Source of the DNA: Sinorhizobium meliloti
Lineage (GTDB): Bacteria; Pseudomonadota; Alphaproteobacteria; Rhizobiales; Rhizobiaceae
Length of the DNA stretch: 32,000 nt
Direction: 5' to 3'
NCBI RefSeq assembly: GCF_017876815.1
Contig: NZ_JAGIOS010000003.1
Location: 1,260,001 to 1,292,000, forward strand
The position numbers and the translations under genes were made by a program. Positions within the stretch are counted from its first letter, which is position 1, and every line of letters starts with the position of its first letter. This document shows positions 1 to 32,000 of the stretch, in pieces. A model generated the notes under the pieces. That model ran no database searches. It was not told the origin of the DNA and worked only from the letters and a program-made list of their open reading frames with translations.

Positions 1-1
1 T

Positions 2-79
2 GTGGTCATTCAGAGTGAGATCGGCGGCGAACTCGTCCTGGAAACCCTCGCAAGCCTGAAGTACGGCAGTGCTGCGTGA
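2..79 (+). CDS. 3' end of an Xre-family/DUF2384-type antitoxin, partner of the RES toxin. The 5' part lies outside the window.
   Basis: The frame is open from the window edge and reads VVIQSEIGGELVLETLASLKYGSAA, then TGA at 77-79. The stop overlaps the GTG start of the RES gene (GTGA), which is the usual Xre-RES operon layout. Only 25 codons are visible. Confidence 0.45.
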   Translation: MVIQSEIGGELVLETLASLKYGSAA

Positions 80-558
80 GCGCCCAGATTCTTGATCGGA
101 CGCTGTCGGCGTTTCGAATAGGCGACCCGAAAGGGACCTATCCCATATTCGACGCAACCGGCTCAACCATAGCCCCGGGGCGCTGGAACACGCCGGCAGG
201 TCCGATCATCTACAGCAGCGAGCACTATTCAACGGCGGTGCTCGAAAAGCTGGTGCATGGCAGCGGCCGATTGCCGCCAAACCAGCACTACGTTGAAATC
301 ACAATACCGCGCGGCTTTACCTATGAGGTCTTTTCGCCGCCGGACATCCCAGGCTGGGATACGATGCCGCCAACAGTGAGCAGGGGATTTGGCGAGCAAT
401 GGTGTCTCGAAAGGAGGAGCGCAATCTTGCTGGTCCCCAGCGTTGTCGCCCGGCTCGACCAGATTATTTTGATAAATCCAGCTCATCATGAGTTCCCTGA
501 AATACAGGTCAGCCTGCATCAGCCGGTTTACTGGGATCGGCGCCTCTTCGGATCGTAA
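76..558 (+). CDS. RES-domain toxin of an Xre-RES type II toxin-antitoxin pair
   Basis: This is a 160-aa ORF. GRWNTPAGPIIYSSEHYSTAVLEKLVH carries the Arg and Glu of the RES signature, and AILLVPSVV carries the Ser, in the expected order. Its start overlaps the upstream stop. Confidence 0.85.
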   Translation: MSAQILDRTLSAFRIGDPKGTYPIFDATGSTIAPGRWNTPAGPIIYSSEHYSTAVLEKLVHGSGRLPPNQHYVEITIPRGFTYEVFSPPDIPGWDTMPPTVSRGFGEQWCLERRSAILLVPSVVARLDQIILINPAHHEFPEIQVSLHQPVYWDRRLFGS

Positions 559-668
559 CTGTGCGGGTCACCGCGCCTGCTCGGCTCAGATGATCATACT
601 GGCCGCTCTGCCCTGGTTACGGTCGGCGTCATCGTCTTTGTTCGCCACCTGCGTGGCAGGCTTTGCTT

Positions 669-1012
669 TTATCGTTTCCGCAGGAGGTCTAGCGCGATTT
701 TGCCACTCTCATTGATCAATTTCCCAATGAGGAATTCCAAGGAGGAGGGATCGTGGAAGTCAGCGCCAGTGACAGTGAGCTCGTTGCGGTGATGAGACAG
801 TATTTGTCGCCAAAGCCGAGCTGGAGAGCTTGAAAGCACAACTGGACGCGGCACGACAGAGCCGGCGAGGCGATCGCGTACTCCACGCTTCTCGTTAGAA
901 CGCTGAGCACGCCGCCGACCTGCAGCGCTCGCATCGCCTCAAGAGAGAGAGGGCGTCGCTGATGCAGCGTGCTGAAGTCTGGGGCAGGGCAGCATCGGGT
1001 GCTGACGAGCAC
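669..1012 (-). pseudogene. LysR-family regulator N-terminal (wHTH) remnant, frameshifted and truncated
   Basis: Two overlapping minus-strand ORFs lie at 716-1012 and 669-854. One reads LSLEAMRALQVGGVLSVLTRSVEYAIASPALSCRVQ and the other reads ARLWRQILSHHRNELTVTGADF. Joined, they resemble the LysR HTH consensus (..gS.t.AA..l..s.sAlS.qi..LE.rLG..Ll.R..R.l.lT.aG). No effector-binding domain follows. The similarity was judged by eye only. Confidence 0.3.
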
Positions 1013-1024
1013 GATAGATGGGAC

Positions 1025-1312
1025 GCGGAAGCGGAGTCGGAAGAATTGCGGTCGTTTGAGAAGCGGACCGATGCTCTCTTCCGTACTTAGTCACGCTTAG
1101 ACGATCAGCCGGGCCGCTCGTCCATTCTTCGCTCCGCGTTGTTGTAGTAGCTCGCCACTTGGGTCACCGATTTGTGCAGTGACTGCTGCCTCGCTTCCGG
1201 CAGGGAAACACCGCGGTTTGCCGCCTCCGTCAGATAACCGGATCTCAGGCCTTGTCCCGAAAACAGCGCCGGATCGAGGCCGCCTGTTTGCAGCGGGCTT
1301 TCAGGACCAGGT
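1025..1312 (-). pseudogene. Degenerate, truncated copy of the 3' end of the tyrosine recombinase gene plus about 70 bp of its downstream flank
   Basis: The segment aligns base for base with 4475-4766 in the same orientation. For example, TAGACGATCAGCCGGGCCGCTCGTCCATTCTT and GGGTCACCGATTTGTGCAG are shared. By eye about 85% of positions are identical. A 1-nt indel and stops break the frame, and only about the last 70 codons are present. Confidence 0.8.
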
Positions 1313-1339
1313 TGCGCCCTGCCGGATCATCTCGTCAGA

Positions 1340-1368
1340 TTGACAAACGTGCTACTGAGTAGCAAATT
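1340..1368 (+). promoter_or_regulatory. Candidate parDE promoter with an embedded palindromic operator
   Basis: TTGACA (1340-1345) is followed by a 17-nt spacer and CAAATT (1363-1368). The spacer contains the palindrome GCTACT-G-AGTAGC (1351-1363). An AAGGAG RBS lies at 1376-1381, 8 nt before the ATG at 1390. RHH antitoxins typically autoregulate through such palindromes. Confidence 0.4.
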
Positions 1369-1389
1369 AGGCTCAAAGGAGTTAAACCG

Positions 1390-1665
1390 ATGAGTGTCAA
1401 ATCGTCGATTTCGCTGACCGACCAGCAGGATGCGTTTGCCCGTTCGCTGGTGGAGAGCGGCCGGTATTCCAGCATGAGTTCCGTTCTTCAGCAGGGCCTA
1501 GAACTGCTTCGCCAAAAGACGGAAACTGAGACCGTCGAAACGGCAGCGCTTGGCGAATTGGTCCAGCGGCGATTGAACGGACCAATGATTTCTGCGACGG
1601 AAATGGAAAGCCGCGTCGCGGCAATGATTGAGCGGAAGCGACGGGTTGTTCGTGTGGACTCTTGA
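1390..1665 (+). CDS. parD: ParD-family (ribbon-helix-helix) type II antitoxin
   Basis: This is a 91-aa ORF with a strong RBS. The N-terminus SISLTDQQDAFARSLVESGRYSSMSSVLQQGLELLRQK is typical of ParD/COG3609 antitoxins. Its 3' end overlaps the start of the ParE-like gene. Confidence 0.8.
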   Translation: MSVKSSISLTDQQDAFARSLVESGRYSSMSSVLQQGLELLRQKTETETVETAALGELVQRRLNGPMISATEMESRVAAMIERKRRVVRVDS

Positions 1666-1996
1666 ATATTCTGAGGATGCCGAACGCGATTTCGAGTTGA
1701 TCTTCGATCATCTGTTTGACGCCTATGTCGAACTCGGGGACTCGCCTGACGAGGCTGTGGAGCGCACAGCTGAACGGATCCGCAAATTGCGTGTCGAAAT
1801 CGATCGTCTAGTCGATACGCCCTATATCGGGACTCTGCGGCCTGATATTCATTCCGGAATCCGGTTTCTTCGGCGGGACAAGGCGGCTATTTGGTTTCTA
1901 CGGGCAGAACATAGCCGCACAATCATTGTCGCGGCAATTTTCTACGGCGCGCAGGACCACATCAGAAATATGCTCGCACGTATGCTTGCGGGATAA
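1652..1996 (+). CDS. parE: ParE/RelE-family type II toxin
   Basis: The ORF frame spans 1628-1996. The likely start is the GTG at 1652, overlapping the parD stop, though TTG at 1628 or 1646 are alternatives. It reads WTLEYSEDAERDFELIFDHL ... TPYIGTLRPDIHSGIRFLRRDKAAIWF ... IIVAAIFYGAQD, which fits the ParE fold pattern. Confidence 0.8.
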   Translation: MWTLEYSEDAERDFELIFDHLFDAYVELGDSPDEAVERTAERIRKLRVEIDRLVDTPYIGTLRPDIHSGIRFLRRDKAAIWFLRAEHSRTIIVAAIFYGAQDHIRNMLARMLAG

Positions 1997-2324
1997 GGTC
2001 CCTACAGCCCCGAGGCCGTCGTCAGATTGACCCTAAATCGGTCGCGTCGGCGCTGCGATTTGCGGGTCATGGCCGAGCTGCTTTTGCACATTTCTCTCCG
2101 CCTTTGGCATGGAGACGCTGCGCGACTTGCCCGACCTCGAATGGTTGGAGGAAGCGGTACTGCTCAGCTCGGCCGGCAGGCGCTCGTAGAGGAGGAGTTC
2201 GCGGAGGCAGGTTCGGATGGTGACGACCAGGGCTAGCCCAACCTCATCTGGTTGCGGCGAACCGGCCAAGTGCACTCCGCTTCCCGCAGAGGGCGGCTAC
2301 TCGATCATATAGCCCAGCGCCCGA

Positions 2325-2669
2325 TCACCCGCGCGTCGCTTCGCAGCCATGCGGGCCAGAACCGGAATGGTGTTGCGACATAATCAACGACCACGACGTC
2401 TTTCTGTCATCGTGCTGGCGATGCAGACGGCCGATATACTGTGCCAGGGTCCGCTTCCAGGCGATCGGCATCGTCAAGAACAACATGTCGAGCCGGGCAT
2501 CATCGAAGCCTTCGCCGATATAGCGGCCCGTCGCAAGGATCAGGCGCTCAGCGTCGTCAGGGACATTCAAGCCGCACTGGCTTGCTTGCGGTCTTTTGCG
2601 GACATGCCGCCGCGCAGCACTACGAGATTTCTCACCAACTTTGATGCCTGGCCCGGGCGACCATTCCAT
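2325..2669 (-). pseudogene. Remnant of the C-terminal domain of a superfamily-2 (DEAD/DEAH-type) helicase
   Basis: The ORF reads ...RLILATGRYIGEGFDDARLDMLFLTMPIAWKRTLAQYIGRLHRQHD. This matches helicase motifs V and VI (QxxGRxxR) in isolation. No upstream ATPase core is present and the flanks are non-homologous. Confidence 0.55.
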
Positions 2670-2870
2670 TTTCGTTCGCCTACCCGCCTATAGCGGCATC
2701 GAGTCTAACGGCGAGTGAACCACACAAATTGAGGAAGACCCCAATCAAATGCCAAACGACACCCGGATGCCCGCCCGGTGTCGGGGCACCTCAAGCGTCC
2801 GTTGTTAGACCAGACGATACCTTGTAGGTTGGAACGACACCCTGGAGATTGGAACGTGGCGCTCAAGCGG

Positions 2871-3292
2871 ATGGACAACGTCGGAATCGTCGTCGAAGAC
2901 CTCGAAGGAACGATTGAGTTCTTTCGCGAACTCGGCCTCGAGCTCGAAGGAAAGGCCACGATCGGAGGAGAATGGGCCGGACGTGTCACTGGGCTGGGCG
3001 ATCAGCATGTCGAGATTGCGATGATGCGCACGCCTGATGGACACAGCCGGCTTGAGCTCTCACGCTTCCTCACGCCACCTATCGTCGCAGATCACCGGAA
3101 CGCCCCGGTCAATTCCCTGGGCTACCTGCGCGTCATGTTCACCGTAGACGACATCAGCGAGACGCTGGAGAGGCTCGCACCCGCGGCGCGCAGTTCGTAG
3201 GCGAAGTCGTCGACTATGAAGACGTATATCGGCTTTGCTACATCCGTGGCCCTGGAGGACTTCTCATCGGACTCGCCCAGGAACTCGGCTGA
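2871..3292 (+). pseudogene. VOC (glyoxalase/bleomycin-resistance/dioxygenase) family gene with a frameshift near 3178-3190
   Basis: The frame from ATG 2871 reads MDNVGIVVEDLEGTIEFFRELGLELEGK...GYLRVMFTVDDISETLERLAPA, then stops at 3198-3200. The -1 frame continues with GAQFVGEVVDYEDVYRLCYIRGPGGLLIGLAQELG and stops at 3290-3292, a typical VOC C-terminus. The shift lies in the GC-rich run CCCGCGGCGCGC. Confidence 0.7.
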
Positions 3293-3446
3293 GCGCGATG
3301 TTAAGACAAATAGCGAAGGGTGACCCAATGTCAGCGAGCGCGTCCGGGACCCAGTTTACTCAACTTTGGTCCGCGATGGTCGCTCTGAGTGGCCGACGTG
3401 GCTGCACGGGATGAAGGTTCGTAGTGGCAGCTGGACAGGAGCAGGA

Positions 3447-4054
3447 TCATGAAGGACGAGCGTCTCTCGGTACAGAAGTCTCGTCATGATGGTTTCGGCG
3501 AACCTGCGGGTTCATCTGGCGAGCAACTTTCAGCGCGGCTTCGCATTTATCCTGGAAGGCCTTTAAGACCTCATCGAGGTATTCCAAGCCGTGAGTTTTC
3601 ATGACGCAAGCGATGTCGAACATGTCGCGGGCTGCATCGCGCGCCGCGGTGTAAACCTTCTTTGCCATGATCTCGCCGGGGGTCTCGAGCAGAACCTGTC
3701 GGCCGCGCACCTCCGCTCTCACGGCCGGGTTGCCGGCAGGCTGCGGGCACAAGTCGATCTCGCCAACATTCTCGAAAACAATCTTCAATGTCCGCGATCC
3801 ATCGGACTCATAGCCGTCAGGGTTGATGTCGAGAGCGTATCCCTGTGTCTTCGGATTCAGATATGGCAGAAGTTGCGGATCATCTAGGAAAATGTCGACG
3901 TCGAAACTCTCATGGTGATGGATCTGGAGCATCGGGCCGTACCGCCCCCAAAAGTCCAACCGTCGATCATAGTAAGTTCGGAGTTTGCTTGTTCGATGAT
4001 GCGGCAAGCCTGTTCAAACAGGTCGCTCCATCTGCTGACCGGGTTTTCGACCAA
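3447..4054 (-). pseudogene. AbiEii/DUF1814-like nucleotidyltransferase (type IV TA toxin family), frameshifted
   Basis: One frame reads (TTG 4054) VENPVSRWSDLFEQACRIIEQANSELTMIDGWTFGGGTA. The 186-aa ORF frame then continues LMLQIHHHESFDVDIFLDD...LLETPGEIMAKKVYTAARDAARDMFDIACV. Together these give the GGGTAL...(S/H)xDxD nucleotidyltransferase motif and the C-terminal RD..D motif of this family. One added base near 3934-3936 fuses the frames. Confidence 0.55.
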
Positions 4055-4324
4055 CTACGCCGCCCGCGCCAAAGGGAGGGGGTATCCGGCAAGTACGGAG
4101 AACTTCCGTCCCAGATCGGAGGCGGCCGTCGGATCAACGTGCATTTCGTCCAGGAACGAGATCTGAAGACTCTCGTCGGCCTCGGAAAAGAAGGAAAATG
4201 CTGAACGATCGAAAGAGACTGCGCCGGCAGGATCGGAAATCTTCGACGCCAGCTGCTCAGCCGAAAGGGTTGTCCCATAAGCGGCGTTGACAGTGGACAG
4301 AACCTTTACTGCAACGATCGACAT
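4055..4324 (-). CDS. Small hypothetical protein directly upstream of the nucleotidyltransferase remnant, possibly its cognate partner
   Basis: An AGGAAG RBS precedes the ATG at 4324, giving 89 codons (MSIVAVKVLSTVNAAYGTTLSAEQLASKISD...). Its stop abuts the TTG of the downstream nucleotidyltransferase frame. I recognise no family. Confidence 0.4.
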   Translation of the reverse strand: MSIVAVKVLSTVNAAYGTTLSAEQLASKISDPAGAVSFDRSAFSFFSEADESLQISFLDEMHVDPTAASDLGRKFSVLAGYPLPLARAA

Positions 4325-4474
4325 CTTCCTGAAACATAGAACACCTGGAATTCTACACATACCGCGGCGATGTCTGCGAAACAAGGATCGCAGGCGAAGA
4401 GGTAGACTCCGCCGAACTTGAGTTCTGCCGGGGCCGCACGCGACGGCCGCAGGCTTTCCGGATGGTTTTTGTTT

Positions 4475-4766
4475 CGGCGAAGCGGAGCCGGAAGAATAGG
4501 GGTCGTTTGAGAACCGAGCCGATGCTCTCTTCGGGGCGTAGTTACGCCTAGACGATCAGCCGGGCCGCTCGTCCATTCTTTCGCTCCGCATTGTTGTAAT
4601 AGCTGGCCGCCTGGGTCACCGATTTGTGCAGCGACTGCTGCATCGCCTCTGGAAGAGGGATGCCGCGGTTTGCAGCCTCGGTCAGATAGCCGGACCTCAG
4701 CCCATGGGCCGAAAACAGCGCCGGATCAAGGCCGGCCTGTTCACAGCGTGCTTTCAGGACCAGATT
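4475..4766. repeat. Second member of a direct repeat pair with 1025-1312, covering the recombinase 3' end and its downstream flank
   Basis: See 1025-1312. The two copies have the same orientation and about 85% identity by eye. The repeat extends about 70 bp past the recombinase stop codon. Confidence 0.8.
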
Positions 4767-5705
4767 GACAGACTGCGGCGTCAGCGCCCGTCGGTCGATG
4801 TTGCCCCACTGATCGATGCGCCGGAACACCGGGCCGTCCTTGATTTGCGCGTCGGACAGCCATCGCTTCAACACGGTCACCGGCCGGCCGATCAACAGCA
4901 CATGTTCGTTCTCATCGGCGGTCGTCGTCTTGGTGCGGCCGAGGCGGATCGACAGGCAGGGCAGGGGAGGGGAGTTTTCGTCGGCGGGATTGGCGCGCAC
5001 CGGCTCCTCGTCGGCGAGATCCTCGACGCGCAGCGCCGCCACTTCCGAACGGCGCCGGCCGCCGGAAGCGAAGGCGGCTAAAAGCAGTGCCCGGTCGCGT
5101 GCATCCACAAGTCTATCACCGGCGCAGGCCTCAAGCAGTTTCGTCAGGATATCGAGGGTTACCGCCTTCTTGCTCTTGCGCTGGCGCGGGCGGTTGCTCG
5201 CCTTGACCGCCAGCCTCACTGCGCTCTTCAGCGACGGTGCACCGAAGGCGCCGGTGAAACCGCGCCAACGGGTGAGGATCGACCAGGAGGTCAGCCGCCG
5301 CCGCACCGTGCCCGGCGCGTGTGGCCCGTCGGCCCTGAGCAGGCGCTCGGCGCGCAATCCGACCTCGACATCCGCTGGCATGCCATGGCTCGAATCCTCG
5401 GCGCGCTTGACCGGATCCCAGAGGTGATGGGCGACGAACTTCAGGAGCAGTGCTTCCGGCGCCGGCCAGGGGAGGGGGTCACCGGTGGCGAGGCGGCACC
5501 AGGCCTCGAGGTAACCGAGGTCGGAGGCCAGCGCGCGTAGCGTATTCTCGCCCATGCCCTCCTGCGCCAGGTGTTTGAGTGTGGCGACGTCGTCGTCAGT
5601 CAGCAGCGCGGCGAGCTGGTCGCGGCGGTCGAAGGGCAGGATGGCGTCGAGCGCGTCGAGTTCTTCGGCGCGGCTGGCAATGGGTGTCGATGGCACGATC
5701 GTCAT
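4548..5705 (-). CDS. Tyrosine site-specific recombinase/integrase
   Basis: This is a 385-aa ORF. The catalytic-domain landmarks appear in order: ASGGRRRSEVAAL (Arg), HGLRSGYLTEA (His-x-x-Arg), and LHKSVTQAASYYNN (His...Tyr nucleophile). Confidence 0.9.
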   Translation of the reverse strand: MTIVPSTPIASRAEELDALDAILPFDRRDQLAALLTDDDVATLKHLAQEGMGENTLRALASDLGYLEAWCRLATGDPLPWPAPEALLLKFVAHHLWDPVKRAEDSSHGMPADVEVGLRAERLLRADGPHAPGTVRRRLTSWSILTRWRGFTGAFGAPSLKSAVRLAVKASNRPRQRKSKKAVTLDILTKLLEACAGDRLVDARDRALLLAAFASGGRRRSEVAALRVEDLADEEPVRANPADENSPPLPCLSIRLGRTKTTTADENEHVLLIGRPVTVLKRWLSDAQIKDGPVFRRIDQWGNIDRRALTPQSVNLVLKARCEQAGLDPALFSAHGLRSGYLTEAANRGIPLPEAMQQSLHKSVTQAASYYNNAERKNGRAARLIV

Positions 5706-6040
5706 CGCGGCAGCCTGTCTTCGTCATAGAGATCATCGTGCGCCGACGTCATATCATGTTCCCGCCTCGGCTTTCCTTCCGCAGCGAGCATCCAAACCGC
5801 GTCGACCGAAGAGACTTTTCCATCCTCAACCAGTTTGCTGCCCGGGCGGTGGGCCGTGTCAGGAAGAGTCCCTGCGATTTCATCTGAGGGGGAATCATCC
5901 CCTCCCGAAAAGAAGCTGAGCTGAGCGATAGGCCATCCGGCCCGGCACACATAGACTTCGTCCTGCCGGCACGCCAAATCGATCAGCTCTTCCAGCCGTT
6001 CTGCCGCCTCCTCGACGTCTATGAATATCTTCATCGGCAT
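5702..6040 (-). CDS. Phd/YefM-like antitoxin-domain protein with no adjacent cognate toxin
   Basis: It reads MPMKIFIDVEEAAERLEELIDLACRQDEVYVCRAGWPIAQL, a Phd/YefM-type N-terminus, and has a C-terminal ...HDDLYDEDRLPR tail. The start follows the vapC stop directly. The stop overlaps the recombinase start (ATGA at 5702-5705). Confidence 0.6.
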   Translation of the reverse strand: MPMKIFIDVEEAAERLEELIDLACRQDEVYVCRAGWPIAQLSFFSGGDDSPSDEIAGTLPDTAHRPGSKLVEDGKVSSVDAVWMLAAEGKPRREHDMTSAHDDLYDEDRLPR

Positions 6041-6042
6041 CG

Positions 6043-6420
6043 CTACCAAACCCGTTCATGCAGCACCGCATCGAAGGCGCCGTCGACTGAAACAAGGGCG
6101 CAATGTTCGAGCCGCGCCTGTGCGGCGAGTATGCGGTCCCACGGATCGCGGTGATCCCATTCGAAAGCGGCCGCCAGTTCGGCATGCAAATCGGTGATGG
6201 CAAGGGTCTGCAAACCGCTAGCCGAGACTGCGGCACGCAACTCCTGTGGTTTGAGATCAAGCTTTTTCAGCCGCATCTTGTTGTCCAGCTCGTAGAAGGA
6301 GACAGCGCTGACAAGGATGGTGTTTGCCTTGTCCTCAATCAGCGATCGTGCCGTTAAGGAAAGGCGGTCACTGCCGATTGTCCACCAGTAGACCGCGTGG
6401 CTGTCGAGCAGCACCTTCAT
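6043..6420 (-). CDS. vapC: PIN-domain ribonuclease toxin (VapC family)
   Basis: The 125-aa ORF starts MKVLLDSHAVYWW (first PIN Asp) and contains ...VSAVSFYELDNK..., ...AITDLHAE... and ...HRDPWDRILAAQA.... This is the typical VapC acidic-residue pattern. Its start overlaps the antitoxin stop (ATGA). Confidence 0.85.
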   Translation of the reverse strand: MKVLLDSHAVYWWTIGSDRLSLTARSLIEDKANTILVSAVSFYELDNKMRLKKLDLKPQELRAAVSASGLQTLAITDLHAELAAAFEWDHRDPWDRILAAQARLEHCALVSVDGAFDAVLHERVW

Positions 6421-6707
6421 TTGGAGGTCTCGCGGCCGTCGGGTCCGCCCCGCCAGATGCCGACATCGTCATTCCAGTCGCCGGCGTCGATTGCAGCCTG
6501 CTCAGCGTCGACCTCGTCGAACAGGTCATCAGGCAGACCGCGCTGGCGAAGGAGGCCGAAGGGGCGTTTTCCGCCATCGGCCGGCCCGATGCGTGCATAG
6601 ACTTCGTTGCCGCGCATAATCGTGATTTCCTCGCCCTGGTTGGCGCGTTCGAGCACCTCGGCGAAATGCTTGCGGGCTTCACTGATCTTGTACGTGGTCT
6701 GGGGCAT
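6417..6707 (-). CDS. Phd/YefM-type antitoxin paired with VapC
   Basis: The 96-aa ORF reads MPQTTYKISEARKHFAEVLERANQGEEITIMRGNEVYARI, a Phd/YefM N-terminal fold motif. A GGAGG RBS lies 7 nt upstream. There is a 4-bp overlap with vapC. Confidence 0.8.
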   Translation of the reverse strand: MPQTTYKISEARKHFAEVLERANQGEEITIMRGNEVYARIGPADGGKRPFGLLRQRGLPDDLFDEVDAEQAAIDAGDWNDDVGIWRGGPDGRETSK

Positions 6708-6782
6708 CAGGGCCTCCGTCGTTCGACGCGTATGGCCACCATATCAATGGTTTGAGAAGCGTACAACCACGATGTACATCGC

Positions 6783-6809
6783 ACTATCGATACTTGAATA
6801 CTATCGATA
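6783..6809. promoter_or_regulatory. Candidate operator upstream of the Phd/VapC operon: two copies of ACTATCGATA
   Basis: ACTATCGATA occurs at 6783-6792 and 6800-6809, 17 bp apart centre to centre. Each copy contains the palindrome TATCGATA. A nearby palindrome, GTACA-N7-TGTAC, lies at about 6761-6777. On the minus strand, TTGTAC-17 nt-TATGGT could act as a promoter. Confidence 0.35.
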
Positions 6810-6911
6810 ATGAGCGGGTGCGGAAATGACCGTCTGACTGGCGGAACTATACCTCATACTGCCTTCTGTTTAGGGAATTCTATAGGTTAATTCATATAGT
6901 TAATGTATTGC

Positions 6912-6935
6912 AAAAAGCGCGCCACTAGCGCGTTT
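6912..6935 (-). terminator. Rho-independent-like terminator reading on the minus strand, directly outside the IS66-like left end
   Basis: On the minus strand the sequence is AAACGCGC-TAGTG-GCGCGCTTTTT. The GC-rich stem is CGCGC/GCGCG, extended by A-U and G-U pairs, with a 5-nt loop and a following T5 run. Confidence 0.4.
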
Positions 6936-7055
6936 GCTGGGTACGTGGGGCAAATCGGGTGGCGGGCCGGATGGGAGGATCTTGTGGGTTGTTTGTGCAG
7001 CGCGATTGCGTTGGCGCACGTTCGGGGCGACCATCGTCAGGAACGGAGGCCCAGG

Positions 7056-7375
7056 ATGCACGGGATCAACCTTGACGGCTTGAGTGAAGCAGAGCTGATC
7101 GAATTGCACGATGCGGTCGCCGATCGGCTCCACTTTCTGCATCAGCAGAAGACGGCGCATGCCTTGCTTGAACTGGCGATCGGCGAGCGCGTGGTGTTCG
7201 AAGACAATTACGGCCAGACGCAGCTGGAATCGTCATCCGCCGAAACCGCAAAACGGTGACGGTGCACGGCGACAATGGTCGGCAATGGAATGTCTCACCG
7301 CAGTTGCTGCGAAAGGAAAAGCGAACTGATGAAGGCCAGAGCGGCAAGCTGGTGCCGTTTTCGAGAAAGGCTTGA
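7056..7375 (+). pseudogene. Small conserved-looking hypothetical gene inside the IS66-like element, frameshifted near 7215-7227
   Basis: A GGAGG RBS precedes the ATG at 7056. The frame reads MHGINLDGLSEAELIELHDAVADRLHFLHQQKTAHALLELAIGERVVFEDNYGQTQ. The -1 frame continues GIVIRRNRKTVTVHGDNGRQWNVSPQLLRKEKRTDEGQSGKLVPFSRKA, with a stop at 7373-7375. It runs opposite to the transposase. Confidence 0.5.
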
Positions 7376-7376
7376 T

Positions 7377-9043
7377 TTAGCTCGCCATCATGACGAGCTG
7401 CGACAAAGGCGGTATTGGCCGTATTGAGCTTACAAAGCCGAGGCGATCTCCCAAAAAATGATAGAATGAAATACCAAGCTTTTGGCAGCTCTTCATCAGC
7501 CCGAGCATGACGTCGCGGGCAATCCGGCCGTTAAGGCTTATGGTGCCGCCGGAGATCTTTCGCCTGGTGACGAAGGAACGAATATCGTTCTCGGACGCGT
7601 TGGTGTGCAGTGGAATATACGGGTGTTCGAGCACCTTGAGCAGTTCAGCCTTTCGTCGATGGAGGCGCAAGAGCAGCTTGTCGAGCGCCGCATAGCCGGT
7701 ACGTCGCGCGAATATTTTGTCGAACCTGCGCCGAAACCCGGTGATCAAATGCGGTGAAGGCCGTTGTTTCCAGACCTTCAGCGCCTTGTAAAAGCGCCAG
7801 ACGAGATCGCGGGTCGTCGTGACCAGCCGTTCCTGTTTCGGCGTCGCCGGCATCAGTTTCTGCAGCAGGCGTTCCGCATGGATCCAGCACAGGGCGTGGT
7901 TGGCGACACGGAATTGACCCGCATCGTCCGAAACGATCACCGTGTTGCCGAGCAGGCCGTGATGGCGGATGGCGCCCCAGATCGCCGCCTCCGCAACAGG
8001 ACGAAGAAGCTGTCGGTCGAGGATATCGATGTCCTTGCTGGCCAAATGCTCGAGGAACGCGACCTGATCGGTGAAACTGCAGGGGGTTCGGTCTTGAGCC
8101 TGGCCATGATCGCGTGCTCGACGCCCTGCGCCTTCAGCCAGTTCATCGCCTCGTCATTGAGAACATAGTCCTGATGACCCGCCCGCAGGACGGACAGGAA
8201 ATTAAGCCGCGACTTCGACAGGCTGGTTCGAAAGGTCGAAAAGCGCTCGCCGCCAATCTGGGAGGTGAAGGCATTGCGCCGATTGTGCCGCGCACCGGTA
8301 TCGTCGACCGTGATGAACGGCGCCGAGACCAGCCCAGCATGGAGAACCGCACTGTCTTCCTCGACGAACTGCTCAAGGTCGGTGGTGAGTAGCCGGACGA
8401 CCTGCCACTTCGAGATCTCGACGCCGATGCTGTTGAGGATCGCGGTCAGGCGCGGCGTCGTGATCTGCCCCTGGGCATGCAGCGCCAGGCAGGCGCGGCG
8501 CAGGTTCCGACCAAAGCCGCTGGAGACCCCTTCTGGCAAAGGCGCGATGATCACCTTGCCCTCTGGTGTCAGCCAACGTTCGCGTCGGTAGTTCACAAGT
8601 TCGGCCGCAAGCACCAGATCGCGCACGAAAAAGCTCTTGTAGCCTTTGAACCGAGAGCCTTCCGGCGCGTCTGCCCTCAGTGTCACGGTGCGCGTGATCC
8701 GGTTCGTGTCACGCTTGGGACCGCGTGGCGATTTACCAGCCGCACGATCACCGTTACCGGGTTCTGTCGCCTTCTCCATACCCGACGGTCGAAACGGCGG
8801 ACGCGGCGGCAGGTTCTTCAGGCGGGCAATCTCGTCGCGCAGCTGTTGGTTCTCAGCCTTGAGACGGGCTTTGTCGAGCCGAAGTTGGGCATTGTCTTCC
8901 CGCAAGGCTTCATTCTCGGATCGCAGCGTTGCGACCTCTGCCTTGAGCGCGTGCAGTTCCTCGACAAGGCCACCGACGAGGCGGCGCATCGCGAGCAGCG
9001 ACAGCGTCTCAACATGCTCGACCGAGGGCAGCCGCTTCTTCAT
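7377..9043 (-). pseudogene. IS66-family (TnpC-like) DDE transposase, interrupted by one frameshift
   Basis: The N-terminus is a leucine-zipper/coiled coil (LKAEVATLRSENEALREDNAQLRLDKARLKAENQQLRDEIARLKNLPPRPP). Downstream motifs are FITVDDTGARH, HALCWIHAERLL and HTNASENDIRSFVTRRKISGGT. The frames 9043-~8080 and ~8090-7377 fuse if one C is added to the C5 run, which appears as G5 at 8082-8086 on the plus strand. Confidence 0.8.
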
Positions 9044-9176
9044 GGCTGGAGGGAATCATGATTTCCCCACTCGGCGGAATCAGGCCAACGCACTTTGGAG
9101 TCAAGCCCGAGCATTATGCACAACTAACTGAAGGTCGCGCTCTGTCAGCGCGTGCCACCCAATTTGCCCCACGTAC

Positions 9177-9770
9177 CTCCGAGGGGATTTGCGGTCAGCA
9201 CGACCTACCCAGTGGAAACGCGAGCTAGCGGCCAGTCTGCGGGCACGGCAAAATTTCCTAGTTTCCTGAGTTTCCGGAGCGGAGCCGCGCAGATGTCTCT
9301 GCCGCAGCTGCATCCGGGCTCCAAATGTCCAATTGGCTTCGGCGCCGGCTGCGATGATCATGATGGGGTAACGAACTCGTCGCGAAATGCGTCTAAGCGT
9401 GGAGCGATCTTCGGAGCTCATCGCTGCGACCCCGCAGGGATGCGTGTGCCAATCCCCTAGACTATAGACTAGGATAGTCGAGGTCGCCCTGGGTTTTCCT
9501 GAAAGCTTCACTGATCTGTCCGACTTGCCAGGAATGGTCTAGGATGAACGCGTGGCGGTCGTGAAGCGCCCTATGGCCAGCACCCAGCACATCAACGACA
9601 AATCGGTCCGCGCCATCCCTCCAGCCGAGGGGGACGCCGCCGGTTTCAGGGGAAAGAACGCGGTGGCCTGGGCAATCATTGATGCGACCGCGTCTTGTCC
9701 GAGCCAGATCGTCACCCGTGTGACGCTCCGCAATAACGGGGAATGCGGCTCCACCGTCTCGGAACGCCAT
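9177..9770 (-). pseudogene. JAB/MPN+ (Mov34 family) metalloprotease gene, frameshifted by a 7-bp tandem duplication, with its 3' end abutting the IS66-like element
   Basis: The upstream frame reads ...SPETGGVPLGW...FILDHSWQVG...QGDLDYPSL and then stops. The downstream frame reads LGDWHTHPCGVAAMSSEDRS, which is the JAMM motif HxHx7SxxD. TAGACTA-TAGACTA lies at 9458-9471. The start at 9770 (MAFRDGG) or 9836 is uncertain. Confidence 0.65.
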
Positions 9771-9912
9771 TGCAAAGCCAGCGGTCGCAGTCGCTTTGTC
9801 TCTAGTAAGGCTTAGGGGTAACGTTGCGCATGGCAAAGAGTTCTCGGCTCGACGGAAAGAAGGATGATCCGAGGGGTTTCAACCCGCTTTGACTTGAAGT
9901 CGCTCCGGCGCA

Positions 9913-11334
9913 TCACTGGCGAGGGGGAGGATCGGGCTGAACGGCTCCGCCGACGATAACTTCCGCGCCAAACGGACTTGCGGTGGAACACATGGGCGTT
10001 GACACAAAATCACGGACGCCTTCGACTCGACAGACGCGAGGCGTCGGTCCTTGCAGTGCGCCCTCCTTGCATGCGCGGCAAAGACGCGTGAATGCGGCCT
10101 CCAATTGCAGCGAGTAATCCAACGCGGTCGCGCCACCCCATCCATGACCCGGTACCGATTCCGATGGGATCGTGAGATTGCCGCCGATCACGTTAGTCAG
10201 ATACTTCATGCGCAGATCGTCCCGTACAGTTTTGTCGCTAAGCGTGGTGAGGTTGTATTTGGAGGCGCTGGGCACGATGCCGAGCACCTTGGATCGCGGC
10301 CATTGCGCCAACGCGTGACATGACATGCACGAAGAGCGCAGATTATCGGCCGGACCGTTCAGCCGCCCCTGAAATCCCGGCCAGGGACGTTCACTCCAAG
10401 TCTGATTGGAGCCACGCCAGACGACCCCGGCAAGATCCTGGTTCAGTTGCGTCTCTGCGAGCGCGGCGAACGCGTCACGAGATTGGGCGGCAGCCTCCGG
10501 GTCATTACCCCACATCAATCCAACTGGAACAAGGTTCTGAAACAAGCCATCGCCCACCTTTGGGCCTTTCCATACGAAGGTTCCAAAGACCCATTTGGTC
10601 GCCGATCGCGGATCCTTAACTGCAATATCGACCTGAAGAAGACGAAGCTTTTGCTCTCCTCGTCCACCACCCGTCGCCTTGTCGATAAATGCGAGGACCT
10701 CGGGAGCGCCATCCAAATATGGAACCTGCTCCTTCGTCGCATTCGTGAACAGGAGTTTGAACGAAGCAGTCTGATCAGGGAAGGTCCAGTTAGCGGTTGG
10801 AATGAATGGATCGCAGGGTTGAGCGAAGACCTGCGAGAGGGCGTACGCGCCTTCCTGGTTGTAGAATCCCACAGCCCATACCTGCAAACCGCCGGGAGAT
10901 CCGGGGGCCAAATCTCCTGAATCGGGCCCGCGCTCCTTGGTGAGTCCGAGATTTCGTTCACGTCCGTTCAGAGTGTAATCCATCCATGGTGAAATCCACC
11001 ATTGAGCGTCGCTTTGCATCCGAATCATATTGTCCTCGATCACGAGGTCGCTAATCTTCACCTCACTCAGAACAGCAGCCATGTAAGTTCGCCAGTCGCC
11101 GAGTTCTGTATCAGACCAGGCATGGCTGATATTCGGTGGCAGCGACGTTGGTAGATCCGTACGCCACGGAACATCGATCCGCTTGGTTTGGGGGTTGTAG
11201 GCCGTGCTTCGATCCGTCGCCATCCGGGCACAGAACGAAAGCGGCTTTGCATGCCCCGTCGCCAGATTCATGGTCCCTACCGTCGCAAAGATTATCGCGG
11301 TACCTAAGCAGCAGGCACTGATGCTGAAGCGCAT
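9913..11334 (-). CDS. Secreted protein of unknown family with a single CxxCH heme-c-type motif
   Basis: A GGAGAG RBS precedes the ATG at 11334. The Sec-type signal peptide is MRFSISACCLGTAIIFATVGTMNLATGHA. The motif NLRSSCMSCHALAQWP (CxxCH) lies in the C-terminal third. A TTG at 11370 is an alternative start. Confidence 0.7.
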   Translation of the reverse strand: MRFSISACCLGTAIIFATVGTMNLATGHAKPLSFCARMATDRSTAYNPQTKRIDVPWRTDLPTSLPPNISHAWSDTELGDWRTYMAAVLSEVKISDLVIEDNMIRMQSDAQWWISPWMDYTLNGRERNLGLTKERGPDSGDLAPGSPGGLQVWAVGFYNQEGAYALSQVFAQPCDPFIPTANWTFPDQTASFKLLFTNATKEQVPYLDGAPEVLAFIDKATGGGRGEQKLRLLQVDIAVKDPRSATKWVFGTFVWKGPKVGDGLFQNLVPVGLMWGNDPEAAAQSRDAFAALAETQLNQDLAGVVWRGSNQTWSERPWPGFQGRLNGPADNLRSSCMSCHALAQWPRSKVLGIVPSASKYNLTTLSDKTVRDDLRMKYLTNVIGGNLTIPSESVPGHGWGGATALDYSLQLEAAFTRLCRACKEGALQGPTPRVCRVEGVRDFVSTPMCSTASPFGAEVIVGGAVQPDPPPRQ

Positions 11335-11371
11335 TTTTCTCTCCGAGACGATTAGAGGAGATTTGCCCAAA

Positions 11372-12472
11372 TCATGAGAATGACCCTGCGTGCGCGAGGG
11401 CGTTTTCCGATGAACACCGTCGTGTCCAGAATCCTGTCTTAAACCGATCGCGCCCCGCGCGGTACGAGCTGAGACGCTGAGCCAGGTAGCGTTGATAGGA
11501 AGCCCGTGATTTTTGTTCGAGGAGCGCTAGCTTATCCGGACGTGTGTCGAGCGCTATCGAGATTTCTTCTGCCATGCGGATAGCTGACCAAAGTCCGCGC
11601 CCTGCAAGCGGATCAAAGCTCGCCTGGGCATCGCCCAGTCTGAGGGAGGTGGGATCAACTTTCAGGGGCAACCAACGACAAGGAATGGGGATCGCTTGGA
11701 ACGCGATAGGCTGCGACAACTTGGTGACCAAGCTTGCAACACGGTCTGTGGCGTCTAGGACTCTCGAGACAATGGCGCGTGGCGTTTCACCAGCCAGCGA
11801 TTCCGCGTCAGTGATCACACCTAAGCACGCAAGGTTGTCAGGGCCGACTATCCCATAGGCCCATCCGTCCGCGGCAGCTTCAATTAGCAAGCGTGTGTCG
11901 AGCGAGTCGTCGACACCATCTATCCTGCCAAACGTGACGAGCGCGATAAGTCTGTCATTATAGCCGGTCGCGGACCGCAGACCTGACCGACTGTTGACGC
12001 ACCCCGACGCCAGAATTCGCCAGCTGACTTCATGCTGTGCTGCCGAGGCGAGCGTCCCAGTGTTTTCCGACAAGACTGGCTGCTCGTTGTCCGAAGCAAA
12101 TGTGACGCCCGCCTTCGCGACGTGGTCCCGAAGCAGAACTTCAAAGCTGGCGCGATCGACCGCCCATGCGGAGCCGAATGGTCCAGTCAGGTAATCATGG
12201 CAGTGGGCGTCGTCGGTATCCCACCGACACCAACTTCCTGGACATGGCCTAGCAACAGTGTGGATTTCGTGGGGGGAAAGTCCGAGCCTGAGCAAAACCG
12301 AGAGGGCAGAAGCTCCAAGGACATCGATACGGGACTGGCGGGATTGGCGTCTCGACGGGTTGATGAGCCTGACCCCCCAGCCGCGTTGTGCCAATGCCAT
12401 GGCCGCCACCAAAGCTGCAGGTCCATCGCCGACAATGTCCGCCTTAGATGTGGCGTGGGCGGCGATGTTCAT
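11372..12472 (-). CDS. LodB/GoxB-like FAD-dependent flavoprotein, expected to be the cofactor-maturation partner of the LodA-family oxidase
   Basis: This is a 366-aa ORF. Its N-terminal dinucleotide-binding motif is DIVGDGPAALVAAMALAQRGWGVRLI. Its start overlaps the stop of the LodA-like gene (ATGA at 12469-12472), which reproduces the canonical lodA-lodB order. Confidence 0.7.
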   Translation of the reverse strand: MNIAAHATSKADIVGDGPAALVAAMALAQRGWGVRLINPSRRQSRQSRIDVLGASALSVLLRLGLSPHEIHTVARPCPGSWCRWDTDDAHCHDYLTGPFGSAWAVDRASFEVLLRDHVAKAGVTFASDNEQPVLSENTGTLASAAQHEVSWRILASGCVNSRSGLRSATGYNDRLIALVTFGRIDGVDDSLDTRLLIEAAADGWAYGIVGPDNLACLGVITDAESLAGETPRAIVSRVLDATDRVASLVTKLSQPIAFQAIPIPCRWLPLKVDPTSLRLGDAQASFDPLAGRGLWSAIRMAEEISIALDTRPDKLALLEQKSRASYQRYLAQRLSSYRAGRDRFKTGFWTRRCSSENALAHAGSFS

Positions 12473-14412
12473 TGACCAAACCTCATTTTGCGAACCGCAA
12501 TGCGATCGGCCTCGTTGGAGAAGCCCGCCGCCCGTGCTCGCAAATCCGCTGCCGACAAGGTCACCAGTGGTGGAGCGGGAGCCCTAATGACACCATCAGC
12601 ACCAGCGCCGGAGACCTTGTTTTTGGTGCCAGGATGTGTTTCCACATAGATGATCGACGGGATCTGGTCGTCTCCTGCAACGCTCGGATAAGCCTCGACT
12701 ACACCCATGTTCCCGTATTGATGAACGAGATATTCTCCCCAGTCCTGACCTGGGCTATTGAGTGGCGCAAACCAACTCCTCCGTTGGTTGAACGCGTTCA
12801 GCCGTTCCTCCCTCGGAAGTGAGGGGTTGATGACTTTCAGGTAGTTCTCATGGGCGAGCACGTGGTTGGGAACCCGTGAGGGCCAGAAGCTTGGCGCATC
12901 GAATGCCAGGCCATCCTCATACCCTGCGAGGCAACCACCAGTGTCTATCTGCCATGGGAGCAGCATCCATCTGGATAAGGCACCCGGGTGCTGACCGTGC
13001 AGAGGTCCCGTCGAACCGAGCGCCGTGCCGACGTCCAGATGCGTACCGTACTCAGGTTCCGGCTTGGTAGCGCGCGCGATGCGGAATGCCTTTGAATAGA
13101 TCGACAGATGGCGCATTGGCCAGGTCAGCTCAATCCCCGGATGAAACGCGTCCGCCGCACAGAACTCCAGCGCCGCGCGATCCAGCGCGGCCGGCTGATC
13201 GCCGAGTGGATGCTGACCGATGGAGGACGGGGAAGGTGGGAGCGTGCCCCAATCGGCAATGAAATTGCCTTCGCTCCAGGCCTTGAGATAGCGCAAACGC
13301 TCGCCGCCTAGAGCGAGGTTCTGGTAGCGGTCGCTGTCGGGTCCCGTCCCGTAGGAATCTCCATAGAGCCATGGCCACGCAGCTGGATCGGAGACGTGAT
13401 CTGTTTGCTCGCGAAACATCTTGAAAATCGCCATGCGCAGCGGTTTGAACACGTCGACTGCGGCGCCGCCATGAAGATGATTTATCTGGTCGATTCTGTC
13501 CTCGTCCAGAAAATCGAACGGTGCAGTATGGCCGAAAACGGCGGCGAACGCCTTGTTGACCCACTGAAGGCCGCTCAAGCGAGCGAGAATGGGGTAAATG
13601 TCCTCCGTGAACGAGATCGTTGACTTCTGGGGAAGCCAATCCGCCTCCACAAAAAGATCTACAAGCAGGTCATATAGCGTCCGCCACGATTTGAGATCGG
13701 GGGCGTAGTTCGGAGGGGCGGAGACGACCCATGCTCCCTCGGTTGGTATCTCGTTGCCGTTGACGCGCACGGTTGCGTCGACGGGCCCGTCGGCGATGTC
13801 GTCATGCCAATCTTCCGCGTTGCCGAATGCGTCATTGTCTGAGTCGACGTAAGGTGGGGCGCCACTGGGCGAACTCGATACGCCATGACCACCAAGGAAA
13901 AGCAGACGCCCTTCCGCGGTTGTTCGGAGCTCACCGAGGTCTACGGCCACGCCCTTAAATGTACCCGTATCAAAGTGATGAGCTTCCGAACCGGCCTGAT
14001 TGCGGCCCGATATACAACGGCTGCCTGGATCGATCACAAGTTTGCGACGTTCATCAGGATCCAGGATCTTGGGATTTCGGCGTTCGACGATCGTATCCTT
14101 GAGCGTGTCCAAGTCCATCGCGTGTCGGAATTTGAACCAGGCGGCCTTGGCGTTCGCAACGTGAACGTTCCAGACGATATCGGCATTATCAGCGGTCAAT
14201 TCGGCAACAACATTGTCATCCTTGTCGTATCCATAGATACGGAACTCCACAGCTTCACGCTTGAGATGACCGCTCCTATCATGGGAGGTGTCGACTGGCC
14301 TCGGCGGGGGGGTGGCAACTTGCGGCGCCAGCAGATACTCATCCTGGCTGCTGCCGAGCCGGGCAATACCAATAGCCGGGTGTATTGACGCCCGGACGAT
14401 CCTGTTGACCAT
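12469..14412 (-). CDS. LodA/GoxA-family quinoprotein amino-acid oxidase, of the cysteine tryptophylquinone-dependent type
   Basis: A GAGGGG RBS precedes the ATG at 14412. The N-terminus MVNRIVRASIHPAIGIARLGSS matches the hallmark LodA N-terminal motif I-H-P-x-I-G-I-A-R-[VL]-G. The product is about 647 aa. Candidate cofactor residues are the Cys in LEFCAADAFHPGIELTW and the Trp in LLPWQIDTGGC. A LodB-like gene follows. Confidence 0.8.
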   Translation of the reverse strand: MVNRIVRASIHPAIGIARLGSSQDEYLLAPQVATPPPRPVDTSHDRSGHLKREAVEFRIYGYDKDDNVVAELTADNADIVWNVHVANAKAAWFKFRHAMDLDTLKDTIVERRNPKILDPDERRKLVIDPGSRCISGRNQAGSEAHHFDTGTFKGVAVDLGELRTTAEGRLLFLGGHGVSSSPSGAPPYVDSDNDAFGNAEDWHDDIADGPVDATVRVNGNEIPTEGAWVVSAPPNYAPDLKSWRTLYDLLVDLFVEADWLPQKSTISFTEDIYPILARLSGLQWVNKAFAAVFGHTAPFDFLDEDRIDQINHLHGGAAVDVFKPLRMAIFKMFREQTDHVSDPAAWPWLYGDSYGTGPDSDRYQNLALGGERLRYLKAWSEGNFIADWGTLPPSPSSIGQHPLGDQPAALDRAALEFCAADAFHPGIELTWPMRHLSIYSKAFRIARATKPEPEYGTHLDVGTALGSTGPLHGQHPGALSRWMLLPWQIDTGGCLAGYEDGLAFDAPSFWPSRVPNHVLAHENYLKVINPSLPREERLNAFNQRRSWFAPLNSPGQDWGEYLVHQYGNMGVVEAYPSVAGDDQIPSIIYVETHPGTKNKVSGAGADGVIRAPAPPLVTLSAADLRARAAGFSNEADRIAVRKMRFGQ

Positions 14413-14458
14413 GCTATTCCCCTCACGTCGATGTCTTGCAGCCGTTTTACAATTGCAA

Positions 14459-15185
14459 TTACTTCCCGAATTCGCGCCGCTCATGAAAGACCTCGACCGT
14501 CTCCAGGCCGTAGCTGCGTAGGACGCGTACACTTGATGTCGACGTCAGCCGCGTTTGGTCGCTCCAGGCCGGCAGCCATCGTATGCCAGCGTGTGTCGCC
14601 TTCCGGAACTTGCTCACCAGTTCGAGGCCGGGAACATCATATACCCCTTTCCGGCGATGCTTGTCCTGGACGGGCTCTGGGTCAGTATAGCGAATGCCCA
14701 AAGTCCGTGCGAAGGATTGGTGCAGAAATGAATTCCACGTTGAATTCGTTTCCGTCCGGTAGAACCGGAAAATCGCTGCCTCCGGAAACAGGAGAGGCAC
14801 GCTTGAGCCCAACCGTCAGGGGGCCCAAGGGAGGCGAGGGGAGAAGGAAATTCAAACTTAGGGCGGCGTCACGACGTTGTTCGGTGAGCGACGGATGCTG
14901 GCTTGATCGAAGCGAGATCTCGTTCGCCGAAATGACGTATGTGCGCGGGGCGCCGGGACCTGGCGATATCACTATTTCGCCGCGCACGCGCAGATTTGAA
15001 GAAAGACCGCGCGGTTCGACATAGACGCGCAGCACAGTGCCCTTACCTGCGATCAGCCTGACATCGTGAGCCACATTCTGGATCGCGCGCGTCGCTTCAA
15101 AGCCCAGAATCCGGAGCCCCGCTTGCACGGGGCCGGCGGATATCTTCCAGCGGCGGCGGGCTGTCGGAACGTCGATGAAAACCAT
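14459..15185 (-). pseudogene. Unknown gene between the catalase-like and LodA-like genes, apparently frameshifted near 14690-14730
   Basis: An AAGGGG RBS precedes the ATG at 15185. Frame A (167 aa, MVFIDVPTARRRWKISAGP...LIAGKGTVLRVYVEPRG...) stops at 14682. The +1 frame continues ...TLGIRYTDPEPVQDKHRRKGVYDVPGLELVSKFRK... to 14459, 46 nt before the LodA start. This fills an otherwise unexplained gap of about 270 nt. Confidence 0.45.
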
Positions 15186-15237
15186 TTCAGCAGCCCCTTT
15201 CTGTCATGGCAGGTGCAAGCGTTTGTCTTGTCGCGGC

Positions 15238-16305
15238 TCAGCGCGGGCTCCGGGGTTCGACGGTTGGCACACCGTTGGTGTTGCGACGCAAATACGCGGA
15301 TGAACGATATGTGATCCGGCGAGAGTCAGCTATCGACCCCAATGGACGATTGGCTTCCGGCGTTCGCCACGGGTGTATTGAGATGTTGTCTCCGTAGATC
15401 GACTGTCCGATCCGGTTGATATCCTGTTGCTCGATGGTCAGTGTGCCGATCGCGTCGAACGGCGTTGGCCAGCGGCGAGTTGCTGCGTCGATCGGCGTCT
15501 CGCTCTCCATTGAAAAGCCCTGGACAGCAAACTCGAAAACCGCCTCGCCTGAAGAAAGGTGTTGCGCCAGATCAACCTTGAGAAAGTTCGGATCTGATCC
15601 TGCGGCTGGGGTCTGTTTCGGCGCGTCGAGTGGGCGCAGACGATACTTAACGATCGCTTCAGGTCCGCAAGCATAAGGCAGAACGCTCCAGTAGGTCGCG
15701 GTCAAGACACTTGCTTCCGGTTTTGCCATCTCGTCCAGAACGACTTTCGTTTCTGGGTGAGCAGCAAGGTAAGCCTCGATATCACCAAAGACTGCCGCTT
15801 CCGAAAAGGCGCAGAAGTCCTGACCGGTGTCGACGAAGAACCGATCATGGTTCTGCATCACCAGATCCGCCGTTCCGGCGTCCGGATCGTCGGCGTCCAG
15901 CGTGTCACCGTGCACCCCGAAAAGCTTGATGCCAATACCGAGCGTTGAATTTGCACTGTCCGGAGTGTTTGGGGCGGTATCGCTGGAGAACCGCACCCAT
16001 GCGGCAAATTCACTATGGGCGAAGAGGCCGTGTCTGAACCTGTCAGGGATGGCTGAGCTCATCCGAAGGCTCGCTCTCGCGACCCCATGGACCTTTCGAA
16101 AAACCGGTCTCGGAGCAGGCCTTTCCCCAGCGTCGATGAAATGCTTCTGAACGACATCGACGAAGACACGACGTGTTTCCTCGCGAAACGAAAGTTCGCA
16201 TCGTGGGTTTGACTGCGAGGTTTCGTTCTGCTGCGAAGCAGTTGATTGCTTGTTTGTGAGAAGCGCCTTCATGTCGGCGTGAAGTTCGGTAAGCGACCTA
16301 GCCAT
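15238..16305 (-). CDS. Catalase-related heme protein of the y4iL-like subfamily
   Basis: A GAGGA RBS precedes the ATG at 16305 (MARSLTELH...). The sequence reads RPVFRKVHGVARASL (distal His context), GLFAHSEFAAWVRFSS, LGIGIKLFGV, DLVMQNHDRFFV, and a C-terminal SRRITYRSSAYLRR (proximal Tyr context). The product is about 355 aa, shorter than true catalases. Confidence 0.8.
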   Translation of the reverse strand: MARSLTELHADMKALLTNKQSTASQQNETSQSNPRCELSFREETRRVFVDVVQKHFIDAGERPAPRPVFRKVHGVARASLRMSSAIPDRFRHGLFAHSEFAAWVRFSSDTAPNTPDSANSTLGIGIKLFGVHGDTLDADDPDAGTADLVMQNHDRFFVDTGQDFCAFSEAAVFGDIEAYLAAHPETKVVLDEMAKPEASVLTATYWSVLPYACGPEAIVKYRLRPLDAPKQTPAAGSDPNFLKVDLAQHLSSGEAVFEFAVQGFSMESETPIDAATRRWPTPFDAIGTLTIEQQDINRIGQSIYGDNISIHPWRTPEANRPLGSIADSRRITYRSSAYLRRNTNGVPTVEPRSPR

Positions 16306-17147
16306 TTCCTCAGCCCCTTCCGAGAATTGGACAATCGAAAGGCATGCGCATGCGCTGCGGCACTCAATATACGTTGGTAGAATTACCTTAAGAACGCTAG
16401 TAACGGTGGTATAAAACTCGGCGACAGTCAAGTGGGCTCTAATATTAAGCTGGCTTGCGCCGCGAGCCAATCTGGCGCGCGGCGGGGACGACCGGAGGAT
16501 TCGGAGCTTATCTTGCAAGCCCTTGAGAGCGTCTCTTGCGGACTGTACGGCACGCCCGAGGTGGTAGATCAGGCCGAAACCGAACAGATATTCATCGGCT
16601 TCGACAACAGAATGGCTCGATCTGCCGCAAAGCTACAGCCTCCATCCCAACGACATGATGACGATGATGCAAGGGTCAGAATGAGCTGAACGTGACCGCT
16701 CCCGCCGTTACGCCGGTTGTTGTTCACCCTATGCTAGAGTGTCAGCTACTCCAAAGGTTTAGTCCAAAGGAGGAAACTACTTTGAATTGCGCTTGACTGA
16801 TGTTATGCTAAATTAGTGATGAAAAACCCAAGGCTTGCAACGTACAGGTTTTTTGCTGCCGTAAATGCCTGACTCTCACCAGAATGGGTCGGGATTGCCC
16901 AGCGTAGTATGTGCTGAGATTGTTGGGGGTCATGCAGGTAGAAAAATGCAAGGACAAGATGGACGCTCCAGCTGTTTGGCGTCCGCCCCTCTTATGCGGT
17001 TGGTCGGTCGGAGGCTAAATTGCAATCGCGCTGCGCCCAAGCAAGACGGCTACAAACACACGCTCACGAAGTTTGCTCATTTCAGCAAAGGGCGTCCCGG
17101 TAAGGAAAATGAAGGTGACTTAGTTTCAATTCGGGAGGCTTTTGGAA

Positions 17148-17868
17148 ATGACCGATGGCATGCCTTTACCCTGGCCCTTTCCCTGGTCTGTCGCGCCAGC
17201 TTCGACGACCTTGTCGAAGGTGCGAGACGTGACGGGTTTTACGCAAGCAATGCAGGTCGATCCAGTCGGCATGGCCGGCCAGGGGTTCGTCGAGCAGATC
17301 CACGCCGAGGCAAACAAATGCAGCCAGAAATTCGGTAAGGATCTCCCTCCCTCCCTTAGCAGGATCCGAACTCTACCTCATCGAAGCGGTGTCGACCGGG
17401 CCGGCAGGGGGAGGTGGTGCATCAGCTGCACCCTATGTGGTAATCTATCCGCCTGAGTTCCTCTTCCTTCTGGACGTCGGATTGGAGCAACTGGTCGGTG
17501 GAAGTGTGCTGTGGAAACCTGCCGGTTACGGCGATCCCGGATTCCCCGAAAAGAATGAAGTCACACTCAGGAGTGTGACTTCGCGTTCCTCCTCGCACCT
17601 GATCTTCCCCCGCATTGCCGGCAGCCTGATGATCGGCATCAAGGAAGACGCGGACCGCGCGGCGGCGAAGCAAGCCCTTGCAGATTTCGGGCTGCAAGAC
17701 ATCGACATGGCCGGCACTTTCGCCACTGCGACATGCGCGCCCTTCGTGGAGCCCTCAGTATGTCGGGAGCTCGAACGCGATCTCGACTTCATCAAATACG
17801 CCGAGATGAATGGCGTCGTCCGCCTGATCGATTTCAGCCCGGGATGGATGGTGAAACGGCTGATCTAA
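17148..17868 (+). pseudogene. Unknown gene in two frames (17148-17456 and 17389-17868), joined across a (TCCC)3 tract
   Basis: A GGGAGG RBS lies 9 nt before the ATG at 17148. Frame 0 reads MTDGMPLPWPFPW...QKFGKDLPPS, and frame +1 reads LAGSELYLIEAVSTGPAGGGGASAAPYVVIYPPEF...VVRLIDFSPGWMVKRLI. The frame +1 segment has no start codon before a GTG at 17389. Removing one TCCC unit from 17344-17355 gives a single 238-aa ORF. Confidence 0.45.
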
Positions 17869-17929
17869 TCGTCGGTCGCCTGATTTAGTGAATCGGGAAT
17901 ATCAGGCAAAAACAGATGAGGCGAAACGA

Positions 17930-18145
17930 ATGAGTACTGCCCTGGAGACTTTCGAAGGCGTCGGTGGAACGATCGAAGAGGCGCTGGCGGCAGCGCATCG
18001 TCAGATACTTCCCCGAGAGGGCAGGGATTTTACGACCTCGCGAGTAGTCGACTGGGGGATGCAGTTCGGTGGCTTTGTTGGCGAGACACTTTTCTACGTA
18101 CGCGTAGTTGAGGACAGAGACGCATCTTTCAAGACGAGGACCTGA
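17930..18145 (+). CDS. Small protein, possibly dodecin-like
   Basis: The 71-aa ORF runs from ATG 17930 with a GAGG motif 9 nt upstream. It reads MSTALETFEGVGGTIEEALAAAHRQILPREGRDFTTSRVVDWGMQFGGFVGETLFYVRVV. The pattern loosely resembles dodecin (..vG.S..s.EdA...A......lr...v.e......G.i..y.v.v). The evidence is weak. Confidence 0.3.
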   Translation: MSTALETFEGVGGTIEEALAAAHRQILPREGRDFTTSRVVDWGMQFGGFVGETLFYVRVVEDRDASFKTRT

Positions 18146-18149
18146 CTGG

Positions 18150-18447
18150 CGGTCTTCATCACGGCTCTTGCGAAAGTGTACGTATGCTTCTTTGCCCATT
18201 GCTTTGACCTTGGTGGTGAGATCCAAGATGTCGGTGGTCAGTCGGAGAAGCTTGATTGGGGTATGGGGGGTAGAAAAATGCCGGAGTTGTGATCGCACAT
18301 CCTTTTTGCGCAGGAAGCAAGCGCACAGCGAAACGATCTGTTCCCTGGACTGCACACCAACGCACTGAATTTCGTAGCGGTCGGGCCTGACGTGACGTTG
18401 TTCATGTTTGATCCGGCCACAAACAAGCCGGAACTGCGTTTAGGCAT
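18150..18447 (-). pseudogene. Degenerate C-terminal remnant of a tyrosine recombinase
   Basis: The minus frame reads ...CFLRKKDVRSQLRHFSTPHTPIKLLRLTTDILDLTTKVKAMGKEAYVHF. This resembles the H-x-LRH...G.DI..iq..lGH....T..Y.H box of integrases, but it is badly eroded. No upstream catalytic Arg region is present. Confidence 0.3.
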
Positions 18448-18600
18448 CGAGACAGCGCTGAATGTTCTGGAGATTGTTCAAGACGTCAAAGACAAGCGGT
18501 GCATTTCGCAGCTCTCTGCACGAACAAAACTGCCGCCGCTCAAATATAGTAGATAAACTAGGCGTGCGATGAAGCTAAATGTTTTGAGCGAGCGGGGGGC

Positions 18601-19557
18601 ATGAAAACCTATTTTGTCGCTACAGGGCTGTTGTTGAGCGGTTGTACGGTTCACCCGTTGCCGGAGGGGGTATCCCATCTCAATACGAGACAGATTGTTA
18701 ATCAAATAAGGTGCGAGGCCCGAGAATCCATCATTACCGCCATTGGACTTTACCTAACGACGTTTAGCGACAAAGTGACGTACCAAGCCGGAAAAAATTT
18801 GCTAGACAAGGACATTCAAATATCAGAGCTCAAATTCGATACTCTTGACCACGATGCGCAGTTTAACATTAAAAAGTATATCCCCGCCGCAATTGCGTAT
18901 GATTTCACGTTTGACATGTCGGAGGGCGGCGAATTTTCAGCGGATGCCGGGCTTCTAAACACCTTCACAAGGGGAGTTGTGAATGTTAACTTTGGAGCTG
19001 GAAGTCAAAGACAACGGCAGACTATTAGAAACTTTAGTGTCAGCGATACGTTTGGAGATCTTCTAGGATACGAGGTTGCGAGCCTCTGTGGGCGAGATAA
19101 CTCGACACAAAGGGCCGCAAACTACAACTACCCAATTACCGGGAAGATAGGCCTCGATGAAGTGGTGAGGACGTTCGTCGACCTCAATGAGTACCACCAT
19201 CTTAAAACCAAGGAAAAGGATGCGGTCCCTGTGATGAGCGACACATTCCATTTCCAGACGACGATTGGCGGCTCGGTGGCGCCGAAGGTAACGCTCAGCC
19301 CAGTTGGCAGTGGACCCCATTTGTCCGAAGCGGGCCTAAGGCTGGCCGGCTCGAGAACCGACATACACACGGTCATCGTCGCTCTCTCCTTGGCGCCGAG
19401 CACAACAGAACAGATATTGCGACGTAAAGTTGATTTCCTCGGCGCCCCATCTTCGAGGGAATTTGGGAGGACACCGGCTGAGGTAAATGCGTTGGACGCC
19501 ATCGACACCCAGGTTCAACGCCAGATCATCACAAATCTTTCGGGACGCGTCCAATAG
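18601..19557 (+). CDS. Lipoprotein of unknown function
   Basis: This is a 318-aa ORF. Its signal peptide carries a lipobox, MKTYFVATGLLLSGC (L-L-S-G-C). The local region is more AT-rich than its surroundings. The sequence is rich in beta-strand-like segments, and I recognise no family. Confidence 0.75.
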   Translation: MKTYFVATGLLLSGCTVHPLPEGVSHLNTRQIVNQIRCEARESIITAIGLYLTTFSDKVTYQAGKNLLDKDIQISELKFDTLDHDAQFNIKKYIPAAIAYDFTFDMSEGGEFSADAGLLNTFTRGVVNVNFGAGSQRQRQTIRNFSVSDTFGDLLGYEVASLCGRDNSTQRAANYNYPITGKIGLDEVVRTFVDLNEYHHLKTKEKDAVPVMSDTFHFQTTIGGSVAPKVTLSPVGSGPHLSEAGLRLAGSRTDIHTVIVALSLAPSTTEQILRRKVDFLGAPSSREFGRTPAEVNALDAIDTQVQRQIITNLSGRVQ

Positions 19558-19575
19558 AACAGGGGAAATACGATC

Positions 19576-19908
19576 ATGATTAACGAATATGAGGGGACAG
19601 CGCCGGTTGCTGTTACCCTGGACACCGTGATCAACGCAGTAAAAGCTCTGGTTGAGATTGGAAAGGATCGTGAGTTCGCCGAGCTTTGCGAAAGGCAGGG
19701 CATGAAGGTGGTTGCGCAGCCAGAACTAGTCAACGCACTAAAGCGGTTTCTCTTTGACAACAAGGCCCATGAGACGAACGACGCCGCGATGGTGCTCGTG
19801 CGGTCCCCCCGTGGGTCCGGCAGCTGTTTTCCGCTTGCGATGACTGCGGAGGAAAGTGATAGTCTGGTGAATCTGATGAAGACTGCTCAGCCGCCTCTGG
19901 CGCGGTAG
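19576..19908 (+). CDS. Hypothetical 110-aa protein, co-oriented with and 18 nt downstream of the lipoprotein gene
   Basis: A GGGGAAA RBS-like stretch precedes the ATG at 19576. The composition looks plausible for a protein, with no recognisable motif. Confidence 0.55.
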   Translation: MINEYEGTAPVAVTLDTVINAVKALVEIGKDREFAELCERQGMKVVAQPELVNALKRFLFDNKAHETNDAAMVLVRSPRGSGSCFPLAMTAEESDSLVNLMKTAQPPLAR

Positions 19909-19956
19909 GCCAGTGGAGCCACTTTTTATTGCGCTGGTGACTTCGTCCGCTTCGAC

Positions 19957-20124
19957 CTAGCTCCGCTCACTGCCGGCGCGGCAGCTGCTCGGGTAACGGC
20001 TTGCGGGAATGACGCCTGCGCTCGAAGCCCGAACTGTCGAGGAGCGTGCCGCCGCCTCGACGGCGTCAGCCTCCAGTTGCTCGCGCTGCAATTCGATCTG
20101 TTCGAAAACCCTTTCCCTTTCCAT
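19957..20124 (-). pseudogene. N-terminal remnant of an IS66-family TnpC-like transposase
   Basis: The 55-codon ORF reads MERERVFEQIELQREQLEADAVEAAARSS.... A shifted frame reads RRHSRKPLPEQLPRRQ. This resembles the QLEL..E.LEA ... RKPLPEHLPR segment of IS66 transposase N-termini. Confidence 0.35.
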
Positions 20125-20433
20125 CAAACTCACGCTGAACCCCCTCAGTTAAAGTCGCTTGCCGTCTGTATCACTGCAGGTCATGCCCCCCTTCGGGCTG
20201 CGACACAATGTTGACACACAACTATCCGGGCACGGTAGATTCTTCGATCGTCGTGTTTTCGCAACCGTAAGCGAGAAGACCTGTAGCTGATCTCATCGTC
20301 CTGGCGCTCGCGGCGCATCGAAAACGCTGATTTGCGCCAAAGGTCTTGGTTGCATTTCATTGGGGATATCACTCATTCTGATTGCAGCCGCGGAGCCAAG
20401 CATACAATAATCCCTCGACTCAACGAGGCAGAA

Positions 20434-23400
20434 ATGGGCGGCAAAAAGAAAAGCAAAACCAAGGTATCGCCGGAGCCGCGCAGATATGAAACTCCGCCCG
20501 CGGACGCAATCACGCTCCCTTCCTTGAAACGACATTCCGTGCTGCCCCTCGTCGATGTGGGAAGCCGACAGTTCGAGGAGATCTGCCGCGACCTAATGCG
20601 GCAAAGCTATCCGGATTTGCGCCCCGTAATGAAGAGACGAAGCGGGCAGCCGCAGTTCGGTGTCGACGTCGAAGGATTCAACGACCTGCAGGAGCCAGCG
20701 GTCGTTGTCTCGGCAAAATGCTACAAGGACATACAGCCCTGGGAGTTTCGGGCCTGGATCGAAGACTTCACCACGCACCTTGAGGGTCACTGGAAGGGAA
20801 AGGGCGTAAAAGAGTTCATCATCGCTGTATCGATCGAGCGAAACAACGACGATATGAACGATGCGGCGAGGGAACTCGCTCGCGTACTTGCCAGCAACAA
20901 CATCAAGTTCAAGATCTGGGACTCGGTCGAAATATCGGAAATGCTCGGAAAAGATCCGCGCTTGATCGACCGATATTTCAACGAAGCCTGGGTCAAGGCT
21001 CTTTCCGCTGATTTCGATGTAGGCACTTCGACTGCCGCAACCGGAGCCTTGGTCTCGGCGCGAGGTCCGACTGCGTCGCAGGGGGCGATCCTATCTCAGA
21101 TCGAAAGCCTCTACGTCGGCCCCCTCAACCAGATGCTCTCCGCCACCTTGGAAGACGCGGTCTCGGATCTTCGCCGCGGCAAACCGTCGAAGATAAAGCG
21201 GTGGTTGCAAGACGCCCGATCCGACTTCATCACATGGCAAGGCGCAGAGCCTGACCTCAAGGCGAAGGGGCTTCGCGCATCGGCAATGGTGATCCTGGGC
21301 GAGGGGGATCTCGATGGGGCCGAGCAGCTTCTCGATGAGGCGGACGCTTTTGTGCCACCGCCGGACCGAACGGCCCGAGCATACCTGATCAGAGCGCGAA
21401 GCGGCGGCGCGGCGGCCAGAAAATACTTGCAGGATCCGGACGGGCGCCGCGAGCGCGAATTGATGGCTGCGCTCCTGATCGAGGCTCGCCAGCCGAACAA
21501 GGCGCTCGAGCCACTTGCGCCGCTCATCGGTGACGAGGCCTCCGCGGAGGTGCTGCGGCTGCGCGCCATTGCCACCCTGTTAACGGGTGGGCGCCGATCA
21601 GAGGCTATTAATCTGGTAGTTTCGGCCACTACGAAGGAACCTGATTCGGCAATGGCGTTGTTTGCCCGTGGCGCGGTCCGGTTTGCCTGCGCGCTGGTCG
21701 ACGGGGTCGATCTGCAATTCGGCGGGGTGCCGAACCCGATCGGGAGGTCGTTGGTTCGCTCGACGCCGGAAGCCCGTACGCACCTGTCACATGCGGCTGC
21801 CGATTTCGACCGTCTCCTCGATACAGTGGAAGGCGACTTCAGGCGAGAAGTCGAAGTCTGGAAGCTGGCGGCATTGCTTCTCAATCCTGACACCAGAGCA
21901 GCGGGAAGATCGTTTGCCCGATCGTTGTTTGCTCGTGACGACTACGACCCGTCCGCAGTAGCGTGGGCACTGTTGAGCGGGCTGCCGCTGCGTCAAGGTC
22001 GGATCAAGAAAACACTTGGAGATGCCTTGCGCGAGGGGAAGGGAACTCCGGGCCATGTCGCCATCCTTGCGCTCATGGCAGCCGGCCCCAGCCACCCGGA
22101 GCGCGGGATGGCCGTGATCGAAAAGTTCGCCAGCATGTTCCCTGATGCCGGTGACTTCTTTGACCATTGGCGCGGTCAGTTCGCAACCAAGGATGGCGAA
22201 GACGCCGAAAGCTTCTCGGCGGTCATGCGACACACACTGGCTACCAAGGACGTCGGCCAGTTGTTCACATTCCTGACTACAGGCGACGTTCCCATCGAGA
22301 ACCTGCTCGCGGGTTCGGAGATGCTGGCATCGATGGACGCGTTCAGAGAGCTTGACGCTCTCCGGGGCAAACTCGCCCACCTTGGTTCCGGCCGCGCAGT
22401 CGAGCTTGCGGCGGTCGCCGCGCTGAACAACGGAAATCCGCGTGCTGCGATTTCAATCCTCAATTCCGCGCGCGCGGACGGCATCGACATGTCCAGGCGA
22501 CTGTCATACGTCCGCTTGAAATCGTGGGAGGCACTGGGCAGTCATCGGGAGCTAATAGACGACATTCAATCGCTGCTCAGAGAGCATGAAGATCCGCTTC
22601 TGCGGGACGAGCTCCTCAACGCCTACCTCCGGATCGGCTCTCTCGACGGAATTAGAGAGCAGGCGGAGTTCGTTCTGAAGCATGGCGAAATCGACCAGCG
22701 GAAGGCCGTTCAAGTCGCCCTTGCGCTTCGTTCGTATGCTCCGGAGATCGCAAGGCAGGCGCTCGAAGGAATTGGTACGGAGGGCCTCCCGGAGGATCTT
22801 TCCGGCGCCGTCCTCGAACTGTCTAGCAGGCTCGGTCTTGCCACGCTTCAGGACGAAATAATCCGGAAAATGGTCGCCAATTCGGCAAGCAAGGAGACCG
22901 TTCAACGATTCGACAGCGTCGAGGACGTCCTCAAGGTCCTGGAAGAGCACGCCAAGGAATACCGCTCACGTCTTGATCAATGGATGCACGGTCGGCTGCC
23001 TGCGGCCGCGGCAATGCGTGGCGATCCGAAAGACTACATTTCGCTATTCCTCGCTCAACCTGCGACGCGGCATAACCGGTTAGGAGACGCCTTGCCGATG
23101 ATGCTACTATCCGGAAAGCCGCATGACGCAGGCGCGCTGCCAGACGGAGAGCGTCCGGCGTTGCGCCTGGATCTCAGTGCTCTCCTGATTGCGGCTCGCT
23201 GCGAGTTGCTGGATGACCTCGAGCACTGTTTTCAGATTCATATTCCGGAGTCGCTTCCGGAAGTCCTCGTCCTAGTCACCGCAGAATTTCATCAGGTCCT
23301 GCCCCTGGTGGCCGGGGCTGTAAGGACCCTTGCGAGCGGCGACAGCGCGGTCGAAATCTGCCAGAGCCCTCCCGATGGGGTCATGGAGTTGTTCGCGTTC

Positions 23401-24684
23401 CAGTCGGGCACGGACGAGGAGCAGAAAGCTGCCGCAGCCCATGCGCTCCACGAGGCCTATCTCGCCGGGCATATTCTGAAGTCGCGGATGGATGAACTTC
23501 TTTCGATACTGAGTATGTCGTTGCCGTCCAAGCCGTCACAGGTCGACCGACTGCTTCTCGGCCGCGGCGCGGTCGTGGAGCTCGCGCAGCTTGAAGTACT
23601 CGAGCAACTCGCTCGCGGCTTCCCGCTGATAGTCTCGCAGAAAGACATCGACTGGCTTTCCGGGCAGTTGGTCGAGGCGGAAGACGAGCAGCGCATGCGG
23701 ACGATGCTGCTCGAGCTTACGAAGACAGTATCGGAGAAACTTGCAGCATCGACCTGGAAGACCGTGCTGCCCAAGCGGTCCGCCGAAAACATCGAACGGT
23801 CCAGAAATATGCCACCCCATCTGCGATGCCTGGTGGAGACGCTGCCCGAAGAAGAGGAGCTCGGGAAAACGCTCTTCTGGATCGAAGACAGGACGCTCTC
23901 CCAGCAGCCCATTGGCGGCTCCCTTACGATGCGGGAGATCTTGTCCCATCTATCTCGAAAGAACAGGCTGTCCCGCGCCCGCATCTCGAAGCTCCATGGG
24001 GAGCTCCGGCAGTGGGGTTACCTCTTCATGCCGATCGACATCGAGGATCTTGCGACGATAATCGAGGCCTCGCCGGTGGTCGATGGAGAGCTTGTCGAGA
24101 ATGCTCGTGTCTCGGAAATACGCCGGTGGTTTGCGCGAGACGTTCAGCATCTCATATATCTCGAGCAGAAAAGCGACGTCGACAAGCAGGGCAGGGTCGT
24201 CGGTGAGGTTCGAAGAACGCTGGACCTATCGGGCCTGTCGCGCGATCTTCTGGCGAGGATCTGGCGCTCGCAGGTCGGCACAGACTCGGATCGCGCGGCG
24301 CGGTCCAACTGGATATGGCAGAACCTCCGAGTGACGCATCTGCCTCCTCCTGTCGGGACCGGTGCCACTGAAGGGCTTCGTTCCATTGCTGCTCTGGCAG
24401 GCGTCCAGGCCTTCACCTTGCCTATCCAAGCGGAGCTGTACAGCGCAAGGCTCTCTTCCCGTGCCGATTCCGATGAAGCCGCCCCTTTGTTCCGAGATGA
24501 TTGCGCCCCCGGTTTCCGGGATGATCTCGCCCCCTGTTTAGTGGGGTCTGCAGGCGATGATTGTTGTCAGTTCATTCAGGCGAGGTGTCAAGCTTTGCGC
24601 GGTAGATTTCGGCGCAGACTATCGCCGCTCAATTCGATGCGGTGGGCATTGTGGACCAACCTGTCGAGTATGGCATCGGCGTAG
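20434..24684 (+). CDS. 5' portion of a giant gene of about 2047 codons, disrupted by IS21. Native sequence ends at 24461 and the last ~74 codons are read-through into the IS.
   Basis: A GAGG RBS lies 5 nt before the ATG at 20434. The N-terminal 200 aa resemble Mrr-like PD-(D/E)xK nucleases: FEEICRDLMRQSYPDL...QFGVDVEGFNDLQEPAVVVSAKCYKD...EFIIAVS...IKFKIWDSVEISEML. The remainder is long and Leu/Ala/Arg-rich, with a helical-repeat appearance. I found no GxxxxGK[ST] motif. Confidence 0.85.
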   Translation: MGGKKKSKTKVSPEPRRYETPPADAITLPSLKRHSVLPLVDVGSRQFEEICRDLMRQSYPDLRPVMKRRSGQPQFGVDVEGFNDLQEPAVVVSAKCYKDIQPWEFRAWIEDFTTHLEGHWKGKGVKEFIIAVSIERNNDDMNDAARELARVLASNNIKFKIWDSVEISEMLGKDPRLIDRYFNEAWVKALSADFDVGTSTAATGALVSARGPTASQGAILSQIESLYVGPLNQMLSATLEDAVSDLRRGKPSKIKRWLQDARSDFITWQGAEPDLKAKGLRASAMVILGEGDLDGAEQLLDEADAFVPPPDRTARAYLIRARSGGAAARKYLQDPDGRRERELMAALLIEARQPNKALEPLAPLIGDEASAEVLRLRAIATLLTGGRRSEAINLVVSATTKEPDSAMALFARGAVRFACALVDGVDLQFGGVPNPIGRSLVRSTPEARTHLSHAAADFDRLLDTVEGDFRREVEVWKLAALLLNPDTRAAGRSFARSLFARDDYDPSAVAWALLSGLPLRQGRIKKTLGDALREGKGTPGHVAILALMAAGPSHPERGMAVIEKFASMFPDAGDFFDHWRGQFATKDGEDAESFSAVMRHTLATKDVGQLFTFLTTGDVPIENLLAGSEMLASMDAFRELDALRGKLAHLGSGRAVELAAVAALNNGNPRAAISILNSARADGIDMSRRLSYVRLKSWEALGSHRELIDDIQSLLREHEDPLLRDELLNAYLRIGSLDGIREQAEFVLKHGEIDQRKAVQVALALRSYAPEIARQALEGIGTEGLPEDLSGAVLELSSRLGLATLQDEIIRKMVANSASKETVQRFDSVEDVLKVLEEHAKEYRSRLDQWMHGRLPAAAAMRGDPKDYISLFLAQPATRHNRLGDALPMMLLSGKPHDAGALPDGERPALRLDLSALLIAARCELLDDLEHCFQIHIPESLPEVLVLVTAEFHQVLPLVAGAVRTLASGDSAVEICQSPPDGVMELFAFQSGTDEEQKAAAAHALHEAYLAGHILKSRMDELLSILSMSLPSKPSQVDRLLLGRGAVVELAQLEVLEQLARGFPLIVSQKDIDWLSGQLVEAEDEQRMRTMLLELTKTVSEKLAASTWKTVLPKRSAENIERSRNMPPHLRCLVETLPEEEELGKTLFWIEDRTLSQQPIGGSLTMREILSHLSRKNRLSRARISKLHGELRQWGYLFMPIDIEDLATIIEASPVVDGELVENARVSEIRRWFARDVQHLIYLEQKSDVDKQGRVVGEVRRTLDLSGLSRDLLARIWRSQVGTDSDRAARSNWIWQNLRVTHLPPPVGTGATEGLRSIAALAGVQAFTLPIQAELYSARLSSRADSDEAAPLFRDDCAPGFRDDLAPCLVGSAGDDCCQFIQARCQALRGRFRRRLSPLNSMRWALWTNLSSMASA
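24453..24461. repeat. Left copy of the 9-bp direct repeat (CTCTTCCCG) flanking the IS21-family element
   Basis: It is identical to 27060-27068 and directly abuts the IS terminus TG. Confidence 0.9.
24462..24534. repeat. IS21 multiple terminal repeats at the istB-proximal end, three copies about 24 bp apart
   Basis: The repeats are TTCCGATGAAGCCGCCCC, TTCCGAGATGATTGCGCCCCC and TTCCGGGATGATCTCGCCCCC. They are the reverse-complement counterparts of the repeats at 26962-27056. Confidence 0.8.
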
Positions 24685-25325
24685 GTTGGGTCGCCAATGA
24701 CGCCGTGCCATGCGGACACGGGAAGTTGGCTGGTAATGATCGTTGATTTGCGTCCATAGCGATCTTCGAGGATTTCCAGCAGGTCGTGGCGGGCCTGTTC
24801 GTTGAGCGGCTCGAGCCCCCAATCATCCAGTATCAGGAGCTGAACATGGCCCAAGGTTCGTTGCAGGCGGGCGTAGCGGCCATCACCACGCGCGAGCGCA
24901 AGCTGGGCAAACAGCCTTGGGACACGCTGATAGAGAACTGAGCGATCGTCTCGGCAAGCCTTGTGGCCGAGAGCGCAAGCCAACCAACTCTTTCCGACAC
25001 CCGAGGGTCCGCAAATGGCCAGATTGTCATGGGCGTTGATCCAGTCGCCACCGAGCAGCTTCATGAAGAGAGCACGGTCGAGGCCGCGGTCGGCGCGATA
25101 GTCGACATCTTCTGGGGTGGCCTGGTGGCGAAGCTTGGCAAACCTGAGGCGTGCCGCAAGCTTCCGATCGTAACGGGAGCTCCACTCCCGTTCGAGCAGC
25201 AGTCCGAGCCATTCGGCGTGCGAGAGATGTTCGGCTTCGCCGTTGGCAACAAGTTCGCCAAAGGCCTTTGCCATGCCGGCCAGGCCCATGGCATTCAATT
25301 TATCCAGTGTTGGATGGGCAAGCAT
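24588..25325 (-). CDS. istB: IS21-family helper ATPase IstB
   Basis: The 245-aa ORF has a Walker A motif (GPSGVGKSWLACALG) and a Walker B motif (LLILDDWG). It follows istA after a 12-nt gap. Confidence 0.95.
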   Translation of the reverse strand: MLAHPTLDKLNAMGLAGMAKAFGELVANGEAEHLSHAEWLGLLLEREWSSRYDRKLAARLRFAKLRHQATPEDVDYRADRGLDRALFMKLLGGDWINAHDNLAICGPSGVGKSWLACALGHKACRDDRSVLYQRVPRLFAQLALARGDGRYARLQRTLGHVQLLILDDWGLEPLNEQARHDLLEILEDRYGRKSTIITSQLPVSAWHGVIGDPTYADAILDRLVHNAHRIELSGDSLRRNLPRKA

Positions 25326-25337
25326 CTTTCGTTCTCC

Positions 25338-26888
25338 TTAGTGGTAATAGCGAGGTCCGCGGATGTTGGCGTGATGGATCGGTTCATGCGGCGCCGCTCC
25401 ATTTGAGGCAGCCGTCCGGTCAAGGTGATTGTCGAGGATGGATCGCACCGAGCCATAGGTTCGTGCGCCAATCTCCAACGCACGGCCGCAAGCGGCATTG
25501 ACCCTGTCGCGGCCGAAGCTCTTGTTGAGGCGGATGATGCCGAGGCAAGCTCGAAAGCCCTGCTCGGGATGAGGCCTGTCGGCAAGAATGCGCTCGCACA
25601 ACAGCGCAACATCCGGCCCCATCGCAGAGGCTTCGCGTTGAATCCGTTCAATCGTCCAGTCGGCAAAGCGGCGATGCGCAGAGGGCATATGATCGGGGAT
25701 CGTCGTGTGCTTGCCGTTGCCGCTGGAGCGCCGGTGAGCGGCAATTCGCTCGCCCTTGTGGAAGATCTCGATCGTATTGGCGGTGATACGAGCCTCGACC
25801 TGCTCGCGGGCAAAGCGATAGGGAACGGAATAATAGTGCCGCTCGATCTCGACGTGATAATCCAGCCCGGCGCGCCGGATACGCCATTCGGCAAAGACAT
25901 AACGTTCGACAGGCAGCGGTCGCAAAGCCGGACGATCAAGCTCCTCGAACAATTGGCGGCGCGTGGCGCCGACACGGCGCAGAACGCGCTTATCATTGAG
26001 ATCATGGAGCAATTGGCCAATCGCCGCATTGACCTCGGCCAAACTATAGAAGATGCGATGGCGCAGCCGGCCCAACAGCCAACGTTCGACGATACGAACC
26101 GCAGCTTCCACTTTCGCCTTGTCCCGCGGGCGTCGCGGCCGCGTCGGCAAGACGGCGCTGCCATAATGGGCCGCCATCCCGCAATACGTCCGGTTGACCT
26201 GGGGATCGAAGTGGCAGGCCTTGATGATCGCTACCTTGGCATTGTCGGGAACCAGCAAGGCTGGCGCACCGCCAAAGAACTCCAGCGCCAGGATATGGCA
26301 TTCAATCCAGTCGGGAAGCGTCTCGCTCCAACGTGCCTGCGCATATGAAAGGCTGGATGCTCCCAGAACCGCCACGAACAGGTGCGCCTGCCGTGTCTTG
26401 CCGGACAGCCGATCAACGACAACCGTGACCGTGTCGCCGGCGTAGTCGACGAACAGCTTGTCGCCGGCCGCGTGATCCTGCCGCATCGTCACAGGCAACT
26501 TCATCGCCCAGCCGCGGTAGAGGTCACAGAAGCGACTGTAACGATAGCCCTCCGGATAACGGCTGATGTATTCGTCCCAAAGGATCTGCAGCGTCATATG
26601 CTTGCGCTTCAGCTCGCGGTGGACCTGCGTCCAGTCCGGCTCAGGGCTCCGACGATGACCCGTCTTCGTCCCGCCTGCCTTGTAAAGCGCCGCTTCCAGG
26701 ACTGCATCGCTGATGTCGTCACCCAACGGCCACGATAGCTCCGCAATGGCCGCACGCCGAAGCGTCTCGCGCACCGTCGATGGCGCAGCTCCAACCCGAA
26801 CCGCGATCGACTTGTGGCCAAGTCCTTGTTCGAAGCGATATCTCAATATCTCGCGGACACGCCGCATCTCCAGTCTCTCCGCAGGCAT
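25338..26888 (-). CDS. istA: IS21-family DDE transposase IstA
   Basis: The 516-aa ORF has an N-terminal HTH (MRRVREILRYRFEQGLGHKSIAVRVG). Integrase-core landmarks are LFVDYAGDT, LVPDNAKVAI and PRDKAKVE. Confidence 0.95.
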   Translation of the reverse strand: MPAERLEMRRVREILRYRFEQGLGHKSIAVRVGAAPSTVRETLRRAAIAELSWPLGDDISDAVLEAALYKAGGTKTGHRRSPEPDWTQVHRELKRKHMTLQILWDEYISRYPEGYRYSRFCDLYRGWAMKLPVTMRQDHAAGDKLFVDYAGDTVTVVVDRLSGKTRQAHLFVAVLGASSLSYAQARWSETLPDWIECHILALEFFGGAPALLVPDNAKVAIIKACHFDPQVNRTYCGMAAHYGSAVLPTRPRRPRDKAKVEAAVRIVERWLLGRLRHRIFYSLAEVNAAIGQLLHDLNDKRVLRRVGATRRQLFEELDRPALRPLPVERYVFAEWRIRRAGLDYHVEIERHYYSVPYRFAREQVEARITANTIEIFHKGERIAAHRRSSGNGKHTTIPDHMPSAHRRFADWTIERIQREASAMGPDVALLCERILADRPHPEQGFRACLGIIRLNKSFGRDRVNAACGRALEIGARTYGSVRSILDNHLDRTAASNGAAPHEPIHHANIRGPRYYH

Positions 26889-26961
26889 CCCGTTCCTTCC
26901 TCGTCACGTCGAAGGAAGAAACTTCACACCAGCAGAACACCCACGCCAGATGCTTTCCGAT

Positions 26962-27059
26962 GGGGGCGGCATCATCTCGGAATCAGGGGGCGACTATTTC
27001 TCGGAATTGGGGGGCGAGATCATTTCGGAATCAGGGGGCGGATTGCCTCGGAATTTGCA
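26962..27059. repeat. IS21 multiple terminal repeats at the istA-proximal end, four copies with about 24-bp period
   Basis: The repeats are GGGGGCGGCATCATCTCGGAATC, GGGGGCGACTATTTCTCGGAATT, GGGGGCGAGATCATTTCGGAATC and GGGGGCGGATTGCCTCGGAATT, followed by TGCA. Confidence 0.8.
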
Positions 27060-27068
27060 CTCTTCCCG
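27060..27068. repeat. Right copy of the 9-bp direct repeat (CTCTTCCCG)
   Basis: It is identical to 24453-24461 and lies in the same codon phase of the interrupted ORF. Confidence 0.9.
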
Positions 27069-29184
27069 CGCCAGCAAGGCCTACATGGAATGGGCGCTCT
27101 CGTCGGCAATCGGTCCGATGGTCGATGCGGACGCCGAGATCCTAGAGACGATCTCGGACATGACCGCAGCAATGCTGGCCCGTATCGTCGAACGGGATGA
27201 AGCCACGAAATCCGACTCCGACGGCGAGGAAATCGCCAAAGCATTTCGCCTGATTGTGCGGAGGTTCCTCGCTCTTCTGCCTGACGAGTGGGAGGAACGG
27301 GTCACGAGCCGACGTGACCTCAAGCGGACGCTCGGGATCGAACGCGTGATGCTCATTACCATCGATGGCAAGCTCCAGGTTTCGGTTCGAGTTCTGCAGG
27401 AGGCTATCGAGGGATGCCTGCAGAAGGGGACGAATCGCGCGGACATCAAGCTGTATGACGGGAAAACTAATGCCCGCCTGGAACTCGGCTCCGACGATGC
27501 TGATCTGCCGACTGCACTGCTCAAGATCGGAAAGCGGAAGCTGCCGCTCCATAGGAGCACTCTGGCACTCGTGCATCCAGTGCAAAACGTTCGCGAGCAG
27601 CTTCTGGCTGATCTGGAGGGTAAGGGCAGCGTGGGACGTCCATTCACCGCAGAGTATCTTGTCGCGTTAGGGAGCGAGGAGGATGTCGAAAAACGGGTGG
27701 CCGATTTCCACCATCGCTTGAGCTCTGACTTTGCGAGGCGCAAGGAACTCATGGCGGAAAGCCTGTCTAGGTCAGGAACTAGCCAGGTCTCGGATTTGGA
27801 CCTCCCGCCTGTCGGCGAGATGCTGAACTATCTCGGTCTGCCCGCAGAGTTTCGAGGATCGCCACATGAGTTGGCCGAGGCCTCGTTGAAGGCGCTGCGC
27901 GGCTCCCTGGGCATCGAACGGGCCATGTGCCGGGTATCAAGTCTTCCTGTCGAAATACCCAGGAACGAGATGGTCGAATTTGCGAAAGCAATTTCCGGCA
28001 AGGCCGACGACTGGCCCAGGGAAGAGTCAGTGCTATCCGCGCTCTTCTGGCTAATGTGCCAGACGGCGACCGGGCAGCCTGTCACGGACGACGAAGCGTG
28101 GTTGAAGCGCAGCATTACGAAGGAACGCGCAAAGCTGCTGACCACCTTCATTCGGCACAGCGCTCGACAAGCGCTAGAAAGTGACGAATGGAGGGCCCTG
28201 TCTCCCGATTTCGCTTTTTGCCTAATCTGGGTGCACGCCGACCAGCTTGCTCGAGCCTTCGCCTCGTCAAACATCGATCTTCCTCAATTTACAGCGTGGC
28301 TCGCGAGAAAATCCCGGTCCACGTTTTTCGATTTCGAGCGTGAGGCGATCTGGGACGACTGGGTAGTCAACATATCCTTGCAGCTTCCAGCTACCCTTCT
28401 TATCGCAAAGCTCGTCGGGCGTCTGTTGTCCGGCGGGGTTTCAATCCCTGAGCATTTGAAGGATCTACTGGGGCAGCAGGTGGGCGAACGATGGACTCCT
28501 TTCCCGGAGGCGATCGTTCCAACACCTGAGGGTGCGCCGGAGAACTTCTGGGCGGCTAAGGATCCCATGCCGCCCATGATCAAAGATGGCTGGCTTGGAG
28601 AAGATCATCCCTTTCAAGAGCGCGACCAGGAAAAGCTTCTGTCGCGCATTTTTGAAGAGGCTGAGGACGGCGACCCGGCTTTCTTCGCGTCGATGGTCAG
28701 TCTCCTGATCGACATCGACAAGGTGCAAGCCGAGCGTTTGGACTTAATTCTTGAGAGGCTTGATTTGGCACTCTCGGCGCCTGGGGCGAAATCGGAACCT
28801 AGCTACGGTTTGGTAACCGATCTCGTTGCGCAGGTGTTGGGTCGGAAAGGGGACCCGGAAGCGTTTGGAAGGTGGCTTCGAAAGGCAACCGAGGAGGGCG
28901 CGCAATTGAAGCCTCACGGCAGGCTGACCTTATCCGACGAACATGAAGGCGGTCGCGTTTTGGTCGCATTGCTCAACGCCATCTATATCTTCGCGAAATG
29001 CGGGCAGCATGAACTACCAGAACGGATACGGACGATCACAACGCATTTTAGAAGTGTCGTGGAGATTTGGCCGGCGTCGCTGCTACCGGTAATCGGTTGT
29101 CTCAACAGAATGGCGCAGGAACTCGGCGTGGACATTTCCAAACATGACATCCTGCCTGCGCTTCTCGATTTAAGAAGCCTCTGA
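27069..29184 (+). CDS. 3' portion (704 codons plus stop) of the IS21-disrupted giant gene
   Basis: The 26713-29184 frame is continuous with the left half once the IS and one repeat copy are removed (..ARLSS-R-ASKAYMEWALSS..). The sequence is helical and repeat-like with no recognisable catalytic motif. The part of the ORF upstream of 27069 is IS sequence. Confidence 0.85.
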
Positions 29185-29632
29185 AGTCGCGGTATCGGTG
29201 ACGATACCTGTAGGCTGATCGACCGCCAAAACTATCGAGGGAATCGACAAACTGATGTGAACCATCGACCCTATGTGCCACGGAGGATTGCGCATGAAGG
29301 TAAGGTCGATACAAACCAATGAGCCGGGGATCGGCATCAAGGAACACCCTAACGCTACAACGCCAGATCATCGCGGCCGTTGCAGGGATCTCGGCGAGGC
29401 CCACGCTTACACTGCTCGCATGATAATGGACCAGATGGGCGGCAATCGCAGCCTTGATCTGGGATATGCCCTGGAGTGGCGCTACGGGTTCATATCCTCC
29501 TTCGCAAGCGGCGGCGAAATGTTCCTTGAAACGGGTTAGTTCGCCTGACTGAAGCGATTTTGATTCCCTCACCGCACTAATGGTAAGTTGATCGAAACGG
29601 GGCGCTGTCGGAGGCCCCATTAGTTCACACAT
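29102..29632 (-). CDS. Doubtful hypothetical ORF, divergent from the 29707 gene
   Basis: The 176-aa ORF runs from ATG 29632 (MCELMGPPTAPRFDQ...). Its 3' end overlaps the giant gene by 83 nt and has an Arg/Tyr low-complexity tail. It is the only long ORF in a gap of about 520 nt. I recognise no family. Confidence 0.25.
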   Translation of the reverse strand: MCELMGPPTAPRFDQLTISAVRESKSLQSGELTRFKEHFAAACEGGYEPVAPLQGISQIKAAIAAHLVHYHASSVSVGLAEIPATAAMIWRCSVRVFLDADPRLIGLYRPYLHAQSSVAHRVDGSHQFVDSLDSFGGRSAYRYRHRYRDFRGFLNREAQAGCHVWKCPRRVPAPFC

Positions 29633-29706
29633 GCTTTCAACGACGAAAGCTCGGAAATCGCTTGATAAGAATCTTATATACGTCAACGAAATACGAGATT
29701 GGCTTC

Positions 29707-31017
29707 ATGATATTTGCGCGAAGGGCTCTGCAGCGACGATTGAGAGAGCTGAGAGCTAAGATAGGCGACAGTGCGGTCGACGGCATCGTTGCTCGCCTCA
29801 ATCTACCCGGCCGGGACCGCGTCGCAGCAATGTGGGAAGTCGTTGTCCTGCATGGACTGGCGGAATGCGGCAACCTTGTTAGTGAGCAACCACTGCCTTC
29901 AGGTAGGCGCCCGGATGCTTGGTTCGACAACGGGCGCCTTAGGTTCACTGCCGATGTGACGACCGCCTCTGACGAAGGGTTGGACAAACAGAACCCCTAC
30001 TCGAAGCTCAGCGACCTCATCGAGCGAGCGAAAGGGAAACTGGGTTTGCCGATTGGTGGCGTTGACGTGCAGGTCCATTCCAGAACTCACGAAAGCTCGC
30101 GAGGGAAGCGCACCTTTCTCAAGCTCCCGCCCGTCGGGAGACTCGAGTCTTTTGTCCAAGACAATCTCATGCCTCGATTTCGAGAGCAACTCGACGCCGG
30201 GGAAGCGGTACTGCGGGCGTCCATCGACGACGATCAGCTTGGTATCGAAGTCGCCATTGATCCATCGAAGTCACCGTACAGTTCCGTCGGCTTCACCGCA
30301 TATAACCTTCCAACAATCAAGGATCGAAATCCGCTCTATAGCGCGCTTAAGGAAAAAGCAGAGCAGCTGCATGGCGCAGACGGTATCACCGGCGTGATAC
30401 TTGGAGATGGCGACTGCGCCGCACTGGCCGAACGAGAGGCCTCGCAGCACTACGTGTCAGCTGACGCGATCGCCAGAGAGTTGCTGCGTCAATATTCCTC
30501 GGTTAACTTCGTTCTCCTGCTTACCATCCGTGAGAAGCGGTGGCACTATTTCCCGCCGAATGATCCCAGACGCCGTGTCCACCCAATTTTGGTATGTAGG
30601 GAAGGGGATCCTCTGCGAACGGAACTGGAAGCGATATTCGGCGCGATGCTCGAACAATTCCCACCGCCGGTGATGATGCCAAAGAACGGGTCGCTGCGGG
30701 CGCGGGAAAAGGGCTTCGATTCCGGACATCATGGAGCATATCAGTTGGAAGGCTGCAAAATACGAATGAGCTCGCGGGAACTGATGGAGGTTCTCGCCGG
30801 GCTGCGAACGCTTGACGACAATGGGGCGCGTAATGTGGAAGCCAGCCGTCGTCTTCCATCGGCACCAAACCCGACGAAGCAGGCTTTTCTCCGCAAACTC
30901 CTAGACGGGCGGCTTCCGGTTCGCATCAGTGTTGATGAAACAGGCGAGAACGACAACGATGATTGGATCGAGTTTGAGTTCGGCGAGGCCGATGCGGCGA
31001 TAGCGCCCTTCGAGTGA
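29707..31017 (+). CDS. Hypothetical 436-aa protein downstream of the giant gene
   Basis: The ORF frame spans 29662-31017. The likely start is the ATG at 29707 (MIFARRALQRRLRELRAKI), and the RBS is weak. The N-terminal segment WEVVVLHGLAECG...GRRPDAWFDNGRLRFTADVTTASD has an E...PD...D-x-T arrangement that vaguely recalls PD-(D/E)xK folds. Confidence 0.65.
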   Translation: MIFARRALQRRLRELRAKIGDSAVDGIVARLNLPGRDRVAAMWEVVVLHGLAECGNLVSEQPLPSGRRPDAWFDNGRLRFTADVTTASDEGLDKQNPYSKLSDLIERAKGKLGLPIGGVDVQVHSRTHESSRGKRTFLKLPPVGRLESFVQDNLMPRFREQLDAGEAVLRASIDDDQLGIEVAIDPSKSPYSSVGFTAYNLPTIKDRNPLYSALKEKAEQLHGADGITGVILGDGDCAALAEREASQHYVSADAIARELLRQYSSVNFVLLLTIREKRWHYFPPNDPRRRVHPILVCREGDPLRTELEAIFGAMLEQFPPPVMMPKNGSLRAREKGFDSGHHGAYQLEGCKIRMSSRELMEVLAGLRTLDDNGARNVEASRRLPSAPNPTKQAFLRKLLDGRLPVRISVDETGENDNDDWIEFEFGEADAAIAPFE

Positions 31018-31459
31018 TATTTCGGCTAGGGTGCTCGGCGCGTGACCTTGCCCCAAGGTGCAGGCCATCGCCGCAGCCGTTCTGGCGTGCTGCGACAACC
31101 GCGTCCAGCTTTAAGGCGCGAATTCCCACCTCGTATGCCCATCGCGAGTGTCTCGGCAAATGGGCGGTACCATCTCTACAGGCTGATCGACTTAACGTCC
31201 CCGGCCTGCGGTCTCCCTGGCACCTTCTAAGACGCCGTCCAGAGGAGCGGCAAGTGATATGGCGATAGCACCGCGGATCTCTCGTGGCCAGCGGCCATAG
31301 GCGTTAGATAGGCCGGACGGGGCCTTGCGCAACAAATGCCTTGCTAACCGGGCCGTTCCACATATGAGGAAGACCCTAATTAGTTCCAAAGCGCCAGGGC
31401 AATCCGCGATCCTCAGCCCAATGAGATTGGCCTGAAGCCGTAATTAGGTCGTTGGCTAG

Positions 31460-31999
31460 TCAGGTTTTCAGATTTTCTAAGCGACGAGGACATCGACTGA
31501 AGGTCCGCGTTCGAAAATGATCCGCCGAGGGCCGGACGTCGTTCGCTCGGAGATTGCGAGCGCGGTGCCGAAGTTTGCATATCCCCCGCTGCTGCCTACT
31601 TTCTCTAGCCTGCTGGGTTGCAGCGATGCGTTCCTCGAAATCACTCTTCTTCCAGTAGAATGCCATTGTCGATGTGAGACCTTCGATTTTCTCGATGTGC
31701 TCCAGCCATTCGCCGACCAATTGCTCTGGATCCTCGTTGCGGCCAATCGAGTTCAAATCAAGCACATCCGCCGCTTCTTCGGTCGCTTGGTCGAAATTGC
31801 TGTAGAACTGGTCGGACATCCCGACCTTGGATGACGCTAGATTTGACGCGAGTGTGGCGAGCTCCATTGCATACTCCCGTTCGGGCGACACGTATCTAAA
31901 GATTTGGAGGCGAAGGTATCTGGCGTAGGCTCGCGCGTGGGGGAGATGGCTGTATCTTCCACCGGCAAGCTCGTCGATTAAAATGGGAAGCTTTCCCTC
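31460..31999 (-). CDS. Hypothetical protein whose 5' end runs off the window
   Basis: The minus frame is open from the window edge: EGKLPILIDELAGGRYSHLPHARAYARYLRLQIFRYVSPEREYAMELATL.... The track ORF (31460-31891) starts at an internal GTG. I recognise no family. Confidence 0.45.
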   Translation of the reverse strand, partial: EGKLPILIDELAGGRYSHLPHARAYARYLRLQIFRYVSPEREYAMELATLASNLASSKVGMSDQFYSNFDQATEEAADVLDLNSIGRNEDPEQLVGEWLEHIEKIEGLTSTMAFYWKKSDFEERIAATQQARESRQQRGICKLRHRARNLRANDVRPSADHFRTRTFSRCPRRLENLKT

Positions 32000-32000
32000 A

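Follow-up and report, generated by a model that had tools for sequence, protein, structure and literature searches.

Gene content of the locus

The window, namely the whole stretch of 32,000 nucleotides of Sinorhizobium meliloti DNA analyzed here, contains a block of closely spaced features on the minus strand, which are listed below in window coordinates.

15238..16305, minus strand: gene for a catalase-related (y4iL-like) haem protein, 355 aa, intact
14682..15185, minus strand: 5' remnant of a metzincin-like gene, a 167-aa ORF
14607..14681, no strand: deletion scar, mapped by DNA alignments to the related loci L091, L088 and L001 and by protein tblastn
14459..14606, minus strand: 3' remnant of a beta-sandwich partner gene, residues 148-204 in two frames
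12469..14412, minus strand: gene for a LodA-like oxidase, 647 aa, intact
11372..12472, minus strand: gene for a LodB/GoxB/QhpG-type flavoprotein, 366 aa, intact
9913..11334, minus strand: gene for a secreted CxxCH protein, 473 aa, intact
9101..9836, minus strand: JAB/JAMM pseudogene, frameshifted at about 9481-9483
7377..9043, minus strand: frameshifted IS66-family transposase remnant at the downstream edge of the block

A previous sequence-only reading had described six tightly packed genes that form one functional operon. We found that four of these (catalase-like, LodA-like, LodB-like and CxxCH) are indeed intact minus-strand ORFs at the positions given, and that the chosen starts match the N-termini of homologues. 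The reported spacers of 52, 46 and 37 nt were reproduced, the ATGA overlap (4 nt) of the LodA and LodB genes was seen in the junction sequence, and a purine-rich stretch resembling a Shine-Dalgarno motif was located 5' of each start, as claimed. However, the operon of six functional genes was not upheld, because a deletion has left only a remnant at the "unknown ORF", and the JAB gene is itself an unrelated remnant disrupted by a frameshift.

The supposed JAB/MPN gene is split by the frameshift into two ORFs (9836..9462 and 9511..9101), which correspond to the two halves of a single JAB model, N-terminal and C-terminal, respectively, with TIGR02256 positions 12-72 in one and 70-119 in the other. 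The best PADLOC matches of this remnant were CBASS-type JAB proteins, and a JAB gene was found at no relative's LodA locus; we accordingly rejected it as a cluster member, and its position here does not exceed chance. The adjacent IS66 remnant comprises two ORFs (7937..9043 and 7377..8045), where identical S. meliloti contigs carry gene calls with ZapB-like and DDE_Tnp_IS66 domains. Both remnants are mobile or defence debris with no relation to the cluster. Also near the block are genes for an integrase, for toxin-antitoxin components and for a Mu-type transposase.

The "unknown gene" consists of the remains of two conserved genes

The segment from 15185 to 14459 had been regarded as a single gene. 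Its length of 727 nt is not a multiple of three, reading from 15185 yields only 167 aa before a stop at 14682, and the 3' part lies in other frames, so that a single ORF was rejected. The segment is what remains of two conserved genes, encoding a metzincin-like protein of 407 aa and a beta-sandwich protein of 204 aa, both of which are still intact in close relatives, where they lie between the catalase-like gene and LodA. The 167-aa ORF corresponds to the N-terminal beta-sandwich domain (residues 1-159) of the 407-aa protein, with 86% identity to residues 1-159 of L091 M407 by tblastn, and at the DNA level window positions 15260..14678 align to L091 8019..8600. The HExxHxxGxxH catalytic domain has been deleted: approximately 72 nt replace approximately 1173 nt of ancestral sequence (L091 8601..9773), a loss of about 1.17 kb, and within the scar lies a short piece of the beta-sandwich gene in inverted orientation (14611..14661, plus strand, by tblastn). 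Downstream of the scar, window positions 14606..14460 align to L091 9774..9946, and tblastn placed residues 148-171 of the beta-sandwich protein at 14606..14535 and residues 172-204, in a different frame, at 14560..14462. The same broken state was observed in six S. meliloti contigs.

In relatives, the metzincin-like protein possesses the HExxHxxGxxH motif and a Met-turn, and its AF2 model (pLDDT 90) matches the fold of the ADAM-8 catalytic domain with a probability of 0.99; it has no obvious signal peptide and no known family assignment. The 204-aa protein corresponds to the C-terminus of fused forms of approximately 620 aa. The pair recurs with LodA in Alphaproteobacteria, Gammaproteobacteria and Actinobacteria, and the module adjoins LodA in Bradyrhizobium macuxiense and Streptomyces, for example. 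LodA was present at 10 of 17 well-flanked metagenome metzincin/beta-sandwich loci, and no LodA was within reach at the other 7. The pair is a recurrent partner of LodA that appears to be previously undescribed.

LodA-like and LodB-like proteins

The LodA-like protein, which is 100% identical to S. meliloti protein P0001, matched both Pfam domains of the family (LodA_N, 1.2e-70; LodA_C, 1.1e-30) and lacks a signal peptide on sequence inspection. It was rejected as a LodA or GoxA equivalog, since its scores were far under the NCBIfam cutoffs (GoxA, 380 bits against 750; LodA, 186 bits against 600). It probably belongs to the uncharacterized group IVA or III of PMC4417212, and the taxa in the supplement of that study favor IVA over III. 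Residues D490 and C494 align to D678 and C682 of PlGoxA, and C494 also to C516 of LodA; the aspartate equivalent to PlGoxA D678 is the residue mutated in PDB entries. The absence of cofactor residues had been named as grounds for abandoning the sequence-only reading, and both the Cys of the cysteine tryptophylquinone (CTQ) and the preceding Asp are present. W510 and W547 are invariant in the alignment, and either is a candidate for the CTQ partner.

The LodB-like protein matched Pfam FAD_binding_3 and scored 103 bits with GoxB, 100 with QhpG and 61 with LodB in NCBIfam, all under the cutoffs. A LodB homologue was found 3' of LodA in 65-66 of 80 loci.

The catalase-related haem protein as a partner of LodA

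No signal peptide was seen in the catalase-like protein on sequence inspection, and no match was found in the Pfam or NCBIfam models. It does match PDB 3E4W (E 8e-9), a catalase-related peroxidase of Mycobacterium avium paratuberculosis, with Tyr333, Arg329 and Arg340 aligned to Tyr301, Arg297 and Arg308, respectively, and R66, H73, N152 and Y333 are invariant among 15 sequences. With the N-terminal domain of P0069, a fused LodA homologue, it shares 41% identity (E 2e-81); in such fusion proteins of approximately 1000 aa, the catalase part forms the N-terminal domain.

Among 80 species-representative LodA loci, the catalase-like partner was fused to LodA in 40, separate but adjacent in 8 and missing from 32. 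The proposal that this protein is a genuine partner of LodA is therefore supported, although its absence from 32 of 80 loci indicates that the partner is optional. The link is strong and was already published, contrary to the claim of novelty: the fusion was described by Campillo-Brocal et al. in 2015 (PMC4417212) and mentioned again in 2026 (bioRxiv 10.64898/2026.03.27.714854).

A probable, partly broken copy of a conserved cluster

The idea that LodA and LodB lie within a larger conserved unit was borne out. The same gene order recurs, with the genes intact, in four other lineages, which indicates that the co-occurrence of the catalase-like gene, the remnant, LodA and LodB exceeds chance. 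The five-gene order with intact middle genes was found in a Xanthobacteraceae MAG, Microvirga arsenatis, a soil metagenome contig and R. leguminosarum, and P. donghuensis has the same order with a different first gene. In a Mesorhizobium relative, LodA (81% identical) and LodB occur alone, and these two genes would be a sufficient unit there. In three lineages, tyrosinase genes are found next to the cluster.

We consider it probable (roughly 0.7) that the block is an accessory, probably plasmid-borne and partly broken S. meliloti copy of a conserved, biochemically uncharacterized LodA-family cluster, of which the window is a poor exemplar. The ancestral order would have been the catalase-related haem protein, the metzincin-like protein (407 aa), the beta-sandwich protein (204 aa), the LodA-like CTQ oxidase and the LodB-like flavoprotein. 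A secreted P460-like CxxCH protein would then have been gained at the 3' end in one rhizobial sub-lineage, and in S. meliloti the deletion of about 1.17 kb, together with frameshifts, would have destroyed both middle genes and with them the contribution of the metzincin module.

From family knowledge, the LodB-like flavoprotein would hydroxylate a Trp of the LodA-like protein, which would then cross-link to Cys494 to form CTQ, and the mature enzyme would convert a primary amine and O2 to an aldehyde, ammonium and H2O2. The catalase-related protein, with His73 and Asn152 as putative distal residues and Tyr333 as the putative proximal one, may consume this H2O2 where it is formed, whether by dismutating it in self-protection or by using it as the co-substrate of a peroxidase reaction. 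For this clade, we infer the substrate, H2O2 release and haem binding from homology only. Given that LodA and LodB alone would suffice in the Mesorhizobium relative, the S. meliloti locus is predicted to encode what may still be an active oxidase with its haem partner.

Alternatively, the whole locus could be defunct, a remnant carried on a mosaic accessory replicon, in which four ORFs have not yet been hit and nothing is expressed or functional. The deletion of two cluster genes and the mobile and defence debris in and around the block are in line with such decay, and the block was absent from all PLSDB plasmids, the IS66 remnant being the only part of the query with near matches there. Sister loci are also damaged: an in-frame TAG interrupts the LodB gene of R. 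leguminosarum, and metagenome contig L095 has neither LodB nor the catalase-like gene, which suggests that the whole cluster may be non-functional in rhizobia. The block is present in at least six S. meliloti assemblies; all copies are identical, so that selection on the remaining genes has no support. However, the four ORFs (355-647 aa) are uninterrupted and keep all catalytic or cofactor residues and their Shine-Dalgarno motifs, and the persistence of the block in these assemblies, together with the viable LodA-LodB pair in Mesorhizobium, makes complete loss of function unlikely.

It is also conceivable, if rather improbable, that the substrates of the ancestral cluster are amines bound in peptides or proteins, not free amino acids, and that this ability is lost in the S. 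meliloti copy. The metzincin and its beta-sandwich partner would generate the substrate or mature the LodA-like pro-enzyme, and the haem peroxidase would use H2O2 for follow-up oxidation or cross-linking. The recurrence of the pair with LodA across three bacterial groups, the failure of the LodA-like protein to qualify as a lysine or glycine oxidase equivalog, the name peroxidase given to the nearest solved catalase-like relative and the flanking tyrosinase genes all fit this idea. A protease also has a precedent in the maturation of a CTQ enzyme, namely QhpE of the qhp system. This support nevertheless comes entirely from gene context, the metzincin-like protein has neither an obvious signal peptide nor a known family, and at 7 of the 17 well-flanked metzincin loci no LodA lies within reach.

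The CxxCH gene as a lineage-specific addition

The CxxCH protein (C336, C339 and H340) carries a Sec-type signal peptide on sequence inspection. Its family yielded 834 homology matches, the motif GRLNGPADNxRSSCxSCH is invariant, and CxxCH itself is invariant in 22 diverse members. The top PDB fold matches of its AF2 model (pLDDT 85.8) were nearly all cytochrome P460 or c'-beta, albeit weak (E >= 0.02). A Variovorax homologue (37.5% identical) carries the annotation "cytochrome P460 family" and reaches 24.2 bits with Pfam PF16694, under the cutoff of 27; the window protein has no match to this model. We conclude that the CxxCH protein probably binds haem c and contains a cytochrome P460/c'-beta-like domain.

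The gene lies 37 nt after LodB on the same strand, occupies the same position in R. leguminosarum and directly follows LodA in L095. Its product is 73% identical there, compared with 73-75% for LodA, which points to co-inheritance. However, a general role of a haem-c partner was not sustained: the gene adjoins LodA only in three rhizobial lineages (S. meliloti, R. leguminosarum and one soil metagenome contig), each with a locus damaged somewhere, and a homologue was found in none of 160 other loci (0/80 species-representative genome LodA loci and 0/80 metagenome metzincin loci). It is also absent from closer relatives, whose LodA proteins are 76% and 81% identical. In the proposed comparison of neighbors, conservation was thus found for the catalase-like gene, the remnant genes, LodA and LodB, in part for the CxxCH gene and not for JAB; the place of the CxxCH gene in the cluster exceeds chance only partly, as it recurs in two other lineages, and the gene is a lineage-specific addition.

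The view that the co-directional genes all belong to a single functional operon for a LodA variant that is self-protected or coupled to electron transfer and analogous to quinohaemoprotein amine dehydrogenase, in which the CxxCH haem protein takes electrons from the CTQ enzyme or handles its nitrogen or peroxide product, agrees with the co-inheritance, the invariant motif, the fold signal, the similar QhpG and GoxB scores of the LodB-like protein and paralogues of the CxxCH family that adjoin other oxidases, but is very unlikely given this narrow distribution in damaged loci, the weakness of the fold match, family members in unrelated contexts, the two pseudogenes ("unknown" and JAB) and a signal peptide on the CxxCH protein alone, its lack on LodA and the catalase-like protein arguing against direct electron transfer.

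Comparison with known systems

The two-domain oxidase, the Asp-x3-Cys motif of the CTQ site and the flavoprotein gene directly downstream are shared with lodAB/goxAB of Marinomonas mediterranea (LodA, lysine-epsilon-oxidase; GoxA, glycine oxidase; PDB 3WEU and 6BYW), whereas the LodA-like protein has low identity to the solved enzymes and the cluster has extra conserved partner genes upstream. The pairing of a y4iL-like domain with the LodA family is common to the group III catalase/LodA fusions (PMC4417212); in the window, however, the haem protein is encoded by a separate gene, ancestrally parted from LodA by the metzincin/beta-sandwich pair. Of the solved structures, sequence comparison matched only that of the M. 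avium subsp. paratuberculosis peroxidase (PDB 3E4W/3E4Y), although the similarity is low and confined to residues 98-342, and this peroxidase has no LodA partner. In coral fusions of catalase-related allene oxide synthase and lipoxygenase (PMC5617202), a catalase-fold haem domain is joined to the producer of its peroxide substrate, so that the peroxide is used where it arises; neither the producer nor the chemistry is related, the peroxides there being fatty-acid hydroperoxides and not H2O2 released by amine oxidation, and the comparison is no more than an analogy.

In the qhp system, a CTQ enzyme that works with c-type haem is matured by the flavoprotein QhpG, and the system includes a dedicated protease. 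Unlike qhp, the window has no QhpC-type small CTQ subunit, radical-SAM QhpD or dihaem QhpA, and its CxxCH protein contains a single haem motif and is predicted to adopt a different fold. As in cytochrome P460 and c'-beta, the single CxxCH of this secreted protein follows a beta-sheet domain, although the protein is three times larger (473 aa compared with about 150).

Layout of the gene block and its copies in S. meliloti

The sequence-only reading had described six packed minus-strand genes, and four of these are intact open reading frames:

16305..15238, minus strand, catalase-like gene (intact ORF, 355 aa)
14412..12469, minus strand, LodA-like gene (intact ORF, 647 aa)
12472..11372, minus strand, LodB-like gene (intact ORF, 366 aa)
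11334..9913, minus strand, gene of the secreted CxxCH protein (intact ORF)

Inspection of the sequence bore out the overlap at ATGA, the close spacing and the Shine-Dalgarno-like motifs, but the 'unknown gene' and the JAB gene are not genes. The intergenic spacers in the block are short, which bears on the predicted operon; consensus scans of the block for promoters and terminators gave counts at or below shuffle expectation and no convincing terminators. All block genes were 100% identical across six S. meliloti contigs, and the LodA-like protein was 100% identical to a protein of at least six S. meliloti assemblies. When PLSDB plasmids were searched for near-identical DNA, the block was unmatched and only its IS66 edge was matched, which left the block without an annotated counterpart. 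Overall, the sequence-only reading is confirmed in part as an observation and supported in part as an interpretation: a larger conserved unit around LodA and LodB does exist, but its S. meliloti representative is in decay.

The 'unknown gene' is the remnant of two conserved genes

The putative gene at 15185..14459 spans 727 nt and contains a stop at 14682, with the rest in other frames. We compared the block with related loci and found a gene order common to four lineages (listed below), in which a catalase-like gene (351-369 aa) is followed by genes for a 407-409-aa protein, a 202-204-aa protein, LodA and LodB. The locus from R. leguminosarum was reached via its CxxCH neighbour gene. In P. 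donghuensis (LodA 61% identity), the five-gene order is kept and the first gene is different.

Lineages sharing the order catalase-like, 407-409-aa, 202-204-aa, LodA, LodB, with the identity of their LodA to that of the window
Soil metagenome contig: 83%
Microvirga arsenatis: 76%
R. leguminosarum: 73%
Xanthobacteraceae MAG: 70%

In DNA alignments, window 15260..14678 corresponds to positions 8019..8600 of the comparison locus L091, and window 14606..14460 to positions 9774..9946; therefore, approximately 1173 nt have been replaced by approximately 72 nt in the window. Of the 407-aa protein, residues 1-159 are retained; the 204-aa protein is left as a frameshifted tail, and a small inverted fragment is also present. 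The 'unknown gene' is thus what remains of two genes that are conserved elsewhere. The inverted fragment (14611-14661, plus strand) corresponds to residues 118-134 of the 204-aa protein and lies inside the deletion scar, which suggests a rearrangement, not a clean deletion.

The 407-aa family (487 hits) has the HExxHxxGxxH motif and Met-turn of metzincins; the intact relatives carry the zinc site HELAHTFGRLH and the Met-turn MTY, both of which are deleted from the window copy, where only residues 1-159 are left. An AF2 model of the 407-aa protein (pLDDT 90) showed a beta-sandwich at the N-terminus and another domain that matches the ADAM-8 metalloproteinase (probability 0.99). The 204-aa protein, the beta-sandwich partner, matched the C-terminus of fused forms of approximately 620 aa (E 9e-15). 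Pfam and NCBIfam scans left both proteins unmatched, together with the 555-aa and 367-aa proteins encountered near some of these loci.

A recurrent metzincin/beta-sandwich partner of LodA

We examined 80 species-representative genome loci that encode relatives of the LodA-like protein (44-70% identity) and recorded the neighbouring genes. The metzincin/beta-sandwich pair was present in 5 of them and the CxxCH gene in none. LodB was detectable downstream of LodA in 65-66 of these loci. The metzincin/beta-sandwich pair adjoins LodA and LodB in Bradyrhizobium macuxiense and Streptomyces. Among the 17 metagenome loci of the 407-aa family that have 4 kb or more of flanking sequence on each side, LodA was present in 10 and the 204-aa gene lay directly downstream in 14. 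The metzincin/beta-sandwich partnership was not found described in a literature search for a link between LodA and metalloproteases, and this recurrent partner of uncharacterised LodA-family enzymes is the chief new point of the analysis. Intact clusters, such as those of Microvirga arsenatis and Pseudomonas donghuensis, are better exemplars of it than the window copy.

Other genes recur around the module. A DUF8225-type protein of approximately 367 aa, sometimes together with the 555-aa protein, recurs close to the metzincin/LodA module in loci without the catalase-like gene, namely in P. donghuensis (L089, 5283-8056), B. macuxiense (L098) and 10 of 80 metagenome loci. The B. macuxiense cluster is flanked by ferritin-like (PF12902) and radical-SAM genes. 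In three lineages, a tyrosinase gene is found beside the cluster: Microvirga arsenatis (L088, 5901-6905), where the tyrosinase is PvdP-like; the locus L091 (5302-6831, minus strand); and R. leguminosarum (L093, 2146-3399, minus strand), where it is accompanied by HEAT_2 and SCO1/SenC genes. Because of these flanking tyrosinases, tyrosinase remnants were sought in the window, and none was found.

The LodA-like oxidase and its flavoprotein

The 647-aa protein matched both LodA_N (PF17990, 1.2e-70) and LodA_C (PF18417, 1.1e-30) in Pfam far over the cutoffs, and scored far under the NCBIfam equivalog cutoffs for GoxA (380 bits vs 750) and LodA (186 vs 600). By its profile scores, it is a member of the LodA/GoxA family and not an orthologue of lysine or glycine oxidase. 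The protein keeps the cysteine of the cysteine tryptophylquinone (CTQ) cofactor: D490 and C494 align to D678 and C682 of PlGoxA, the CTQ Cys lying four residues past the conserved Asp, and C494 is also aligned to LodA C516. PlGoxA D678 is the residue altered in PDB mutant entries; a literature search on PlGoxA residue numbers yielded nothing useful. For the CTQ Trp, there are two candidates downstream of the Cys, W510 and W547, both of which are invariant, along with D490 and C494, among 15 clade members in the LodA-like alignment. The phmmer and profile alignments to LodA end at C516, short of the LodA CTQ Trp, W581, and a C-terminal fragment used as the query matched GoxA only.

The 366-aa flavoprotein gene lies directly downstream, with a 4-nt overlap, and its product scored nearly equally for GoxB and QhpG in NCBIfam (103 and 100 bits), and 61 for LodB. 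The quinohaemoprotein amine dehydrogenase (qhp) system includes QhpC (the small CTQ subunit), the radical-SAM protein QhpD and the dihaem protein QhpA, none of which was matched by the ORFs in 9100-16520 (Pfam and NCBIfam).

The uncharacterised group IVA includes similarly sized proteins from Mesorhizobium and Microvirga (Campillo-Brocal et al. 2015 supplement, PMC4417212), and the window clade probably belongs to group IVA or group III. Groups III and IV were defined in 2015 in a paper (PMC4417212) that gives neither a characterised member nor a known substrate for them, and literature searches turned up none of later date.

The catalase-related haem protein

The sole solved-structure match of the 355-aa catalase-like protein was 3E4W (E 8e-9), described as a catalase-related peroxidase of M. 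avium paratuberculosis. Y333, R329 and R340 align to Tyr301, Arg297 and Arg308 of 3E4W, the proximal Tyr ligand and Arg residues, and R66, H73, N152 and Y333 are invariant in the alignment of catalase-like proteins. A Pfam scan that included PF00199, at E values up to 10, gave no match for this protein or for the fused N-terminus of P0069, a catalase-LodA fusion homologue, and NCBIfam gave no match for the catalase-like protein.

The catalase-like protein shares 41% identity (E 2e-81) with the first 340 residues of LodA homologues of approximately 1000 aa. Of the 80 species-representative loci, 40 encode its homologue as an in-frame fusion with LodA, 8 encode it as a gene of its own next to LodA, and 32 lack it. 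The partnership is real, yet already published: the fusion was reported in 2015 as pfam00199/cd08152 y4iL-like, 'group III' (PMC4417212), and mentioned again in a 2026 preprint (bioRxiv 10.64898/2026.03.27.714854), so that the suggestion of an undescribed arrangement does not stand for the catalase link. The biochemistry of the fusion appears in neither source. A literature search on y4iL found nothing useful. The coral fusions of catalase-related allene oxide synthase and lipoxygenase, in which a haem domain is likewise joined to a peroxide supplier, offer a useful analogy.

Proposed mechanism

Beyond the gene identities, the conserved cofactor and haem-ligand residues, the fusion and neighbourhood statistics and the deletion, which come from the analysis itself, the chemistry can be sketched from knowledge of the families. 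The LodB-like flavoprotein would build CTQ on the LodA-like protein, the resulting enzyme would oxidise a primary amine with release of H2O2, and the catalase-related haem protein would consume the H2O2 at its source, more probably as a peroxidase than as a catalase. The metzincin module might generate the substrate or mature a pro-enzyme, both of which are speculations. At its broadest, the catalase-related protein, the metzincin/beta-sandwich pair and LodA/LodB could form an unrecognised bacterial system that oxidises peptide- or protein-bound amines and uses the H2O2 in situ, analogous to lysyl oxidase plus peroxidase and joined in some rhizobia by a P460-like haem-c periplasmic partner; we consider this reading unlikely, at roughly one chance in eight. 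Two recurrent partners give concrete leads to function, namely the catalase-related haem protein, which in many loci is fused to LodA, and the metzincin/beta-sandwich module, of which the literature searched gave no description.

The secreted CxxCH protein

Members of the CxxCH family (834 hits, approximately 450-480 aa) begin with a signal-peptide-like segment and share the invariant motif GRLNGPADNxRSSCxSCH. The window protein has an N-terminal signal-like segment, a single invariant motif (C336-x-x-C339-H340) and a beta-sheet-rich AF2 model (pLDDT 85.8). The PDB matches of the model were weak (best Foldseek E 0.02), and most of the top 15 were cytochrome P460 or c'-beta. The window protein gave no match in Pfam, including PF16694, or in NCBIfam; a 37.5%-identical Variovorax homologue, annotated as 'cytochrome P460 family protein', scored 24.2 bits on PF16694, under the cutoff of 27. 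The CxxCH protein carries a secretion signal, whereas LodA and the catalase-like protein have none.

In S. meliloti and R. leguminosarum, the gene comes next after LodB, and in a soil metagenome contig (L095) directly after LodA; its identity (73%) is on par with that of LodA. It is missing from the LodA loci of Microvirga, Mesorhizobium, the Xanthobacteraceae MAG and P. donghuensis, and from all 80 metagenome loci as well as the 80 genome loci; other members of the family occur in contexts unrelated to LodA. A general haem-c partnership with LodA is not supported; the link is confined to three rhizobial lineages.

All three LodA loci that bear the CxxCH gene are damaged, S. meliloti by the deletion, R. 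leguminosarum by a stop in LodB and L095 by gene losses. The LodB-like gene of R. leguminosarum (L093, 8870-9979; also L094) is interrupted by an in-frame TAG (codon 175, Leu in the window protein); the TAG is present in two independent read sets, and therefore this otherwise complete six-gene cluster is also damaged. In L095 (6399-11251), the metzincin gene is 5'-truncated, the beta-sandwich gene is frameshifted, and the catalase-like gene and LodB are lacking.

Paralogues of the CxxCH gene stand beside other oxidoreductases and hydrolases on R. johnstonii pRlX3 (L101) and a Variovorax plasmid (L100), in two arrangements: amidohydrolase, CxxCH, hypothetical, GMC oxidoreductase and ferritin-like; and S41 peptidase, P460-family protein and amidohydrolase. 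The R. johnstonii locus shares a Phd/VapC/integrase module with the window.

The JAB remnant and the mosaic surroundings

We rejected the JAB gene as part of the LodA system. A frameshift at approximately 9481-9483 splits it, so that a single JAB model matches with its N-terminal half in one ORF and its C-terminal half in another, the best matches of the remnant are CBASS-type JAB proteins, and JAB is missing from every related locus. The JAMM motif HTHPx7SxxD is intact in the remnant (9101-9836) though the domain is split, and neither a cyclase nor an E1/E2 partner was found near it in this region of the window. Neither the haem-c nor the JAB association in the window should be over-read.

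A frameshifted IS66 lies beyond the remnant, and the surroundings of the block are mosaic:

3447-4007, minus strand, AbiEii toxin fragment
4548-5705, minus strand, tyrosine integrase
20332-24684, plus strand, 1450-aa ORF with no family hit
25338-26888, minus strand, Mu-type transposase

A RepC-family gene occurs near the block in the contig of one strain (L081).

Follow-up and report, generated by a model that had tools for sequence, protein, structure and literature searches.

Two long open reading frames (ORFs) lie on either side of an insertion sequence (IS) in a 32,000-nucleotide stretch of Sinorhizobium meliloti DNA (GCF_017876815.1, NZ_JAGIOS010000003.1:1260001-1292000; hereafter, the window). 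Are these ORFs two genes or the halves of one and, if they are one, what would the product of the intact gene do? A preliminary description had taken them for a single, very large and possibly costly gene that was recently knocked out by an IS21-family element. In our analysis, the joint reading that we consider very probable is that a copy of this element sits in codon 1343 of a gene of 2047 codons, the intact product of which we infer to be a standalone counter-invader protein related to the TGP (TPR-GreA/B-C-PIN) proteins.

A giant reading frame split by an insertion sequence

Both ORFs and the element between them lie exactly where they had been placed (Table 1). The 9-bp repeats that border the element both read CTCTTCCCG, a perfect match (the chance identity of two given 9-mers is 4^-9, about 4e-6), and both are in phase 2 of their respective ORFs. 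In silico deletion of positions 24462-27068 joins 4028 and 2116 nt into 6144 nt, that is, 2047 codons and a stop, with no internal stop codon, and translation across the junction yields ...AELYSARLSS-R-ASKAYMEWALSS... The restored frame extends over positions 20434-29184; its ATG follows a ribosome-binding site, as had been noted, and is equivalent to the methionine at which the homologues start. As had been noted, translated IS ends account for the last stretch of the left ORF (24462-24684) and for the first stretch of the right one (26713-27059); the left fragment now terminates with 74 IS-encoded codons.

A homology search, proposed along with the one-gene reading, retrieved the expected uninterrupted orthologues: P0001 (2044 aa, 77% identity) and P0002 from Rhizobium leguminosarum (2045 aa, 74% identity), both full-length, and about 40 further full-length proteins with identity down to about 28%. 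More than 40 homologues with lengths of about 2040-2115 aa, the majority from Hyphomicrobiales, are uninterrupted and align gap-free across the junction, which supports the one-gene reading. Of the 34 sequences in one alignment, nearly all pass residue 1343 without a gap of their own, and residues on either side of it are conserved. Of 17 further genomic loci, 15 contain the gene as a single ORF (1928-2115 aa) and two are cut off by a contig end; among these homologues and loci, none was found to be regularly split into two genes at residue 1343.

Table 1. Features of the interrupted gene, the IS21-family element and the restored protein (positions in the window)
Feature	Position	Strand	Description and basis
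Left ORF	20332-24684	+	1450 aa, TTG start
GAGG ribosome-binding site	20425..20428	+	5 nt 5' of the ATG at 20434; seen in the sequence
Giant gene, 5' part	20434..24461	+	Codons 1-1342 and two bases of codon 1343; in silico excision and translation, collinear with full-length homologues
Mrr-like restriction-endonuclease (PD-(D/E)xK) fold, residues 39-193 (candidate)	20548..21012	+	AF2 secondary structure, motif conservation, sub-threshold Mrr matches
TPR-type helical repeat array, residues 216-815	21079..22878	+	PDB profile matches, AF2, Foldseek
Helical domain aligned to Pfam PF24407 (HTH_upst_double_PIN), residues 829-896	22918..23121	+	Residues 816-883 of P0043 map here
Alpha/beta PIN-like module ("double PIN"), residues 905-1300 (candidate)	23146..24333	+	AF2, sub-threshold PF20698, conserved residues
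9-bp target-site duplication, left copy	24453..24461	.	CTCTTCCCG; sequence
IS21-family element	24462..27059	-	2598 bp, TG...CA ends; istA and istB run opposite to the giant gene
Sub-terminal repeats, istB-proximal IS end	24473..24539	.	Inverted repeats I1-I4, pairing with the opposite end
istB	24588..25325	-	245 aa, AAA+ helper ATPase; Pfam IstB_IS21, 1.8e-70; IstB in RefSeq copies
istA, transposase	25338..26888	-	ORF of 516 aa; internal start, 509 aa, in RefSeq copies
Right ORF	26713-29184	+	823 aa
Four ~24-bp sub-terminal repeats and terminus, istA-proximal IS end	26962..27059	.	Direct repeat families D1 and D2, spacing 23-24 bp
9-bp target-site duplication, right copy	27060..27068	.	CTCTTCCCG; sequence
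Giant gene, 3' part	27069..29184	+	Third base of codon 1343, codons 1344-2047, stop
Candidate permuted GreA/B-C-like domain, residues 1438-1502	27352..27546	+	Small, beta-rich, one helix; AF2 model 2, weak PF24388
Helical C-terminal region, residues 1510-2047	27568..29181	+	AF2 model 2, mean pLDDT 86

The IS21-family element, its spread and its replicon

The element belongs to the IS21 family: istA and istB are adjacent, intact, and in the gene order of the family, the ends read directly as TG...CA, several sub-terminal repeats occupy both ends (the four of about 24 bp at 26963-27054 have inverted partners at the opposite end), and the target duplication is short. Both genes are recognized by Pfam; for IstA, the match to Mu-transpos_C_2 (6.4e-20) is above the cut-off, that to rve is weak (7.8e-05; 23.3 bits, cut-off 32.6), and the HTH-type matches near the N-terminus are below their cut-offs as well. 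Target duplications of IS21-family elements are usually quoted as 4-8 bp. Five other copies of the same IS are flanked by 7 or 8 bp, so that the 9-bp duplication is comparatively long; the IS ends are identical in six other copies. The element is common in S. meliloti: full-length copies with 100% nucleotide identity lie on pSmeSM11a, pSmeRU11c and megaplasmids, with matches in 193 plasmid records, and it is also found on pSmeSM11b and pRM41A.

How recent is the insertion? The duplication is perfect, both gene halves are free of stops and frameshifts, and the IS is indistinguishable from its other copies, in agreement with the recent origin that had been proposed. The event is not, however, private to this strain: six other, independent assemblies carry the same insertion with an identical junction in an island 99.8-100% identical to the window, and it therefore either predates the split of these strains or travelled with the island. 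The empty site that sister strains had been expected to reveal was not found in any collection searched. By these sequence comparisons, the knock-out is young but common to a lineage.

The island that carries the gene is strain-specific and belongs to a megaplasmid of the pSymA type. Positions 1-6838 of the window match a megaplasmid of S. meliloti RU11/001 with 99.8% identity, and positions 1-9176 share about 96% identity with pSymA of strain 1021; beyond the pSymA-like part, the only plasmid matches found were the IS copies and a few fragments of about 50-80 bp. Other genes in the window include a RES toxin, an AbiEii-like gene and a tyrosine integrase.

Predicted domain architecture of the restored protein

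Domains were placed by collinear homology and with the help of two AlphaFold2 (AF2) models (mean pLDDT 86.8 and 86.0); in phmmer alignments, P0041-P0045 are collinear with the restored protein over residues 43-1751 or comparable spans. Thus modelled, the protein reads as a Mrr-like restriction-endonuclease fold, about 600 aa of TPR, an HTH, a PIN-like module, a small beta domain and a helical C-terminus. The PIN, restriction-endonuclease and GreA/B-C assignments, which draw on sub-threshold matches of homologues and on secondary-structure order, are candidates.

For residues 39-193, AF2 predicts the order helix-strand-strand-strand-helix-strand-helix-strand (pLDDT ~80-93), which fits the alpha-beta-beta-beta-alpha-beta core of the restriction-endonuclease fold, and the conserved positions include E48, D78 in QFGVDVEG and S/Q93-x-K95 in VVVSAKCY. 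Sub-threshold Mrr_cat and Mrr_cat_2 matches were obtained for P0042 and P0044 (18-19 bits, against cut-offs of 21-22) and for 4 of 24 close members; a search for a PDB sequence match to this domain found none. Most members carry Ser at position 93, with Gln confined to P0038 and P0044, whereas the D...(E/Q)xK catalytic motif of Mrr has Gln or Glu there; nuclease activity of the putative domain is therefore uncertain.

The subsequent region (residues 216-815) is all-helical in AF2, mostly with pLDDT above 90. PDB profile matches to TPR proteins cover residues 316-420 and 668-778, homologues carry TPR Pfam matches, and Foldseek ranks TPR scaffolds (for example, Ctr9, IFT-A, Ski3 and APC/C) highest. 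PF24407 scores above the cut-off in P0043 (36.7 bits) and P0044 (37.1 bits) and matches 16 of 24 distant family members (best E 8e-18); a Pfam scan of the window protein itself gave no match to it at E<=0.1.

In the adjoining module, AF2 predicts alternating strands and helices from residue 909 on, a pattern that fits the PIN fold. D913, R1153 and E1258 are invariant and D1152 is nearly invariant; D1152 and R1153 belong to a WIEDR motif. PF20698 (PIN-TPR-GreABC) is sub-threshold in P0042, P0043 and P0045 (15-22 bits against 27.8), over a segment corresponding to residues 911-973 here, and in 3 of 24 distant members; the Pfam scan of the window protein produced no PF20698 match.

Downstream of the insertion site, the small domain at residues 1438-1502 is predicted in AF2 model 2 to fold as strand-strand-helix-strand-strand-strand-strand (pLDDT ~84-93). 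PF24388 (Permuted_GreAB-C) matches weakly in P0044 (residues 1326-1353, E 0.32; residues 1441-1469 here), in 5 of 24 distant members (best E 3.2e-5) and in 1 of 24 close members (E 0.078). Foldseek returned only weak importin/transportin-type solenoid matches for the C-terminal region (E>=3.7e-3, TM ~0.14), and fold searches with the whole AF2 models retrieved repeat proteins only.

A large family in mobile and defense islands

An exhaustive profile search collected at least 2020 clusters (50% identity) at E<=1e-3, mostly of about 2000 aa; the Pfam scans covered 24 sampled distant members and 24 close members. The window protein and its close clade match almost nothing in Pfam and NCBIfam, and PADLOC gave no match. 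Judged by homology rather than by direct model match, the window protein is a full-length, collinear homologue of the ~2000-aa PF24407/PF24388 proteins, from which its Hyphomicrobiales clade differs in having diverged so far that single-sequence scans miss the models. A literature search revealed no paper in which this architecture is described or tested.

The gene is standalone, in mobile or defense islands. Across 18 loci, no neighbor family is widely common and no conserved partner gene was found; the sole recurring neighbor is an FtsH-like AAA-M41 protein (4 of 18 loci). The distribution of the family is patchy, on plasmids and islands, beside known or predicted defense genes and mobile elements, including a Gabija-like OLD-TOPRIM and UvrD pair, a GAP1-N1/DO-GTPase/GASH/GAAD system, AbiEii, integrases, Tn3 and IS66.

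Comparison with TGP and Avs systems

TGP proteins are predicted standalone defense proteins directed at RNA polymerase, with hijacked RNA polymerase as the proposed target; their listed domain order is effector, TPR, GreA/B-C, PIN, and the restriction-endonuclease fold is among the listed effectors (Kaur et al. 2021, PMC8195603). E. coli that has the TGP protein Agp along with Bab is protected from phage T5, and mutation of GreA/B-C abolishes the phage-induced response (bioRxiv 10.1101/2024.11.07.622273); GreA/B-C-dependent anti-phage activity is shown for this Bab/Agp pair alone.

The window protein resembles TGP in its lack of conserved neighbors and its defense-island and mobile-element context, a candidate N-terminal effector-type domain (here, restriction-endonuclease-like), a long TPR array, a candidate PIN-like domain related to PF20698 at a sub-threshold level and a candidate GreA/B-C-like element. 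The TGP domain order is, however, not found in it: TPR, HTH, PIN module and GreA/B-C-like domain replace TPR, GreA/B-C and PIN. It further differs in an extra HTH, a second PIN-like half and a helical C-terminus of about 540 aa, and in scoring below every Pfam threshold for TGP-type domains; moreover, the N-terminal restriction-endonuclease-like motifs recur in the consensus of the 24 distant members, whereas effectors are swapped in TGP. A nuclease-fold domain of the Mrr-like type followed by a long TPR array is also reminiscent of Avs/STAND proteins, but neither Pfam, PADLOC nor the AF2 model revealed a P-loop/STAND NTPase, residues 216-815 being purely helical repeats.

Proposed function of the intact protein and fate of the interrupted gene

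Together, these observations give the following picture. An IS21-family element common in S. meliloti inserted itself into codon 1343, duplicating 9 bp of its target and cutting the N-terminal two thirds (Mrr-like fold, TPR, HTH, PIN-like) from the C-terminal third (GreA/B-C-like, helical). With the two parts of the protein thus separated, a full-length product is no longer possible. The intact protein would have been a counter-invader, anti-phage or anti-plasmid, related in design to TGP: its repeat and GreA/B-C-like parts may sense or dock onto a target perturbed by the invader, possibly RNA polymerase, and the PIN and restriction-endonuclease-like domains may then cut RNA or DNA. We assume that the insertion abolishes this function; the N-terminal fragment of 1343 aa, with both nuclease-like modules, might retain activity.

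The giant protein could instead be non-immune, a scaffold or regulator in transcription or plasmid biology with inactive nuclease-like domains. A helical repeat makes up most of the protein, Ser stands at the usual Gln/Glu of the restriction-endonuclease motif, a PADLOC match is absent and the PIN and GreA/B-C assignments are sub-threshold, all of which would suit such a role. We consider it improbable, given that D78, K95, D913, D1152 and E1258 are invariant or nearly so across members of 18-77% identity, that the family is patchily distributed beside defense genes and mobile elements, and that the protein shares its architecture with a family whose Pfam models bear the name of the TGP conflict system.

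The N-terminal fragment, with its restriction-endonuclease fold, TPR, HTH, PIN and 74 IS-coded residues, could also be a selected, functional truncated allele, as its presence in at least seven assemblies, the lack of further damage to either half and the retention of both nuclease-like modules might hint. This is very improbable: the absence of decay reflects youth rather than selection, because the island is nearly identical among the assemblies with the insertion; the family-wide conservation of the C-terminal third implies that it is needed; and the gene is full-length at nearly all other loci, the two shorter ones ending with their contigs. That the IS was misplaced, or a repeat collapsed, in assembly is scarcely credible: IS copies are abundant in S. 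meliloti and short-read contigs (L019, L020) do break at them, but the target duplication is perfect, three large contigs of 0.3-1.6 Mb (L015-L017) continue through the whole IS into the 3' half, and three further contigs with the same junction end just inside the IS. Finally, the idea that two naturally separate genes flank an IS by chance, prompted by a possible start codon for each in a mechanical ORF list, has virtually no probability left, being refuted by the gap-free homologue alignment, the IS origin of the apparent tail and head of the ORFs and the continuity of the frame after excision.

The interrupted gene is thus a real and ordinary IS knock-out of a predicted defense gene, of a kind that is common, and its costliness would fit the predicted nuclease-bearing role. 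A bolder and unlikely reading is that the ~2000-aa family could be an unstudied single-gene immune system, mechanistically distinct from TGP, in which a giant TPR/helical scaffold would carry a DNase of the restriction-endonuclease-like type, an RNase module with a double PIN and a permuted GreA/B-C domain, and would monitor RNA polymerase. The insertion in an S. meliloti lineage might then reflect selection for the loss of a gene that causes autoimmunity or excludes plasmids.

A single giant gene split by an IS21-family element

The preliminary description treated two long open reading frames on the plus strand of the window (see the table) as the halves of one gene, separated by an IS21-family element at 24462-27059. 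Direct reading of the left edge gives ...GGCT CTCTTCCCG (24453-24461), followed from 24462 by TGCCGATTCC..., and that of the right edge gives ...GGAATTTGCA, ending at 27059, followed by CTCTTCCCG (27060-27068) and CGCC.... A script established that the element is 2598 bp long, that the two 9-mers have the same sequence, and that each lies in phase 2 of its own ORF; chance identity of two given 9-mers has a probability of about 4e-6. In silico excision of 24462-27068 leaves 6144 nt from the ATG at 20434, that is, 2047 codons and a stop without any internal stop, with GAGG located 5 nt 5' of this ATG. The predicted empty-site sequence is ...GGCTCTCTTCCCGCGCC.... The left fragment continues through 74 codons that belong to the element, as far as 24684, and the right fragment lacks a native start codon; gene-caller products at the disrupted locus are 1351, 1044 and 744 aa long. 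Integration of the element at codon 1343, with a 9-bp staggered cut, split the giant ORF.

The homologues bear out the reconstruction. The joined 2047-aa query retrieved 45 clusters, about 40 of them full-length (2005-2134 aa, with 98-100% query coverage). The joined protein is 77% identical to P0001 and 74% identical to P0002, a homologue from Rhizobium leguminosarum, and further homologues come from Neorhizobium, Pararhizobium, Agrobacterium, Martelella, Mesorhizobium, Microvirga and Methylobacterium. Nearly all of the 34 aligned sequences cross residue 1343 without a gap of their own, and conserved positions, such as P1304 and W1351, flank the junction on both sides. At 15 of the 17 other genomic loci compared, the gene is a single ORF of 1928-2115 aa, and the remaining two run into a contig end. 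The alternative, that the two ORFs are naturally separate genes, is refuted by the uninterrupted homologues and the gap-free alignment at the junction; full-length homologues that span the junction, together with the continuous frame after excision, establish them as halves of one gene.

Features of the window and of the reconstructed giant protein
Feature	Position	Strand	Remarks
RES-domain toxin	76-558		pSymA-shared part
AbiEii-like nucleotidyltransferase fragment	3447-4007		pSymA-shared part
Tyrosine integrase	4548-5705	-	pSymA-shared part
Seven flanking ORFs	15238-19908 and 29662-31017		426, 157, 159, 156, 318, 110 and 451 aa
Left ORF	20332-24684	+	1450 aa, ORF list
istB	24588-25325	-	Pfam IstB_IS21, 1.8e-70
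istA	25338-26888	-	Pfam Mu-transpos_C_2 match; rve below Pfam cut-off
Right ORF	26713-29184	+	823 aa, ORF list
Alpha/beta domain	residues 39-193		AlphaFold2
Helical repeats	residues 216-815		AlphaFold2
Helical bundle	residues 829-873		AlphaFold2
Alternating strand-helix units	residues 909 to ~1300		AlphaFold2
Small beta-plus-helix domain	residues 1438-1502		AlphaFold2
Helical C-terminus	after the 1438-1502 domain		AlphaFold2

Judged by its sequence, the inserted element is a bona fide, active-looking member of the IS21 family. All 2598 bp are 100% identical to copies on the S. meliloti plasmids pSmeSM11a and pSmeRU11c and on the SM11 and RU11/001 megaplasmids, among 193 matching plasmid records in all. 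The TGCCGATTCCGA...TCGGAATTTGCA ends are identical in six other copies (L009-L014), and each end carries three or four sub-terminal repeats of about 24 bp. Multiple sub-terminal repeats at both ends are a hallmark of the IS21 family. The target duplication is 7 bp in four of the other copies (CAAGGAT, CGACAGC, CGCTGAC and CCGATAT) and 8 bp in a fifth (TGCACGAT), so that the 9-bp duplication at the giant gene is slightly long compared with these five.

Predicted domain architecture and comparison with TGP proteins

Neither the window protein nor its close clade has a significant match in Pfam, PADLOC or NCBIfam. Two confident AlphaFold2 models built from a 39-sequence alignment, covering residues 1-1200 and 1050-2047 (mean pLDDT 86.8 and 86.0, respectively), delineate the domains listed in the table. 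Foldseek searches with the whole models (the first against PDB and BFVD, the second against PDB) returned only TPR or HEAT-type repeat proteins, with no match to the small nuclease-like and GreA/B-C-like domains. Against PDB sequences, the full-length profile likewise found TPR proteins only, and a profile of the N-terminal domain found nothing meaningful.

The main clue to the domains comes from five distant full-length homologues (P0041-P0045), which are aligned collinearly by phmmer (residues 43-1751, 15-1435 and similar ranges). Two of them, P0043 and P0044, exceed the cut-off of PF24407 (HTH_upst_double_PIN). Below the Pfam cut-offs, PF20698 (PIN-TPR-GreABC) matches P0042, P0043 and P0045 at the collinear position with 15-22 bits, and Mrr_cat and Mrr_cat_2 match P0042 and P0044 at the N-terminus with 18-19 bits. 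PF24388 (Permuted_GreAB-C) matches weakly in P0044. These matches map onto residues 40-99, 829-896, 911-973 and 1441-1469 of the window protein, the last range falling within the predicted beta domain. Several conserved residues seem to fit the predicted catalytic roles: E48, D78 (QFGVDVEG) and K95 (VVVSAKCY; VVQCKCY in P0044) follow the Mrr pattern, and D913 is placed after a beta strand in the manner of PIN domains (LRLDLSALL). R1153 and E1258 do not vary, and D1152 hardly does. A STAND/Avs reading was dropped because the NTPase module is absent.

The closest described parallel is to the TGP (TPR-GreA/B-C-PIN) proteins, standalone conflict systems that combine a variable N-terminal effector, for which the restriction-endonuclease fold is one option, with TPR, a GreA/B-C domain and a new PIN domain. 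They have been proposed to dock on phage-hijacked RNA polymerase and cleave the transcript, with the effector as back-up (Kaur et al. 2021, PMC8195603). In E. coli, protection against phage T5 is conferred by the TGP protein Agp in combination with Bab, and the phage-induced response is lost upon a GreA/B-C mutation (2024 preprint, bioRxiv 10.1101/2024.11.07.622273). The giant protein shares with TGP proteins the domain set, its PIN and GreA/B-C-like assignments being putative, and the standalone habit. It differs in order (TPR, HTH, PIN module, then the GreA/B-C-like domain) and in its additional HTH, second PIN-like half and helical tail of about 540 aa. Furthermore, whereas the effector is swapped among TGP proteins, N-terminal restriction-endonuclease-like motifs recur in the consensus of the sampled distant members. 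By analogy, the giant protein may work like a TGP-type protein; we refrain from classing it with them, since its domain order departs from theirs and two of its domain assignments are tentative.

The family and its genomic contexts

At the 50% identity level, an exhaustive profile search with residues 815-1515 recovered 2020 clusters with E<=1e-3, of which 823 reach E<=1e-30; most of the members are about 2000-2100 aa long and matched over approximately residues 800-1500. Among 24 sampled members, PF24407 was detected in 16 (best E 8e-18), Permuted_GreAB-C in five and PIN-TPR-GreABC in three. The giant gene belongs to a widespread family of predicted nuclease-bearing conflict proteins of about 2000 aa. 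As the names given in Pfam ("HTH upstream of double PIN", "Permuted GreAB-C") show, the architecture has been recognized by curators; we found no description or experimental study of a 'double PIN' or permuted GreA/B-C architecture in the literature, nor is it covered in a 2020 eLife paper on NTP-dependent conflict systems.

The surroundings of the homologues are typical of defense islands and mobile elements, and include a Gabija-like OLD-TOPRIM and UvrD pair, a GAP1-N1/DO-GTPase/GASH/GAAD system, AbiEii, integrases, Tn3 and IS66. Comparison of 18 loci revealed no conserved neighbor. A single one recurs, at four of the 18: an FtsH-like protein, soluble-looking and combining AAA and Peptidase_M41 domains (about 620-638 aa; L003 16267-18138, L005 5951-7852, L022 and L024), in some cases accompanied by either a DUF6634 protein or one of about 205 aa. 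The FtsH-like gene may be an island gene in its own right, or it may occasionally act together with the giant gene.

In the window, positions 1-6838 are 99.8% identical to the S. meliloti RU11/001 megaplasmid and positions 1-9176 about 96% identical to pSymA of strain 1021, and the remainder has no plasmid match except copies of the element and a few fragments of about 50-80 bp (megablast with the giant-gene flanks also found none among plasmids). This places the giant gene among the cargo of a strain-specific island within a pSymA-type replicon; in the window there is no tRNA gene or tRNA attachment site for the island. In the region matching the pSymA-shared part, the RefSeq annotation also lists VapC and RelE/ParE toxins. 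The tyrosine integrase is 64% identical to an integrase encoded 2 kb upstream of a giant-gene homologue on a Pararhizobium plasmid, a sequence match that hints at related integrative islands.

None of the seven flanking ORFs has a Pfam or PADLOC match, nor did the five scanned against NCBIfam match there, and neighbors of the giant gene lack PADLOC and NCBIfam matches. These ORFs, including the upstream 318-aa and 110-aa and the downstream 451-aa ones, have no counterpart beside homologues elsewhere. On the minus strand, a LodA-like L-lysine epsilon-oxidase gene (12469-14532; LodA_N 1.3e-70, LodA_C 1.2e-30) adjoins an FAD-binding LodB-like gene (11372-12472) and an unassigned 485-aa ORF (9913-11370); by sequence, the three resemble an operon for a quinoprotein amino-acid oxidase, carried by the same strain-specific island. 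Near the left boundary of the strain-specific region, a 368-aa minus-strand ORF (7937-9043) may be what remains of an IS66 element: its N-terminus is a coiled coil, and part of it weakly matches NF033517 (IS66-family transposase; 26.5 bits, the cut-off being 180).

Age and spread of the insertion

The 318-aa protein encoded directly upstream of the giant gene is present on 11 contigs, six of which match window positions 8.6-29.5 kb at 99.8-100% identity (GCA_028888165.1, GCA_028895005.1, GCA_028895045.1, GCA_009601385.1, GCA_000287455.1 and run SRR494131). The insertion junction is identical in all six. Three large contigs traverse the element into the 3' half of the gene, and the others end inside it, one after about 360 bp and two short-read contigs after 28-52 bp. 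The gene halves show zero substitutions among the sharing assemblies, and the element has one differing base (26674). Recurrence of the junction in six other assemblies excludes an assembly artefact.

The insertion had been called recent, a fair description because the duplication is perfect and decay is absent; it is not private to this strain, since the six other assemblies carry the same junction. The event is older than the divergence of the near-clonal islands that share it. A 25-nt degenerate junction pattern matched neither an empty nor another occupied site in the contigs of species-representative genomes or in metagenome contigs, no record of the exact truncated product was found, and the closest intact homologue is only 77% identical.

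Two further differences distinguish these islands. One sharing contig (L016, from GCA_028895005.1) carries at 11361-12400 an extra insertion of about 1 kb with a DDE_3 (IS630-type) transposase, at window position 19957-19960; it falls in the intergenic stretch immediately upstream of the giant gene, so that the locus has been hit by a second IS. A 4-nt CTCC indel (17343-17346) separates the window from three otherwise identical islands (L015, L017 and L019); it falls in the gap separating two small ORFs, 16865-17338 and 17389-17868, or at the border of one of them.

Implications

We infer loss of the full-length giant protein and, given that its C-terminal third is conserved throughout the family, most likely of its function as well. 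Selection may have favored the loss, by removing a costly or autoimmune nuclease, or the loss may have been neutral. IS elements often inactivate accessory genes, and predicted defense genes are frequent casualties. The event itself is an ordinary IS knock-out, and both the observation and the main reading of the preliminary description are right. For annotation, both fragments belong in one record, as an IS-disrupted pseudogene, and deletion of 24462-27068 is an exact recipe for rebuilding the intact gene for testing. The observation also has value as a pointer to a family whose close clade, the window protein included, PADLOC, NCBIfam and Pfam do not recognize. The target is less ordinary than the event: it comes from a large family of giant proteins with a predicted immune role, and is a lead rather than a discovery.

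Follow-up and report, generated by a model that had tools for sequence, protein, structure and literature searches.

When a gene for a giant protein is found split by an insertion sequence, it has to be asked what its intact product was and, in the present case, whether a protein combining a nuclease-like N-terminus, a long helical body and no NTPase could act in conflict or defence, as an earlier note made from the letters of the same DNA had proposed. The window analysed here, a stretch of 32,000 nt from Sinorhizobium meliloti, holds such a gene, and we favour, with a probability of about 0.65, its interpretation as a stand-alone conflict gene without NTPase, carried on a Sinorhizobium pSymA-type megaplasmid, encoding a modular giant protein and recently interrupted by an IS21-family element.

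The interrupted gene and its surroundings

The frame starting from the ATG at 20434, a methionine kept in at least 90% of homologues, stays open until 24461, where an element of the IS21 family breaks in. The locus is organised as follows:

20434..24461, + strand, 5' portion of the split gene (residues 1-1342, then bases 1 and 2 of codon 1343)
24453..24461, no strand, left one of the two direct repeats (9 bp, CTCTTCCCG) of the target-site duplication
24462..27059, - strand, IS21-family insertion sequence, splitting codon 1343, with multiple terminal repeats
24588-25325, - strand, istB of the element (Pfam IstB_IS21, 1.8e-70)
25338-26888, - strand, istA of the element
27060..27068, no strand, right one of the two direct repeats, CTCTTCCCG
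27069..29184, + strand, 3' portion of the split gene (base 3 of codon 1343, then residues 1344-2047 and the stop)

Besides IstB_IS21, the element matches the rve and Mu-transposase C-terminal domains of Pfam, its ends are TG...CA and inverted terminal repeats are present; S. meliloti plasmids carry full-length copies at 100% identity, and matches to it were found in 193 plasmid records. Removal in silico of the element and of one copy of the 9-bp duplication joins 20434-24461 to 27069-29184 in a frame of 6144 nt (2047 codons and a stop) that has no internal stop and is colinear with intact homologues of ~2040 aa, to which it aligns (74-77% identity) with no gap across the junction at residue 1343. 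The inactivation by an insertion sequence and the length of 2047 aa given in the earlier note are thus borne out, and every peptide string quoted there is found in the protein; the coordinates 20434-24461 that it assigned to the giant protein delimit a real open frame, but one that covers only residues 1-1342 of 2047. With the break falling after residue 1342, the N-terminal head is separated from the GreA/B-C-like domain and the C-terminus, and the system is presumably dead in this window.

A RES toxin, a VapC PIN, an AbiEii fragment, an integrase and an IS66 fragment are also present in the window, whose first 9 kb are ~96% identical to S. meliloti pSymA-type megaplasmids, in agreement with the plasmid accessory region, crowded with toxin-antitoxin and IS genes, that had been described. 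No plasmid was matched by positions 18000-24461 in a PLSDB megablast search, which needs about 85% DNA identity. The survey of homologues' neighbourhoods suggested earlier for defence-island enrichment was carried out by inspecting 8 loci, without statistics: mobile and defence genes abound in these, the gene content varies and no neighbour gene is conserved among them; present are IS66, Tn3 and Tn7-like elements, integrases, AbiEii and TA genes, as well as a Ser/Thr kinase with PP2C, PLD with AAA, and a GASH GTPase-associated system.

The composite body

The body had been described as rich in Ala, Leu and Arg and similar to TPR-like helical repeats. This holds for the composition (L 13.0%, A 10.9%, R 8.2%) and for a TPR solenoid, but the body, by homology, also contains other modules, arranged in the order TPR solenoid, HTH, two PIN-like modules, permuted GreA/B-C beta domain and 540-aa helical C-terminus:

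21076..22878, + strand, TPR-type alpha-solenoid (residues ~215-815)
22918..23121, + strand, HTH module (residues 829-896), corresponding via relatives to Pfam PF24407 HTH_upstream_double_PIN
23146..23763, + strand, PIN-like module 1 (residues ~905-1110), from PF20698 via relatives and the AF2 model
23851..24438, + strand, PIN-like module 2 (residues ~1140-1335), from conservation and the AF2 alpha/beta model
27346..27555, + strand, small beta-rich domain (residues ~1436-1505), corresponding via relatives to Pfam PF24388 Permuted_GreAB-C
27556..29181, + strand, C-terminal all-helical region (residues ~1506-2047)

The solenoid is modelled by AF2 (pLDDT ~90) as helical hairpins throughout; its best Foldseek matches in the PDB are the TPR solenoids of Ctr9, Ski3, IFT-A and APC (E 5e-8 to 1e-5), and Pfam TPR_19 matches it weakly. 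The domains that follow are assigned through relatives, since the window protein itself has no direct Pfam match to any PIN, HTH or GreA/B-C model, falling below the reporting thresholds for PF24407 and PF24388, and part of the relatives' own matches to these models lie under the Pfam cut-offs. PF24407 matches seven relatives (up to 50.7 bits), always at positions corresponding to window residues 829/847-896; the 'double PIN' in its name points to a two-PIN architecture. Matches of relatives to PF20698 (PIN-TPR-GreABC) fall on residues 912-973, as for the relative P0048 (28.0 bits; cut-off 27.8), and the model of this first module shows a beta-alpha-alpha-beta alternation. Its canonical acidic residues are mostly lost, the sole near-invariant one being D913 (23170-72) in the motif L-x-L-D-x-[ST]-A, kept in 177 of 184 sequences. 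PIN-like module 2, alpha/beta in the AF2 model, retains a D/E-D-R...E...E constellation in which W1149, E1151-D1152-R1153, E1222 and E1258 are conserved in more than 93% of 184 diverse relatives, and nowhere else in the protein are charged residues conserved as strongly.

The small beta-rich domain is modelled as E-E-H-E-E-E-E (residues 1438-1502). Fifteen of the 45 relatives' slices aligned to residues 1422-1520 match PF24388 (best E 3.8e-7), no second family recurs among them, and two weak matches with coordinates land at the same place, residues ~1436-1505. The C-terminal helices are confidently predicted (pLDDT ~85-95) and gave with Foldseek importin/HEAT-like matches only, none of them significant. 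Residues 848-2047 together form a compact and confident model (pLDDT 88, pTM 0.82) for which Foldseek found nothing significant in the PDB and BFVD, so that the PIN and GreA/B-C folds stand as assignments by alignment to relatives, to which structure search added no confirmation.

The nuclease head and its exchange

20536..21018, + strand, Mrr-type PD-(D/E)xK nuclease head (residues ~35-195; Pfam Mrr_cat, AF2 model)
20575-77, E48; 20665-67, D78; 20710-12, S93; 20716-18, K95, which with E80 are the key residues of the head
21019..21075, + strand, head-body linker of low confidence (residues ~196-214; pLDDT below 50 for residues 194-223)

The N-terminal Mrr-like nuclease proposed from the letters is supported by a match to Mrr_cat (PF04471, the catalytic domain of Mrr and type IV restriction endonucleases) that lies at the threshold (E=3.1e-4, 21.3 bits; cut-off 21) and spans nearly the whole profile (6-114 of its 115 positions); the profile is matched by 20 of 26 relatives as well. 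In the AF2 model (H39-58, E63-66, E78-82, E88-95, H102-114, E127-132) the core has the alpha-beta-beta-beta-alpha-beta topology of this fold, and an F-E helix and the G-x-D and x-K-x-Y motifs are conserved in common with Mrr_cat. The giant protein differs in a conserved additional segment with H-W and F-x-L-A-V, and in that its domain is joined to a 1,850-aa body and not to a DNA-recognition domain. The catalytic motif, formerly read as D...E-x-K-like, is actually D...S-x-K (S93-A94-K95).

D78 is present in 120 of 120 heads and K95 in 118 of 121, while position 93 carries Ser (window protein and 76 of 121 heads) or Gln; E80 accompanies S93, and a hydrophobic residue at position 80 accompanies Q93. 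This covariation, together with the conserved D78 and K95, suggests that the active site is maintained, and would fit a relocated catalytic residue; the nuclease activity of the head is uncertain, because Ser stands where Mrr has Gln or Glu.

An exhaustive profile search with the body gave 2,461 clusters at E<=1e-3, the best 150 of which are full-length matches, mostly of 2.0-2.13 kaa; a core-only HMM finds outgroup proteins bearing PF24407/PF20698 (HMM positions 46-1757, E 1e-40 to 1e-190). The Mrr head occurs on 120 of the 165 proteins with this body, and on the others Pfam recognises TIR, PNP_UDP, Trypsin_2, alpha/beta-hydrolase, SMEK_N and NNH2 heads, to which HNH-like and Cap4-like ones, recognised by eye only, and adaptor domains are to be added. 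As judged from these alignments, the giant protein is a member of a large superfamily that keeps its body constant and exchanges the head among predicted toxic effectors; the head position would be an effector slot, since bona fide toxic enzymes occupy it in relatives. The same head recurs on NACHT STAND proteins, and both observations uphold the candidacy as a conflict or defence protein.

It could be supposed that the Mrr-like head lacks catalytic activity and serves to bind DNA or as a sensor, for instance of foreign or modified DNA, and that the conserved PIN-like RNase is the only effector. The Ser in place of the canonical Q/E of (Q/E)xK, the threshold score of Mrr_cat and the strongest charged conservation in PIN-like module 2 agree with this, but the TIR, PNP, trypsin, hydrolase and HNH-like enzymes at the head position of relatives and the pattern of D78, K95, E80 and S93 make it rather unlikely.

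A role outside immunity, as a plasmid-borne regulator or scaffold of host transcription or RNA turnover, or as a plasmid-competition or addiction factor whose mobile links would only reflect carriage on accessory DNA, appears improbable to us. Regulators too contain TPR, HTH and GreA/B-C-like modules, and several homologues lie near the plasmid backbone genes repABC, RHE_PE00001 and ScpB; against this stand the swapping of toxic heads and the sharing of a head with NACHT STAND proteins, hallmarks of conflict systems, the patchy, strain-specific distribution seen with PLSDB, and the ready loss of the gene here to an IS. On sequence grounds, a conflict role, anti-phage or anti-plasmid, is probably that of the giant protein.

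Known systems and a possible mechanism

With Avs and NLR-like STAND proteins the giant protein shares the logic of an N-terminal effector and a large repeat sensor, and NACHT proteins such as P0049 and P0050 bear the same head, which might suggest a cryptic STAND-like NTPase, its P-loop diverged beyond recognition, with NTP-dependent activation. However, neither G-x4-GK[ST] nor [AG]-x4-GK[STN] is present in the 2047 aa, no P-loop family was returned by Pfam or NCBIfam, and Walker-A-like strings occur in only 8 of 185 relatives, at unrelated positions, which confirms the lack of an NTPase noted by eye; apart from the two PIN-like modules, no segment of the confident body model looks like a Rossmann-like NTPase, and NACHT relatives have only residues ~27-195 in common with the window protein. 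Hence a hidden NTPase has hardly any likelihood.

For an NTPase-free conflict protein, one can envisage an Mrr-type DNase head that a flexible linker tethers to a constant body acting as sensor and regulator. The GreA/B-C-like domain and the HTH would dock on transcribing RNA polymerase or a nucleic-acid complex (RNA polymerase binding we infer purely from the domain name), with the TPR or helical arrays reading an invader cue; the conserved PIN-like site would cut RNA as a first response; sensing would then cause a conformational change or oligomerisation that, without NTP hydrolysis, frees the head onto DNA, so that the invader is stopped or the cell killed.

A working analogy is DSR2, an NTP-independent single-protein phage defence with a SIR2 head and a helical-repeat sensor, in which a long alpha-solenoid restrains the toxic head and binds a phage protein, no NTPase being present. 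Homology to it is not detectable (the Foldseek match to 8zc9 is insignificant, E=0.033, probability 0.14), and DSR2 lacks PIN, HTH and GreA/B-C modules.

That no named defence family fits is true for PADLOC, which has no model for the giant protein, but the latter is, by its domains, a long-form relative of the TPR-GreA/B-C-PIN counter-invader system (Pfam PF20698), a computational prediction (Kaur, Iyer, Burroughs, Aravind, eLife 2021; PMC8195603) for whose short form a mechanism was proposed in section 7 of that paper. Both are single stand-alone genes, and both remain predictions; their products have in common an N-terminal head that varies among effectors and adaptors (REase, HNH, TIR, PNPase and trypsin occurring in both), a TPR array, a PF20698-type PIN, a GreA/B-C-related domain and no NTPase. 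Published members measure 916-1438 aa in the order head, TPR, GreAB-C, PIN (PMC8195603), whereas the giant protein is longer (2047 aa), carries one HTH and two PIN-like modules ahead of its permuted GreA/B-C-like domain and adds a ~540-aa helical C-terminus. Members of the long family already public (WP_017965225.1, WP_024707233.1) are not in the table of PMC8195603, and our literature search found no paper on the PF24407/PF24388 domains or the long family. PF24407 and PF24388, which are domain models only, are both matched by relatives where these align with residues 829-896 and ~1436-1505, and their names describe exactly the architecture of the giant protein.

A gene split by an IS21-family element

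The gene is present as two open reading frames on one strand, of 1450 codons (20332-24684) and 823 codons (26713-29184), separated by two minus-strand ORFs belonging to an insertion sequence.

Features of the interrupting element
24462-27059, IS21-family element with TG...CA ends and multiple terminal repeats
between the gene fragments, minus strand, istB (IS21-family; Pfam IstB_IS21, E=1.8e-70)
between the gene fragments, minus strand, istA (IS21-family; Pfam rve and Mu-transposase C-terminal domain)

The element is flanked on either side by the 9-bp direct repeat CTCTTCCCG, and its excision together with one repeat joins 20434-24461 to 27069-29184 in a frame of 6144 nt, or 2047 codons, without internal stop. 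Aligned to intact homologues, the repair junction shows no gaps. From the open repaired frame and this gap-free junction, the insertion is taken to be recent and the only lesion in the gene. In the reconstructed product, hereafter the giant protein, the features which an earlier note had read from the sequence were verified, namely the length of 2047 aa, the quoted peptides, the Leu/Ala/Arg-rich composition and the absence of a Walker A motif; the inactivation by an IS, also claimed there, is accounted for by the IS21-family element and its 9-bp repeat. The protein is split here after residue 1342 and this copy is presumably non-functional. The 5′ fragment reads 74 codons into the element (24462-24684) up to a stop at 24682-24684, and an ATG at 26713, within the element, starts a frame continuing into the 3′ fragment (26713-27068 onward), which makes truncated or fusion products possible.

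Full-length, 100% identical copies of the element occur in Sinorhizobium meliloti plasmids, with 193 matching plasmid records, and a megablast search of PLSDB with the giant gene gave no match. Several inverted sub-terminal repeats of about 24 bp (GGGGGCG..ATCATCTCGGAAT) lie at 24473-24539 and 26962-27054, at both ends of the element, and are presumably multiple transposase-binding sites.

Composition of the body

Whole-protein scans against Pfam, NCBIfam and PADLOC gave nothing except a weak TPR match, and domain signals were obtained only from protein slices and from relatives. AF2 models residues 215-815 with confidence as a TPR-type solenoid, whose top Foldseek matches in the PDB are Ctr9, Ski3, IFT-A and APC subunits (E down to 5e-8), and which is tethered to the N-terminal head by residues 194-223 (pLDDT <50). 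For residues 848-2047, AF2 gives a compact, confident model (pLDDT 88, pTM 0.82) in which two alpha/beta modules (about 905-1110 and about 1140-1335) precede a small E-E-H-E-E-E-E domain at 1438-1502, with helices from there to the C-terminal end.

The nature of these modules is suggested by distant relatives. These (P0041-P0048) carry PF24407 (HTH_upstream_double_PIN), PF20698 (the PIN of the TPR-GreAB-C-PIN system) and weak Mrr_cat matches; P0048 is above the curated cut-offs for all three models, with 28.0 bits for PF20698 (cut-off 27.8), and the other body-aligned relatives score 19-22 bits for this family. An HMM built solely from the close family matches the PF24407-bearing outgroups over positions 46-1757 (E 1e-40 to 1e-190), and their Pfam matches are therefore transferable to the giant protein, which puts the HTH at residues 829-896 and the PIN at residues 912-973, including the near-invariant D913. 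Furthermore, slices of 15 of 45 diverse relatives aligned to residues 1422-1520 match PF24388 (Permuted_GreAB-C; best E 3.8e-7), no other family being recurrent in these slices, and two weak PF24388 matches with coordinates fall at the same position. Across 184 relatives, D913 is the sole conserved residue retained in PIN-like module 1 (177/184), and module 2 conserves W1149, D/E1151-D1152-R1153, E1222 and E1258 at >93%.

In the giant protein itself, the HTH, PIN and GreAB-C models of Pfam all fall below reporting thresholds (E<=0.1); in particular, PF24407 and PF24388 have no direct match at E<=0.1, nor when the slice is searched in isolation at E<=10, and canonical GreA_GreB is matched nowhere. 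Foldseek of the whole 848-2047 model against PDB and BFVD returned nothing significant, only insignificant HEAT/importin-like matches. Given no direct match and no Foldseek support, the HTH, PIN and GreAB-C assignments are to be read as homology-transferred. A PDB sequence profile search with the body likewise gave only chance matches.

The helical-repeat body proposed earlier thus stands for the TPR solenoid but not for the remainder, with its HTH, PIN-like alpha/beta modules and permuted GreA/B-C-like domain; 'all-TPR' was rejected as a description of the body. A cryptic NTPase was rejected as well: Walker A is absent, the NTPase profiles NACHT, NB-ARC and AAA are unmatched in the Pfam and NCBIfam scans, and no P-loop is conserved across 185 relatives, in agreement with the earlier reading of an NTPase-free protein.

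Exchangeable heads and the predicted TPR-GreA/B-C-PIN system

Scanned alone against Pfam, head residues 28-195 give a marginal match to Mrr_cat (21.3 bits, cut-off 21; E=3.1e-4; profile positions 6-114 of 115). The same family is matched by the heads of 20 of 26 relatives (best E 6.8e-6), and in the AF2 prediction for residues 1-900 (pLDDT 85) an alpha-beta-beta-beta-alpha-beta core occupies 39-132. These results favour the Mrr-like head recognized in the earlier note, and a nuclease of the Mrr-type PD-(D/E)xK kind is a plausible prediction. The putative catalytic motif has to be corrected, since what had been given as D...E-x-K is in fact D...S-x-K (S93, K95). Among 123 aligned heads D78 is invariant and K95 near-invariant; position 48, in helix 1, is E or Q (E48 in the giant protein). 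At position 93, where the giant protein has S, 121 sequences divide into 76 with S and 45 with Q. S93 comes with E80 in 51 of 53 cases, and where Q93 is found position 80 is hydrophobic, a covariation which may reflect a relocated catalytic residue rather than decay, and which shared ancestry or clade structure could also produce. A PDB sequence profile search with the head gave chance matches only (chemokines and MCM22 are examples from the head and body searches together), and the Foldseek output for the 1-900 model is dominated by TPR solenoids and gives no structural check of the head.

The first homology search returned 45 proteins, most of about 2040 aa, all alignable over their full length and all annotated 'hypothetical', the named members being all from Rhizobiales. 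An exhaustive HMMER search with a profile of the body (residues 815-1760, including the window sequence; clusters at 50% identity) extended the family to 2,461 clusters at E<=1e-3 and 1,397 at E<=1e-30; the best 150 of the 2,461 are end-to-end matches (E<1e-133), mostly of 2.0-2.13 kaa. The Mrr head is found on 120 of 165 proteins with a complete body. Other proteins carry, according to Pfam, TIR (two examples), PNP_UDP phosphorylase, Trypsin_2 or alpha/beta-hydrolase heads, or SMEK_N or NNH2 adaptors; HNH-like and Cap4-like heads were identified by eye only, and some proteins are headless. Conversely, the Mrr head alone also occurs on NACHT STAND proteins. This exchange of heads on the same body, together with the occurrence of the Mrr head on NACHT STAND proteins, speaks for the conflict protein suspected in the earlier note. 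It also argues against the main rival explanation, in which the head would be a DNA sensor and the PIN the sole effector, because relatives carry enzymatic heads at the same slot.

P0049 and P0050 (Pseudomonas fluorescens and a metagenome) are NACHT + HEAT STAND proteins of about 1,630-1,720 aa with the same Mrr-like head N-terminally, in the canonical D...Q-x-K form (E about 1e-9 to the head profile). In Rhizobium beringeri pRlX4 (CP140800.1, 12318-14717), a protein of 799 aa with a 'phage infection protein' and DUF4365 protein nearby corresponds to head and TPR only, with 30% identity over residues 1-780; it indicates that a head + TPR-only architecture exists as well, and as an REase+TPR-only protein it was rejected as a short-form member of the system described below.

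The nearest described system is the stand-alone 'TPR-GreA/B-C-PIN' system predicted by Kaur, Iyer, Burroughs and Aravind (eLife 2021, PMC8195603). In that system, EAD10 or one of 13 effectors, which include REase, HNH, TIR, SIR2, PNPase and trypsin, is followed by a constant TPR + GreA/B-C + PIN; the GreA/B-C is proposed to engage the RNA polymerase beta-prime coiled coil and the PIN to cleave the extruded transcript, the head triggering cell death on failure. The table of the paper lists proteins of 916-1438 aa, such as a 1290-aa REase+TPR+GreAB-C+PIN protein of Agrobacterium vitis; WP_012655030.1 and WP_017307658.1 are short-form proteins. Five close-relative accessions are absent from the table, at least two members of the ~2040-aa family being public at the time, and WP_017965225.1 is missing from the page, listing 916-1438 aa, where it would sort.

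The giant protein resembles this short form in that a constant body carries an exchangeable N-terminal head, either effector or adaptor, in the TPR array after the head (215-815) and in being a stand-alone gene without conserved partners at eight loci. Unlike the short form (about 0.9-1.45 kaa), it has 2047 aa and lacks a canonical GreA/B-C between TPR and PIN, the permuted version following the PIN-like modules at about 1436-1505, and it adds an HTH, a second PIN-like module and a helical C-terminus of about 540 aa. On these differences, it is best regarded as the long-form variant of an already predicted kind of system, outside the published short form. Its long-form membership is assigned because it aligns to relatives matching PF24407 and PF24388, with full-length homology over the ~950-aa HTH-PIN-PIN-GreAB-C body, whereas the giant protein itself matches neither model directly. 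From STAND/Avs NTPase defence proteins it differs in having no P-loop NTPase domain. The names of PF24407 and PF24388 show that the architecture was already known to curators; literature searches gave no paper on the long form, and the DefensePredictor paper was rejected as a source, mentioning only unrelated PIN systems. The protein had been placed outside any named defence family, which holds for PADLOC (0 families at E<=1 in PADLOC-DB v2) but not for predicted systems, where a named relative exists.

Taken together, the sequence shows a protein built of modules and lacking an NTPase, whose head is plausibly a nuclease and whose PIN-like module 2 keeps a conserved acidic site, and a gene interrupted by an IS. 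As an inferred mechanism, the body would sense an invader-dependent state, either by RNAP docking of the GreA/B-C-like domain and the HTH or by protein recognition through the TPR and helical arrays; RNA would be cleaved at the PIN-like site, and a conformational change or oligomerization would free the Mrr head to act on DNA. In a more far-reaching reading, with a probability of roughly one in five, the long forms would be widespread single-polypeptide, NTP-independent immune sensors, docked on RNA polymerase through the circularly permuted GreA/B-C and acting in two tiers: RNA would first be cut by a composite double PIN, and an exchangeable head, in this case an Mrr DNase, would be released afterwards.

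If this were true, the transcription machinery itself would be under surveillance as an infection signal. Should intact copies be functional, the family would also give bacterial immunity a single-gene system that has no NTPase and works by guarding RNA polymerase. A computational prediction made five years ago, by which GreA/B-C domains dock on RNAP in immunity, would become testable with defined point mutants, intact and cloneable homologues being present on rhizobial plasmids. Intact homologues include WP_018210729.1 of S. medicae WSM1115 pWSM1115_3, with 56% identity over residues 1-1335, and WP_017965225.1 of R. leguminosarum, with 74% identity. The family is large and its proposed logic distinctive, yet it was anticipated computationally and the copy in the window is presumably dead, illustrating the fast loss of such costly genes through IS insertion on symbiosis megaplasmids.

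Genomic neighbourhoods

No genes are common to the window flanks and eight homologous loci. The neighbours at these loci include mobile elements (IS66, Tn3, Tn7-like elements, integrases), toxin or abortive-infection genes (AbiEii, a Phd antitoxin) and candidates for a role in defence or conflict (a large Ser/Thr kinase + PP2C, PLD + AAA, a GASH GTPase-associated system). Judged on eight loci and not statistically, these variable neighbours, rich in mobile and defence genes, read as the signature of a stand-alone conflict gene. At the Rhizobium leguminosarum chromosomal loci L001/L002 (AQUD01000001.1), the homologue adjoins a complete recQ and a second recQ-like gene lies about 9 kb off, with large hypothetical proteins and an integrase-like gene between both; the arrangement resembles that of an island which has inserted at recQ or duplicated it. 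In Pararhizobium qamdonense p4, a GASH (GTPase-associated system all-helical) gene and a metallophosphoesterase gene lie downstream of the homologue, GASH being a further predicted conflict system from the research group that described TPR-GreA/B-C-PIN.

Three flanking ORFs in the window, two upstream (318 aa and 110 aa) and one downstream (451 aa), gave no matches in Pfam scans, and no counterparts of the three were found beside giant-gene homologues. The wider neighbourhood includes a RES toxin and a VapC, fragments of an AbiEii gene and of IS66, an integrase, and an operon for a LodA-type oxidase.

Features around the giant gene in the window
76-558, plus strand, RES-domain toxin
3447-4007, minus strand, AbiEii nucleotidyltransferase fragment
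4548-5705, tyrosine integrase, beside the toxin cluster
6043-6420, minus strand, VapC-type PIN toxin
7377-8045, IS66 transposase fragment, beside the toxin cluster
11372-12472, minus strand, FAD-binding partner, after the LodA-type gene
12469-14532, minus strand, LodA-type L-lysine epsilon-oxidase (LodA_N 1.3e-70, LodA_C 1.2e-30)
18601-19557, plus strand, 318-aa flanking ORF, upstream, with a lipoprotein-like N-terminus (LLLSGC)
29662-31017, plus strand, 451-aa flanking ORF, downstream

Over its initial 9 kb the window shares about 96% identity with S. meliloti pSymA, and the setting of the gene is consistent with the accessory part of a pSymA-type megaplasmid; the mobile, accessory context described in the earlier note is thus borne out by the toxin genes, the integrase, the IS66 fragment and the pSymA-like first 9 kb. 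The RES toxin, the AbiEii fragment and VapC form a toxin gene cluster upstream of the giant gene, and the megaplasmid carries, at 11372-14532 on the minus strand, an operon for a quinoprotein amino-acid oxidase.
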